From: Fistulifera solaris
Taxonomy: Eukaryota
Reading direction: 5' to 3'
Length of the DNA: 64,000 nt
NCBI GenBank assembly: GCA_030295235.1
Contig: AP026172.1
Span: 558,001 to 622,000, forward strand
Shown: piece after piece, positions 1 through 64,000 of the stretch
How the letters are laid out: every line of letters begins with the position of its first letter
How positions within the stretch are numbered: position 1 is the stretch's first letter
The notes under the pieces: model-generated
The model's database searches: none
What the model was told of the DNA's origin: nothing
What the model saw: the letters and a program-made list of their open reading frames with translations, nothing else
Translations under genes and position numbers: made by a program

Positions 1-417
1 GCGAAAATGTGACTCTCTAAAGTGATAGTAGAAAATGACTGTCCTAACACGACTCCAAGTCTAATCGATATCCGAACGGAAAGTACCAACGGGGTAGCTC
101 ATGGATTTTATTATGGAAAGTTTCGGCGCACCTTTGGCCCAAAGCCACAATCCACAAAACAACAAAATTCCTGCAAAACACTTGTACTGCTGGTATACTG
201 GCCTTCTCAACTTCGGATCGTTTCTTATTGCTGACAAAGCACCAGTCTTCAACAGAAAGTTCAATTTATGATGCGACTAACTCATGAGCGACTTCATCGA
301 CACCGACAATTGCGTCGAAGGAGGCAGGAATCATCTGCAGAATGCTCCCCTACTGCAGAAGATCCGGGCAACCGCACTCAAGGAACAGCATCACTCAGCA
401 GCTCGAGCAGCGTCAAA

Positions 418-2117
418 ATGGGTGATGATTATTCTCTCGATATCTCGGAGGCATCGAGTATAGAGCATGTTTCGACGAGTAGTGTGTTTGTCTCGCCAGT
501 GGATCAGCCACCGAGCGACGAAGAAGACGAGGAACCACAACCGACGTCTCACTCCTTAGCTACAAAATTATCCTTTGATTCAGATCATTCACGGGCTCCC
601 AGCACTATTAAAGCATACCATCGAAAGCAAGATGACGATGTGGCCAGCGCGCTCGCTGTGCACTCACAAATGAGCTACGCCGAATGGAAGAAACAGCATT
701 TGACTGATCAGCCTTCTTCATCACTGGTGTCGAGTCCGTCGGGATCCGCCATTGCTCGAATACGATCTACTGCTCCGCCGCAACAACGTTTGACAGCCAT
801 TTCCACAGCGATTGAAGATTCACCGTACACTGACACACGATATTTTCGTAATCAACAAAGCGGTTATTCCGACCCAGATCGGTTACCGATCGTGACCCCA
901 CCGCGTTCTGTGGTGTCGCAGACTTCCTCCCCGGTAGAACAGGACAAGTTCTGAATACGAGTTACGGATCGAATGGTAGCAATGATGATGTTGTAGTTCG
1001 TGTCGGAGGCAACGATTTTTGGCATTCCAGAGCCATTCTTTGCTATGCTTCCAAGGTATTGGCTCACCACTTAGCTACAAGAGACGAGTTGCACATTCCT
1101 CACAAGTCGCCTTCCGAATGGAACGAACTGCAGGTATTTTTGCAGCCTCGTTCGGTTCAATCAGCTTCCATAACGTTTCGAAATTTACCCGCACTACTAC
1201 CGTGGTTCGATCAACTCGAACTGACGGTTCTCTTGCGAGAATGTGATATATTATTGAGCAAACTCCGGTTTGCGACAGTGACGACAGACGAATCCTCTTC
1301 CTCACAGAATGGAGTCTCGAATGCGGTGCATGAATTAGCGCGCGTGGCACTGGGTCTGCCCCATGCACCGCCACGCATGGAGCCACCGTGTCCTTTGGAT
1401 GTTTTGGATATTCTACTTTTGACGCGAATCAGTGGAAAAGTCTGTCTTCCTCGAACACGGGTCATGTGTCTGAATGTGCTGCAAGAGTATTTGGAACGTC
1501 CGTTTTTGTTTGTATCGTTCGAGGAATGTGCCATGCGGTCGATCACGTCATTGATTGACTTGCTAGACGATGAAGAAGTGCTGGATACTGTGTGGCCGCT
1601 GATAGTCTCTTACTTGCCCGAGGATCTTCCATGGCTCGACGACCGACACAAGCTATTGAATAATCCGCTTTTCTCGTACCTGCTGCGATCAGGATTGGAG
1701 AAAGCTTGGCGCGACAGCGATGATGAGTTGGGAACCTTGCTCATGGGCAATGGACGGTCGCGTGAAATATCCAAAGTGACATCAAAGTGCGCTTTTGAAG
1801 CCGATTCGAGTGTGGAAGTCAGTTTTGTGAGCGAACACCACGCTGATGATGCAGGCGGCAAGGTTTATCATAGCAGTTATGAAGAAGATGGACTGGATCC
1901 CATAGAATCTCTTGAATATACCTTTGAATCGTGGAAAGAGGAATCGCCAGCGCAAACATCGAACGTGAGATCGTCGAGCGTTTCCACGAATCGGAACCAC
2001 AGATCACTCTGGCTCAATGCCATTTGGCACAAGCTTCAGGACCCACCCATTTTTTCTACTGATATTCCCGTGGAAACGGCATCACGCCTGTCCGAAATAC
2101 GCACCTTTTCTTGTTGA
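418..2117 (+). CDS. BTB/POZ-like domain protein with Ser-rich disordered N-terminus (frameshift near 930)
   Basis: The frame of ORF 1059..2117 is open upstream and reads DDVVVRVGGNDFWHSRAILCYASKVL...EWNELQVFL...LLPWFDQLELTVLLRECD, which is BTB-like. It joins ORF 268..954 if one C is added in the C run near 930. The start could be 268 or 418. Confidence 0.6.
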
Positions 2118-2568
2118 AGCGAACCATTTATCAATCAATTTTGTTTGTTTTTAAATCTGCCGTCGTAACATTATGGTAATACTAATCTGGAGTAGATCAC
2201 ATGGCCTCCCGTGTCCTAGCATTCCACAAGCATTCGAAAAGGCGTTTTTATTGCGTTAGAAATCGCAAGAAATAAGGGGACTGACGAGTCGCTAGTAAAA
2301 GTGTTCTCCCGGGAGAGGGACGTTCGCACGTTTTGCCACGTTTGCAGGACAAAGTTCCGCACCTTTTTTTTCTGCTGTCGCATAACAAAAGTCCGGACGC
2401 CGGGAAACTCGACGGATCGAAGCTCGGACGTCGGCGGAAAAACGGCCGCTCCTTTATCTATTTTTACGTTGACACACAATCAATTTTCCTTTCTACTTGT
2501 GCTGTCTATCTCATTATTTCATCATTATTCTTGACGCTCTTCTGATACGCCTACTAGACAACAAAAAC

Positions 2569-3800
2569 ATGAAATCATCATCTAGAACGTTCTTTTCGAG
2601 CGTTTGGAAATCTTCGACACGCCGCCGAAAATCGTCAGTGGCGGTGTTTGAAACACAATCGATTGAAGAATTTCCTCGATTGCAAGCACTGCGTGAGCAG
2701 CTGCAGCGCGATCAGCCCGTTATCCATCGTACCAAGCAGCGCCTTACTACACTACAACCCACCGATGATACTGTGCAACTTCGTGAATGGATCGATACAT
2801 TGCCCTTGCCTACTACCATCTTGCAAGATTCGTACGGACGGTTTCACAATTATTTACGTCTCTCGCTCGTCGAACGATGCAATTTGCGCTGCACGTACTG
2901 CATGCCACCCGAAGGGGATTCCCTTGTCGGACAACCTATTGACCTCCGAAGAAGTCTTGCGATTGGCGGCGCATTTTTGTGTCACGTGGTGTCAATAAAT
3001 TTCGCCTCACGGGTGGGGAACCCACGTTACGAAAAGATTTGACCGAGATCATTCAAGGACTCCACGCCTTACGACCGAAACAAATCGGCATTACAACGAA
3101 TGGTGTGGTTCTGACACGTAAATTAAACGAATTCATCGACGCAGGTTTGACCAGTATCAACATCTCGCTGGATACGTTGCAGGCCGACAAATTTGAACAA
3201 TTGACCCGTCGACCGTATTTTACCAAAGTGTGGGAATCGATCGTGGCGGCGCATCAAGCAGCATCCGAGCAGGCTCATCTCACGGTCAAAGTGAATTGTG
3301 TCGTGATGCGCGGCGTCAATGATGAGGAAGTACCCAATTTTATCAAATTGACGGAACAATTCCCCCATTTGCAGATGCGGTTCATTGAATACATGCCCTT
3401 TTCCAGCAATGGATGGGATTGGAGCAAATGTGTCCCGTACCAAGAATTATTGACGGACGACTTGACTCCCGTGCCCAGTCCGGATCCCAGTGATACGACC
3501 AAATGGTATCAAACACCAACGGGTGCCACAGTTGGTTTTATTACCAGCATGTCGGAGCATTTTTGTGGTTCCTGCAATCGTATTCGACTCACGGCAGATG
3601 GGCAACTGAAAGTGTGTCTGTTTGATGGTCGGGAAGTCAATTTGAAGAATGTTTTGCGTTTACCCGACGTGACCGAGCAGGATCTCGATAAAGTCATCTA
3701 TCATGCTCTACAACACAAACAAAAGCAACTGGGCGGTCATCCGGATCCAGCCTCCATTAAAGTGGACAACAATCGACCCATGACGTTGATTGGTGGATAA
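2569..3800 (+). CDS. CNX2: GTP 3',8-cyclase, molybdenum cofactor biosynthesis (MoaA/CNX2/MOCS1A); two homopolymer frameshifts near 2915 and 2975
   Basis: [27 protein letters not shown] contains the radical SAM CxxxCxxC motif. Also [31 protein letters not shown] and C-terminal MTLIGG. Confidence 0.95.
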
Positions 3801-3963
3801 TCGATGTTTTGTGTACACCTTGCTACTTTTTTCTTTTGCAATAGGTCAAATCATAAAAGGCCGATACAATTACTATATTCTTTCACTAAACCTTCTTATT
3901 ATTTCAATATCTATATCGGACTGCTTGGGTGAAAATTCATTGTTTCTTTATCTGTTTATTTCT

Positions 3964-4275
3964 TTATTCATCATCATCGGCTGCCGGACTCGCGTACGCA
4001 ATAATGGCATAGGCTACTAAACTCGCAACACCCAGAGCGGCTAGAATGGGGACCGCCAAAATGATCGGAGTCCCCAAAACTCCTCCCAAGACATCGGAGA
4101 GGAATGTCGTAGGATCTACCGTAGAGACGGCAGTCGTCAGAGTCGAGGGCAAAGAAGCTGTCTTGGTGATGGCGATTCTCGACGTTGTTGTGGATGGAAT
4201 GACGACAAAACCCTCGACAAGCTGTTGAAGAAAGAGGACTACCAATAGAATACGTTGCATCGTTGATCGACTCAT
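3964..4275 (-). CDS. Small, probably plastid-targeted membrane protein of unknown function
   Basis: Signal peptide ends VEG|FVV and is followed by a Ser/Thr-rich transit-like stretch, a hydrophobic helix and an acidic tail (ADDDE). Confidence 0.7.
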   Translation of the reverse strand: MSRSTMQRILLVVLFLQQLVEGFVVIPSTTTSRIAITKTASLPSTLTTAVSTVDPTTFLSDVLGGVLGTPIILAVPILAALGVASLVAYAIIAYASPAADDDE

Positions 4276-4803
4276 GATGAATTGCTGTGATTATTCGAGG
4301 TAACGAGTCACTGTTACTTTGTTGCCTGTACTTGTAGACACTGATGAAGCCAAAAGCCATGCAATAAATGGAACGCAAAGGCTCCAAGTTGCACTTTTTC
4401 AGGCTCAACGTCGTCATCGGCTTATTGGTGTCACTTCGGTTACCGATACGATTTTTGTAGTGACGCCATTGCCGCACCCTCCACGTTTGCGTTTCGCCTT
4501 CTGGTTTGGTGCTTCCGGCAAAAGGAAAAAGACACTTTCGTGTGGAAGGTGGACGTGTCGCATCGGAACGTGAATACCACACGTTATTTCTGGGGTAGGA
4601 TCCGTACAGTGTATTGCTGTAGGTGTAGTAGAACAGTCAGTTCCGGAAGTTTTGTCGCTCGATAAACGCTTCCCGCACTTTGACAATAAGAAACGCAACA
4701 CGAAACCATTTCTGCCCTCTTCGATGATTCTCTGGAAAATGAAACGATGCCCACAAATCATGAGAGGCCTCCCAATTCATCTCCAAAGACATTAAACTTT
4801 AAT

Positions 4804-7629
4804 ATGCCTCCTCAAGATAGAACTATTTTGCTCGAAGATAACAACAACATCAGTTCGAAAGAACCGAGTTGTGAAGAATTGTATGGGCCTTACCCGAGTG
4901 TAAGTCGATCGGCACTTGCATTTTCTTTTGCCGGGTTTTCTCCTGTTCGCTCCGAAAACCGTTCTTTCGATTTGCTTTCGGAGGCGAGCATTTAGTCGCT
5001 CGTTTTATATTCAAAATCTGACCTTTCCTTTTCCAAATTCTATCCACTTTATTTTTAGGCCATCCCCATTCCCTTCTTGACATTGCGAAATGAAGGCCGT
5101 GAAGGTGATATTCCGGATACGGAAGTGATCACCAAAGCCAAAACGATGTTTGATATGCCTCCCGATCACCGCGATGTGGGTTCTCCGGACGAATGGGTCC
5201 CTCGAGATGGTCGATTGGTTCGATTGACTGGAAAACATCCTTTCAATGTCGAACCGCCGGTCGCTATTTTGGAACAATACCGTTTCATCACTCCTTCATC
5301 TTTGCATTATGTCCGCAATCATGGTGCCTGTCCAAAGTTGACGTGGGAAGACCACACGGTGGTCATTGGAGGCCCGTTGGTGGCACATCCGCGAGAATTC
5401 GGCATGGACGAGATTACCGCCATGCCGGCCCGCGAACTGCCCGTGACGCTAGTGTGCGCGGGAAATCGCCGGAAGGAGCAAAACATGATTCGACAGACGA
5501 TTGGTTTCAATTGGGGCAATTCGGGAGTTTCTACCAACGTCTGGAAGGGTGTCCTACTACGAGACTTGTTGTTGGAATGTGGTGTGTCGGATCGGAACAT
5601 GGCCGGCAAGCACGTAGAGTTTATCGGTGTGGAAGATCTGCCCAACAAGGTCGGACCCGGTCCTTTTCCGGACGAGCCCTGGGGTAAATTGGTCAAGTAC
5701 GGCACTTCGGTGCCCTTGGCTCGTGCGATGAATCCGGCTTATGATATTATTGTGGCGTACGAAGCGAATGGCGAGCGTCTGCAACCCGATCACGGCTTTC
5801 CGGTGCGTCTCATTATTCCAGGCTACATTGGAGGTCGTATGATTAAGTGGCTCAAAGAGATCAACGTCATTGAACATGAAACCAAGAATCACTATCACTA
5901 CCACGACAATCGCATTCTCCCGCCTCACATCACCGCAGAAGAATCTCTGGCGGGGAACTGGTGGTACAAGCCCGAGTACATTTTCAACGAACTCAACATC
6001 AACTCTTCCATGGCCAAGCCGGGTCACAACGAAACCTTGTCGATCGCGAAGAACATGGGCAAGTCGTATGATATTGTTGGGTACGCTTACACGGGAGGAG
6101 GTCGTGCCATTACCCGTGTGGAAGTGAGTTTAAATGGGGGTGTCAACTGGCATTTGTCATCGTTGGACCGCAAAGAAAAGCCGACCGAGTACGGTATGTA
6201 CTGGTGTTGGGTGTGGTGGACGTTTCAAATTCAAGTGGCTGATTTGGTCGGAGTCAAGGAGATTTGGTGCCGTGCGTGGGATGAATCCAACAACCCACAA
6301 CCCACCGAGCCTACATGGAACTTGATGGGCATGGGGAACAACCAAGTTTTCCGGATCAAAGTACATTTGGATAAGACCGCTAGCGGTGAGCACGTCTTTC
6401 GATTTGAACATCCCACTCAGCCTGGACAACAGACGGGTGGCTGGATGACGACTTTGTCAGGAAAACCCGAGAGCGCTGGTTTTGGGCGTCTTCTCGACCA
6501 CGTGGGTGGCGAAGAAAAGACCAGTGCCCCTGCTCCCCCGCCGAATGATACTGGAAAGAAGTTCACTCTCGCCGAGGTCCAGAAGCACAACACCGAGCAC
6601 GATGCGTGGATTATTGTGAAGGACCGTGTCTATGACTGCACGGAATATTTGGAACTACACCCCGGTGGTATCGACTCGATCATTTTGAATGCCGGCGCCG
6701 ACGCAACGGAAGACTTTGTTGCTATTCATAGTATCAAGGCGACGAAGATGTTGGAGAAGTATTACATTGGTGACTTGGATACTAGCACTGTCCCCGCTGC
6801 CAAACGAATTGAAGAGGAATGTTTATACGACGAGAAAGGAAACAAACTGGCGTTGAACCCGAAGAAGAAGACTCCCTTTCAACTACAGAACAAAATTGTG
6901 CTTTCACGAGATTCGTACATGTTGGACTTTGCCCTCCCCACGCCACAGCATGTATTGGGCCTACCCACAGGCAAGCATCTATTTCTTTCTGCCAAGATCA
7001 ACGGCGAGACTGTAATGCGTCGCTACACGCCCATCAGCTCGAATTACGATGTTGGTTGCGTCAAGTTTGTTATAAAGGCGTACCGTCCTTGCGAGCGTTT
7101 CCCCGAAGGCGGCAAGATGAGCCAGTACCTCGACACTCTGAATATTGGTGATTACTTGGATATTCGAGGACCTGTTGGAGAGTTCGAATACATCTCGAAC
7201 GGTAAATTTTTCATTGAAGGCAAGGAGTGCTTTGCTTCCAAGTTCAACATGGTCGCCGGTGGCACTGGTATTACTCCCGTCATGCAAGTTGCCGCCGAAA
7301 TTTTGCGGCATCCGGAAGATGAGACGCAAATCTCATTGATTTTTGCGTGTCGCGAGGAAGGTGACCTGCTGATGCGCAGCACTTTGGACGAATGGGCGAC
7401 GAACTTCCCAAACAAGTTCCGAGTTCATTACATTTTGAGCGATTCCTGGCCTTCAGACTGGAAATACAGCACTGGTTTTGTCGACAAGGCTCTTTTTGAA
7501 GAATGTTTCTACGAGTCGGGCGAGGATGTATACAATTTGATGTGTGGCCCGCCCATTATGGTGGACAAGGGATGCATCCCCAACTTTGTCAGCCTTGGAC
7601 ATGATCGCTCTCGCTTATTCGCCTTTTAG
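4804..7629 (+). CDS. NR: Assimilatory NAD(P)H nitrate reductase (intron 4900..5058)
   Basis: Moco domain (LVCAGNRRKEQN, PDHGFPVRLIIPGYIGGRMIKWL), dimerisation domain, cytochrome b5 (HPGG) and FAD/NAD domain (RRYTP, AGGTGITP, CGPP). Splicing GTAAGT..TTTAG joins exon 1 (CEELYGPYPS) in frame. An alternative ATG lies at 4747. Confidence 0.98.
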
Positions 7630-7914
7630 ATAATCAATATTTTAGTACATAAATGAGTTTTGGTCTCTTTTGAAAGGCATTGACCTTCTACGATTCGATA
7701 GATGAGCCCTAGCCCAGTGGCACAACACTGGTACTACTCGGGACTCAACGATCAAGGAATGGTGACGTATGTCGAAATGGAGCCAATAATCGTCGCGACG
7801 ATCCACAAAAACAAAAACTCGTCCGTGATAACCTGATACCAGGTACTGGTATTGCTTTCATTACAAAGTGTTTGTAGCTTTCTTTTCTGTTCGGTCAAGT
7901 AGTCGATTTTCACA

Positions 7915-8836
7915 ATGCGGTTCATAACATCCCTGGCCTGCTTGTTGGTTGTTGCTGCACCTTTTCTGCAGGCGTTTGCTCCTCCATCTAGAACCTTTGT
8001 CTCAACTCGATCGGTGGTGGGTGTTACAACTTATTATGGCAGTCAACCTGGTAATGAATTCCGTTCCGTACGAAGCAATCACCGTGTGCTGTTCATGGGA
8101 TGGGGTCCCGAACCGGTGTGGTCGAGTGCTTCCGTCAAAACGAATCAAGCAGCTTGTCAGTCGGGTGCGTGCGTCAAGATCTTGATGGATGTCCCACCCG
8201 AAACGGCCGCTGAGTACAAGAATCCTGGCCAATACGTTCAGGTTCGATTGGATGATGCCACCAAACCTTTGTTCTTAGCCATCGCTTCGCCGCCGGATGC
8301 CGAAAATGCTGTCTTTGAATTTCTCATCAAGAAGACGGAAGGAAACGAATGGATGACCAGCCTTTCGGCCGGGGCGGCCGTGCAAATATCACAGGTTCTC
8401 GGCAACGGTTTTCCCATTGAAGAGAATTTAGAGGGCTTTAAGTACGATTTCCCTACGCAAAATTTGCTTCTTTTTGCTGCTGGGTCGGGTATCGCTCCGA
8501 TCAAAGCGGCAGCCGAGTCCGGGAAGCTCAATATTAGTGAAGCCCGAAAAGCTCGTCTTTACTACGGAGAACGAACCGCTGCTGATTTGTGTTACGTGGA
8601 GCTTTTTTTCGGAGTGGGAGAAGGCTGGTATCCAAGTAGTACCGGTATTGAGTCAACCCGGTGCCGACTGGGAGGGACGCACCGGCTACGTACAAGCGGC
8701 TTTGGCCGAAGATGGGGTGCCCGTTCCACGTAATTCGGGAGCCTTGCTGTGTGGAATGAAAGGAATGTCCGAGGCTGTGAAGGACTTGCTGCAAAAGGCT
8801 GGGGTGTTTGAAGGACGTGTCCTCTTCAACTTTTAA
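7915..8836 (+). CDS. Plastid-targeted ferredoxin reductase-like FAD/NAD(P)-binding oxidoreductase (frameshift in T run near 8605)
   Basis: LQA|FAP presequence; PGQYVQV, AIASPP, FAAGSGIAPI, LYYG, GYVQ, LCGMKGM; C-terminal NF. Confidence 0.85.
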
Positions 8837-9086
8837 GACGTCGATATAGATACATCAACGGTTTAGATGAACTTAGCTTTCGCCCGCTCTGTTATTTCCA
8901 TTTACAAATTCAGATCACACAAGACATATTACTACGGCGTTGTACTATTGGGTTCAACTCTCTATCTGTAGCCTTGCGTTCATGAGTGGTCACAATCTTT
9001 CTGGTTAACAAAAACTAGGGCAGGGCGCTAATTGGTCATCAAAACAAGTGACACAAGTTGCCAAAGAGGACAAAGATGAGCGTATT

Positions 9087-10652
9087 CTAAATGGGTTGAA
9101 AGTCGGGATGTTCGGATGGAAGATGAAAAGGGACTTTTGTCAGAACTCCATCGTTGAACAAACGATCCAGTTCCTTCTGCAAGCGCTGATGATAGGTGTG
9201 AAGAACCAGGTTACCCATAGATTCATTGTCATACAAGTCAAGTACAGCTCGGGGGTCGAAGTTGAGAAGAGGAAGGCACTGATCAGAACTGGAAAGAATC
9301 TGCACAAAGCTTCGTCGCAAAGGCATTTCGACGGCTGTATATGTCGCTGCTTCAGAGGGTTTTAAGTAAGATATGGTTGTGCTTGCCTTCAGCAGATTGC
9401 CTGGGACTCTCGCCACAAGATGTCCTTGGATATTTCCGCCGCAGTCATGGGGATAAAACGCAAACGGCTCGTTGAAAGTGACGACTCCGGGCAGCAGTCC
9501 TTGTTCGGGAACGCATTACTCCTTCTCATTCACAAAGTATCGATATCCGATATCTACTTTGCATGATACTCCTTGGCGATGGAAGTACTGAAATGTGTTG
9601 CTAAATACTCTCGAATGAGACAGAATTGAGGGTGGAAACTGTATCGCCTGATATAGTTCACTATATCCCTCAATTTGAGCTATTCTCATTCCATGCACTG
9701 CATCTGCAAGCTGACAAGGAACATCATTAACAGTTTGTTGCTCAAGGTCCTCTTTCAAAACTACTGACTGATTGCTGGTCGATGAGTTTGCTTCAAAAGG
9801 TTGGATCGCATGTATCTTTCTTTGCGGGGCTAGGGATCTAACCACAGGCTGAAACGACTGGCCACCTACTCGAAATGTTCCCAGTGGTTGTTCAATAAGT
9901 GGAAGGCTCAGATCCGCCCCCGTTATTAAATTTAAGCCAATCATGGACGCGCGGTTTGAAAAGATATCAGAAGAAAGAGCTCTCTGAATAGAGCCGTTAG
10001 ATAAAAGTGTGATCATCTGAAACAATGGGCTCATTCGTACTCACGTCTTCATCCGCGCACCACGAGAGAGAGCGGGAATTAATTGTTGCACCAGGTACCC
10101 TTTTCTTTCTTTTGCATAATATTTCGAAACTCGATGTACTATCGTGCCGCCAAGGAAGTTCGAAAATACCATTCGGATCAAACGAGTCGCTGAAGGACCG
10201 GCACCACAAAGTCGATGGTTTCGGGCGTGGTGGTATTCCCAAAGCTGGGAACTTTTCTTGCCGTTGATCAAACGAGTCCTCACTTACTATAGACTTGATC
10301 AATTGCAAACAAGGGGATGTTGGTGAGGGCGCAATCTCTGTTTGGCATACGAGGCTTGATGTTGACTGGTGTAGTACTTCAATGAGAACCATTTTTCTTC
10401 CTCTCTTTTTCTAGTCATCGATAAACCGGCACCATTCGACGATGCGACATTCCAACCTTGAGATATGAAGTTTCTTTTGTCTCCCCCTTTCGCTTCGGAT
10501 AGAGACGGCAAGCGATTACAAATAGTCTCATTCATGGCGTTCGCAATGCGAGTGACCGATGCCGATGATTCCGTGGAACATTCAACACGTGAGAACTTCA
10601 CATCGTCATTCTCGAAGTATTCCCGACTGCTGCTTCTGCTGCCTTTCTCCAT
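9087..10652 (-). CDS. Hypothetical protein, fragmented; structure uncertain
   Basis: Chain of minus-strand ORFs 10299..10652, 9997..10392, 9516..10034 and 9087..9416. No motif recognised. Confidence 0.35.
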
Positions 10653-11261
10653 GGCGTTACCTGAAGAGACAGGCGGCTAAAGAACAAGAATTTTGTCATT
10701 TACAGAAATGACAAATGATGATGAAAAGACAATATGTCGACGGAATAAATTTAGGAAACATTTTGACGAGAGGAACGCGGGAGCATTTAATTTTTAGCTT
10801 ATCTACAAAATCTGTATCATACCGATTCCATATCGTAGCGGTTTAGTTTGGTTAAATATCATAAGGTCATAACACGAACGGGACACAAGATTAAAAGATA
10901 GGGAGTTTCGGAACACCACAGAATAGAGACCCTCTAGAGACAAGCTTTTGACGAGATACGATGGGGATCGTAATTAAATCCATTCCAAGGTTCCCAAAAG
11001 ACTAAATACCATCGGACTGGTGTCGACCCTGATGAAAAGCAACGAGTGGAGAACTTCTCATGGGTGAAAATATTGATAGATGAAAACTACCAGGTAACGG
11101 TACCAAGTATGATCTAGAGATCAATTTTGCAACGAAGTTCATAAACAGAATATTAAAAAGTATGAATTTTTGTAAAATACCCAAAGACGCTGAGGAGGAA
11201 TAGTATTGAGCTCCTCTTCGTAACGTAGCATCTGAAGGAGTGAACGAAGCGTTAACCGCTT

Positions 11262-12506
11262 TTAGCACACAAATGTATTTTTCTTTCCAGTATTGAGTAC
11301 GGATGAGACGGCCGCAAGAACTTCGGAGGCCATGCGATCATCGTCCTCGAGGTCGTCTTGGTCAGGGTCATGATTTTTTTCTTCGTCGTTGAGTGTTTTC
11401 GCCCCAAAGCGTTGAAGCTTATTGATTAGCTCGTTCTCATGCTGATCGACTGTAGCTTCCAAATCAACAAACGTCTCGTACAGTTTTTGAATTGAGTTCT
11501 GTGTGGCTTGAACGCGGAGCTGTAGTTTGCGTTGCATGTACGAAGAGGTTTCTTCCAATGCCTCCATCATAGCCTGTTGTTGTTTCTTGCCTTGCTTGAT
11601 TACTTCTTGTTGATGTTCAATAAGCTGTTCCAGTTCAGCACGAGTTTGTTGTGCTTCAGTGCGCTCTTCTTCTAGCTTTGACACCCGCCAATTGAGACGA
11701 CTTGCCTCTTTATTCCACGCCATCTTTTCGTTGTTGTGGTCGTCGATTTGTTTTGCTAAAGCAGCATCTGTTGCCCCAGGTTGAGCCAGCTTCCTTTCTA
11801 GTAAATCTACTCGCTGCAATAAGGCAAGCACCTGACTTTGTTTTTTCGCAATATCTGTATCATATCTTGTCTGAAATGCTTGCATACCATCTTGATGCTG
11901 CTTCTCAAGCGCTTCGAGTTGGTTACGGTGCTCTTGCTGAATCATGTTCCATGAAACCTGACTCCGTTTCAAACTGTCTAACACGGTTTCATGTTCCCGC
12001 AAGTCAAGAATCTCCGATTCTTCGAGAATGTCGTACGGTTTTCTGCCCGACTGGTCAGCTACGTCGATTCCTTGCCAGTGAGAGACGAGTAGAAGGTTCA
12101 CCACTTCGGGTGACGCCGAGCATCCTACGGCCAGATGGAGCGGAAGTTCACCGAACTGTGTCTTGCACGATACAGCAGCTGGATACGCCGCAATCAGGGA
12201 TGCAACAACCCAGGTCGGAGCTTGTCTACGACATGCTTCGTGGAGAGGAAGCCTCCTCCAGCTATCCGAGTAAACCCAGGTTGCCGCTTGCAGACGGTTG
12301 TCGTTCTGCAACATATCGACCACATCATGCCACTCTTTACATTCTACGGCAAGAAACAAGGGCGTTGCGCCTTCTTCTACTGACTTCTGGAGGGTGTCCA
12401 TGCTGGTGTCTGGTGTGTTGAATTGCGATGATTTGAATAGAATGCGTCGAATATCTTCATTGGAAGCGTTGACATTTGGGAGACATGGATGAATAAGGCG
12501 TTTCAA
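11262..12506 (-). CDS. Ankyrin-like (LPLH) repeat protein with C-terminal coiled coil
   Basis: ATPLFLAVE, RRLPLHEACR, GELPLHLAV, GRKPYD; long Q/E/K/L-rich heptad region. Confidence 0.85.
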   Translation of the reverse strand: MKRLIHPCLPNVNASNEDIRRILFKSSQFNTPDTSMDTLQKSVEEGATPLFLAVECKEWHDVVDMLQNDNRLQAATWVYSDSWRRLPLHEACRRQAPTWVVASLIAAYPAAVSCKTQFGELPLHLAVGCSASPEVVNLLLVSHWQGIDVADQSGRKPYDILEESEILDLREHETVLDSLKRSQVSWNMIQQEHRNQLEALEKQHQDGMQAFQTRYDTDIAKKQSQVLALLQRVDLLERKLAQPGATDAALAKQIDDHNNEKMAWNKEASRLNWRVSKLEEERTEAQQTRAELEQLIEHQQEVIKQGKKQQQAMMEALEETSSYMQRKLQLRVQATQNSIQKLYETFVDLEATVDQHENELINKLQRFGAKTLNDEEKNHDPDQDDLEDDDRMASEVLAAVSSVLNTGKKNTFVC

Positions 12507-13012
12507 ATTCTAAGTATGCATAAACTAGTCCGTTGCAGTTATCCGTTGGTCAGAGAATCTTTTAGTGACAGCTGGTACCTATCGCTAGCTAGATTCTACT
12601 ATGCCAACCAATGCTTAATTATCACGGTTCATTCAATAAAGTCTCTGGAGATGTTTAAGCCCGAGAACTCCGTTGGATGTTATCAACGGGAATTTCAGAC
12701 TACTTATGGCATGATGGCTTTTTCACGGATTATTACTCCATACCCCGTATCATTTAGATTGATTATTCAAGAAAATCGATCCGGTACTGCTACAATCAGC
12801 AACGATGCAGAAGGATCAAGAATACTGTCGAATGTACTAAGTAACGACGGATACTTAAAGGAAATTTTCGCCTGTCGGCTTATTGAGCGACACCATTAGC
12901 GAACCAGAATCTTTTGCATGAACGATGTCGCGCACTGCCTTGACAAACAACAAACAACACACTATCAAAAGAAATTGCTGCTGCTGCAATTTGTTTGTAA
13001 AAAAAAAGTTGA

Positions 13013-14885
13013 ATGACATTCTGCGGAGGAGCCGAGCGATCAGCCTCTCCCGTCGCATATACGGCGAAGGAATACCGTTCTCAGTCCGACGACACTCAGG
13101 CCGACGGTAGGCTTTCTGCTAAGAAGAGCATGGAATCAGGTGACGCCCTTGAAAGAGAGAACTCGGCATTCGGGGACGGGTACTCTCTGCACTCCCGTCC
13201 AAGCCAATCAACTTTCCATCGTCATCTAGATGACGAGATTGAGGTCGACTATGATCATGGGGCAACAGATCTTTATCGCCGCATCGAAAATAAGGACTGG
13301 GATGGTGCTCTCAACAGGTTGGAGTTTGCTCCCCACGAGGCACGCGCCTGGGTTGCCCGTCGCGAACCATCCAGTATGAGATTGAGATGGCGTTTACTGC
13401 CTATTCACGCTGTTTGCATTTTTCGCGCTCCATTGGCACTGATTGAAGCATTGATTGAAGTGTATCCAGATGGACCGATGCAAAAGGATGATCAAGGCAT
13501 GCTTCCTGTCCATCTAGCTTGTCGTAATGGTGCAAGCAAGGGCGTCGTCTTGACGTTACTTGAGGCGTTTCCGGAGTCACTGAAGGTGAAGGATCGTAAG
13601 AATAGGACTGCAGTTGATTTGGTGGCAACAAGTGAGTCCGCCAACAAGGAAGCGGTGCTCGTTGCAATTCGTCGATTCCAGAAAGAAACTCAGTATAACG
13701 GCGCTGCAACAGTAGCGACGATAGAAACCGCACCTACTGTGCAGGAGGTGGACTATGAACATCGCACGCTGCTCTTCCGAATGATACTAAAAAAAGATTG
13801 GAATAATGCTTTAAGTCGAGCTGTAAGCCATCCCGATGAAGCTTGCACCTGGATTGTCACAAAGGGGTTCAACGGAAACCTCCGTTTTCTTCCTCTTCAT
13901 AAAGCTTGCGTCCTGCAACCACCCGACTCGATCGTAACAGCTCTGTTGAAGGCATTTCCAGATGGAGCAAAAAATACTGACCAAGACGGATGGCTCCCCT
14001 TGCACTGCGCGTGCTTTTATGGCGCTAGCGAACATGTTGTCAACGCTCTTTTGTTTGCGTATTCGAAAGGATCCCAGACCAAAGACGACGAAGGTCGTTT
14101 GCCTCTTCATTATGCCTGTATCAAAGGAGCCCCGAAAGCTGTGATTGACGTTCTTTTGGCAAGTTTTTCTCGCGGGGCCATGGTAAAGGATGATGAAGGT
14201 CGACTAGCTCTTCACCATGCGTGTAGCAAAATGCAGAAGACTCCGTTATCGAAGCGCTTCTTAAGGTATCTCCAAAGGCAGCTCAGACTAAGGATGATCA
14301 AGGCCGTCTTGCTTTGCATCACGCTTGTCGTAAATGCACAAGCGATAAGACTATACGTACACTTTTGCGGGTATATCCTATTGCTGCGCAAATTAGAGAT
14401 GACCAGGATAAGCTCCCACTCCATTATGCCTGTCAACACGGTGGCAAAAGGAGATCATCCAGTTACTGCTGCAGTCGTATCCGGAATCGGTCAATGTCCC
14501 CAATGGGCTCGGGCAGACTCCCCTAGCCGAAATTAAAGCGATGAACAACCCCAAATTCGAAAGCATCGCCAAAATGATGGAGAAAATTAAGAAGGACCAT
14601 GATAAAAAGCGCGGTATTGAAGGCCCAAGTCCAGTTTTGGAATCAACTGTGCGTGATCTGAACGAAAAGATTCAGAACTTGGAGAAGTCGCTAGGAAAAG
14701 TAACTCTTTTGGGTAAGGAAATGAAGCAAGACTTAAGGAAAGGAAAAGACCCCGTCATGGTGATGGAAAAGTTTTCAGACGCTTTGATCGACCTTGGTAG
14801 TCGGTCAAAAACTCCTCTAAAGTCTCGACAGCAGCCCGCCCCTCCTGCTAAGGGAATATTTGGTCGTGTAAAGCAAAATGCATAG
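13013..14885 (+). CDS. Multi-ankyrin-like (LPLH) repeat protein (frameshifts ~14230-14520)
   Basis: Repeated D.G.LPLH.AC units in two blocks, each preceded by L...I..KDW..AL. The repeats continue in ORFs 14314 and 14541. Confidence 0.85.
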
Positions 14886-15288
14886 GGATCGCATTGAGAT
14901 GATGCATTTGCCTGTGGAAGTTGACGTTGCATATTATATTATAGTAAGGTTCAAACTAATGGAAACGTGGTACTCCGTAACCAAGTATATTCATCCTGTG
15001 TAAGCATATTAAGAACTTTTAGTTTAGGATCGAGAATTGCTATAAACCATTAAAGACCGTATTTTTTGGCGATCTGAATCTAGCTTCAGTACCGCATATT
15101 GTGGAAAAATCCGTCAATTCGAATTTCTTATCGTTAAGTGGGAAACCAGCTTCGAAATATTTGGTTCGTGGTATTTTGTCTTTTTCCGCGAGCTCGATTC
15201 TGTTTATTAGCGAACACGGCGTTTCATTTTTGTTAACAAGCCGTTTCCTTATTTTTCAAAAGATAGATCTATAGGGAGGAACAACACC

Positions 15289-15999
15289 ATGAAAATATTG
15301 TACACAATCGTTTTTACTCCTTTGGTCTGGGCAAGATTAAACAGTAAGGAAAGTACCGACCATGTCCCAGCCGACCGTGATCTTCAATCTCAGTGCGCCG
15401 CTTTGATGGATCGAGTAGGCTTCAAGTTTCCTTTCGTCGTTGATTGTTCATGTAAATTTGGATTTCTCTCGCTTAATTGGGAATGTAAAACGGATATTTG
15501 TCCTGAAGAGCTTGTGAAGGACGTTGGCGCCAGCTGGAATTCGACAACACTACCCTTCGATAAATGCCTTGCGCCAACATTCAAGGGTAGATACGACATG
15601 AGGGATGACATTCTTCAAACAACATCATGTTCAGGTTCTAGTAACGTAACTTTCAATGCAAGTGCGATTGCCAAGGAAGCAGGAGTACCAAATCTCGCAG
15701 CGACTCTGACCACGTTGGACGCCCCAGAGATTTGCGTCACAACAAAACACAAGCCAAATGATTTCAAGTCGTTAACTTCATGCAGTGTGACTTTAGACAA
15801 TACAACTTGCCCCTGTGAGGTCTGCGAAGGCGGCAAGGAAGTGAAGCTGCTATGTCAAGATCTTCTCGCGTCAAAATTTCCTGACATTCCGCCCGCAGCG
15901 TTGGGAATCACGACACAGTGCGTCGGATTAAACACAATTGACCCAGCACTTCTCAATCGTACAAAGTTTGTTGCTAGTCAAATTCAGTCTGTTCCATAA
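15289..15999 (+). CDS. Secreted cysteine-rich hypothetical protein
   Basis: Intact 236 aa ORF with a signal peptide (..PLVWA|R), a DRDLQ propeptide-like motif and many Cys. Confidence 0.75.
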   Translation: MKILYTIVFTPLVWARLNSKESTDHVPADRDLQSQCAALMDRVGFKFPFVVDCSCKFGFLSLNWECKTDICPEELVKDVGASWNSTTLPFDKCLAPTFKGRYDMRDDILQTTSCSGSSNVTFNASAIAKEAGVPNLAATLTTLDAPEICVTTKHKPNDFKSLTSCSVTLDNTTCPCEVCEGGKEVKLLCQDLLASKFPDIPPAALGITTQCVGLNTIDPALLNRTKFVASQIQSVP

Positions 16000-16142
16000 C
16001 TTGTCTGTCGGTCCTTAAGCGTCACACTTGTTTTGAGAAAATACAAAGTAAAGTACTTATAAATACTCCCTGGATTCGATTTTTAGCGCGCGCTGACTTC
16101 GCTCATTATATCGGCCTTCGTTTTAATTGGTTCTTCGTCAAT

Positions 16143-17934
16143 TTAGTTCAAGTATCGCAATAGCAGCAAAGTTAAAAATAAAAAGTGTTTTCCGCTTCGT
16201 GGTAGCAGTAACAGAGCACCTCCATTGCTTGAGTCGGTGTCAGAAAATGGGTCGTCGAGTCCGCACGCGTCCGGAGAGCAAGAACGCTCTTCCAGCGGTG
16301 AACCGTCGCATGGAGCTTTGAGGCAGGTGCGATACCGGCTCTGCTTACCAAAGCAACAATCATTCCATTCAGTCCAATTGCCCCAAGTGACCTCGGTTGT
16401 AGAGATATTTGACGCCAGACATGCATCATAGGTGGTCGGGAAATGTCTCGCACAGCAAATTTCCATATTTTCATACAACGATTGAGTTGTCGATAGAATT
16501 GCGACATCAACAAGAACCTCGCATTTTCGAGTTGATGATATGGGAAAGAAACATTGATCTGAGGCATCATCCCGTGTGCACTCCTGTTCCTCAAAAATGT
16601 TCCACTACACGGGGGGTTTTCACAGGCACGGACACGGTTTTGCATCCCAAAACAGCATACACTCCATTCACCAAATTCGCCCCACCCACTGCTGTTCGTA
16701 GTGGTGCTGTTACATGTATCAACAGAACAAGTCTCTTCCTCCATGAAAGGGCCTTCGCATGACGACTTGTCGCTAAAGTTCGAAGTGACTAGTACCTCAC
16801 AATCGCGAAAACGCTGTTGCGTACCATTGCAACATGGTCCCCAATCACTCCATTCACTCCAACGAGCGATGGCGGCTGTCTCGCGGCAAGTGTCGGGTGC
16901 ACACGCTGTCTCCTCCAAAGCTTCGCCCTGACAATCCGCACCGCCAGCAGCCGGAGGTGGATTGTCGCATGTTCGATTCCGTGACTGCACTCCATAGCAG
17001 CAATCGGACCAGTCGCCCCACTCGCTCCAGTTTCCATCCACAACCGATATGCAGGTGTCTGGAAAACACGTTTGATTTTCCGTAGCTTCACCATCGCATT
17101 CTACGATAACATTACTTTCCGTTTCCGAGTTGTTGCAAGTACGGGATCGTGTTTGCGTTCCGTTACAACATTCGGTCCATTCGGAAAATTCAGACCAACC
17201 GTCCACTACAATAACGATGTTGCACGTATTCGGAGAGCAATTGATTTCTTCGAAAGCAAGTCCGTCACAGTCAATACCATCCGGATCAATGCAAGTTCGA
17301 TTGCGTGATTGTCGATTGTTGCAACATGGAGTGTAGTCACTCCAGTCGGACCACTTCTCTTCCTCATCATCGCCCTGCTCCATAGGGAGACATGTATTGT
17401 TGTTCGCCGAAAACTCAGCAGCACAGCATTCGTCCAAGGTTTCATAAAGAATATCTTCCGAGGAGAAAAACGGATCGGCGACCGTGCATGTGGTCGTCGA
17501 TGCCGAGTAACAAACATCTTCTCGACTACAAGCAACTACTTGTGCAGAAGATCCCTCGCAATTCTCTTGGAAACAAGTTCTCGTTTGCACCTGCACTTGT
17601 TCACAACATACCGTGATATTCTCCCAGGCGGACCAACCGCCATTTCCGCAACTTTCGTCCTCGGGACTACAGGTAAAGTTCAATTCTGATGGACCAGTAC
17701 ACGCACCCTCGACCAGGCATGTACGAACTTTGGTTTGAAACCCTCCACAGCAAGGCGTACGCACTTCCCATCCCGACCAGTTGGAAAGCGTATCAGTCTG
17801 TCGTTGTTTTAGTGAGACGGCAGATGATTGGCCCATTGAAAGCCATGATAAAAACTTACCTCTTGTCCCCACGCTGGGAACAGACGCAAAGTATACGTGA
17901 ATAGAGAAAAAGGAAATAAGAAACTCCCTTTCAT
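16143..17934 (-). CDS. Secreted/surface protein with 8 thrombospondin type-1-like repeats and hydrophobic C-terminus (intron 17798..17859; frameshift near 16595)
   Basis: Exon 1 MKGSFLFPFSLFTYTLRLFPAWGQE splices in frame. Repeats WSxWxxWxxCC.G.Q.R.R.C, including RTCDNPPPAAGGADCQG. Tail HFLFLTLLLLRYLN. Confidence 0.88.
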
Positions 17935-18511
17935 ACTTTCAATGAAAAGAGTTCATGCATGAGCAAAATGCACACGATCTGCAAAAATGAGGCGTGTAAG
18001 ACCTTAATGGAAAAGAGATCTGGTTCGTGGTTTTGGTGGAGGGAGTTGCCTGATACAATCAAAATCATAGTACCAACATAAGAAAATGTTCTTGATATTT
18101 TACGGACGGATTCTACTTAATGGCGAAAATAATATTTAGGAAATCCGGTTGAGGGAATGTCTTTCATGCGCTCGAAGAGGTACCTGTGCGACGCGATAGT
18201 CTCTAAAAATTTGGCGACGAAAAAACGGCTCCCCATTTCTTTCCAACACGACTTGACCAGTTTTCGCGGCACATCGTTTTGTGCAAACATGCAAAAACTG
18301 CTCCGCTCCAGTTTTGCAGCATTGAATGGCTACATAGAACAAGAAGATGTTTCAGTCGCATGTAAACCGATCTCCGGTATGCTTTGATGCCAAGGGCATT
18401 GAAACTTTGCTGCGCATACCTTTCTTCTCACAAAAAATCAACGAACGAAAAAGTTCTCAAACCACAACCACTTAACCATCATAACACCGATCGATCAGCA
18501 CTTCTTCGAAC

Positions 18512-19122
18512 ATGTCTCGCATCTCTATGACACTGTGGATGTTCATGAGCGTGGTACACTACGCGACTTCCGAACGTTCTTGTGGTGTGTCCTTATCACC
18601 CTGCCCAAGCGGATGCTGGAATCCCACTGCTCAAGTGCAAGCCGATGGCCTTCGCATCTGCGAAGTTGTCTCTCCGGCTTTTACAGTCCCGACAACGATG
18701 ATGCGCAATACTCTTGCGAGACCAATCCAAGTGCTTGCAATCCTTGCCCCAAGCAAGGATTTCTTCGGGGCCTTACGGGGTGCTCGTTCGGATCTGACAA
18801 AGAACAAATCAACGTGAACAACTTCACAATCGCGCCCGCCACGGAAGAGGAAGATCCCAAAGGTGGCGACGAAAAGATGAACAATGGAATGAGCAAGATG
18901 ATATACGCCTTGATCTTTTCGCTCGTGATCATTGGCTTTGTATACATCCGAGCCCGTATTCTGGATTGCCGAACGCGTCACAAGAATCGAAAAACCAGAC
19001 CAATTCCTCCTCCGCCGACAGATCCCAAACCAGAGAAGACTTTAACTGCGGCTGATCCAGAGGAGCTGCATTGTCCGGCGGTCGTGGAGAGCGGCGTTGA
19101 AAAGGACATTGAGCAGGGATAA
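18512..19122 (+). CDS. Small type-I membrane protein with Cys-rich ectodomain (frameshift near 18670)
   Basis: Signal-like N-terminus, CPSGCW..GFYSP..C..CP, TM segment (IYALIFSLVIIGFVYI) and a basic/Pro-rich tail. Confidence 0.6.
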
Positions 19123-19535
19123 CCTTACAAAAAACAAGAAATGAAAAGTAAACTAAAAGATAAATGGTACAATGACTAGACTATGATATACGTACAACTG
19201 CGTTGCTTAGTGTTAATTTTGTTGTATCCAAGGAGTTCTGTTTACCATTCTCTTTGGTTGTATTGAAACTATTAGCAAAACGAAACATGACAAATTGTCT
19301 CGTGACTGATACCAATCGTGCTCACGAACGGGGACTGCATATGTATAGAGGAAAACAGCAGAGCCCGCCACGTTCGGGTTACGACTATTATTTAAAGGAC
19401 GGAATACCATGTTGCTTAAGTATTGAAGCAACGGAACGTGTGTCAGCCTGGCTTTCGCGCCACTCTCAAGATACTTTCGAGTGGATACAAGTTCTCGGCT
19501 CCGCAAGCTGCTCGGGATGACGACTGGGGAGGAGG

Positions 19536-19814
19536 AGAATCTCCACAGCGAATCTTCGGACCGCCGCTGTCGACGCGGCGCATCCACTCGTCGACCCCCT
19601 CTCTAATTATTTACTCCGTATATATTATTTATTCAACTCATCTCACTTCCAATCCACACGGCATTGGTGAGATCTTGTCAAAAAAAAAACAAAAAATAAC
19701 AGCAGCCAGCATTGACCCCGTCAGACTCGTATACATTTGAAGAAACACTACGAACATGATGTTGATGGGTACGTTTTTCACTACACGTTTCGATCTGTCT
19801 ATAATATGAATCTT
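19536..19814 (+). promoter_or_regulatory. Candidate YGAATCTH boxes upstream of betaine lipid synthase
   Basis: CGAATCTT at 19549..19556, TGAATCTT at 19807..19814 and near-match AGAATCTC at 19536. Confidence 0.5.
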
Positions 19815-19891
19815 CCGAGTGTATCGGCAAAATGTCGTTTTTTTTCTGTTTTGTTATCTCTATCTCACAAAGGCTTGATTCAGACACAATC

Positions 19892-21959
19892 ATGTCTTCG
19901 GAGTGGTTCAATCCCTACACTGCCGTCGGTGGTACTGTAGCCATGTTCTACATTTTACGCAAACTGTTGAAAGAAAGTTTCAATATGATTGATACGATTT
20001 GCAACCGCACTTACATTTACAACATTTGTTGGGAAGATCCGGCGGTCGATCACCAAATCCTTAAAATTAAGAGCGACGATGTCATTTTCCGCATTTGCAG
20101 TGCGGGTGACATTGTGCTGGATTACGCTATTGAAGGACCCGCCAAGATTGTTGTCTGTGACATGAATCAACATCAGTTGTGGCTCTTTGAGCTCAAAATC
20201 CGCATGTTGCGCGATCCAAATCTCACCTATGACGAGTGGTGGGGTATTTGGGGATCTTCCGATGTCACCGTGGCCATGAAAGTCTGGAAACGGATGCGTC
20301 ATACCATGTCGGGCGGAGGTCGCAAGTGGTGGGATGGACGGATTGAACGTGTTTTTCGCAAGGGCTTTGCGACGTCGGGGTCGACTGGTTTTGCGGCCAA
20401 ATTCTTGATCCCTTGGCTCATGTACGTGGTCGGATTTGATATCAAGGCTTGGGCGGAAACTGGTTTTAGCCACGAGTTCATCTCCAAAAATTATCAGATG
20501 ATTGAGCGATCGGCTTGGTGGTTCCGTCGTCTTTTTTCCCGGAATTCTGGCGCCGTTTGCGGGAGTTCCTCCCAACCAAATCGGGCCCGAATTTTATACC
20601 ACCGAGTTTTATGAAGGTATCTTGCGTGAAATCTTCTTGGATCCGGACTTTGGTACGACCAATTACTTTTACCGTTTCTACTACGAGAAGGGTTACAAAG
20701 ATCAAACCTGCTGCCCTCGCACTTTGCAGAAGGAGCACTTTGAAGCCTTGAGAGCGAATGCCTCTTGCTTTGAGTGGCACCATGCGACAGTCCAGGAAAC
20801 GATGGAGCGCGTCGCCCCTCGAACTTTCACCAAGTTGGTTCTCCTCGATCACATGGATTGGATGCCCAACTCTATCGTACACGACGAATGGATTGCGTTG
20901 CAACGTGCGTCTGTACCAGGTGCTCAGGTGCTGTGGCGCTCGGCTTTCACAAAAATGGATGACAAGCCATTCTTCAATAATCTCGACATTAAGGATTTGA
21001 GCCCGCAATGGTACAGCAAGGATCGTGTCAAGATGTACCCTGGCACATTTGAATGTTACATGCCGATCAATCCCTTCCCGTTCGTCGATCCGGAACCATC
21101 GCCCTGCCAAAAGGCTTCGTTCGCTCGCAAGGTCAAAACAACGACCAAGATGATTTTGCACCCTCTTACAGCCGGAAGGGTGGATGCCCACGGAGACAAA
21201 ATGTCCTCATTCTATGCCGAGCAAGCAAAGGGATACGATGCGGTTCGAGAGAACATGTTGGTGGCACGACCCGAGATGATTTCTGGTTTTGGACCTATCA
21301 AGCAGGGGCACACATGGCTTGATATCGGAGGTGGTACAGGACGAAATTTGCATTACTTACGTGCCCAACTCGATAACTTTGAACGCATCGTGGTTCTTGA
21401 TATCTGCCCTGAGCTCCTAGAAATTGGGGAAGAATCGGCCCGTCGCTCGTTCACCCCAGCCCAGTGCGAAAAGATCAGCTGGTTATGTTTGGATATCAAT
21501 GCCAAAAATGTTCGACAAGAGCTAGCCAAACATCTAAACAATGACTTGCATCGTGGCTTTGATACCATCTCGTTCAGTTATTCACTCAGCATGATTCCGG
21601 AATGGCAGACGGCTTTACTGTCTGCTCGCAATCTCATGTCGGAAGACGGACGTGTGATTATATCTGACTTTGACACGTATACTCACGAAGGCAAATCGTG
21701 GAAAGACTGGGCTATTCGCACCTGGTACAAACAAGACGGCGTCCGCATCGAAGCAAAGACCCGAGAGTTCATTACGGAGACAGCGTTCCCGAGTGATCGT
21801 TTCGTGGTTACAATGGCACGCTTTCAGCGCAAGCTTGCCGGGGTCTGGATTCCTCATTATGTCATGTGTTGCCGAAAAGAGACAATCACAACGTCGAATG
21901 GTCTGCGACGTCCTTCGGCGTCGAATTTGATGGCACTCGACGAAAAGAAAAGCGATTAA
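19892..21959 (+). CDS. BTA1: Betaine lipid (DGTS) synthase: BtaA/DUF3419 domain fused to BtaB-type SAM methyltransferase (frameshift in T run near 20535)
   Basis: YIYNICWEDPAVD, CDMNQHQLWLFELK, LLDHMDWM and VLWRSA are BtaA-like. SFYAEQAKGYDAVRE, WLDIGGGTGRN and FSYSLSMIPEW are BtaB-like. Confidence 0.9.
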
Positions 21960-22124
21960 GCGCCGGTATTACTGAACACCAAAATGTATGCTCTAGTGAC
22001 AGGCAGCTATAATACGAAACTAAACTGATTTTGTATAATTTCAAAAACGTAATTCAGATCTTGATTTCCGTTGATAGTGCGTAGCGTCGTATGTCTTGTT
22101 GTATGACTATTGGATACTGTTTCA

Positions 22125-23873
22125 TTATTCAAAGTCAAGCACTTTTCGTGGTGGAGATTCGGATGCATCACCCAAAGCAACCACAACCACACTCATGTTA
22201 TCACGGGAGCCCAAGCTGAGACATTCCTGCAATAGTTTATCGGCAGCATCGACAAGGGCTACCTTGGACTGCTTTGCTTCAGTCGTCATGGTCTGTAAAA
22301 CAAAGTCACCTACTTGTTGGGGAGACATGACATCCCAGATACCATCACAGGCTACAACCATAAATAAGTCATGCTTAGATCGCTGCCGTATCACCACGTC
22401 CGGAACCGCCACTACCGCTTGCTGATCGGCGGGCAGATCTTTGTTGGTTTTGTATTCAAAATCACCAAAGGCTCGTGATGTCGCCAACAAATTTTCTTTC
22501 GATAATGCTACTTTGTACAATGTATGAACGGTTCCGTCTTCCTCGTACTTTTCTTCCACGACCGAGAGACCCGCGGCTTCAATTCTGGCTTGTTCGCTTG
22601 GCAGATTCGGTTTGTGATCCTGCGTCAAAGAAATCACTCTCATTCGTTCGTGCAAAGCAAGTGCGGCCATTTCTGGAATCGGTTTATCAGAACTTTCTTC
22701 TTCGGGCACACCCTTTTGAATGAGAATGCAACGACTATCCCCAACGTTCGCCACCACGATATGGTCCGGGGTGAGAAACGCAATCGATGCGGTCGAACCA
22801 CCCAATCGCGACGTTTTTTTCAAATCGGCATCGATTTCCAGGCACGTATTCTTCCACCAGTCTTCGGTAATGGCATCCATTGTCACACGTTTTTGCAGCT
22901 GTTCCGCCACAAATTTCGATACCTTTCCTCCATCGCCGTGACCATCACAAACCGCCGCCAACAGGACTCCATCCCCATACGCCTTGGTGACAATCGCATC
23001 TTCCATGGTAATACGATGACCCGGCATATCAGCCCAGGCGGCCATCAATGGCGTCGCCACGGTCACACGCAATCGCTGGGGCTGGGGAGATCCCAAAATG
23101 GAAAGATCGTTGGGTTTATAAAGCGAACGCGCCAATTTCCGGGCCGATGGTTCGGGACTCAACAATGCACTCCCGTACGCCGTCCGTAAATTCAAATCGA
23201 GCGGTGGTGTCGGATAGAGCGGCCGTAATAGCTCTAACACGCCGGCACTGCCCTTTTCGGCACAGATGTGCAAGGCCGTCCGCCCCAAAAAAGTCCCGTT
23301 GTTGCAATTGGAGTTCGACGGGTCCTAGTTCCAACAATAGTTGCGCCGCCAAAAGATTGTCGGAAAGCGCCGCCGCCATGAGTGGCGTAAAACCATCGGG
23401 TGGATAATTCATGTTGTACGCGCGTGTTTCGGTAAACAAATCGGGATTGTTTTCGAGCAACGACGTAATACGGATTTTGCTCTTTTCCCGCTTGTCTTTG
23501 GCTTTTTCCGTCTTGGCTTCGGTATTGTTGGTACAAAATTCGAGTACTTTCTTGGCGTTTTTGGTGCCATCACTGGCTTCTCCTAATTTGGATGCAGTTG
23601 TTTTGGCGCATTCGAGCACCAGTTGTTCGATGTGTCGTAATTGGTCGTCATGGACGGTGGGATGTTTCGTCCGTGGAGTTTGCGTGGCTTTTGACAGTTT
23701 TCACACACTATAGAAGACGGGAAAGCCGAAGCAGGCGGTACTTTTGTTGTTTTTGTGTTGGGAGCCACGACGGAAAAGATTGTTTGCTCCAGCTCTTCGG
23801 GTTTGGGTTTGTAATTCTTATCCGGAGCCACAAATTGCCCTAAACCTCGTTCAAACCATTTGCCGGCAAACAT
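22125..23873 (-). CDS. PP2C-family protein phosphatase with N-terminal ankyrin repeats (frameshifts near 23700 and 23290)
   Basis: GFTPLMAAA and GRTALHICA; GHRITMEDA, VCDGHG, VANVGDSRC, DHKP, SRAFGD, ACDGIWDVM, GSRDNMS. Confidence 0.92.
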
Positions 23874-24293
23874 TTTCAACAAGTCTCTTTTACTAAATAT
23901 GAAAATGGGTGTATGGGGAATGCTGAAGGTGTTGATAGGTAAATATAGCTTCCACAGATGATTCGTTCGTTTCAATGACAATGAGGGCTCATCATCGCGA
24001 GATGCGAGATGCCAGATGCCATATCGAGCGTGTCTGTACGGTTCTGCATTTTGCTCGGCCGGGATCGAGGATGGACGGCGGACGGACGTCGGTCTTGGTG
24101 GATGATGAAGAACTGTTACGTAGTACTTGCATAGACGCTGTTTTGTTGTTTTTTGCTGTTGTGCAGAGGATTAGATTTCTTTTCAACCATAGTATCAGAC
24201 GTGTGCCACACAATCGCAAAGCCTGCCAGAGTGACGCTTTCTCACATATTGAAAAGAAATCATTGGTGAAAAAAAGAAGCCATCGGAACGACG

Positions 24294-25489
24294 ATGACCC
24301 ACGGAGATACGAATAACCTCGAAGGTCTTAGCCTTTTCATGGGAGGATTGACAGTTGATACTTTACGACGATCGTCACCCTTACATCCTTCTAGGACATT
24401 GCGGATTAGTGAAGTCGAAGCGCAAGCTTCCACCACAGTTATTTTGGATACCAGTCGACGACCTCGATCGAATCCGCGGGTGCGGACTCCGATGCGATAC
24501 GAATCGCCCTTGGATCCCGACGAGTTTCGACGACGTCCAGAGGAAGATAACCGAATGGGTCTTTCGGCGGGGCATCCGGTAGGTGCGATGACGAATCGAG
24601 TACGTATATTCCGTGTTATTCGTAAAGCATGATCCTATGGGGGGGGCGTCTTTTCTGATGTTGTTCATGTACTCTCAAGTTGCAGATTCCGGAAGAACGA
24701 CCGGCAAAATCACGTAAACAGGGACCTTCTCATCGCAAAATAAGACGATGGAACAACGACAAATTTCATCGTATAGCACACGAGTTAAAAGGGACGAAAG
24801 CGGCCGATGTTTTGATGCAAGGAGAAGCCGAGCACAGATATCGCACCATTTTGGATCCCGAATTGCACCAATCCAAACAATTGACTCGGTACGTATTCTA
24901 TCTCGCACGCTGACACAGTGGAGAGTGTATGGGACCTCAATTCAATGTTTCTATGAGTAGATTCTTGCAGGACAAAACTTTACAAAATGTCCGTGATCGT
25001 TTCTTTGAAGGAGAATTCGCGACAATGCGTGTGCCGCAGAAAGTTCATCCCACACCGGCAGATTCTCCCAAGCAATGGATGAAACGGATTGATAGTCGCT
25101 TGCGACCGATTATTATTAAAGCCTGTAGCAACTCGTATCCGGCTACTTGTGTTGTACGGGTCTTGGAAGAGTTCTTGGTGGAGCAATACTATGACACGCC
25201 GTCCAAGCCATTGCCGCTGGATTGGTGGCATGACTTGTTGGTAAAAGCCCCGGAATTGGCACAAGTGAACGATAAAAGGGTAGTGGAATTTAGTTTTCCC
25301 GTCGATTCCTCACAAGGAGGCTTTCATCGATTATTGTTGCATGCTGTGGCACAATTTCATGGACTCCATGTCGTCTCCCGATTGATTCCGAATCAAGCGC
25401 GTTTTCTATCCGTCTCGGGGTACATAGATGCGGAAGGTCCCGTGTTTTCCTTACTGGATCACCTAGAGAGATGTGATGTGTCCTCTTAA
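24294..25489 (+). CDS. R3H-domain protein (R3HDM4-like); introns 24579..24685 and 24889..24960
   Basis: Two GT-AG introns join the three ORFs in frame. Motifs RRWNNDKF and FHRLLLHAVAQFHGLHVVS. Confidence 0.75.
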
Positions 25490-25558
25490 ATGAGGGCCAC
25501 GAGTCGCTATAATACTTGTGCTTTAATTTATTAATGATTATTTGTGGACATCTCGAAA

Positions 25559-27441
25559 CTATGATGAATTGTTGACTTTTTGTGACTCGTTCAAAAAGTC
25601 AAAGGTCATATCACCAATGGCTTGAGCAATGTTTCGGGCGGCATAGGGAACACCTTTGATCTTGGCTGACCGACTCAGTTGCTCCAGTTTGGTGGGATCG
25701 GTAAGCCACATGCAAACTTCTTCCGCAATAGCCATGGGATCCGAGTCACTGCAATAAGCGCCAAAGCCTCCCTCGACCACATACTCCACATTTCCTTCCT
25801 CTTGGCCCGGTAAAAATGAAGTAAGCATGATCGGGAGTGAAAGGGCAGCAGCTTCGGAAATCGTTCCTGGGCCCGCTTTTGATACTAATATGTCAGCCGC
25901 CACCATGTATTCGGCAATGTTGGATACAAAGCCTACTCCCAAAACGTGCACTGATCCAGCATTCTCCGTGTCATTCTTACTATTAACATCCACGGGTACA
26001 GCTTCTTCCTCTGTCTGACTTTCGGAAACATCACCCGACACTTCCACTGGGTCTCTCTTGTCGTCCGTGGTAGCTTTATCGCCATTCAACGATGTCAAGT
26101 AAGTACCTCCCATGGAAAGACTTCCTTGACTCAGCATGCGTCGTATCGAGCCTGTCACACCACTGGTTTCTATGCATCCCGGCGAAGGAATCACACTTTG
26201 GGGGCCGCAAACATCCATACTCAAAAATCGGTTGGTTAACCCCATCCGTTGCTTGGCCGCTTGCCAACGATTCAACACGTGTTTCCAGTCTCGTTCGGCA
26301 AATTCTTTCCGTAACTTTTCGTTGCGACCGCAAATTACCACAATTAACGCGTCAATACCCTGTGAAACAAGCTCCACGTACATGGCGTCGACAATGTGGG
26401 AAAGAGAACCGACTCCTTCACCACCACCCATGACCAATATGGTTGGTTTATCAATCACTGGTAATTCGAGTTGTTGGCGCACTGTTTGCTGGTATGCTTT
26501 TCCTTCCGGTGACATGCGATCTCCCAAATTTTCGGACTGCACGGCAAAGTCATGTCGAATGGGCAAACCCGCTAGTACAATCTTCTCCTCGGGTACTTTG
26601 CCTCGGGACATGGCTAACTGCTTCACTTGCTCGGATCCTACAAACATTTTGTCCACACCATTCGCGAACCAGAGACAATGTGCGGAACCCAAGTCGGTCA
26701 CCACGGTAAACATGGGCAACTTCTTGCCTAATTCTTTGGTGATTTTGCTGCACGACAAGACCGGAACATTTGTCATTAACGGATGGACACTGATGACCAC
26801 ATCGGGATCGTAACTTTTGATTGATTTGCGAACAGCTTTCTCACACATTAACTTTAAATGGGCATCGGCAAGCATTTCAAAGGCCCGACTGTTCGATACA
26901 TTATACACTAACTTCCACTGAGACGGGTGGGCACTCAAGTGCTTGTACCCTTTCACCAGGGAGTTGTACGGCGGAACTCCGTCTTTCTCCACAATATCTA
27001 AGAGGTCGTAGGTCGATCCCGGGAAAAGGAGTTGAAATTGCTTAGCCAGAGATTCCGCGCTGGCACGATGACCCCCACCAGTATCACTCGATAGGAAAAG
27101 AATCTTCAGACCTCGTGTTTGTTTTGACGATAACAATTCATCCATTTTAACAGTATCCTCCACGCAAATTTGCTTCAAATGAAAAGGTTAGCGAGAGAAT
27201 AAGATGCACAGAGGCCGGCCACAAAAAAAAGAGACACTCGTCGATAATTTTCGTTTCCGCTTTTTTTTGTCATCGAATCTCCTGCGTACGAATACGAATG
27301 TTGCTAAATAATTCGCACAACATTCGCAACTGAAACAATGAGAAAACAACACCATTTCGTAGCACTTACCGCCATGTTATGTTGTTGATGATTCGTAATG
27401 TCACGATTCCTTGGTGAATGGATTGCTTCAATGGCTGTCAT
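25559..27441 (-). CDS. MGD: Monogalactosyldiacylglycerol synthase (GT28), no obvious plastid presequence; intron 27173..27369
   Basis: SDTGGGHRASAE, PDVVISVHPLM, TVVTDL, GLPIR, LVMGGGEGVG, ICGRN, KAGPGTISEA, PGQEEGNV. An upstream ATG at 27477 is also possible. Confidence 0.95.
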
Positions 27442-27836
27442 GCTGAAGGATGTGGTTGGTTTCGTTTTGGGCAACATGGAAGAGAAAAGGCGGATGAAGA
27501 AAGCGCAAGGCGATGATGATGTAACGCAGTAACGCACTTTTGAAACGTCTATGTAATCAAACTAGTCGGCCTTACCGGCGTTTTACTATGCGATTATATC
27601 TAGCATGAAATTCTTTCTTTTGTACAAAACCGTTAAAAATATTGAGTGCCGCTGCAGTACAATACAAGTTCATACAGGGAGCAGACAACAGGCTCAAAAC
27701 GGCTAGGTTTATTATTTCCTAATGAGGTTATTGATACAACTACGAGCAATAATTAAGCAACATTGTAGACTTGATTCTACGTTACAATTCAATGTTAGAG
27801 ACAATAATGCGAAATACGTAGCCATTTGACGTATTC

Positions 27837-29212
27837 TCAAAGCTCGACAGTATCGGGTAAGTATCCTTGCTTGGATGATTTTCTCCTAGGCTGATTCAGC
27901 TCGCGTTGACTTTTGAGAAACAGCTTGCGTTCTCGGTCATTCACAATGATATCTTCGGGATTCACGGTTAACATTTCCGGATACGTCTCGCTAACATAAA
28001 CGTGTTGAATATCATACGGCGAGCCGGGTTGCTCGGCATCCGAAAAGTCATCGTCCGTAATCACTTCGGCACTAAATGTACGATCACGGTAAGCGCTGCG
28101 CCTTTCCTGATATTCACTGTTAGACGAGCGGGGTGATATCGTCTTCGCGCCTTCCGTTAAACTCGCATCATCCAAAGCGCCTCTGCCTTTCGAAGTGGAA
28201 CTCTTAGGACGTCGAGTTACGACGAAAAACTTTCGAAGAATACAGTAACCCAAGCCAATTATAAAGCAAATAATCACCGCAATGGCAATCAGGAAAATGC
28301 CAATATCTTTTATCCCACTGGAAGGCAAGACATCGGATTCGGGTGCGGTGATATCAGAAACAGTACCCTCATTGTCAGGCTGCTGCTCTGTATCGGTTTC
28401 GTCTGGCGGTACGTCTGTGCCCGATTCGTCTGGCTGTTCCTCTGTATCCGTTTCATCTGGCTGCTCTTCTGTATCAGTCTTCCCAGGCTGCTCCTCCGCA
28501 TCAGTCTCAGATGGGAAAACTACCTCATTTGAGCCAAACTCAATAGTGTTACTGTGAATGAGCGGGAGAACAGTGTCCTTGATGGCAGTGAAATTGATGG
28601 AAGGGATCGTCTCCGCAAAGTACAAGACAGTGGATCCCATCATACGAAAGCAATTTGTACTTGTCGGGTTACTCTGACAATTCACACTCAATATGGTCGG
28701 GTGCGAGGCGGAACCAACACCCCACAGTCCATCCAGACTTTGCGTTAGTTTTCGGCTACCGTTTAAGAACTTGTCACACACACCGCTCTCGAGCAGGAGC
28801 GACTGTCGCAAAAAACGGATCAGTTTTGTTTGAATTGATCGAGACTCCAGTATAGGATCACTAGTTGTTGTGAGCTCAAAATATACGTCACAACAAAACT
28901 GTTGCGTGTTCCGTAAACATCATCTTTCAAAGCAATCTGACAGGCTTTCGCCAATGAAGGGCCACGATCCGTATCCGCAGTCGTATTTTCATCATTTGCA
29001 GGCATTATTGCTGTCGTTGGAGCAGATATTGGGGAGGCTACCGGTGTAGGGAAGATATTTGTTGAAGTGGGAGCTCCGTCATTTTGTTGCTCAGCTGGAA
29101 TAGACGAGTTCGTTTGAAGGGCGCGGCGAGAAGGCGCAATTTTATCAATCGCGTGCTCGGATGAATGCACCGTGGATAGAAAGCACAGGGATAGAATGAA
29201 TGATCTCATCAT
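27837..29212 (-). CDS. Type-I membrane protein with acidic repeat stalk (frameshift ~28820-28870)
   Basis: Signal MMRSFILSLCFLSTVHS, RRALQ, P/T-rich region, Cys domain, acidic repeats and TM GIFLIAIAVIICFIIGLGYCIL. Confidence 0.7.
28375..28509 (-). repeat. Imperfect 27-bp coding tandem repeat, about 5 units (ETDTEEQPD)
   Basis: The translation reads ETDAEEQPG KTDTEEQPD ETDTEEQPD ESGTDVPPD ETDTEQQPD. Confidence 0.85.
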
Positions 29213-30002
29213 GGTTGATGATCGCGTGTCAATGATGTTGTAAATGTTGACGCTCGATGAGGAAGTCGTGATTATTGTGTGATCCCAACTCGATGAGGCA
29301 CTAGAGAAGTGACAAATACGATGAGTGCAGGTCCTGCAAAACGAAGAAGCAGTTGCACCTTCTTCTACTATCACATTCGCCTCTTACTGGGTTGTTATTG
29401 TTGGCAAGGGATGCGACGAAGTGTCATTATTCTTTCGAGGATCCTCACAAAATTTCGTTCGGCGGTCCTGTTCTGAAAAATCTTCGGAGCTCTTTCCAAG
29501 GTTTCATCCATTTTCTAAGTAAAACACAAGTTTGGCCGGCACGAGCCGTTCAACAAGCCGTTGGAGCTTAACTGTGGAGCTAAGTGCTCCCGGCGCGCCA
29601 TAGGAAACCGCAACCGCCCTGTCGTGAGCGTGAGTGCTGCGCATTTCACTTTCAAAAGTCTGTTGAGTCACGAGATGTCGTGGATCGTTTTGCAGTTGCG
29701 TTCGCGTGCTTCGAAAGCGGCAGCCAACCAAAAAAGCTTGTGCACTTGTGCACTTATCCACTATCGCCTAGAGTGTCTGCGCTGCTCAGTTGTTTCTACG
29801 TCATTCCGTCACCCCGCACCAACGCCAATCAAATTTTTCTCCCGTCGCTCCAAGATCTCCCGAAGAAAAACGAAAAGCGAACGTTTGCGAGAGAGATCGG
29901 ATCCAACAGGAAATTACAAAGAACGACGCGCTTTTAGTTCGACGTAATACATCATACAACTACCTTGCTTAACACATAATCATCAACAATAAAGCAACAA
30001 TC

Positions 30003-31256
30003 ATGACTGCAAGCAAACCCAAAGTTCTCCTCGCTTACTCGGGCGGTCTCGATACGTCGGTAATCCTCAAGTGGCTCAGCGAGAAAGGATACGACGTCGT
30101 CGCGTTTTGCGCGAATGTCGGCCAGCATGAAGAAGACTTCTCAGCGATCCAAGCCAAGGCTGTTTCTTGCGGTGCCAGCAAGTGTATTGTCTCGGATCTT
30201 CGCAAGGACTTTGTAGACAACTATGTCTTTGAAGCCATCAAGACGAACGCCATTTACGAAGGCCGTTATTTGCTAGGAACGTCCATCGCTCGCCCCTGCA
30301 TTGCCAAGGAGATGATCCGCATCGCAAACGAAGAAGGGTGCTCGTACATTGCTCACGGTGCTACTGGAAAGGGAAACGATCAAGTTCGCTTCGAAATGTG
30401 CTGCCAGGCTTTGAGTCCGACCATTCAGTGCGTCGCTCCTTGGCGCGATGCCGAGTTCATTGAGTCCTTCAAGGGACGCAGTGATTTGCTCGCGTATTGC
30501 ACAAAGCACAGCATTCCTGTGGATGCCAAGCCTAAAGCCAATTACTCGATCGACGAGAACCTTTTCCACACATCGTACGAATCGGGTATGCTCGAAGACG
30601 CCATGTGTGGACCAGATGAGAGCATGTTCAAGATGACCACGTCGCCCAAGACTGCTCCGGATGCTGGAGAAATTGTCGAAATCGAATTTGTGCAAGGAAT
30701 TCCCACTAAAATTACCAACAAGACCGATGGCACTGAAATTACGGACTCTCTTGAATTGTTCTTGTACTGCAACAAGATTGCAGGAAAGCATGGTGTAGGC
30801 CGCATTGATATTGTCGAAAACCGATTTGTCGGTATCAAGAGTCGGGGTGTCTACGAAACACCCGGAGGGACATTGCTTCGTGCGGCTCACATGGACCTGG
30901 AAGGGATCACCATGGACCGCGAAGTCAAGCGCATCACCGAAGGACTTTCGGCCGAATTCGCTCGCCTTTGTTACAACGGTTTCTGGTTCGCTCCCGAAAT
31001 GGAATTGATCCGTCACTCCATCACGTTCTCACAGCGCGATGTGACTGGTTTGGTCAAACTCGAATTGTACAAGGGAAATGTTACGGTGATGGGCCGATCT
31101 TCGCCCAAGGCGTTGTACAATGCGGACTTGGCTAGTATGGACCAAGAAGGCGGTGGTGAGGCCTTCGACTACAATCCGGCGGATGCCAATGGTTTTATCC
31201 GCATCAATGCCGTTCGTCTCAAGACTTATGCAGCTCTTCGCGCCAAGGATGCTTAA
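30003..31256 (+). CDS. ASS1: Argininosuccinate synthase
   Basis: LAYSGGLDTS, YLLGTSIARP, HGATGKGNDQVRFE, GRIDIVENRFVGIKSRGVYETP. The ORF is intact. Confidence 0.98.
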   Translation: MTASKPKVLLAYSGGLDTSVILKWLSEKGYDVVAFCANVGQHEEDFSAIQAKAVSCGASKCIVSDLRKDFVDNYVFEAIKTNAIYEGRYLLGTSIARPCIAKEMIRIANEEGCSYIAHGATGKGNDQVRFEMCCQALSPTIQCVAPWRDAEFIESFKGRSDLLAYCTKHSIPVDAKPKANYSIDENLFHTSYESGMLEDAMCGPDESMFKMTTSPKTAPDAGEIVEIEFVQGIPTKITNKTDGTEITDSLELFLYCNKIAGKHGVGRIDIVENRFVGIKSRGVYETPGGTLLRAAHMDLEGITMDREVKRITEGLSAEFARLCYNGFWFAPEMELIRHSITFSQRDVTGLVKLELYKGNVTVMGRSSPKALYNADLASMDQEGGGEAFDYNPADANGFIRINAVRLKTYAALRAKDA

Positions 31257-31369
31257 TTGAATGTTTAGTTTAGAACTGTCTATCCATCTATTTGCATTTT
31301 CTCACTGTCCAGTGCCTTTACCTATCTTTCTGTAAAAAATTGTGTCGATTCTATTTCCAACGAGAGTCC

Positions 31370-33147
31370 TCAAGTCAGCTGCGTATTTGGGGTAACAAAA
31401 TCAACATCTTCATCGTCGATGGTAAAGTTTTCCGAATCATCTGTTGGGAGGGCTATATGCCCATTCCTTCTCTGGCCTTCATCAGCGTCACCGCCGTAAC
31501 ACACTGGCTCTTCGACCATTATGCCATCCATTTCGGCTCTCCCCGGAGCGCCCACTTTGCGCTGTAGACTCAAAGGGACCCAATGTGCAAAATACAGATA
31601 AGTAAGAAGACCGCCCAATGCCATGCCAAAGGAAACCAATAACAAGAAACCTCCAAACGCACTGCGCGACGACACCAATATGGCGGTCGCTTGTGTCACA
31701 GCTGGGGTAAATTCCACGGGAATGGCATACAACCTTTCGCAGTTTCGCGTTTTCACGTCGTAATACATGGCTTCCAACAATTTTGTGGTGTCACAAATTT
31801 CTTGCCCACTCGGGCACCCTTTCATTTGATCGGTGATGACCTTGCCATCGTAGACCATTCGAAAGCCAAAATCAGATGTATACAAGGCTGGGTCCTTGCG
31901 GCCATCGAGATTGATCTCATGAATTTCAATGACCAGCATACTGGCATAAGTGGGCCATTGTTCGTCAAACATATCCATACTCGCCAAAATGGCCATGATC
32001 GTCGTGTCATGACCGGAAAACAACGCGAATGGCGGCACGTACGTTTCTCCTCCGCTCTCCACAAAGGTTTGTATGTTTTCCATGATTTCGGCACGTAAGG
32101 GTCCCGAAACCAGCTTGCTGTATTCCGCAAAGTCAAACGTCGCCAACATAGATTTTTGTTGGACGTAAAAACGCAATAGGCGAGAAAACATACTGTTTTC
32201 GCTATTCTCATCGCCTTCGTAGTCGTTGATTTTCGGATGTAGTTCACGATCGGAACAGATAGTCGTCAGAAGACAATCGGAGATATCTCCCGTACTTCCG
32301 AGTACTTCTTGTTGAAATTGACGCAGTTCGTTTGCATCATCAGATTCATTGAAAATCCGAAATTCACGCGTCCGGTAAAATCGTTCTCGGAATTCAGCCA
32401 ATCGGGGACACAAAGCGTCATGATCGCCTACAATATCACGTGTATAATCGGCAGTATGGATTATCAAACCACCAGTTTTCTCCAATTCGTTTCCCAACAT
32501 GGCCTGTAACAACAATTGTCCCGATTGTAAGGTTCTTTGTTCATCGTCCGATCGGAAATAGACGGCTTTGTCCAAAGAACCCCCCAATGGAAGATGCAAG
32601 TTTTTAGGGAAGACTCCTCCAAATAAGCACGTCGCAAATGTAATCCATTGGTGAGTTGTTGCTGCATCCCTTGTTCCAGCAATTGTCCGATTTGACAGGT
32701 CCCCGGCAAGAAGTTGGATAAATTGTATTGCGGAAATTGCAAAGCATCGTACACTTGTTCAAAGGTCAATAATTCACCGTCCGTAGCCCTATCGGCCGCC
32801 AAATACGTACTGGGAGGACACGTCCAGGGTTCTGCGCCATATCCCTCCCAGCAGCTGGCATTGTGCACGGGCGTCCGCGCACCATGCCGCATAATAACGG
32901 TGACATGCTGTAAACGACTTTCTCCGTGCGCTGCTGTAGTGAGTGGCGGAATTGTACGATTTTTCATTTGTTCCGTTGTCGAACATTGCGGTGGATAGTG
33001 TGAATAGCGTTGATACCACGATTCGGCATTCGCACTAAAGACGACTTGCGCCTGTGCGGGTGTGTTGCGTAAAAGAAGAAGAAGAAGCAGCAGCACCACC
33101 ACGGTGCTTTGTATGATGCGGCTGTTGCCGCTCTTCCATTGTTGCAT
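31370..33147 (-). CDS. Histidine acid phosphatase (branch 2) with signal peptide and C-terminal TM (frameshift near 32600)
   Basis: Catalytic RHGARTP; GQLLEQG; RTLQSG; LFSGHDTT (HD); WPTYAS; TM near the C-terminus. Confidence 0.92.
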
Positions 33148-33444
33148 CTTTGTGATATACAAGCGATTGCAACTCAATTCGGTGGAAGAGAGGCTATTGT
33201 CCTTTACTCTTCGTTTTGAGGCTAAAAGCGTATAGAGAGAAATGAAATAAATGTTGTGCATTTCTTCGCCAGTGTGTTTTTGATTTTGCGCTCGCCCACG
33301 TCCCAGTCCCACATCATTCCGTGAGATTGCGTCACGAATAATCAGTCCCACCCTGCTGTCACGAGTGAGAACGAGCATGAAACATGAACCGTGTACTCCA
33401 TTAGCGTTGATGCTATCTACGGAATAAGCAAGATCACAAAGATG

Positions 33445-33627
33445 AAGATTCTCACAAACGAAAGGATCGAATCTTCGCCATCCATTCATCCAGCATACAA
33501 AGTAGATAGAAAGGTTGTAGTGTCGGATTGCTGTCTAAAATAGCTAGAACTTCTGGCGTATAGTGTCCTCTCGATGGAACGCGACGGACACTCGTGAAAG
33601 CTGTGAATAGTGAATATCGAAGATTCA
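33445..33627. promoter_or_regulatory. Candidate PSR (Myb) YGAATCTH boxes in the bidirectional promoter between two phosphatases
   Basis: CGAATCTT at 33468..33475 (+), TGAATCTT at 33620..33627 (-) and near-match AGAATCTT at 33445..33452 (-). Confidence 0.55.
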
Positions 33628-33764
33628 AATTCATTCGTTTGAGAAAATAATGTAGTGTCATAATTTCGACGATCCTTTGGATCGGCACACAAAAAAGATC
33701 AGAAAGCATTTTTAGGCTTCATTTTTGTGACTGTTCCGATCATCCTTTGATTGACTCTTTGACC

Positions 33765-36286
33765 ATGAAATTGCTACCTGTACTACTATTAACGATTCTT
33801 TTTTTACGGGGCATTCGCCCAAGAGGATGCCATGTATTTCAATCGCGTCAATGTCTTTTATCCATGCTCGCAAGACGGTGCGGAATGCAATTCTGATAAC
33901 GAAACCGTCGCCGAGATCATCGATGCTTCTCCGGATGGAATGACATTGGTGTATACCGATGGTACACAAGGCCGTATTGGTTTTATTGACATTTCGGATC
34001 TCACCAATCCCCCTGCCGATGGGGACCGTCGATGTGGGAGGGGAACCAACGTCGGTCGCCGTCACAAAAGATGGTTTGTATGCGGTGGTCGCTGTCAACA
34101 CGTCTCCCGACTTTGTGAATCCTTCGGGTGTTATGCATGCGATTCGTATGGATACGATGGAAGTCTTGGTGACCACCGAACTTGGTGGGCAACCAGATAG
34201 TATTACCATTTCGGCCGACAATGCCTACATGGCCATTGTCATTGAAAACGAACGTGATGAAGATTTGGGAGAAGGTGGGATTCCGCAACTGCCCGGTGGA
34301 TACATCATTGTGGTCGACAAGACTGCCGAAGATCCTTCCGAATGGACGATGCAGAACGTCAATCTTACCGAGGCGCTTACGGCGGCGGGGATCGACTTTC
34401 CGGAAGATCCCGAACCCGAGTATATCGCCATCAATGCGGATAATGTGGCCGTCGTCACCATACAAGAGAACAATGGAATTGCGTTGATTGATCTTGCGAC
34501 AGCGACCGTGCTCGGTGCCTTTCCCGCCGGAGCGGTCGATTTAGAGATGATTGATATTGTCGAAGACAACGTAATTGACATGACTGCTTCGTTGTCACAA
34601 ATCCCTCGTGAACCCGATACCGTCACTTGGATTGGTACCGACTTCTTTGCCACGGCCAATGAGGGTGATTTGAATGGTGGATCGCGTGGATTCACCATCT
34701 TCAATCGAGATGGAACGGTAGTTTTTGACATCGGCAACTCCATGGAACATGCCATTGCTCGTGTTGGTCAGTATCCTGAAGGCCGTTCGGAAGCCAAGGG
34801 AAACGAACCCGAGGGACTGGCGTACGGGGTTTTTGGTAACGAGAATTTACTCTTTGTCATGAGCGAACGAGCTTCCGTTGTCCTCGTTTACAGCATTGCG
34901 GATCCTTCCAACCCCACCGAAGTCACTTTGAAGCAAATTCTCCCTTCGGAAGCTGGACCGGAAGGTATTGTCTTGATTCCTTCGCGCAATCTTGTCGCCA
35001 TTGCTACCGAAACCGATGAACGAGGCAACACGATTCGGGCGACGGTCGGCCTTTACGAGATGCAAGCGGGTGAACCCATCTTTCCCCATTTGACCAGTGC
35101 CGATCGCGAAGACGGTACTCCTATTCCGTTTGGTGCTTTGAGTGGCTTGGCCTGTGGTGATGCTCCCGGACTTTCGAATCCTCTGGCGAATACCATTTTC
35201 ACTATTGAAGACAGTTTCTACAATCAGAGTCGCATGTTCGAGATCGATACCAGTACCAAGACGCTCACGAGAGAAATTCGTTTGATGGATAGCAACGGTG
35301 CGCTTGCTGCTGTGTCTGCATCCCAAGTCAATGATGACATGACAGTCAGCTTGGATAATGAAGGCATTGCATTGGCTGACGACGGAACGTTCTGGATTGT
35401 CAGTGAGGGGGCGGGAACAGTCGGAGATCCCGAAGAACCTTTGGAATCTGCGAATCTGCTCTTGCACGTGACTGCTGGAGGTGAAATCGTTCACGTGTAC
35501 ACTTTGCCTGAAGACTTGAACGCCATTCAAGTCCGCTTTGGATTTGAAGGTGTCGCCGCTTACGGAGACTACTTGGTGGTCGCGTTCCAGCGTGCGTGGG
35601 GCGATGAAGCCAATCCCCGAATCGGGATCTTCAACAAAGCTACGGAGGAATGGAAATTCCTTTTTTATCCTTTGGATGAAGTCAAGTCTCAAAACGGCGG
35701 ATGGGTGGGTCTAAGTGACATCGCGCCTATGGGATCGGGAATGTTTATGGTGTTGGAGCGTGACAATCAAGGTACGAGATGAATTCTTTTATTTGATTTA
35801 TGATTTCGAATTAGCACTGACTAAACAATCATGTCGTTTGAATATTCAGGATCGAAGGATGCTGTCATCAAGCAATATTGTACCATTGACCTTGGTGAGG
35901 ATCTCAGTGCCGTCACAGATGGGGCTGACATAGCAAAAAGCGATTGCGTCGATATCATTCCGACATTCTTTGAAATGACGAAAGGGTCAACACGAGAAAA
36001 GTTTGAAGGTCTCTGTGTCACTGCACAAGGTGATATCTGGGTTAACAATGACAATGATGGATTGAATGATAATAGTGGCGAGAATGTCCTTGCAATTGTT
36101 GGTACAATTTCTCTTCCTGGCGATGATGGAAGTGCTCCCGTCGATGGCGCGACGGAAAGTCCAGCCACAAGTCCAGCGGGTGCTCCCGTTGGCGGCCCAG
36201 TTGGAACTCCGACAGGATCGTCTGCAGCATCCGCAATCTTTTCGTTGCCTGCCGCTCTGTTAGCTGTTGCCGCCATTGCGTTCTAA
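33765..36286 (+). CDS. Secreted alkaline-phosphatase-associated beta-propeller plus phytase-like esterase protein, probably GPI-anchored (frameshifts near 33800 and 34015; intron 35772..35849)
   Basis: GGEPTSVA, GGQPDSI, IENERDED, DPEPEYI, ATANEGD..GGSRGF, RSEAKGNEPEG, DNEGIA, RFGFEGVA, LERDNQG, EKFEGL, NDNDG. It ends in a S/P/A/G-rich stalk and hydrophobic tail. Confidence 0.8.
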
Positions 36287-36444
36287 TAGAAAAGCATAAA
36301 AATGGCTTGCTGTATATGTTGGAGTCATGCAGTCATGCACGAGTATTCGCACGACCTATTACTAAAATTTCCTGTAATTAACAAAGCTGTTAACACGCGC
36401 TGCAATCGTTTATGAGCTATCATTTTACTCCTTATCTCTCGAGC

Positions 36445-38010
36445 TCATCGCCGCGCTGCAAGTTTGTCGAAATTCTCCGCTCCCATCAATTCTTTGAACC
36501 GCTTTAACATTTCTTCGCGTGATGCTGGCTGGTTATTACTTTGCTGTAATAGAAGTGCTGCGGCTTTATAGCACGCTTGCAAAGCTTGTGTTTCTTGGTC
36601 CGGTGTCTCTGCATGTTGAATAGCGAGTCGAAACGACTCGACTGCTTCTTTCCATTTTCCTCGACTAGCTTGAGCTCCACCTAAACTGTAGCGAGGAGCA
36701 AATCGCTCTGGACTTTGTTCTAAGGCTTTATTGTAAAAATGAATTTCGGAATCTTTTCCTTCATGCAGAACGCCCAAGTTTGTGAATGCCACAGATTTAT
36801 CAATTGTGCTAGCCTCCGGCGTTTGTATGATTTTTTGGTACAGACCTTCCTGTTCTTTTTCATTGCCAGGGCCACGCAGCTCGTACGCTTCCGCGAGAAG
36901 GTTCATAGCGGACACGTCGGAAGCATCCACTTGCAAGCATATTTTCATGCAAGCAATGACCTTTTCAATGTCGCGATTTTTGTAGTGCAGGCAGCCCAAT
37001 GGGTAGGCAACTGATCCTGATAGTGGATGAACATTATCTTGGCAATACTCGAGCACTTGGATAGCTTTCTCGGGATTTCCTTGTTTCTCTAACCCAGAAG
37101 CCCATAAATTGTACGAACCTTCAAAAGTAGGGTTGATTTGAACTGCAGCTTCCAGCATCTTCATATCATCTGGATCTTGCAAAAGTTGTCGAACAATCTC
37201 TGCCTTGTCTTGATGCATGCAGAAGCCTCCGATGATATACCGTTCTCCGGCTTCTACCGCATGACCGGCATGCTTCAATCCACCCGGACGCACAGTCACT
37301 TGACCAGCTTTCATTTTCAAGATACTGTTGTCGACGTTGATGCCTTCTATCCAAGTACCTCCGCCTTCAAAGTCCTCATTCAATGCAATGGTGAATGACA
37401 AACATCCCGAGTCGGTATGAATGTCCGTTCTACGGCCTGTCTCTGGAGTATAGCGAAACAAATAAGCGGAATCGACGCAAAGCCGAGCAGCATCCTTACA
37501 AAAGTCGGGAAATTGTTGCGCCAAAAGAGGAAACAAGCGTTGGGCGCACGTTTTCACAAACCAGTCGTAGACCGCCGGTACATCTTTGATCCAAAATCCG
37601 GTCACAGGATATTGCCCTGATTTCAACTCTTTCCACTGACCGCCGTTTGTTTCTAGGAAATGCCGATTGGCCATATCGATCACGGAAGCGCACTCTTCGG
37701 GAGAAAAGACATCCGTAACATACACGCGCCGTGACAAGATGTCGGGAAAGTCAGGAAGTGAGCCAGGTGCATCAATATTGTATTCTTGAAACTGCTGTTC
37801 ACCCGAGGTCACTTCATCTACCACGACTTTGTGTGTCGGATAATTGGTGAGCGCTTGCTCTACGGCTTGTTTGTGTCGTTGAATGGCCAGTTTCCGGGCT
37901 TCGTCCAGAACGGACGGAGTGATTGTGAAAAGATCTGCAAGTGTATCGACAGATGCTTTCACCCAGGCCGCATAACCGCCCACGAATATCAAAAGCGATA
38001 GCAAATTCAT
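36445..38010 (-). CDS. Secretory-pathway 2OG-Fe(II) dioxygenase (prolyl/lysyl hydroxylase-like) with C-terminal TPRs
   Basis: Signal peptide; IHTDSG (HxD), FEGGGT, HAGHAV (distal His), ERYII; TPR-like helices. Confidence 0.85.
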   Translation of the reverse strand: MNLLSLLIFVGGYAAWVKASVDTLADLFTITPSVLDEARKLAIQRHKQAVEQALTNYPTHKVVVDEVTSGEQQFQEYNIDAPGSLPDFPDILSRRVYVTDVFSPEECASVIDMANRHFLETNGGQWKELKSGQYPVTGFWIKDVPAVYDWFVKTCAQRLFPLLAQQFPDFCKDAARLCVDSAYLFRYTPETGRRTDIHTDSGCLSFTIALNEDFEGGGTWIEGINVDNSILKMKAGQVTVRPGGLKHAGHAVEAGERYIIGGFCMHQDKAEIVRQLLQDPDDMKMLEAAVQINPTFEGSYNLWASGLEKQGNPEKAIQVLEYCQDNVHPLSGSVAYPLGCLHYKNRDIEKVIACMKICLQVDASDVSAMNLLAEAYELRGPGNEKEQEGLYQKIIQTPEASTIDKSVAFTNLGVLHEGKDSEIHFYNKALEQSPERFAPRYSLGGAQASRGKWKEAVESFRLAIQHAETPDQETQALQACYKAAALLLQQSNNQPASREEMLKRFKELMGAENFDKLAARR

Positions 38011-38327
38011 GAAAGATTAAAAGCACGTCAAGGTAGAGCAGCTCCAATTGGGATTGCCGACCAATATCTTTTCATGAATGGATGTTTATGATGTTGAAGA
38101 AAGAATAAAAGCGGAATCCCTAAAAAAATTGGCAAAATGTTTTTGAAATCCAACTTGGGTTACCAGTAAGGACTTTTATACGTCCTTAACTTGGGTACCT
38201 TGGGACTTGGGATGACATACGTACAGACGGTCACTTCGCGTGCGAGCGAGAGGTGCGCGATTTTTGCTTGATGCGATGATCTCGCAGTTTCATTTCGCCC
38301 ATTTTCATTCATCCTGATCCTCCAATC

Positions 38328-39112
38328 ATGATACGAAACCGCAACAATTCTTGGATACAAAATGCACTGACATGGCTACGACTCCTGTTCGTTTTACTGG
38401 TCCCTGAAGTCGTCAACTGCTTTCGTCCCTATTCCTCTTATCGATTCGCCCCCAACGGGGTCTGCATCTCACCCAAACATTTCGTTGACGTCAATGACAG
38501 CGCAAACACCTTCGTTATGCGATCGGTACCCGGTGAGGGCGATTGCATGTTTCTAGCGGTAGCCTTGGCGACTTTGACGAGTATGGGATTGGGTGGCAAT
38601 GACACTTTGTTGAGGGCCATTTCTCGTGAAACTCGGGATGTTGTGGCCACCGTGTTGGAACTTCCTTCAGGGCATCTTGTCATTGAAGGAAAAAGGCTGG
38701 TCACAACGCAAGCATTGTTGCGGTCCGCCGCGAAAGGTGAAGGTCTTTCTACGGAAGAATATCTCACGCAATTACGGAAAGAAGGGATCGAGGGTGGTCT
38801 CTACGGGGAGGTCCTGAGCTAACAGTTTTAGCAAATGTGTTACGGAGACCTATTAGTATTTATGAAATTGACTCCGATGGAATACAACAAGCTGGAGAGC
38901 AAGGGAAAGAAAAAGATGTCGCTTTCGTAAGGAGAATGGGTGTCTTTGGGAAAAACGTCTTCCAGGATCCTTTGGAAGCGCTTCCCGAGTCAGCCATCCT
39001 GTCACACCCATGGGTGACAAACGGAGCATATAGTTGGCATTTACATATTCTTGTTGTCGATACAAGTCGGGGAGAGAAGCATGCATGTGTCTTGCTTCCT
39101 CAAAAACTATGA
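38328..39112 (+). CDS. OTU-like cysteine protease with N-terminal signal (frameshift in G run near 38805)
   Basis: VPGEGDCMFLAVA catalytic loop; the repaired frame gives YGGGPELTVLANVLRRPISIYE; C-terminal EKHACVL. Confidence 0.75.
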
Positions 39113-39296
39113 TCGTAGCTTTCCGATTGTTTAGACGCGAATTCGTTAGTACGTAGTACCGGTACTATGATGGTTGTGAAAACCATCTTCTCAATCGAAG
39201 CGGTACCCATTTTTGCTGATGCCATTCAAGTTTTTCGGCAAGCGAACTGCACAAAAGCTGCTGGCGTTTTAACAATACCCACAAACGACAAGAATT

Positions 39297-39680
39297 ATGT
39301 CCAAAGAATCGAGTTCTTTTCTACAGCAAATTGCTGGGGCACTCGGAGCAACAGGTGTCGGTTTGGGCGCAATTGGCGCTCATGCGTTGCGGAAGAAATT
39401 GGAACAACGTGGAATGACGGCCGCTTGGAATACAGCGATTCTCTACCAGCTTTTTCATTCAGCAGCGCTCGTCGGTGTTGCAGCTCTCGCTAAAGGTAGT
39501 GCACATGAGAAACAGCTTACCCGGGCTGGAGAAGTCATGGCGGTGGGAAGTCTTTTGTTTTCGGGGTCAATCTACATGCTGTGCTTCGAAATAGGCCCTA
39601 AATACATAGTCGGTCCTACTACTCCTATTGGTGGATTCTTTATGATCGGAGGTTGGATTATGCTTGGCTTGGCGGTTTAG
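39297..39680 (+). CDS. TMEM256: DUF423/TMEM256 membrane protein
   Basis: GLGAIGAHAL, WNTAILYQLFHS, LFSGSIY, GPTTPIGG. Confidence 0.93.
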   Translation: MSKESSSFLQQIAGALGATGVGLGAIGAHALRKKLEQRGMTAAWNTAILYQLFHSAALVGVAALAKGSAHEKQLTRAGEVMAVGSLLFSGSIYMLCFEIGPKYIVGPTTPIGGFFMIGGWIMLGLAV

Positions 39681-39766
39681 TTTTCGTGCTTCTGCCGTTT
39701 TTTGCTCGCTTGCCTCCGGCTGTCAAAAGTTAATCTAAAATCATTTATAAGCACACCAACCCATTT

Positions 39767-40792
39767 CTAGTCTTTAGAGTTCTCCATTTTTGATTGGTAA
39801 TACTTTTCAAGCGTAGCATGATGGTGTCTGACTTTGGTTCCCACTTTCTTAAGCTTTTCGTTGAGAATTGCATCCAGTACTAACTCCATCACAGGAAAAG
39901 CTAAAGCTGCCAACAACGCCAGTATAGCTTCCAAGACGACCACTGTAACATAATTCCAGAAGAGACCACGGAACCATAATGCAGCCAGCATAGACACAAT
40001 CGCCATACCAGCATAGACCAAAGGATTTTTCGGCAAAGACGAGCTGTTGTATGTAAACATGAAAATGACCAAGGACTCTCCCAAAAAGAATACCCAGGAG
40101 GATCGAGGTGAATTGTGCATCAGCATCAAGCCTGCTGCTATCGCCAAGGGTGATAGCACATCAGTAGGAGAGCCGCCAGCTTGTCGTATACTTTGCACGA
40201 TACGAAAGGCAATGTACGCCAGGAATGCCAGTGCAGGATACATCGTCCATCGATAACGAACTAGAAACACCGAAACGGAACCCATCATCACTGTTACAAT
40301 GAAAAGGAAAATTTTTATTGAGGATCCCGATAAATGTCGAGTGAAACGAACAAAACTTTATCGAAGAAACGTACTCGTTCGGACGGTTAATTGAAGTAAA
40401 AACGCAATCACCATCCCTGCGATTTCTTGAACTATGCCCTGCGCCGTTGTTGGTGCCGATTCCTTCTCTTCGTCTGTATCATTATGTTCGTGTTCTTCTT
40501 CATCATCATCCAGATCGATCCCCAGTATGTCGTATTGCTTTCTAAGTTTAGGATTTGTGAGAACTTTTTGCGCCCGATTTAGAACGCGGAACGTCTCATC
40601 ATCTCCACCTGGTTTGTCCGGATGGTGCTTCAGAGATAGTTTGCGGTAATTCTTCTTAATTAAATCCTCATCAATGACGGTCTCGTCAGGGTTCTCTTTC
40701 GACGGAACTCCTTTTGGTATGTTCAGGTACGTGTAGTATCCGTCAGGAGCCAGCAACCTGACAATAGCTTCAGAAGATTGGTATGGCGCCAT
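39767..40792 (-). CDS. DnaJ-domain multi-pass membrane protein (intron 40291..40374)
   Basis: [16 protein letters not shown]...RKQYD J-domain. A GTACGT..ACAG intron joins it in frame to the hydrophobic ORF 39767..40291. Confidence 0.9.
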
Positions 40793-41179
40793 TTTCGCAA
40801 TAATCGACTTTACAAGTTAGAAAGATGCTGCTGTTTCACAAGTCAACTGCAATAAAAAAGAGTACCAGTACCAGGTAAAGGAAGGAGAGTGAGAAGGACT
40901 AGAGGCGAAAATCAACGAGGTTTAACGCGCACGACGTCCGACGACGGAAGGAAAAGCTATCATTCGTCATCCGTAGGGTTAAAGAGTACCGGGACTATAA
41001 AAGACAACAATGATTCAATTCACTCTCGTAACGCAGGAAGATTAAACTATTATACCAGGTATGTTTTGTCATCACTTGTGTGCACGAAAAAGTCTGATGG
41101 AGAGGTCCTCTAACGTTGAATCCATTTCTTACTTTAAAATATTTTGCTATGCGGTTGTTGCTATTTCTCCGATACAAAA

Positions 41180-41582
41180 TCAATTTTTGTTTGATTTATA
41201 CTCGCGTCGAGCAGAAGTTGGCAAGTTCCATGCAAGCCAATTGTTAAGTCGACGACGAAATCCGTTTAGTTTCTTGACTTGTGGCATATCTTCTTCGTAG
41301 GTGAGCTTCAATTTGCCCCTGTCGGTGGCACACTGCAGACTAGGCTCGTCGTCTTCTTCATCTACCGTCTGCACGAGATGAAAATCTAAATGCTCAATCT
41401 CTTTATCCTCATAGAGAGTAGGAAGCGTCGTTTTGAGAAACTGGGCGCACAGGACGTGCGATTAGGTCGAACTGGGTTCGTCGGCGATAGTTCATGATGC
41501 CGTTGTTCTTGACGACGACGGAACGTTTCGACATCAAAGAAGAGTTGGCGATCAATAAGTTGCGTTGCCCGGGTTTCATCAT
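41180..41582 (-). CDS. Small hypothetical protein (probable frameshift near 41440)
   Basis: ORFs 41409..41591 and 41180..41374 join with a single indel. No motif. Confidence 0.35.
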
Positions 41583-42042
41583 GGTGAGCAAAAGGTTCGA
41601 TTGATAAGTTCACAATGACTTTCTTGATTTTATTTGTGAGATTGAAATTGTGGTGCCAAGAGGATGATTTTTTTGTTGGTTCGTGAAAGAGATCAGTTTT
41701 CGCGAGGTTTTCGCGGAGAGGAACCGAACAGTTTTCATTTTTCAGTGGGAGTCCCTGTACACTATTTCCGTTTTCACGTTCTTAAAGTAACATTCTTGTA
41801 CATGCTATCACATAGTGGAACGTTCGGCAACAGAAAAAGACTTTGAGAACGGCTTCGTACTATTAAAACTTCACCCGTCTCCTGTCCTCTCCGCGCAATA
41901 ACAACGAAAACTTCACCCCAAAAAACGTTTTTTCCTATCACGGAACGAAATAACGAAGTAAAAATGATCCTCTTCTCCTCACAATTTGGTTCTCGCAAAA
42001 ATCAGACGCTTGCATCAAATACCGACTTATCAGCATCTTGAC

Positions 42043-42499
42043 ATGATCCACAACGCTCCCACTTTGATTCGCCCTGGCCATGTGCGGCCTCCGATCGACG
42101 TAATTCGCCGTCGTGGCCACAAGAGATCCAGCGCACTTTCTGACTTCTCCACGGTCCTATCGATTGTAATCCCAAATGAAGCCAAAACTCACCGCCGATC
42201 GCATATCACCGACTGGAGTAGCTTATTGAAGCGTCTCTATCACGGCAAGAACGTGCGTGAGCATCGTCGATCGAATGCCTTGACAGGGGACGAGTTTATG
42301 GAGATATTATGGGTGTGTGATGAGCTACGTGGACCTTCGCAACCGCCTCGTGGTCAACGAATCTGTGTTTGGAATCCATCTGCATGGGAAAAGTGTGATG
42401 CCTTCGACAACGAACTTTGATACAGTTATCGTGAAAATTCAAAAGAAAGACACAGTGATCTGTGCATCTCTGTCTTTTGCCATTTTTGTGGTGGTTTAG
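42043..42499 (+). CDS. Small hypothetical protein
   Basis: Open frame from the ATG at 42043 with repeated H(K/R)R(S/R)S-like segments. The 3' end is uncertain (42420 or 42499). Confidence 0.3.
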
Positions 42500-42840
42500 A
42501 TTCCAGAAGCCACAACTATCTCTGTTCCATGCATGAAAGCTCCTATGTCTAAACATGGAAGTAGTCGAGAAATTAAAGTGTAGAATGATAAGTTAAGCGA
42601 AACGAAATTTCAATATGATTTAATGCGTGGAATCCGTCAATATCGACAGGCTACAGTCGCAAATCTTATTTCAATGAAACAAGTTTTATTTGGTACGGAG
42701 TTTTAGTTTTCAGTTACCGAGCAAACTTCTCTTGCGAAAATATGATCTGATAGTGACTTCGCTTGCATTATTGAAAAGAAAGGCAAATGCTTACAAAATC
42801 GGAGAAAAACGTCATGGCTTGTGCTTTCGTTTCTTCAATG

Positions 42841-43490
42841 CTACAGTGCATAGTATGGATCCACCATTTCCGCACCAAATCCAAGGCGCTCTCGTCTTTC
42901 TCTTTCCGACAATCGTCGTGGTCTGCTATTGTAGCGTGCGTATTCATCGGGAAGAGCGACAGTTGACGTCGAGATAGGTTCCCAATCCAACGTCAAGCCA
43001 AATCGTGGGGTGTAGGGATGATCGCCAATAGTCAGAGCGTATTCACGGATTTCCATCCTCTTGCTAAACACGATTTTTTGAGGCCGATAAGGACAAGAAA
43101 CTCGCTTCTTTGCAGCGTACGGCACATATAATTTTCCTTCTTCGTCAGATGACTCGTCGCTGGTATTGTTGAGTTCAACAAGATCTGGTCTTTCGAATAA
43201 ATGCAAAAAATCGGAAGACAAGGTAGGAAAGGTCGTCAAAAGGAATCATCGCTGTAGTCGACGCACGGGAAGTCCGCCCATCCGAACGCTATTAACTTGG
43301 CGGATGGTTCGATCGTGATCGTGCTGCCACCCGTTTGTATAACGGGAAGGTATTTGCGTTTGTAAATCGTTTTGTGGGATTGTCCTCCATCATCTTCAAG
43401 ACGATTGTTTATGCAATGATTGATGTCGGGAGGCGACTCAATTAAAGGAAAGTCGCCCCAACCAAAAGAGACGGTCTGTTGGGATTCCAT
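42841..43490 (-). CDS. Diatom-type hypothetical protein (VxF..IREY..TIGDHP..LTLDWE family; frameshift near 43238)
   Basis: KIVFSKRMEIREYALTIGDHP..GLTLDWE..RRLSERERRERL; the N-terminal part has FGWxDFP twice. Confidence 0.65.
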
Positions 43491-43908
43491 TTGCTAAGGT
43501 GAGCTTTTTTGTGGGAAAGAAGAGTTAAAACTGCCATACTTGCTTTCTCTGTTTGAATTGATGATAAATACTCCGAGGTCTTCGGTGTCAGTCCCATAAA
43601 TTTGAGAACAATTTCATTGCGAACGGCCACGCGGTCAATCCCACGAGAATTTTATTTCGTTTTCCACGCGCAACAACTTTCGAGGCGTTTGAAACTTTGA
43701 GAGTTCCAAAGAATGTGCTACGCGCGGACTATCGTGGATAATGTTTACTTCCGAGGATTCAGACAGGAGAACCGGTACTCACAATTCATAGCAGCAGAAA
43801 ATTGCCACAATAAGCACGAGGCTCGGTAGGGTTACCGGTTACCTTTTAGCTCATACCACATACCACATCTTACATCGCTTGAAATTTGAAACTAAACTAA
43901 TATGCCTT

Positions 43909-45360
43909 TTATTTTTCTTCCTGTCCACTGTTTTTATCACTCGATAGAGAACCCTCTTTGGTGAAAACCATGCTCGGCTCGGATCTTCGGAGCAGTTTGT
44001 TTCGAAAAGCCTTCAGTTTTTTCTTGATAACACTCATTTTACTGGGTGTCTTTTTAGACGGATCCAATTCTTCTTGGACACTCTGACTAGCCTTTCGAAT
44101 CAACAAACTCATAGTAGAACCAATTACAAAAGCATAAAGAGTACATGTGAGGGAGAGGACGTTAAAAGGCATACTGAGATCCGGTAGCGGTGGTAAAAGT
44201 AAAACTGTATTCGAAGATACAGTGCCCTCGCTAAAGTCTACCCAGACAGGTGGGAGTTCAATGCCTCTATTCGGATCCCCGGGTATTGAATCAAGTGACC
44301 AAAAGCGCGGATCGAATTGTAGTGAAACAGAAAAAGACTCATTCCAGCCGTACGTCAAATGAACGCCATCTTCGGCAAATACAATGTCATGGGTAAGTAA
44401 CTCGTCCCATCGCAACATCCTACCCGATTCGGTTTGCACCTTTAGCGATGCCCAGCGCGGTTTGAGTACTGGAGGTAAATGCTGATGGACTACCGTGGGA
44501 GTACTGGTGTCGATCCGAGTAAGGAGTGTACCCGTGTGAGCCATTGCTGTGTAAAGGTGATAATCAACAAGCACTGAAGTCTCGTCATCGTCATGTGGTG
44601 TAGGAGAGACGGCCTTCCGAAAAAGCGAATATTCGATAGATATGGAAGAGCGCAGAAGACAAGTTGTCTCGTGCTTTGCTTCACAAAGATCTGAATTCCA
44701 TTCAATATTCGGATCCGATGCCGAAACCAGCTCCATCTGGATCGGATCTGCCAAAACTGGTCGGTTCACTGGAACGGGAATGAGATCTTTGAACGTTGGC
44801 AGTCTGCTACTCTGAACAATATACTGCAAGCCTCTTTCAATGTAATCTCCTTCTATTTCTATCCATAGGCGGTGCCGTGATGTTGTTTCCAGTAACCAGT
44901 TCGAATCGGTCATCCAATCATCACGCAACGCCTCCACAGAAACAGCGGCACTTCCTTCTGTAGGTAACACGATCGACCAATCTCCATCTTTCTCGTGTGC
45001 GTAACGGTGTAAGCGCTTGGTTCGTGTATTGGTCGATGTCAGCAACAAACGATGTTGAAGCACCAGCTGTTGAAACAAATGTTCCGGGGTAGTACTATTG
45101 GCAATAGTTACGGTTACTCCAGGATGAGAGCGAACAGCCCAATCTGAAGGACTGAGCGAATGAAAAGGATCAAAGGGAAAATAAGTCTGTGCCTCAGAAG
45201 ATGCCTGCATGAATACACGATCTGCGGATTGTTGTTGCAGCAGCCGACGAAGGTCATGAGGGAGTCGCTCTCGTGTGACGATACGAACGTGCCAGTCGAC
45301 GCTCCCATCATCGACAGCTACTGGAGCCAACCATATCCTATGTTCTTTTGTTTGAAACAT
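43909..45360 (-). CDS. PIGT: GPI transamidase subunit PIG-T/Gpi16-like (5' end uncertain)
   Basis: PGDPNRGIELPP and LLLPPLPDLSMPFNVLSLTCT match the PIG-T C-terminal signature, followed by a TM and a basic tail. Confidence 0.75.
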   Translation of the reverse strand: MFQTKEHRIWLAPVAVDDGSVDWHVRIVTRERLPHDLRRLLQQQSADRVFMQASSEAQTYFPFDPFHSLSPSDWAVRSHPGVTVTIANSTTPEHLFQQLVLQHRLLLTSTNTRTKRLHRYAHEKDGDWSIVLPTEGSAAVSVEALRDDWMTDSNWLLETTSRHRLWIEIEGDYIERGLQYIVQSSRLPTFKDLIPVPVNRPVLADPIQMELVSASDPNIEWNSDLCEAKHETTCLLRSSISIEYSLFRKAVSPTPHDDDETSVLVDYHLYTAMAHTGTLLTRIDTSTPTVVHQHLPPVLKPRWASLKVQTESGRMLRWDELLTHDIVFAEDGVHLTYGWNESFSVSLQFDPRFWSLDSIPGDPNRGIELPPVWVDFSEGTVSSNTVLLLPPLPDLSMPFNVLSLTCTLYAFVIGSTMSLLIRKASQSVQEELDPSKKTPSKMSVIKKKLKAFRNKLLRRSEPSMVFTKEGSLSSDKNSGQEEK

Positions 45361-45801
45361 CTCGGACGAGGTTTGCAGAAATCAGCTTTTGAATAATGAC
45401 AGCCACGCAACTTTTCAGTTCAAAATTTTTTTTCGATGTTAGCTGCGCGATGGATTTTGCTGCAGCTTCTGGTTACTAAAGTTGAGGTTACGGATTATTT
45501 TGGATGTCAATATTTTAGTACCGCGAACGGGAAGTTTACGATCTTTAGATAGCAAGCACGTTCCTCTTCTGTCACACTAGTACTTCGTATTTGTTCCCCC
45601 ATCACAGTAAACTTCAACTTGAAAGCGCACACACATCGACGACCATGACGCGATGAAGATACTGGTTTGAAATGCGCATTACCTGGTACTATTGATACGC
45701 ATTCGTCCTTCGTGGACTAGACTCAACGTTTTCAATCCGGTATTTTCCCTTGCTAAATCTAAGTCGACGAAGTACGACAAGACGTCTCTTGAAATTGTAA
45801 A

Positions 45802-46878
45802 ATGACTTTCAGCTTTTTCCTTTTCGCCCTCTCATTCTTCGTGAGCCTCATCCCCCAGGCAGAATCATTTGTAATCCATCAATTCTCGAGGTCTTCTTCT
45901 CGACTATTCGCTGGTAGGCCGACCGAGCTTCCTGACTCATTAGAAGATGCTGCCGTCCGAGCTGCGGAGGCCTCGGCATTATTTGCCGACCAAATGGGCA
46001 GCTTGGGCCGATGCCGGGTCGATTTTGACACATCGGTCGGCGACGAGACCTATACTTTGCTCAAATCAAGCACCGAATTCATGCAGAATTATGTTTCGGC
46101 CTTGTGTTACTCCATGATTCCGGGACTGCAAGAACAACGTCAAGCGGAAATGATGCGTGTGGTGGAGGCTCGCGCCGAACTCAAGTCGATGGAGAATGCG
46201 GAGGACGCTGAACGTGAAGAAGAGTTGGTCCAAATAATAGCAGCAAATGGGCGAGATAAAAATGAGAAGTGGGAAGGACCCAAAGCACGAATCTACTTTC
46301 CTGATGAAGGAAATGCTGCCTTGGCTCGGCGTGATTGGCTCGGTAGTGGACCTAAGCCGGGTGCCGCAAAAGTCCCGCCCTGCGTGGAGTTTAGTTCATG
46401 TGGTGGCGTACAAAGAGTCAATGATGTTTCGAACGATATGCTGGTCTTCTTCTTTTGCCCGAAGGCTTCGGAATCGGATTCGGTAGAAAAAATATTGCAA
46501 CGCTCGGAGGCTGAATCAAGCTGTCTCAAGCTCACTGTGTTTGTCAACCCCAGTCTCGTTGACATGGGTGTCACCGGGTTTGGAATGGCCGGCCGCATGT
46601 TGCGGGAGCGACTCATCGATCCCCTCCAAACAACTTACTATTTGCGTACGTTGGCTTGGGGCGCGTTGACGCGACAGTATCCGGACGCCTTCTCGGTATG
46701 GCAGGAAGACGAGGGCGCGGATGGAGGCTACCGGCTGATCAAAACGATGGATCGCCTTCCGTCTAATCCGGAAGTGGAAGATATCTATGACATTGAGAAC
46801 GGTTCAAAGAGCGAAAGGTCGAGTGGTGGGTTCTTAGATCAACTAGGTGATTTTGTTCAGGGTATGACTCGACTGTAA
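45802..46878 (+). CDS. Plastid-targeted DUF1995 (LPA3-like) protein
   Basis: AES|FVI presequence; [33 protein letters not shown]...GYRLI. Confidence 0.75.
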
Positions 46879-47166
46879 AGAACAATTTGCTATAAATTTA
46901 TTTTGGAACGCATCGATAATGCTTGTAGTCCTAAAGACTTAAATATTGTAAGTTCTTACCAAGAGCAGCCGGTGCGATCAAGGTTAAGCTCTATCGAAAA
47001 GCTAGCAAGAGGCTAATAATGATCAAGTAGGGCTTGAAGTTCTAGTCAAAGGCCCCTTCAGGCCGTTAGCGTTCGCGTACAGTCAAAAGCCTAAACAATT
47101 GGATGTCCCTCATTTTTCGAAGGAAAAAAGATCAACCAAGCATTTCATAAAAAGAAAGTTGGCAGC

Positions 47167-48610
47167 ATGTTCATATTGACTATTTTCTTCGGGCTAGTAT
47201 GTGCCAACCAGGGAAATGATGATCTGGTGGTGGTGGGCCTTACTTTCCTTGCGGAGTCCACTGACCCATCCGAAGGAAGCTCTGCTTGAGCATTGACAAG
47301 CCATGGTATTGCTGAAAAGCTCTTCACCGTAGACAAAAACGGCAATATAGTTGGCAAGTTGGCAACGTCTGTTGCCAAGGTCAGTGAATTTGTCTGGGAA
47401 GTCACCATTCAACCTGATAGCAAGTTCTCTGATGGTATGCCAGTCTCAACCGAGGCCGTAGCCTTTTCACTGATGGAACAAAATAACAAGAATCCTGGCG
47501 CGCAGCCATCATCAGGAACCATGACAGTGGTGGCTTTGGATGATACGACTGCGAGGATTGAGTCAGAACGCCCAACTCACATGATGGATGCCGAACTTGG
47601 GGAGTGGGCATTTGTTATCTACTCCAAGCCTCGGACAGAAACTTTGTATTCACTGGGCAGTTTGCCATTGCTTTCGAAGCGGAGCAAATTCACTTAGTAC
47701 CCAACCAGTACTATGTCAGCGCAACAGGGCGCCCCAGTGTGTTGATTAAAAAGTTTGAAGATGGGCATGGTTTGGCAAAAGCTTTGCATTTCAATTACCC
47801 ATGGACACGCTTCCATATCTGAGAAAGGAGACGGGTGCCCGCATCAAGTCATTTGAAGTGGGTTACCACTACATGATGTTTTACAATATAGAGACGTTGA
47901 AAGATGTGTGTATTTGGAGGGTCATTGACCTGGCTGTTGATCGCAATACAGTGTCCCAGGCTCTTGCTGGAGGGAAAGGCACCCGCAGCCTCTTCCCGAT
48001 AATTTGCTGTTCTTCTCTGATGATTCGGAAGAGGGTGGCGACCCTAATGCGGCTTCCAAAGTGCTTGAAGAAGCAGGATGGGCACTGAATACAAGTGGCA
48101 AGCGCGCCAAGGATGGCAAGGACCTGACTGTTCAACTCGTAGCTTTTCCACATCGTCCAGGACTCCTGATTCCACAAAAGGTGATTGCAGAGACTTTGAC
48201 AGCTTTGGATATATCTGTCACAACAATCATAACTGGTCAGAATTGGTCCAAGACGGAGTAGATCATTTGCTTTTGTGAGCTCAACACACATTGCCCGCCG
48301 TTGGCCCCTTGTGGTTCCTCACTACATTCTTTCACGGTGACGGAAGTAACAACCATGCGCACATCAACTCAACTACCGAAGACCTCTACGTGGACATGCT
48401 CTCTCATAGCAAAGGACACGATGAACATGTGGTGTTGAGTCAGACAATGCAAGATTTCATCCTCAAGGGCTAAAGGAAATACCGGTAAGCAGCCTCATGA
48501 CGCCTTTTTTGGCATGTGGGGCTTAGTGAACGTGCAGCTGATTACGAGCCTTGGGGTTCTGATTACAACGTGATCCGGTCCGATCTGTCGGTTGCACCCA
48601 GAGAAATGAC
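47167..48610 (+). pseudogene. Decayed bacterial-type ABC solute-binding protein family 5 (nickel/peptide-like)
   Basis: Signal peptide, then GIAEKLFTVD..GKLA..WEVTIQPDSKFSDG, FTGQFAI, VIDLAVDR, LEEAGW..KDGKDL. In-frame TGA at 47287, further stops at 48259 and 48471, and several frameshifts. Confidence 0.8.
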
Positions 48611-49405
48611 ATGGCTCAAGGCTTGTTCATGGTTTGTGCCACTATCATGGCTATAATGCTGTAAACTGTCAAAATGGAGGTGTCTTTTGCATTCTAGCCT
48701 AGATCTTTCCTTCTTAAAAAAAGTTGTGTCCCTCAACCACATCCCTTCCTCCGACGTAGCTGAGCCTCGAATCAAAATCGTGTAGGACTAATTTGGATCT
48801 CAAGTGCTTCTAAAGAAGAAGTCAAGCGTTTATATCTCCGCTCATAATCCTCATAGCAAAATCACCGTTCAAGTTTGCACGCACCCTCAAAATCGAATGC
48901 CTCCGAAACATGAGGTCGCCGTATGTCAGCAGCAAAATCAGTCCCTGCATTTGGCTATTGCCAGCCTTTCCTGCCTGACATGTAACTGAACGAGACAAAA
49001 ATAACCATGGTTGCGATTTAGTTACCAGGTACAAGGTATGTTACCGGTACCTGGTATATATGCAGGCGAATAAAACACCAGGTGTTGTTTTATGTGGGCT
49101 CCGGTATCACTAGAAGGTAATGCGAGAAATCGAGGAAAAACAGAGTAAAAGCATTTGAAAGTCAAATTAAACTTGTATTTCGCATTCGGCAAAAAAAGAG
49201 ACTATTAGGAATTTTTTTGAAAGAGGTGCCTGGAGATGTCCAGACGCTCCAACAATAGTTTCCCTCCCATTTTTTGGAAAAGCGTATCATCGTCGCACAT
49301 AATAACAAAATAAACCATTCGATCCCATTATTATCATCACTGAAGAGTTCCAATCAAGTCAGTTAAATTCATCTACACTGATAGCAAATAAATCGTTAGG
49401 GTAGT

Positions 49406-50902
49406 ATGATACTGCAAAGCGTTTCATTTCTGATACTTGGTCTCCTACGATTTGCGGTCGATGCATCCCAACTCGATGATATCCTCATACAAGGAAACGA
49501 TGCCTTGATGGAAGGTAATAATCAACAAGCTGTGCTACTATATCGCAAGGGAATCGAGGAAATGAAACGGCAAAGGGGGTTTCTTTGCTGACAACCATCA
49601 GTTTGTATACGAATCTTGCAACTGCACTGTCTTCCGAGGGCGACAACGAAGCGGCAGCCCTTTCGTACCAGCAAGCTTTGACCGCTTACGAAGACCAAAA
49701 TGATTCTGTCTCAGACATAGAAACAAAGGAAGAAGCCAAGGAAATCGCCTCTCAATCATCTTTTTTCTTAGGAATGGTTTACCAGGATCTGAGTCAGCCA
49801 AAAGAGGCCATCGAAGCGTACGCTGTCACTCATGATCGGTTCGATCCCAACCATTGGGCATCCTACGCCAACAAGGGGTCGGTGTTTCATGACAACTTCT
49901 CTAACCATGAAAAAGCTCTTGAAGCTTACAATCAAGCGTATACGCTTCTGGTGGGAGGGCACGCCACGGAGCCACCTTCCGAACCTCGTTACATACTCTC
50001 GCAACTCCAATATCGCATCGGACTGTGTTTGTCGGCGCGAGAGGATCGTCGCTGTGCTTTGCAGAATGAGGACGGCACTACGGAAGCCGCGGACTGTCAA
50101 GAACAGGCCGCTCACGCCTTTAGCTTAGCATTGCAATATGATCCTAGTAATGTGTCGGCGAAACATATGCTCGCGAGTCTCACGGCCGACGCTACCATGA
50201 AGCGAGCATCAAATACGTATGTGAAATCACTTTTTGATGATTACGCCGTCAATTTTGAACACTCGCTAGTCAAAGATTTGGGCTATACTGGATATGAACT
50301 TTTGAGAAAGGGATTTGACCGAGCCATGTTGAACGTCGGAGAAACCAAGCCCATGCAACTAGTTATTGACGCGGGTTGCGGCACTGGGCTAGTTGGAGAG
50401 CAGTTTCGGAACATCAGCACGGTGTTGGTGGGAGTGGATTTGAGTGCAGCAATTTTGGAGCAGGCCCAACACACGAGACCTGGTCTTTACGACGATACTC
50501 GAGTAGGAGATGTCATTGCCACCTTCGACGAATTTGCCAATCAGATCTCGCTGATTATTGCTGGGGACTCTTACATCTATTTTGGTGACTTACTTCCACT
50601 GTTTGGAAGCCATGGAAAGGGGATTAAAACCTGGAGGCTATGCTGCTTTTACGCTGGAAAATGTTCCAACAGAAAACGAAGAAGTATTGGCTAAAACCAA
50701 ACCGGCCTGGAGATGGCAGCTAACCCCCAGTGGGCGCTTTGCCCACCGAAAAAACTACGTCTTAAATGTAAGCCAAGAAACGAATTTAAGAATAATACAC
50801 TACGAGCAGATGGATGGCTTCCGTTTCGAGAAAGGAATCGGTGTCCGTGGGCATATATTCGTCCTTCAGAAACCTAATGAAGGGACGGGCTATGAGCTTT
50901 AA
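49406..50902 (+). CDS. TPR-repeat SAM-dependent methyltransferase (COG4976-like) with signal peptide (frameshifts near 49570 and 50605)
   Basis: TPR helices; YVKSLFDDYAVNFEHSLVKDLGY; IDAGCGTGLVG; GVDLS; YIYFGDL; LTPSGRFAH; C-terminal YEL. Confidence 0.88.
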
Positions 50903-51062
50903 ATGCATAAGTTAATGCTGGGAAATTCCAATTGTTTGAATTAAAGGAACGAATCAAAGAATCAAGTGTGGTAACATTCGAAGGAGATTACCAGGCCGTG
51001 GCATTTCCCGCTATTTGCGTAATAGATCTGCAGCGGAAAAATTTCTTGGGTACTGCTTGTCA

Positions 51063-52574
51063 TCAATCCTCGTTCCGATCAGTCTCTGAAACCTCACTGA
51101 CATAGTTATTTTCGGTTTCAGAGTAGTTGATTGATTCTCCTGTTTGCACCGAATCAATATGGGTGCCAGCCAATTCAGAGGTGACGCTTTCCGTCACGTC
51201 TGTCATGGAGTCTCCCTTTTTCCCATTCATTTTTTCTGTGGTCTTTTCCGCCTCATTGTTTCCATTCTGCGGTTCACTATCGTCTGTGTCGGCTCTTGTC
51301 TTCTTCTTTTTCTTTTTCTCCTTATTTTCCTGTTCGTCTTCCACTTCGAGTGGTCGATTCCATGGCGCATCTGCCCCAAACTCTACTGATTCGGAATCGT
51401 CGTCGTCACCAGCCATCACTTCCTCTTCCTCGTGCCCATCATCAGTCAAGTGCGAACTGACAGACACATCATCCTTAGCTTCAATGTAGATCTCGGGTGC
51501 CCCAGCTGGCAAGCTGTCGTCGGCGTCTTCAGCAACTGCGGCTTGGATTGCAGCGGTCAATAGTTTTCCTTCTTCCTTTGTGAGACGTACACTATCTTGA
51601 ATAGGCAATCCCCGAAGAGCATTAAGCATGGCAGAAGGACCGGGAACGGCCTCAAGCTCTTGGAACGGAGTTAGATCGACGTCTCCGAAATCAACACCCT
51701 CGAATTCGTCTGAATCTCTGAGTCTACGGATCAGGGCATCTTGCTTCGACAGAGTGTCTTGGTAGAGAATTCTCATGCTACTAGCCGTTGCGTCCAGTGT
51801 CATGAAATGCATTTCGCAAAATGCCTTTTTATCAGAAAGCCATGATTTACAGCGCTGTAGATACTTCTTAATTTCTCGGCTACCCTTGTGAAGTTTTGCT
51901 TTTTGTTTCTCTATCGCAAGCATCTGGTGCATGTTCCTACATAGTTGTGCTTCCAATGCTACTTCTTCTTTCGACCCCACCTTCTTCCACTTCTTACTGG
52001 CTTTCATCATTGCCTTTGCGTATTCTTGAACATTGAATCCGGTATGCGTCAGTAGTTTCGTATTCTTTACAATCTTCTCTTGAGTTGCAAGTAGCATCTT
52101 TTCCTCCCGTGCTCGTTTGAAGCAGTGACGAGTCTCAACACGATTTCCTTGCAAGCGATGGGCTTTGAGAGCCTTCCGGCAGATTTTCATTTTCTTTCGG
52201 ATTTCTATGATTTCTTTATCTCTTTTAATCGCTTCCGCGTAGTATTGCTTTTCAGCTTCCCATTTCTTATCGGCGGCAAATTTGGCGGCATCTTCAGCCT
52301 TTGACGAAAACCACTGATATGCAGCTTCCTTTTGGCCTCCCAATCCTTCGCCGCCTGCTCTTCTTTTTTTCTTTTGGACTTTCCGCTCAGCCTCTTCGAC
52401 AATCTTTGCCTGCTCATTCTTTTCACCCAGGAGCTTACGCAGCTCAGCGGGGGATAGGTTCGGATGCTTTGCCGCGGCCATAGCCATCTCTAAAGCCAAC
52501 CGGACTTCCTCGTCCTCTTCGTTAACTACTTGCACATTGACAGTGGAAACATCTTCTGCCTCCGCTTCAGCCAT
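51063..52574 (-). CDS. Coiled-coil hypothetical protein with acidic tail
   Basis: 503 aa ORF with K/E-rich helices. There is probably a pair of compensating indels at ~52330-52375. Confidence 0.75.
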   Translation of the reverse strand: MAEAEAEDVSTVNVQVVNEEDEEVRLALEMAMAAAKHPNLSPAELRKLLGEKNEQAKIVEEAERKVQKKKRRAGGEGLGGQKEAAYQWFSSKAEDAAKFAADKKWEAEKQYYAEAIKRDKEIIEIRKKMKICRKALKAHRLQGNRVETRHCFKRAREEKMLLATQEKIVKNTKLLTHTGFNVQEYAKAMMKASKKWKKVGSKEEVALEAQLCRNMHQMLAIEKQKAKLHKGSREIKKYLQRCKSWLSDKKAFCEMHFMTLDATASSMRILYQDTLSKQDALIRRLRDSDEFEGVDFGDVDLTPFQELEAVPGPSAMLNALRGLPIQDSVRLTKEEGKLLTAAIQAAVAEDADDSLPAGAPEIYIEAKDDVSVSSHLTDDGHEEEEVMAGDDDDSESVEFGADAPWNRPLEVEDEQENKEKKKKKKTRADTDDSEPQNGNNEAEKTTEKMNGKKGDSMTDVTESVTSELAGTHIDSVQTGESINYSETENNYVSEVSETDRNED

Positions 52575-53376
52575 TTTCAGTCTCTACCTTCTCTTTCCAG
52601 GTGATAAATAAACTAATTCTTTGTCTCGGTTCAACTCGGCGGCTGTAACGCAATTACGTACGTCTAGTTTAGCCCAATCGTTGTATTATTTGTTTGCTTT
52701 TTGTAGTTGTTGTAGGTTATCCTTCGGGTGCAACAAAATGGGAAATGACTCCTCCTTTTCCAAAATGACCATGACCACACGTAAAAACCTATCTACCAGG
52801 TACCAACCGATTTTATATTTTTAAAGCTAGAACAAGTTCACTACTACTCACTAAAGACTCCAGAGTCTGACTGAAATCGGTAGTGAACGTTCCACTATAA
52901 GTACCGCCTCTGGTCGTACTCGTGATGAGAGTGATGGTTGATGACGTCCAACTAACAACGGGCGAAATAACTAGGGATTAAGCCAGGGACTACTTTGTAG
53001 GGACAAGGCGTTAAATCGACTAATCCTCCAGCTCCTTCTCCTAACTAGGAAAACCAATCCTCAAGCATCTCAACGCGTACAACATAATCGACAACTGTAT
53101 TCGCATCTAATTTAGCATCCGGTTCGAACACTTTGTCAGGCAATAAAAACAGCAATCAGGTTTGTTGCTGAAACGCAGAACACCCCAATGATAGGAAAAT
53201 ATCGACAATCTATCAGCAACAATTTCCTTGTAGCTCTAAACAACAACTTTTCACGCTATACGCTATACTAGATCGTCATACAGAGGAGCTTGCAAGATTA
53301 CAATCAGGGAAACGTTATGCCTTCAAGTACTGAGCGGTGTTCCAACGTTTCTCTATCCAGCGACGTAAAAGCAAAA

Positions 53377-54130
53377 TTACGCAGTCGCCGCTCCCTCAAT
53401 GATTGCAGTCAGCTTGTTGGCAATCTCATACCGAGAAAATTCATTTGGATCAAGCGAGAAACAACGAATAATACCTTTCGATCCCACGTCCTGAATGAAA
53501 GAAAGGTTAGTTGATAGATACTCAAGCAAACGAAGTCACTGAATTATTATGTACTTACAACTTCTCCAGCAAGTATTCCTTCTTCTGAATAGTCCCATTT
53601 AATTCCTGAACAGAGTGCATACAAGGAAATTTGATGGCGCAATCTTGTGACCTCCATGAGCTGCCTCTCTTTGAATTGTTCCACGTCATCCATGTTTTCT
53701 AAAGCCTCTACTTTGAAGCGTTCAGTCTGTTGTCGAAGGTCCTGAAATGTGTCGTTGCATTCCTGTATTTGCTGGCTCAACATTTTTGTTCAATCCTGTA
53801 TTTATTCAGAAGCGCTGTCAGCTGCTTCAAATGCTGCGATTCTTGTTTGCACGTTTCAGTAGCCTCCTCGACTTGTTTCATGAGGCGGGCACACACTTCA
53901 TCAGCCTCATTGGCAGCCTTCTTCGCTTCATTGTCGAAGGTTACGGCATAGCCAGAAAGAATAGTTATTGTTGAGAGTACTGGATCTTCGTGTGAAAGAT
54001 GGTTGCGCGCGATCGCCAAGCGCTTGAGACAATCACCCCACGAGGTCTCGAGTTGAGGTTCCACGGACGAAATTGCGACCGACAGAGAACGATCTCTTTC
54101 ATCGATCTCGTTTACTTTGCGCTTAATCAT
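53377..54130 (-). CDS. SPC24: Kinetochore Ndc80-complex subunit Spc24-like (frameshift near 53780; intron 53491..53558)
   Basis: A coiled coil is followed by ISLYALCSGIKWDYS..LAGEV|DVGSKGIIRCFSLDPNEFSRYEIANKL, the Spc24-type RWD tail. Confidence 0.75.
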
Positions 54131-54508
54131 ACTGTTTCAAAGCAATGAATGGGAGGAAGCGAATGGAAAATGATGAAATTCTGCGACTTGTGGGATGCTT
54201 CGTCGTTTTCGTTTTGTGTTCTGCCGAAAGTCGCTCGCCGAACGTTCGGCCATGCTCGCGCTTGACGCTACTAAGTAAATATGAGTACTTAAAACTTTAC
54301 CAGTCCTCAACGGAATTGTATTGTCATCGGACCCCAATCCCACTATTCATTCTAGAGTAAGGCGAAAGTACCGTACGGACGTTCCATTCTCATTATTTGA
54401 CGCCGACGTCTGTCATCGTCGGCCCACTTCCGCCCACAACCCACAACAGCTACCATGGTATCGCCGCTGGACGCAATTGACATTATTATTGCGCGATGAC
54501 AGGAGACC

Positions 54509-57185
54509 ATGGCAATAGTTGTCGACCGAAACATGAAAATGCCTTCAAGGAAGCATGATCCTTTTGAGGAAAATTACCTCGAAAACGCCGACGAGCTGGT
54601 AAAACCAATCATAAAGCAGCTTCTAGAAGGAGACGGTGATCCTGCAGCTCGCGCCGATCAATTTGAAATCCAATTGCGAAGAGCTCTTTTAGAGAAAATT
54701 TCTCCGGTTCTAGCCTCAGCTGACCCTCTCGCCCAAGTTTCAGCATTAAGTGAGCTAGGGAATCTATGGGTGTCTATAGTTGGGATTTGTTTTCATTTAG
54801 CTTATTATTCGGAAAGTGCAACTGAAAATGAGGAGGCGATAAAGAATGATGGGCACCGTTACCCAGACCTAGTTCGAAGACAGCTACCGATTCTTCTTCT
54901 TGAAGACATAAACGAAATGTTTCCTACCGAGCTTAGCGTCAAATTTTGGGAAGAATACGTAGAGCCATCGTATGACATGATTTTCAGTGACACGATGTGG
55001 TGGACTAACAATCATGCTTCCTGGTTAGCGCTTGTTAAAGTGACGGTAAAATTGTTAAGTAATGATCTTCCCAAACAACATGCTGCGCGACTGATGCAGA
55101 TGGTAGCTCGAGTATACCCTCTTTCTGAAAAGTCGGGGGTAAAAGTTTGGGGCAGCGTAAACACGGAAAACGTGGTGGAAATGGAATCTGCCACATTTTT
55201 TGAAACGCAGCAGGCCGATCTTGTAGCAAGTGACAAAAATGAACATGATCTGAGCGACGAACATGGAGCAATCACAGACTATAGTTTCTATGAATCATTC
55301 TGGAAATTGCAACACGATTTCCATAACCCGAATGCTATTGCCGTGGCCGACTTTTTTAAGACGTCTTCAAACCTTTTTCTCTGCTCTGGAAAGTCATAAG
55401 CCTGATAATCTTGCCGATAAGAGTGACGCATCACGGAACACGCGTAAATATTTGACAAGCAGTCGATTGCTTGTTACGCAACTACGGGATATCGATTTTC
55501 GCTTGCACGTCTTGACACAGTTCTTGATTACAGCTCATCATTTGACAAACCAAGTTGACAGCTTGACTTCTCGTTTGTCGGAACACTTAATCAAAGCCAA
55601 GCGTCTAATGAAAAATATGGGGACACAAGCAGCCTATCACCTAAAAATTATCGAGTCCATCCTGGAGACATTGGAACCGCAGTGGCGGCGATGGAAACAA
55701 AACAAATGCAAACCTGATCTCGATATTCCGAGACAAAATATCACTGGGCAGAAAAGAAAGCACATCAGTCAAGCAACGCCAGACGAAAGCGCCGACTTAA
55801 TTACCACAAAGAGCCATGCTCATTACTCGGTCGCAGAAGTGCAAATGGATCTAACAAAGCTCTCGAGGAAAATGCGAAGTGTTGTCCCTTCGGTCGAAAA
55901 TCATTTGGAAGACTACGTGGAGGCGCTCGACCCTGATTCAGGCATAGAAGCTGAATACCATCCCAAGAATGAAAGTTTATTTAGCTGGCGGGCGCTTCGA
56001 CTTCTTTCGGATCAGCACGTTGGAAGACAATTTGGGAAAATTGGTCCCAATGGTGACTTTGAGGTAGCCGTCCGCGATATTTATAAGGAAGAAAAGAATG
56101 TTGAAATCCCAGGTAAAGCTCCAGTGTACGACGAAATAGATCTGGATGAAATGTGCAACAGCAATGACCATCCTCAAGGACAAGATTCAGCGGAACAAAA
56201 GGAAGATTGCCGAAGTGATGGCAACAATGATTGGAACCTAGACGTGCATGACGATTCTATGTTGCAAGAAGCTGGGGATGCATCAAATATAGAGACCGAA
56301 AACAACATAAATGATGATGTCGCTGATACTGGTAACAATGAGGGCGTTGAAGATCTCGCATTATCTGACGCAGGAGAAAGCGCTTATGAGATTGCCGAAG
56401 AAGGTCCTATAGAGGTGGTCGAGATTAATCACGATGAAGGAGACGAAATGGCGATTGGAGGTAAACCTTTTCGCAACAATGGGTGTTTTGAGAATGGTAC
56501 CGCGGATCAGGTTAATAGTGAATTAGTTGTAAGCGATGGGAATCAAAATGAAACTCCCGGGGCAACGAACAAGATTGATTCTGACGGCGCACAAGACGCA
56601 TCGGAAGAATTGACATCATTGAACGAGAAGGAAGCTGAGAAGAAGCGCGAATTACCAGCAGCTCGTTCTACCAACAGCAACAGCGGACGATCGCCACCAC
56701 GAAGCCAAACAGGATCGGATAATCGGAGAAGTAGGCAATCGCCACCAAGGGAAAATCGACGATCACCACCAAGGGGGCCCACTGGACCAGACAATGGCGA
56801 CAACACGCGATCGCCGCCAAGGGATGACCGTAGAGAGCGTCGCTTTGACGGGGGGCGGCGTGGTGACGGATCACAAGTTGAGTCCAGGCCCGGAAGGCGG
56901 GGAGATGGCTTCGACAGTAGGCGTGGACCGGCCGAGGACCCGAAGGATTCGCGAGGTCGAGGGAATCAAGCACCTAGCCGAGTTAGCACTAGGGACCACG
57001 ATCGAGGCCGAGACACCGATCGACGTGGCGGGCACGAAAGGCCACGAAATAACGACGCTGCTAGAGGACGCACCGGAGTTTCAGGTCGTGGCGATGATAC
57101 AACTCGTGGGCCTCTTCAAGGACGCGAAAGACATAACGACGGAGATTGGAAAAACGACCGACGTAGGGGTGGTAGGCGACGCTGA
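54509..57185 (+). CDS. THOC1: THO complex subunit 1 (THOC1/Hpr1) with acidic and RG/RD-rich tail (frameshift near 55355)
   Basis: YPLSEKSGV, DYSFYESFWKLQ..FHNP, KYLTSSRLL..QLRDIDFRLHVLTQFLI, WRRWKQNKC, WRALRLL. Confidence 0.9.
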
Positions 57186-57713
57186 AAAACGTTTCAGTAG
57201 GGGGGGCAGTGGAGTAACAGAAGTTCCGCTTGTGTTCGGTCCGTAGAGAAATGTGGTAACCACAAAAGATGGACATCATCCAATAAACTCTTGATTTATG
57301 TGCTTAGTATCGCATGTATTGAGGTTTCCATTAACGGGCACGCGTCGAGACATCCAAAAAAGTCTCCGAAGTAACTACGTTGTTAATTGAACGATACGCT
57401 TTGCTCTCACAGGGCTAAACACTCTCGTTTCGATCCATAAGGCAGATAGATATACGATAATCTAGTCGAATGCGACCAATAAACTGTATGGAGACCAATG
57501 TTTGCACTATAAAAAGTTTTGTTGGCCGCGTAGACTTGTAAAAACCGTGGCAAGCGATGAGTGGCCACGAGTCGCCCGAATCGATGCGATATCTGCGGTT
57601 ACAGGAAACACCATCGCCCTGCCAAGCTATCCTTTAAGTATGGGTGCACCATAAGACGTAATGGAAATAAAGAATCTAGTTTTATGTAATTCTATGGAAG
57701 GAGAAAATAGTTT

Positions 57714-58184
57714 TCAAAGTTCGAGTTCGAAAATCCCGTCCTCTCGACCAGGATCTTCCAGTTTCGCTCGTTTCGGCACTATCCAATCTGTCGAGTTGTA
57801 AGTTTGGTAAGATTGGTCTTCAGAGCCGTTACGAATACCAATCACATGTGCAAGGCACATGTCGTTTTCTCGCCGCAAACGAGAATCTTGAATATTATGA
57901 TGAGCAATCCGATCAACGATTCGGCGAAACATGACATAGTCTCGGAGATCAGCCAGCGCTTCTTCTTCACGAACCTTCATATCCTTGTCATTGGGTTTTG
58001 GGGAGCCGTTATGGATAGGTATGCTTAGCGATCGAGGTTCGGTAAAGCGACGTCCCCGCTTACTCATAATGTGTGGAAATTGCTCGGAATTTTCCGACCA
58101 TGTTCGCGGACCTTGGTAACCTTGAAAGTAAGGCTGCATCATGGCAAGTTGCAAAGTTATTTGCTGTTGCGGTGCGCTTTTCAT
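57714..58184 (-). CDS. Diatom-type small hypothetical protein
   Basis: EEEALADLRDYVMFRRIV and C-terminal EDGIFELEL resemble a recurrent diatom family. Confidence 0.65.
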   Translation of the reverse strand: MKSAPQQQITLQLAMMQPYFQGYQGPRTWSENSEQFPHIMSKRGRRFTEPRSLSIPIHNGSPKPNDKDMKVREEEALADLRDYVMFRRIVDRIAHHNIQDSRLRRENDMCLAHVIGIRNGSEDQSYQTYNSTDWIVPKRAKLEDPGREDGIFELEL

Positions 58185-59353
58185 TTTGTGACAAAGATGA
58201 TGTTGCAAGGTGGCAACATTGAACCTCTGCACGTGGAGTTCACTTTTTGTGGATGCTTGGCCTGCGAATCTTGCAACCGGCCATCAACCCCCCAATAAAG
58301 GCGCCGAAAGCAAGTGAAAGGCGGGATGAATGGCCTGTACTTGTACAGTACGGGCCTTGTCGGAATTCCGATGCACTGCCACTGCAGGCGCGTCGCGTGT
58401 CACGTGTCACCTCATGCAGCGAACCATCATCATCCAATCATCGATCACCAACGAACAGCGAAATCGTCATCTACTGATTCCACAGCTCATAGTCCTCCGA
58501 ACTTAGACAGTGATTTCTGTAAAGCGGAACAGAATCTGAGAAAAAGGGATAATATACTGGTATTCTTCTGTTCTTCAGCTCCTCATCTTTATTCTTTGAA
58601 CTTCTACTCTATGCAAAGTAGTACTGACACGCAGAATTCAATGCTTAGAGAACAGAAAAGCGGGACCGCCCTTCATCCGTCACCATCATCCTCTTACTTC
58701 GTGACTCACTCGTGACCCGTGACTCTAGAGACTCTACAAAGTAGACCACATTCTCTCATCGCCGTAAGCCGTAAATAACGTCTTTTTTAAAATTCTACTT
58801 AAGAATTTTCCATATGATTCTTAGTCGGTAATTGATTTTTGATTGTACTTCGAATTTAATACAAGTATATCGCATTTAACCCGTGTTCTTTCCGTTGGTC
58901 CTGACGTTTACTTGTCCTGCTGTAGCGGATGCCGTTAGAAGCTACAAGTCGTAAGTCGCTCGTAGCTCGTACTTCGCAGAGTGATAATCATTCATTGCCG
59001 ATAAGCAAGTAGAAAACAGAATGAAGGAAGGTGTCCGTAAACCAAACGTCAACTGCCAAAAGCCTTCCGACTGTATCCCTGCAAGCAACACTAACAACAC
59101 GGCTGGACGATTTCATTGTCTTGCTACTCGGTAAAAAGCGAAACTTGATCAAGGTTACAGTGTATGAGGCCGAAGTTAACCGGCTTCCTACATTGATTTT
59201 GTGTTTTTTCCGCCTGTTCTCGTCGAGGCGACGAGAACGATCTTACTAGGTATACTTTTATTGTATCGGTTTCCCGAACCTAGCTTTTGTCCAACGATAG
59301 CAAAAAAAGCTTCAAAGTAGATTGCATCTTCAGCGGATCCTCCAACGCTTTCG

Positions 59354-60247
59354 ATGCTACGCGAAAACTCTTCCGAAACGGCGCAGCTAGATAATATCAT
59401 CATTGGGATTTTGATCGGAATAATCTGCATTCTTACGATAGCATTACTTATTCTGATCATCCCTGTAATGCGAAATTTTCTAAAACAAAGGATTCCGGTC
59501 TCACAGCAACGCGTCGACCGACGATATGATACAATCGAGCGGTGGTTGATCTCCAAGGTATGTGTTTTTCGCACTTGTTGACAAATGCGGGGTTCGCGAT
59601 ACCCTCTCACATTTCGATAACTTGCTTGGCAAATAAAATAAGAGGGTACGCGCACAGGCTACATGCGAAAATACACAATCTTTGTGCTCTTTGCCACACG
59701 ACGAAGAGGCTCCGAGATCTTTAGTGAACATAACCTTACCACAATCGGATCTCAGCGATCTCCCACCAAACGAGAAAAGAAGTACATTACCAGCTACGCT
59801 ATTAAAGTCTTATTCGGATCTTACCACCCCAAGTGTGCAAACGGAAATTACGGACCCGTCGTACTCATTATCTCACGAACCAGTCCTAGACGACGATGAA
59901 AATTTCGACCCAGAACAAAATTGCTCATCATCGACCACAACATGCGAATGCCCCATTTGCTTGGAACCATTTTTGTTAACGAAGTCGTTTCATGGTCCAC
60001 CAATGCTACTTGCGGGCATGTTTTTCACCACAAATGTATTAAGGAGTGGCTGCTTCGGCGGACTGGTTGCCCCTATTGCCGATTACCCCTTCTGAGCGTT
60101 GATTGTAAAAGCTCTGAAGCGTTCACTGATGAAGATTTGACCGAAATAGTGGCTGAGTGGCGCTATCGGGCTACGAAAACTTATTATTGCATAAAAGATG
60201 GGCTGGTGGAACTGGATGGCAAGCTCACACCTCGACAAAAGAGTTAA
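59354..60247 (+). CDS. Membrane-anchored RING-H2 E3 ligase (intron 59558..59642; frameshift near 59972)
   Basis: N-terminal TM; CPICLEPF..CGHVFHHKCIKEWL..CPYCR. Confidence 0.88.
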
Positions 60248-60537
60248 TCTCGCCCGGTGTGAAGCGTGAAGAACTTGCAAAAATCCGAGAAACACGCGCT
60301 TCATTAAGAATCCAAAACCGCTTCTGTTGCTAAGGCTCTCGAGTTTGTGACGCGCAAATTTTTATTTCCCAGTCAAGTTAATAACCATAAAACTGACATT
60401 TTTGACGGCAACCTAGAAATCAACAGTACGTCAAGTCCGTCACTTAGAAGAATCAAAGATCGAAGATATGGAGTTTTTTGAAAATGTCGTTTTGACGTAG
60501 AATATAGAGAAAGCTTGCATCATCAGCGCAACTACAA

Positions 60538-61344
60538 TTAATCCTCTTCGTCCGTGTCAACCAATTCCGTTTGTGACTGCATCTTCTGTGATTCTCGTTC
60601 GAGACGCTTTCTTTCTCGTCGCACAAGTAAAGCAGTTTGCTGGTCCTCCGCTAATTGGGAAACCGACAACTGACTGTTGCGACAGCCCGCCACGGGACAA
60701 CGACGCTTGTTGGAGTTAATGTACTCCATGACGGCGGCTCGTGAATACACGTGTCCGCAAAAGCTGTTCTTCATCGGTTCTTCCAAAAGTACAGTAGTCA
60801 GCGGGCATTTGAGAGTCTGCTTGGAAGCTCCACCTACCATCTGAATGTCGTCGTCGTCATTCTGGCCTGACGCTGCGGCGAGTTCCTCACCCAACTCCGT
60901 GAGGACCTCGCGGTAGAACGGTTCGTGCTCAAACGCTAGAAAGTTGCTTGGGTTACTTTTGTGTGCTTCCATGTATTCACGCAACTTGGACGCGTAGTCA
61001 CAATCTTCTCCGCCATTGCTCAACAGATCATCGCGTAATTTGCAGACAGAATGGAGAAAGCTATCGACGGTGCGTGAATCTTGAATGTTTTCTTTGGTGA
61101 CATCTTTTAGGATTTGCTTCTGTTTAGCTAAGTAAGCTTTCATTTCCTCTTCCGTCAAAACGGGATTTTCACCCTCTGTCAACAAGCGCATAGTTTCTTG
61201 TAAACCGTCGTTCATTCGCGTCGCCGTAGCTTTGACGTAACCATGATTTGTTTTGCACGCTTCCCTGTATTGCGCTTCCTTGCTAGACATATTGTGCAGC
61301 AACCCAGCGATACCGTTGTTAAGATTACTATGATTAGGAGACAT
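60538..61344 (-). CDS. NSE2: SMC5/6 SUMO ligase NSE2/MMS21 (SP-RING)
   Basis: DDDDIQMV..LKCPLT..LEEPMKNSFCGHVYSRAAV..CPVAGC. Confidence 0.88.
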   Translation of the reverse strand: MSPNHSNLNNGIAGLLHNMSSKEAQYREACKTNHGYVKATATRMNDGLQETMRLLTEGENPVLTEEEMKAYLAKQKQILKDVTKENIQDSRTVDSFLHSVCKLRDDLLSNGGEDCDYASKLREYMEAHKSNPSNFLAFEHEPFYREVLTELGEELAAASGQNDDDDIQMVGGASKQTLKCPLTTVLLEEPMKNSFCGHVYSRAAVMEYINSNKRRCPVAGCRNSQLSVSQLAEDQQTALLVRRERKRLERESQKMQSQTELVDTDEED

Positions 61345-61812
61345 CTTGTTCGACTTTACTGTGAGTTGTATTCAAATATTTGACGTTTGTCGGTAGTACA
61401 GGATAGGAATAAGGAGGTCGACGACAATGACATGCATTGAAAAGAAAAGCATTATTGTGGTGGAGAAGCGAAAGAAAAAAGGGCGCCAAATTGATGAGGC
61501 TGCGGGCCGGACTGGGGTGCTATACAAAAAGTGTTCTAAAGCACCTGGTACCAGTATCCCGTAACCGAATCACGGAACCCATTCTACTAGCGCTCTACTA
61601 GTAAGTTTATGCCAAACCCTTCAACAACTAAGGTGCACATACAAAGTTCATGCCTTCAACATTTACAAAACCAAAGCGGCAGTAGCGGTACTTTTTGTGT
61701 TGATATCCACGTTTCTGGTTAGGATAGAGCGGTACCAGGACCTGGTAATGGCATACTTTGTACCTTGGCGGCTTGCACGAAGTATTCAATGTAGAGTGAT
61801 TGGCCCTTGGAA

Positions 61813-62161
61813 GGGAAAAAACATTAAAAGACCTAGTAATCTTGATGAAGTGCGGACAAAGTGAAATAGCAGAGAGGCTACAATTCAACTTATTACTATT
61901 ACTCGGGTTTTAATAGTGGGAATGCAATAACGTCACGAATACTTGCCGAATTGGTCAAAAGCATAACCAGTCGATCGATTCCAATAGGGAAAAAAACATT
62001 AAAAGACCTAGTAATCTTGATGAAGTGCGGACAAAGTGAAATAGCAGAGAGGCTACAATTCAACTTATTACTATTACTCGGGTTTTAGTAGTGGGAATGC
62101 AATAACGTCACGAATACTTGCCGAATTGGTCAAAAGCATAACCAGTCGATCGATTCCAATA
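61813..62161. repeat. Two-copy direct tandem duplication (174/175 bp) of the LysRS 3' end and 3' flank
   Basis: 61813..61986 and 61987..62161 are identical except one A/G substitution and A6 versus A7. Confidence 0.95.
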
Positions 62162-63990
62162 CCCAAGCCACCCGTCGGCGGCATGCCCTGCTCTAGCGCC
62201 TGCAAGAAATCTTCGTCGACATCACACGCTTCTTCATCACCCGCGGCCTTTTTCGCGGCCTGTGCTTCGAATCGGATGCGTTGGTCAACAGGATCAGTTA
62301 ATTCACTAAAAGAGTTGGCATGCTCCCTTCCAACAGCAAATAACTCGAAGCGTTCCGTCAACCCTGCTTTGGTCCTATGTGGCTTCGCCAAAGGACTGAC
62401 TTCAACTGGATAATCGATCACAAATGTGGGTTGAATGCATTCAGGTTCGCAGAGCTCTTCGAAACACGCATTTAGAATCTGGCCCATAGTTGGCAAGGAA
62501 GCAACGTCGGGGACTCCCGCTGCTGTGGCTGCGGCACGAGCTTTGCTGAGTGAGGCTTCGTCGCCATCTTGAAGCTCTGCGAAATCAAAGTTCATACGTT
62601 CCTTAACGATATCATGCATTGTTACACGGCGCCATGGTCGTTCAAATGATATCTGGTGTTCACCATAGGGCACAGTTAATGTTCCACAGACCTTTAGAGC
62701 CAACTCGCAGACTAATTCTTCCGTCAAGTCCATCATGTCATGATAATCCGCGTAGGCTTGATACAGTTCAATGGAGGTAAATTCTGGGTTATGCCGTGTG
62801 CTTATGCCCTCATTGCGGAAAATGCGTCCCATTTCGTACACTTTCTCGAATCCTCCTATAATCAAGCGTTTCAGATGCAATTCCGTAGCGATTCGCATGG
62901 TAAGCTCCAAATCTAGGGCATTGTGATACGTCTCGAAAGGTTTTGCCTCGGCACCACCGGGTACAGAATTCAAAACGGGGGTATCCATTTCCAAGAAGCC
63001 GCGGTCGTCTAAAAATCGACGGATCTGCGAAGATATTTGAGCTCTTTTACGGAATGTATCTTTTACATTTGAGTTTACGATAAGATCCACGTGACGCTGT
63101 CGATAGCGTTTCGTGACGTCTTGTAATCCATGGAACTTATCTGGCAAGGGCAACAAAGCCTTAGTCAACATTTTCCACGAGTTGCACCACAACGTGAGTT
63201 CTCCCTTGTCCGTACGACGCATAGTCCCAGTGACGCCGATGATATCGCCGCCGTCCGTCCAGTCTTTGAGAGTCTAGCGAAAAGAGACAGGAATTAGTTT
63301 TGAGGACCATCGAAGCCAAGAAAAGCTCTGACTTCATTACAGAATATACGTACTTGAAAATTGTCGGCCAATCTATTTTGATCGAGCTGCAGTTGGAGAA
63401 TGCCAGTTTCATCTTGTATGGTAAAGAACGCCAGTTTTCCAAATACACGACGTGTCAAAATACGTCCTGCTGTAGCAATAGTGACACCCGAGCCATCTTC
63501 CTCGCCAGGTTCTAACTTGTCCTGATACAAAGCAGACAATTGAGACGCTGTGTGCGAAACATCAAAAGTGTATTCAAACGGATTGATGCCTGTATCACGC
63601 ATGGCTTGCACCTTTGCAAGCGTATTTGTCGTAGTTCAGAATTAGAGAGCTCAGGCTGCGGCTCGTTTTTTCGTTGCTGATTTTGTTTCGGTGGGGGTTG
63701 TTTCTTAGGTTTAGTCGCTGTCGCAACAGTTGCTGGCGCTTCGTCTGAGGGCAGCTGTGTCTTTAAAGCAAGTAGCTCTGCAATGTATGGTGCCAGGGTT
63801 TCCTTATCAACGCCATCACTTTTGAGTTGGCGGATCTGATCCCCTTGATTTTGATTTGTTCTTCAATCTCGCTGCTCATAAAGCGACTTGTAACGAGAGT
63901 GCCTCGAGTTGACCGAGCTAAGAGAAAAGCCCGAGTGCGTGCCACTGATGCCCACATAGTCATCATGTGAAGTGCAACAATGAATCGCAT
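62074..63990 (-). CDS. lysS: Class II lysyl-tRNA synthetase, organelle-targeted, with N-terminal WHEP-like domain (intron 63274..63353; frameshifts near 63842 and 63620)
   Basis: TRA|FLL presequence; OB fold ([15 protein letters not shown]), [20 protein letters not shown] motif, [30 protein letters not shown]. Confidence 0.96.
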
Positions 63991-64000
63991 GTCTTGATGT

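Follow-up and report, generated by a model that had tools for sequence, protein, structure and literature searches.

Phosphate-starvation genes of plants and Chlamydomonas are described as being under Myb-coiled-coil control by PHR1/PSR1. The plant element P1BS has the consensus GNATATNC. In the diatom Phaeodactylum, a GAATCT core is cited as the element of the Myb-like SHAQKYF factor PtPSR (Phatr3_J47256; PMC13729311, citing Sharma et al. 2020, New Phytol 225:2380), and PtPSR motifs occur in promoters of P-induced genes (PMC13187674), the targets being phosphatases and lipid-remodelling genes. Arabidopsis type-B MGD2/MGD3 and diatom MGDgamma lack a plastid presequence and act in stress lipid remodelling outside the thylakoids, and Phaeodactylum MGDgamma, which is encoded on chromosome 1 and has a long C-domain without presequence, is described mainly for nitrogen shortage (PMC11638560). 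Secreted Phaeodactylum PtPhos2 (Phatr 47612) combines a signal peptide with a phytase-like domain, is reported without a membrane span and is P-induced with a log2 change of 7.4 (PMC7283521).

Here we analyzed a window of 64 kb (the whole stretch of DNA under study) from Fistulifera solaris, in which four phosphate-saving or -scavenging genes, BTA1, MGD, HAP and PHY, lie inside 17 kb. With a probability of about 0.6, these are four separate transcription units whose 5' regions (one of them common to HAP and PHY) carry a putative PSR/PHR1-type Myb recognition box with the core GAATCT, here in the form GAATCTYC. The concentration of this box points to shared control by a known phosphate-starvation regulator. 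The locus resembles the PtPSR regulon in its core and in the kinds of target. It differs in species, in that the box always continues with YC, and in that three of the four genes fall within 14 kb around a bidirectional promoter, a proximity neither reported for the PtPSR regulon in the literature searched nor evident from Phaeodactylum chromosome assignments.

Gene content of the 17-kb region

Pfam supported the betaine lipid synthase, MGDG synthase, histidine acid phosphatase and phytase-like enzyme proposed in an earlier, sequence-only reading, whose call of a diatom host was likewise correct, the MGD protein being F. solaris FisN_6Lh185 (537/539 residues identical in P0248). Among the interspersed genes that it named, PP2C and ASS were confirmed by Pfam, but the supposed R3H domain gave no Pfam match at E<=0.01 in ORF 24914-25489. 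The translation of this ORF does contain an R-x3-H stretch. A 27-bp tandem repeat (28374-28496) lies within the low-complexity ORFs, ORF 18403-19119 is the upstream neighbour of BTA1, and no PSR gene was found within the 64-kb window.

Table 1. Genes, 5' regions and boxes of the F. solaris locus (window coordinates).
Feature	Position	Strand	Basis or remark
BTA1 5' region	19120-19891	+	
GAATCTCC box, BTA1 5' region	19537		core only
CGAATCTTCG box, BTA1 5' region	19549-19558	+	343 bp before ATG
TGAATCTTC box, BTA1 5' region	19807-19815	+	85 bp before ATG
BTA1-type betaine lipid synthase, DUF3419 + SAM methyltransferase	19892-21959	+	Pfam; single exon
PP2C + ankyrin repeats (interspersed)	22125-24170	-	Pfam; read from three overlapping frames
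ORF, family unassigned (earlier 'R3H')	24914-25489	+	ORF + translation
MGDG synthase (MGD), MGDG_synth + GT28_C	25559-27187	-	Pfam; deposited model extends to 27375
CGAATCTCC box, MGD 5' region	27274-27282	+	
Low-complexity repeat-containing ORFs (earlier 'TM protein'; interspersed)	27837-29383	-	
Argininosuccinate synthase, ASS (interspersed)	30003-31256	+	Pfam
Histidine acid phosphatase, HAP, His_Phos_2, branch 2	31370-33150	-	Pfam
HAP/PHY shared divergent promoter, 614 bp	33151-33764		
GAATCTTC box, HAP/PHY promoter	33444-33451	-	
CGAATCTTCG box, HAP/PHY promoter	33468-33477	+	
TGAATCTTCG box, HAP/PHY promoter	33618-33627	-	
PHY, choice_anchor_I + Phytase-like	33765-36286	+	Pfam

The sole tightly coupled element of the region is the HAP/PHY pair, which diverges (ATG 33150, minus; ATG 33765, plus) from one promoter with three boxes; the sites at 33468 and 33620, earlier placed in a 'phosphatase promoter', are indeed in a promoter, but in one that belongs to both genes. 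HAP has in common with branch 2 enzymes (human ACP6 lysophosphatidic acid phosphatase, prostatic acid phosphatase) the His_Phos_2 domain and the RHGxRxP and HD motifs, here RHGARTP and GHDTT. Its matches to solved chains are weak (ACP6 4JOB, the nearest in the PDB, E=9e-6; 1RPA, E=7e-4), and it adds an N-terminal hydrophobic signal peptide and, at the C-terminus, a membrane span; the tail is acidic. PHY (~813 aa; GT-AG intron 35772-35849), for which no sequence-related solved structure was found, has a signal peptide and, towards its end, a stretch rich in Ser and Ala that leads into a hydrophobic, GPI-signal-like tail. That tail sets it apart from PtPhos2 as reported (PMC7283521), the likeness between the two being one of family, by domain description.

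Judged by its protein features, the window MGD is a gamma (extraplastidial) type MGDG synthase: like MGDgamma it lacks a presequence and carries a long C-domain, and the protein that it matches best in Phaeodactylum (P0329, 79%) is encoded on a chromosome-1-sized contig of 2,535,400 nt. In the deposited annotation, with which MGD alone among our gene models was compared, exon 1 consists of two codons (M-A, 27375-27370), followed by an intron (27369-27173) and by exon 2 from 27172, while orthologues start near a conserved Met at 27145, an alternative start. The box at 27274 thus lies inside intron 1, as the sequence-only reading had it, under the deposited model, but 130 bp upstream of the start if Met 27145 is used.

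Three of the four genes have broken reading frames. In BTA1 the break falls at a T6 run (20532-20537) when the gene is compared with a near-identical 688-aa protein (P0004), which tblastn aligned to the window in frame 2 for aa 1-216 and in frame 3 for aa 214-688; Phaeodactylum J42872 reads through this place. HAP changes frame once, at a homopolymer within ~32560-32630, and PHY does so at a C5 run (~34014; 34010-34038 against P0128, 95%) and probably at a T7 run (33799-33805). The T6 and C5 breaks are confirmed against near-identical intact proteins. Homopolymers are present in all 11 same-strand frame junctions of the window, four of which have no possible GT-AG intron, and F. solaris was assembled from pyrosequencing and later nanopore reads (bioRxiv 10.1101/2021.11.10.468027). 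The broken frames most likely reflect homopolymers assembled with the wrong length; were they real, three of the four P genes would be pseudogenes.

Placement of the GAATCT box

All five YGAATCTH sites proposed earlier, at 19549(+), 19807(+), 27274(+), 33468(+) and 33620(-), were recovered exactly, as were those at 15075 and 58265; a further one, at 22154 (-) in the final codons of the PP2C gene, had not been listed. The Y and H flanks may belong to the PSR site. The earlier equation of YGAATCTH with that site holds for the core cited for PtPSR, while the full string was not found in the literature searched, the original PtPSR paper being outside that search. Directly 3' of the core, YC follows in 7/7 cores of the three 5' regions. 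Two of the promoters have three cores each, within 270 and 180 bp, the 33444 and 33468 boxes forming an inverted pair 17 bp apart, and the MGD 5' region has one box only, in the weaker GAATCTCC form. The boxes do not sit in a duplicated segment, since the promoters have nothing longer than 11-mers in common.

YGAATCTH is not in excess over the window as a whole, since 18 sites were observed against 19.1 expected from dinucleotide shuffles (core, 45 against 48.0). The shuffles give about one site per 3.3 kb; the one per 5.5 kb from which enrichment had been argued assumes equal base frequencies. What survives of that claim is a concentration, with 5/18 sites inside the three 5' regions, which make up 2,080 bp or 3.25% of the window (binomial p=2.2e-4). 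Outside rough gene spans the proportion is 5/7 (p=1.4e-4), the boundaries of both the 5' regions and these spans having been set by the analyst, and the remaining 5'-containing spacers (~14.8 kb summed) hold one site. The box is absent from the 5' regions of the four or five interspersed genes, namely PP2C, the R3H-like ORF, the TM protein, ASS (619 bp) and ORF 18403-19119. Local dinucleotide shuffles predict 0.73 YGAATCTH sites in the three regions and reach at least five in 5/5,000 cases; the seven of 45 cores found there were reached by 2/5,000. Among column-permuted control patterns, 22/10,080 reached five, and the best 12 of these 22 were mostly GAATCT variants. The extended form GAATCTTC has five of its seven window copies in the BTA1 and HAP/PHY promoters (five reached by 0/5,000 shuffles), and in a blind de novo scan of 25,612 8-mers it ranked first once simple A/T runs were set aside (p=7e-7), p-values that are post hoc because GAATCTYC and GAATCTTC were derived from the same sites.

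These figures bear on coincidence as an explanation, in which nothing but ordinary adjacency joins the genes and a short degenerate pattern, picked once the genes had been seen, matches the DNA by chance. Such a reading fits the lack of overall excess of motif and core, the 13/18 YGAATCTH sites located elsewhere, mostly in coding sequence, and the history of the search, in which the motif was sought after the genes were noticed and the 5'-region boundaries were drawn once the sites were known. We nevertheless consider it unlikely: the motif came from the literature and not from the window, its concentration has p ~2e-4 to 1e-3 under three null models, a blind k-mer scan recovered it, and neither the two triple-core promoters nor the constant YC is readily expected from it.

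Expression of homologues and gene proximity

All four families have P-starvation-induced homologues in Phaeodactylum. The log2 changes without P at 48 h / 72 h (Alipanah 2018 S1 dataset) are +2.31 / +2.73 for BTA1 (42872), +1.68 / +2.29 and +2.97 / +3.83 for HAPs 42763 and 42561, +7.43 / +6.24 for phytase-like 47612 and +7.55 / +8.06 for the COG4222 protein 49693. MGDgamma (9619) responds modestly, at +0.31 / +1.02, reaching 2-fold at 72 h only. ASS is down-regulated without P in the same dataset.

One may ask whether the 17 kb form a selectively maintained phosphate-stress neighbourhood comparable to fungal or plant metabolic gene clusters, where linkage would aid co-regulation via shared chromatin or the joint inheritance of lipid synthesis and P scavenging. 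The presence of four P-related genes, each from a different and unrelated family and two of them under one promoter, in a row of eight or nine neighbours would agree with this, as would the location of Phaeodactylum BTA1 J42872 and HAPs J42763 and J42561 on chr_1, of MGDgamma on chromosome 1 (PMC11638560) and of the best match of the window MGD on the 2,535,400-nt contig; 42871, the neighbour of BTA1 by ID, encodes a phospholipid-methyltransferase-domain protein and is itself induced (+2.45 / +2.90). However, the chr_1 IDs lie 100-300 apart, which by ID order suggests the same chromosome and not adjacency, and no phosphatase is annotated among the significantly regulated genes near BTA1 by ID (42866-42888). 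The interspersed genes are unrelated and boxless, and one of them, ASS, is on chr_11 in Phaeodactylum, where it is repressed without P. PhaeoNet module brown4 contains PtPSR J47256, phytase-like J47612 and HAP J42561, but BTA1 (grey, unassigned), MGDgamma (darkgrey) and HAP J42763 (red) fall outside it, so the four families do not constitute one Phaeodactylum co-expression module.

Phatr2 comprises about 10,400 gene models. Since ~1,140 of them (~11%, estimated from S1 row order) are induced at least 2-fold without P, a row of eight or nine neighbours that includes four responders is expected by chance many times per genome; at least 4/8 has a probability of ~0.007 per position, corresponding to tens of places per genome. 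A maintained cluster is accordingly improbable, and the closeness of the four genes may be coincidence. Within the 17 kb the genes most likely form a loose neighbourhood and not an operon-like unit. Of the physically clustered P-response regulon proposed earlier, the boxes at the four genes and the P-induced homologues stand, while the cluster itself, with boxless genes in between, is unproven.

The probable regulator and the predicted response

The heat-shock element consensus is GAAnnTTC, of which GAATCTTC is formally a two-unit example. The boxes could thus be genuine cis-elements read by another factor, such as a member of the heat-shock-factor family, which is numerous in diatoms, or could serve a general nutrient or stress response and not one specific to phosphate, a view with which the frequency of HSFs in the stress-enriched brown4 module (PMC7596299) and the action of Phaeodactylum MGDgamma mainly under nitrogen shortage (PMC11638560) are in keeping; it is doubtful in that the two GAATCTCC boxes of the seven do not fit GAAnnTTC and Phaeodactylum BTA1 is induced without P and repressed without N (PMC5825098). 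A generic heat-shock element is further disfavoured because, among 32 GAANNTTC sites in the window, solely those with a TC/GA centre occur in the three 5' regions, where neither the 25 other variants nor a three-unit element was found. The imperfectly palindromic GAATCTTC differs from P1BS by one base, having TC in place of TA at its centre, and none of the 20 exact GNATATNC sites of the window lies in the three 5' regions.

Under control by a PSR-type regulator, P limitation would lead this factor, presumably the F. solaris PSR orthologue, to accumulate and bind the boxes, switching on BTA1, MGD, HAP and PHY. BTA1 and the gamma-type MGDG synthase, acting outside the plastid, would then supply P-free lipids in place of phospholipids, and HAP, probably membrane-anchored, together with a secreted or GPI-anchored phytase-like enzyme, both driven by the single bidirectional promoter, would free phosphate from organic esters. 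With this locus, putative target promoters of the PSR type extend to a second diatom.

Boxes upstream of the phosphate-related genes

The gene identities proposed by the sequence-only reading (BTA1, PP2C, MGD, ASS, HAP and PHY) were borne out when 18 ORFs from the region and its surroundings were scanned against Pfam at a cut-off of E<=0.01, whereas the ORF at 24914-25489 that had been read as 'R3H' has no Pfam match at that threshold. The 64-kb window contains no recognizable RNA families or tRNAs, and a scan of 45 of its ORFs detected no Myb domain. The low-complexity ORF between MGD and ASS carries a 27-bp tandem repeat (28374-28496, 4.6 copies, 74% matches) that would encode a 9-residue protein repeat.

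Genes of the region and junctions at which same-strand ORFs overlap in different frames
Feature	Position	Strand	Pfam evidence
Betaine lipid synthase, BTA1 type	19892-21959	+	DUF3419 and SAM methyltransferase
PP2C	22125-24170	-	PP2C and ankyrin
MGDG synthase (MGD)	25559-27375	-	MGDG_synth and GT28_C
Argininosuccinate synthase (ASS)	30003-31256	+	both ASS domains
Histidine acid phosphatase (HAP)	31370-33150	-	His_Phos_2
Phytase-like protein (PHY)	33765-36286	+	choice-of-anchor-I and Phytase-like
Frame junctions 1-6	852-951, 2943-3039, 14412-14533, 20502-20611, 23119-23324, 23586-23700		
Frame junctions 7-11	28823-28919, 32467-32758, 33793-33893, 33944-34200, 55254-55396		

All five YGAATCTH sites noted from the sequence (19549, 19807, 27274, 33468 and 33620) lie at those positions, and the region holds a sixth at 22154. 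Measured back from the start codon, boxes with the GAATCT core stand at 355, 343 and 85 bp for BTA1, at 294, 318 and 469 bp for HAP, and at 321, 297 and 146 bp for PHY; MGD has a single box, either 130 bp upstream of Met 27145 or within annotated intron 1. The enrichment originally argued for this motif did not survive comparison with the whole window, where 19.1 +/- 4.7 YGAATCTH sites would be expected and 18 are present, a count equalled or exceeded in 58 of 100 shuffles, and there is likewise no window-wide excess of the core GAATCT (45 versus 48.0 expected) or of P1BS, the plant PHR1/PSR1 element.

The sites are nonetheless unevenly placed. The three 5' regions, namely the BTA1 upstream region (19120-19891), the MGD 5' region (27146-27839) and the HAP/PHY spacer (33151-33764), sum to 2,080 bp, and this 3.25% of the window holds 5 of its 18 YGAATCTH sites (binomial p=2.2e-4), or five of the seven that lie outside our own rough gene spans (p=1.4e-4). 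Local dinucleotide shuffles of these regions yield 0.73 sites on average, with only 5 of 5,000 reaching five; among 10,080 column permutations of YGAATCTH, 22 reach five in the 5' regions, and GAATCT variants prevail among the top 12. The interspersed genes lack boxes in their 5' regions, and the other spacers containing 5' ends, about 14.8 kb by our own sum, have one YGAATCTH site. That site (15075-15082) precedes, by about 210 bp, the first Met of an ORF at 15211-15999 (+) encoding a small cysteine-rich protein of no known family with a signal-peptide-like N-terminus, which could be a further target.

In all seven GAATCT cores of the three 5' regions the next bases are YC; the true box is longer than YGAATCTH and reads GAATCTYC. 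Its 8-mer form, GAATCTTC, occurs seven times in the window, with five copies in the BTA1 and HAP/PHY promoters and the others at 27100, in the first MGD codons, and at 814. None of 5,000 local shuffles reaches five copies, and in a blind scan of 25,612 8-mers GAATCTTC ranks first after a poly-A word (p=7e-7), although these statistics are post hoc because the extension was derived from the same sites.

Two known elements resemble the extended box. The plant P1BS consensus is GNATATNC, from which GAATCTTC differs at one central base; as plant-type P1BS the boxes were rejected on exact match, with 20 sites for GNATATNC in the window and none in the three 5' regions. The heat-shock element consists of at least three alternating nGAAn units with any central dinucleotide, and GAATCTTC fits its pattern GAAnnTTC. 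The pattern GAANNTTC has 32 window sites, and the five in the three 5' regions are all TC/GA-centred; a generic heat-shock element was rejected, as none of the 25 sites with another centre falls in the 5' regions and the three-unit element is absent there. Remnants of a duplicated promoter or transposon were dismissed as the source of the shared boxes because the longest word common to the promoters is 11 bases. Taken together, the positions and statistics support PSR/PHR1-type target promoters as a prediction for the four genes, with a GAATCT core up to about 500 bp upstream that is commoner there than in the background.

Reading frames and predicted enzymes

BTA1, HAP and PHY are each spread over two or three frames. 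In BTA1 the frame shifts at a T6 run (20532-20537) relative to a near-identical intact database protein (P0004), and the Phaeodactylum protein also reads through at this point; in PHY it shifts at a C5 run (about 34014) relative to a near-identical intact protein (P0128, 95% identity). The DNA suggests two more breaks, one in HAP (within about 32560-32630) and one in PHY, at a T7 run (33799-33805) that separates the signal peptide from the mature protein. Throughout the window, same-strand ORFs overlap in different frames at 11 junctions, and homopolymers are present at 11 of 11. A GT-AG intron is impossible at four of the 11, and for two junctions, alignment to intact, nearly identical proteins confirmed a length difference of one base. 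The breaks may be real frameshifts; systematic homopolymer-length errors are the likeliest cause because F. solaris was assembled from pyrosequencing and later nanopore reads, as described in bioRxiv 10.1101/2021.11.10.468027, and the BTA1 break at T6 is probably such an assembly error.

Apart from that single break, BTA1 combines an N-terminal DUF3419 (BtaA-like) domain with a C-terminal SAM methyltransferase (BtaB-like) domain, both detected by Pfam. The window is nuclear DNA of the raphid pennate diatom Fistulifera solaris, and its MGD is identical at 537 of 539 residues to the NCBI protein FisN_6Lh185 [Fistulifera solaris] (P0248). A second MGD protein (P0249) is 94% identical to it and probably derives from the species' other subgenome, F. 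solaris being an allodiploid (bioRxiv 10.1101/2021.11.10.468027). MGD carries a GGGHRAS motif with the catalytic His-Arg in addition to its GT28-fold Pfam domains, lacks a presequence, has a short N-terminus in both the deposited model and orthologues, and has a C-domain of about 270-290 aa; its best Phaeodactylum match (P0329, 79%) lies on a 2,535,400-nt contig. MGDgamma is placed on Phaeodactylum chromosome 1 and described as lacking a presequence and having a C-domain of about 290 aa by Gueguen et al. (PMC11638560), and by these features the window MGD is assigned to the gamma (extraplastidial) type of MGDG synthase.

The location of the 27274 box in MGD intron 1 holds under the deposited model, in which a two-codon exon 1 (ATG 27375) is followed by an intron from 27369 to 27173. 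Most of the near relatives compared start close to the Met equivalent to 27145, and on that reading the box would stand 130 bp ahead of the start codon. A longer in-frame exon 1 from ATG 27477 (36 codons) was rejected: the deposited model gives it no support, four of six other relatives compared have short N-termini, and the two exceptions are long and mutually unlike.

HAP (ATG 33150, -) and PHY (ATG 33765, +) are divergent and are the only directly adjacent pair among the four phosphate-related genes. Their 614-bp spacer contains three boxes in both orientations and qualifies as a putative bidirectional promoter, since the divergent starts lie within 1 kb of each other and have common elements between them. 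The YGAATCTH sites 33468 and 33620 had been assigned to the promoter of a single phosphatase; their positions stand, and because the HAP and PHY start codons diverge, both would belong to one promoter serving the two genes.

HAP translates to a protein with a hydrophobic N-terminal signal and, towards the C-terminus, a membrane span and an acidic tail. His_Phos_2 is found in both ORF halves, and with RHGARTP and GHDTT motifs the protein is classed, by its RHGxRxP and HD signatures, as a predicted branch 2 histidine acid phosphatase. Among solved structures it comes closest to lysophosphatidic acid phosphatase ACP6 (4JOB, E=9e-6) and then to prostatic acid phosphatase, and around the catalytic motif it aligns by eye with Phaeodactylum J42763 and J42561. 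The PHY gene has one GT-AG intron (35772-35849), and its product bears a signal peptide and, at the C-terminus, a stretch rich in Ser and Ala that leads into a hydrophobic tail and looks like a GPI-anchor signal. It carries the PF22494 and PF13449 domain pair of 'alkaline phosphatase-like' proteins and is a candidate phosphatase; 7,505 relatives were found at E<=1e-20, with the pair in all 120 listed, and a search for solved structures related by sequence returned none. A gene for Gpi16, a GPI transamidase subunit, lies 8 kb from PHY (43912-45381, -), a nearness to a protein with a GPI-like tail that is probably coincidental. PHY resembles marine gammaproteobacterial and cyanobacterial proteins (49-53%) as closely as it does those from other diatoms such as Nitzschia, Seminavis and Cylindrotheca (49-54%), a hint that the gene passed between bacteria and diatoms long ago.

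Phosphate regulation in Phaeodactylum

The Phaeodactylum Myb-like phosphate-starvation regulator PtPSR has GAATCT as its cis-element according to PMC13729311, which cites Sharma et al. 2020, and a second source describes PtPSR1 motifs in the promoters of P-induced genes (PMC13187674). The PSR site named in the sequence-only reading is upheld, at second hand, in its core; the full string YGAATCTH was absent from the literature searched, whose coverage did not extend to the original PtPSR description (Sharma et al. 2020). The literature listed under the species name yielded no P-limitation data for F. solaris, and expression values are those of Phaeodactylum.

Expression of Phaeodactylum genes without P, from the Alipanah et al. 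2018 S1 dataset
Gene	log2 change, 48 h / 72 h
BTA1 42872	+2.31 / +2.73
MGDgamma 9619	+0.31 / +1.02
HAP 42763	+1.68 / +2.29
HAP 42561	+2.97 / +3.83
Phytase-like 47612 (PtPhos2)	+7.43 / +6.24
COG4222 protein 49693	+7.55 / +8.06
ASS 21116	-0.70 / -1.28

PtPhos2 is described as secreted in PMC7283521. In PhaeoNet, module brown4 includes PtPSR (J47256), J47612 and J42561, and BTA1 J42872 is grey (unassigned), J42763 red and J9619 darkgrey. With J42561 and J47612 both in brown4, Phaeodactylum independently echoes the HAP/PHY pairing; co-expression of all four genes as a unit finds no such echo in these modules. Of the proposed P-response regulon, the shared PSR-type boxes on genes of phosphorus economy are supported by the sequence statistics and the proxy expression, and the physical clustering is not. 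The evidence supports the presence in a second diatom of a PtPSR-type circuit already known from Phaeodactylum, the distinctive element being the compact bidirectional HAP/PHY promoter.

Neighbourhood and significance

We know of hardly any nutrient-stress gene clusters in algae, which is why the clustering claim is of wider interest, but that claim exceeds the present evidence. The four P-related genes are non-homologous and belong to a run of eight or nine in which four or five unrelated genes are interspersed. Phaeodactylum has roughly 10,400 gene models. When the Alipanah S1 dataset is sorted by 72-h change, +1.02 falls at row 1141 of 6,016, so that about 11% of all gene models are induced at least 2-fold. 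By our own arithmetic, at least four of eight neighbours would respond by chance with a probability of about 0.007 per position, and tens of such places are therefore expected per genome. These chance neighbourhoods, the interspersed genes without boxes and the location of ASS on another Phaeodactylum chromosome count against a physically clustered regulon. A second functionally matched pair of neighbours occurs in the window, where a MoaA-type molybdenum-cofactor gene (Radical_SAM and Mob_synth_C; 2473-3797, +) lies 1.3 kb upstream, on the same strand, of a full-length gene for nitrate reductase, a molybdoenzyme (5059-7626, +).

Linkage in Phaeodactylum was compared by chromosome name only, for BTA1, the two HAPs, MGDgamma and ASS, with the phytase-like genes left out. 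In PhaeoNet, chr_1 carries BTA1 and the two HAPs, which together with MGDgamma on chromosome 1 is evidence for some ancestral linkage, and ASS, which sits in the middle of the window's group, is assigned to chr_11. A tight or selected cluster is further disfavoured by gaps of 100-300 between the chr_1 gene IDs of the P-related genes and by the significantly regulated genes listed with IDs close to that of BTA1, which include no annotated phosphatase. The gene next to BTA1 by ID, 42871, has a phospholipid-methyltransferase domain and is co-induced without P in the S1 dataset (+2.45 / +2.90); no counterpart was recognised beside the window BTA1.

Because BTA1, MGDgamma and HAP all lie on Phaeodactylum chromosome 1, their linkage could predate the split between Fistulifera and Phaeodactylum, with PHY later placed head-to-head with HAP and wired to PSR through the bidirectional promoter bearing GAATCTTC. 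We consider it unlikely, at roughly one chance in ten, that the locus is the visible part of such an ancestral, selectively retained phosphate-stress neighbourhood of raphid pennates; if true, a eukaryotic alga would possess an analogue of a nutrient-stress gene cluster.

Within F. solaris itself, the two subgenomes provide a means of footprinting the boxes. Should the boxes prove functional, the 614-bp HAP/PHY spacer would serve as a compact, naturally occurring bidirectional promoter that phosphate can switch and that is useful for diatom engineering, and the Phaeodactylum PSR circuit would extend to F. solaris, an oleaginous allodiploid diatom used in biofuel work, and would span both halves of the phosphate-stress response, lipid substitution and the scavenging of organic phosphorus.
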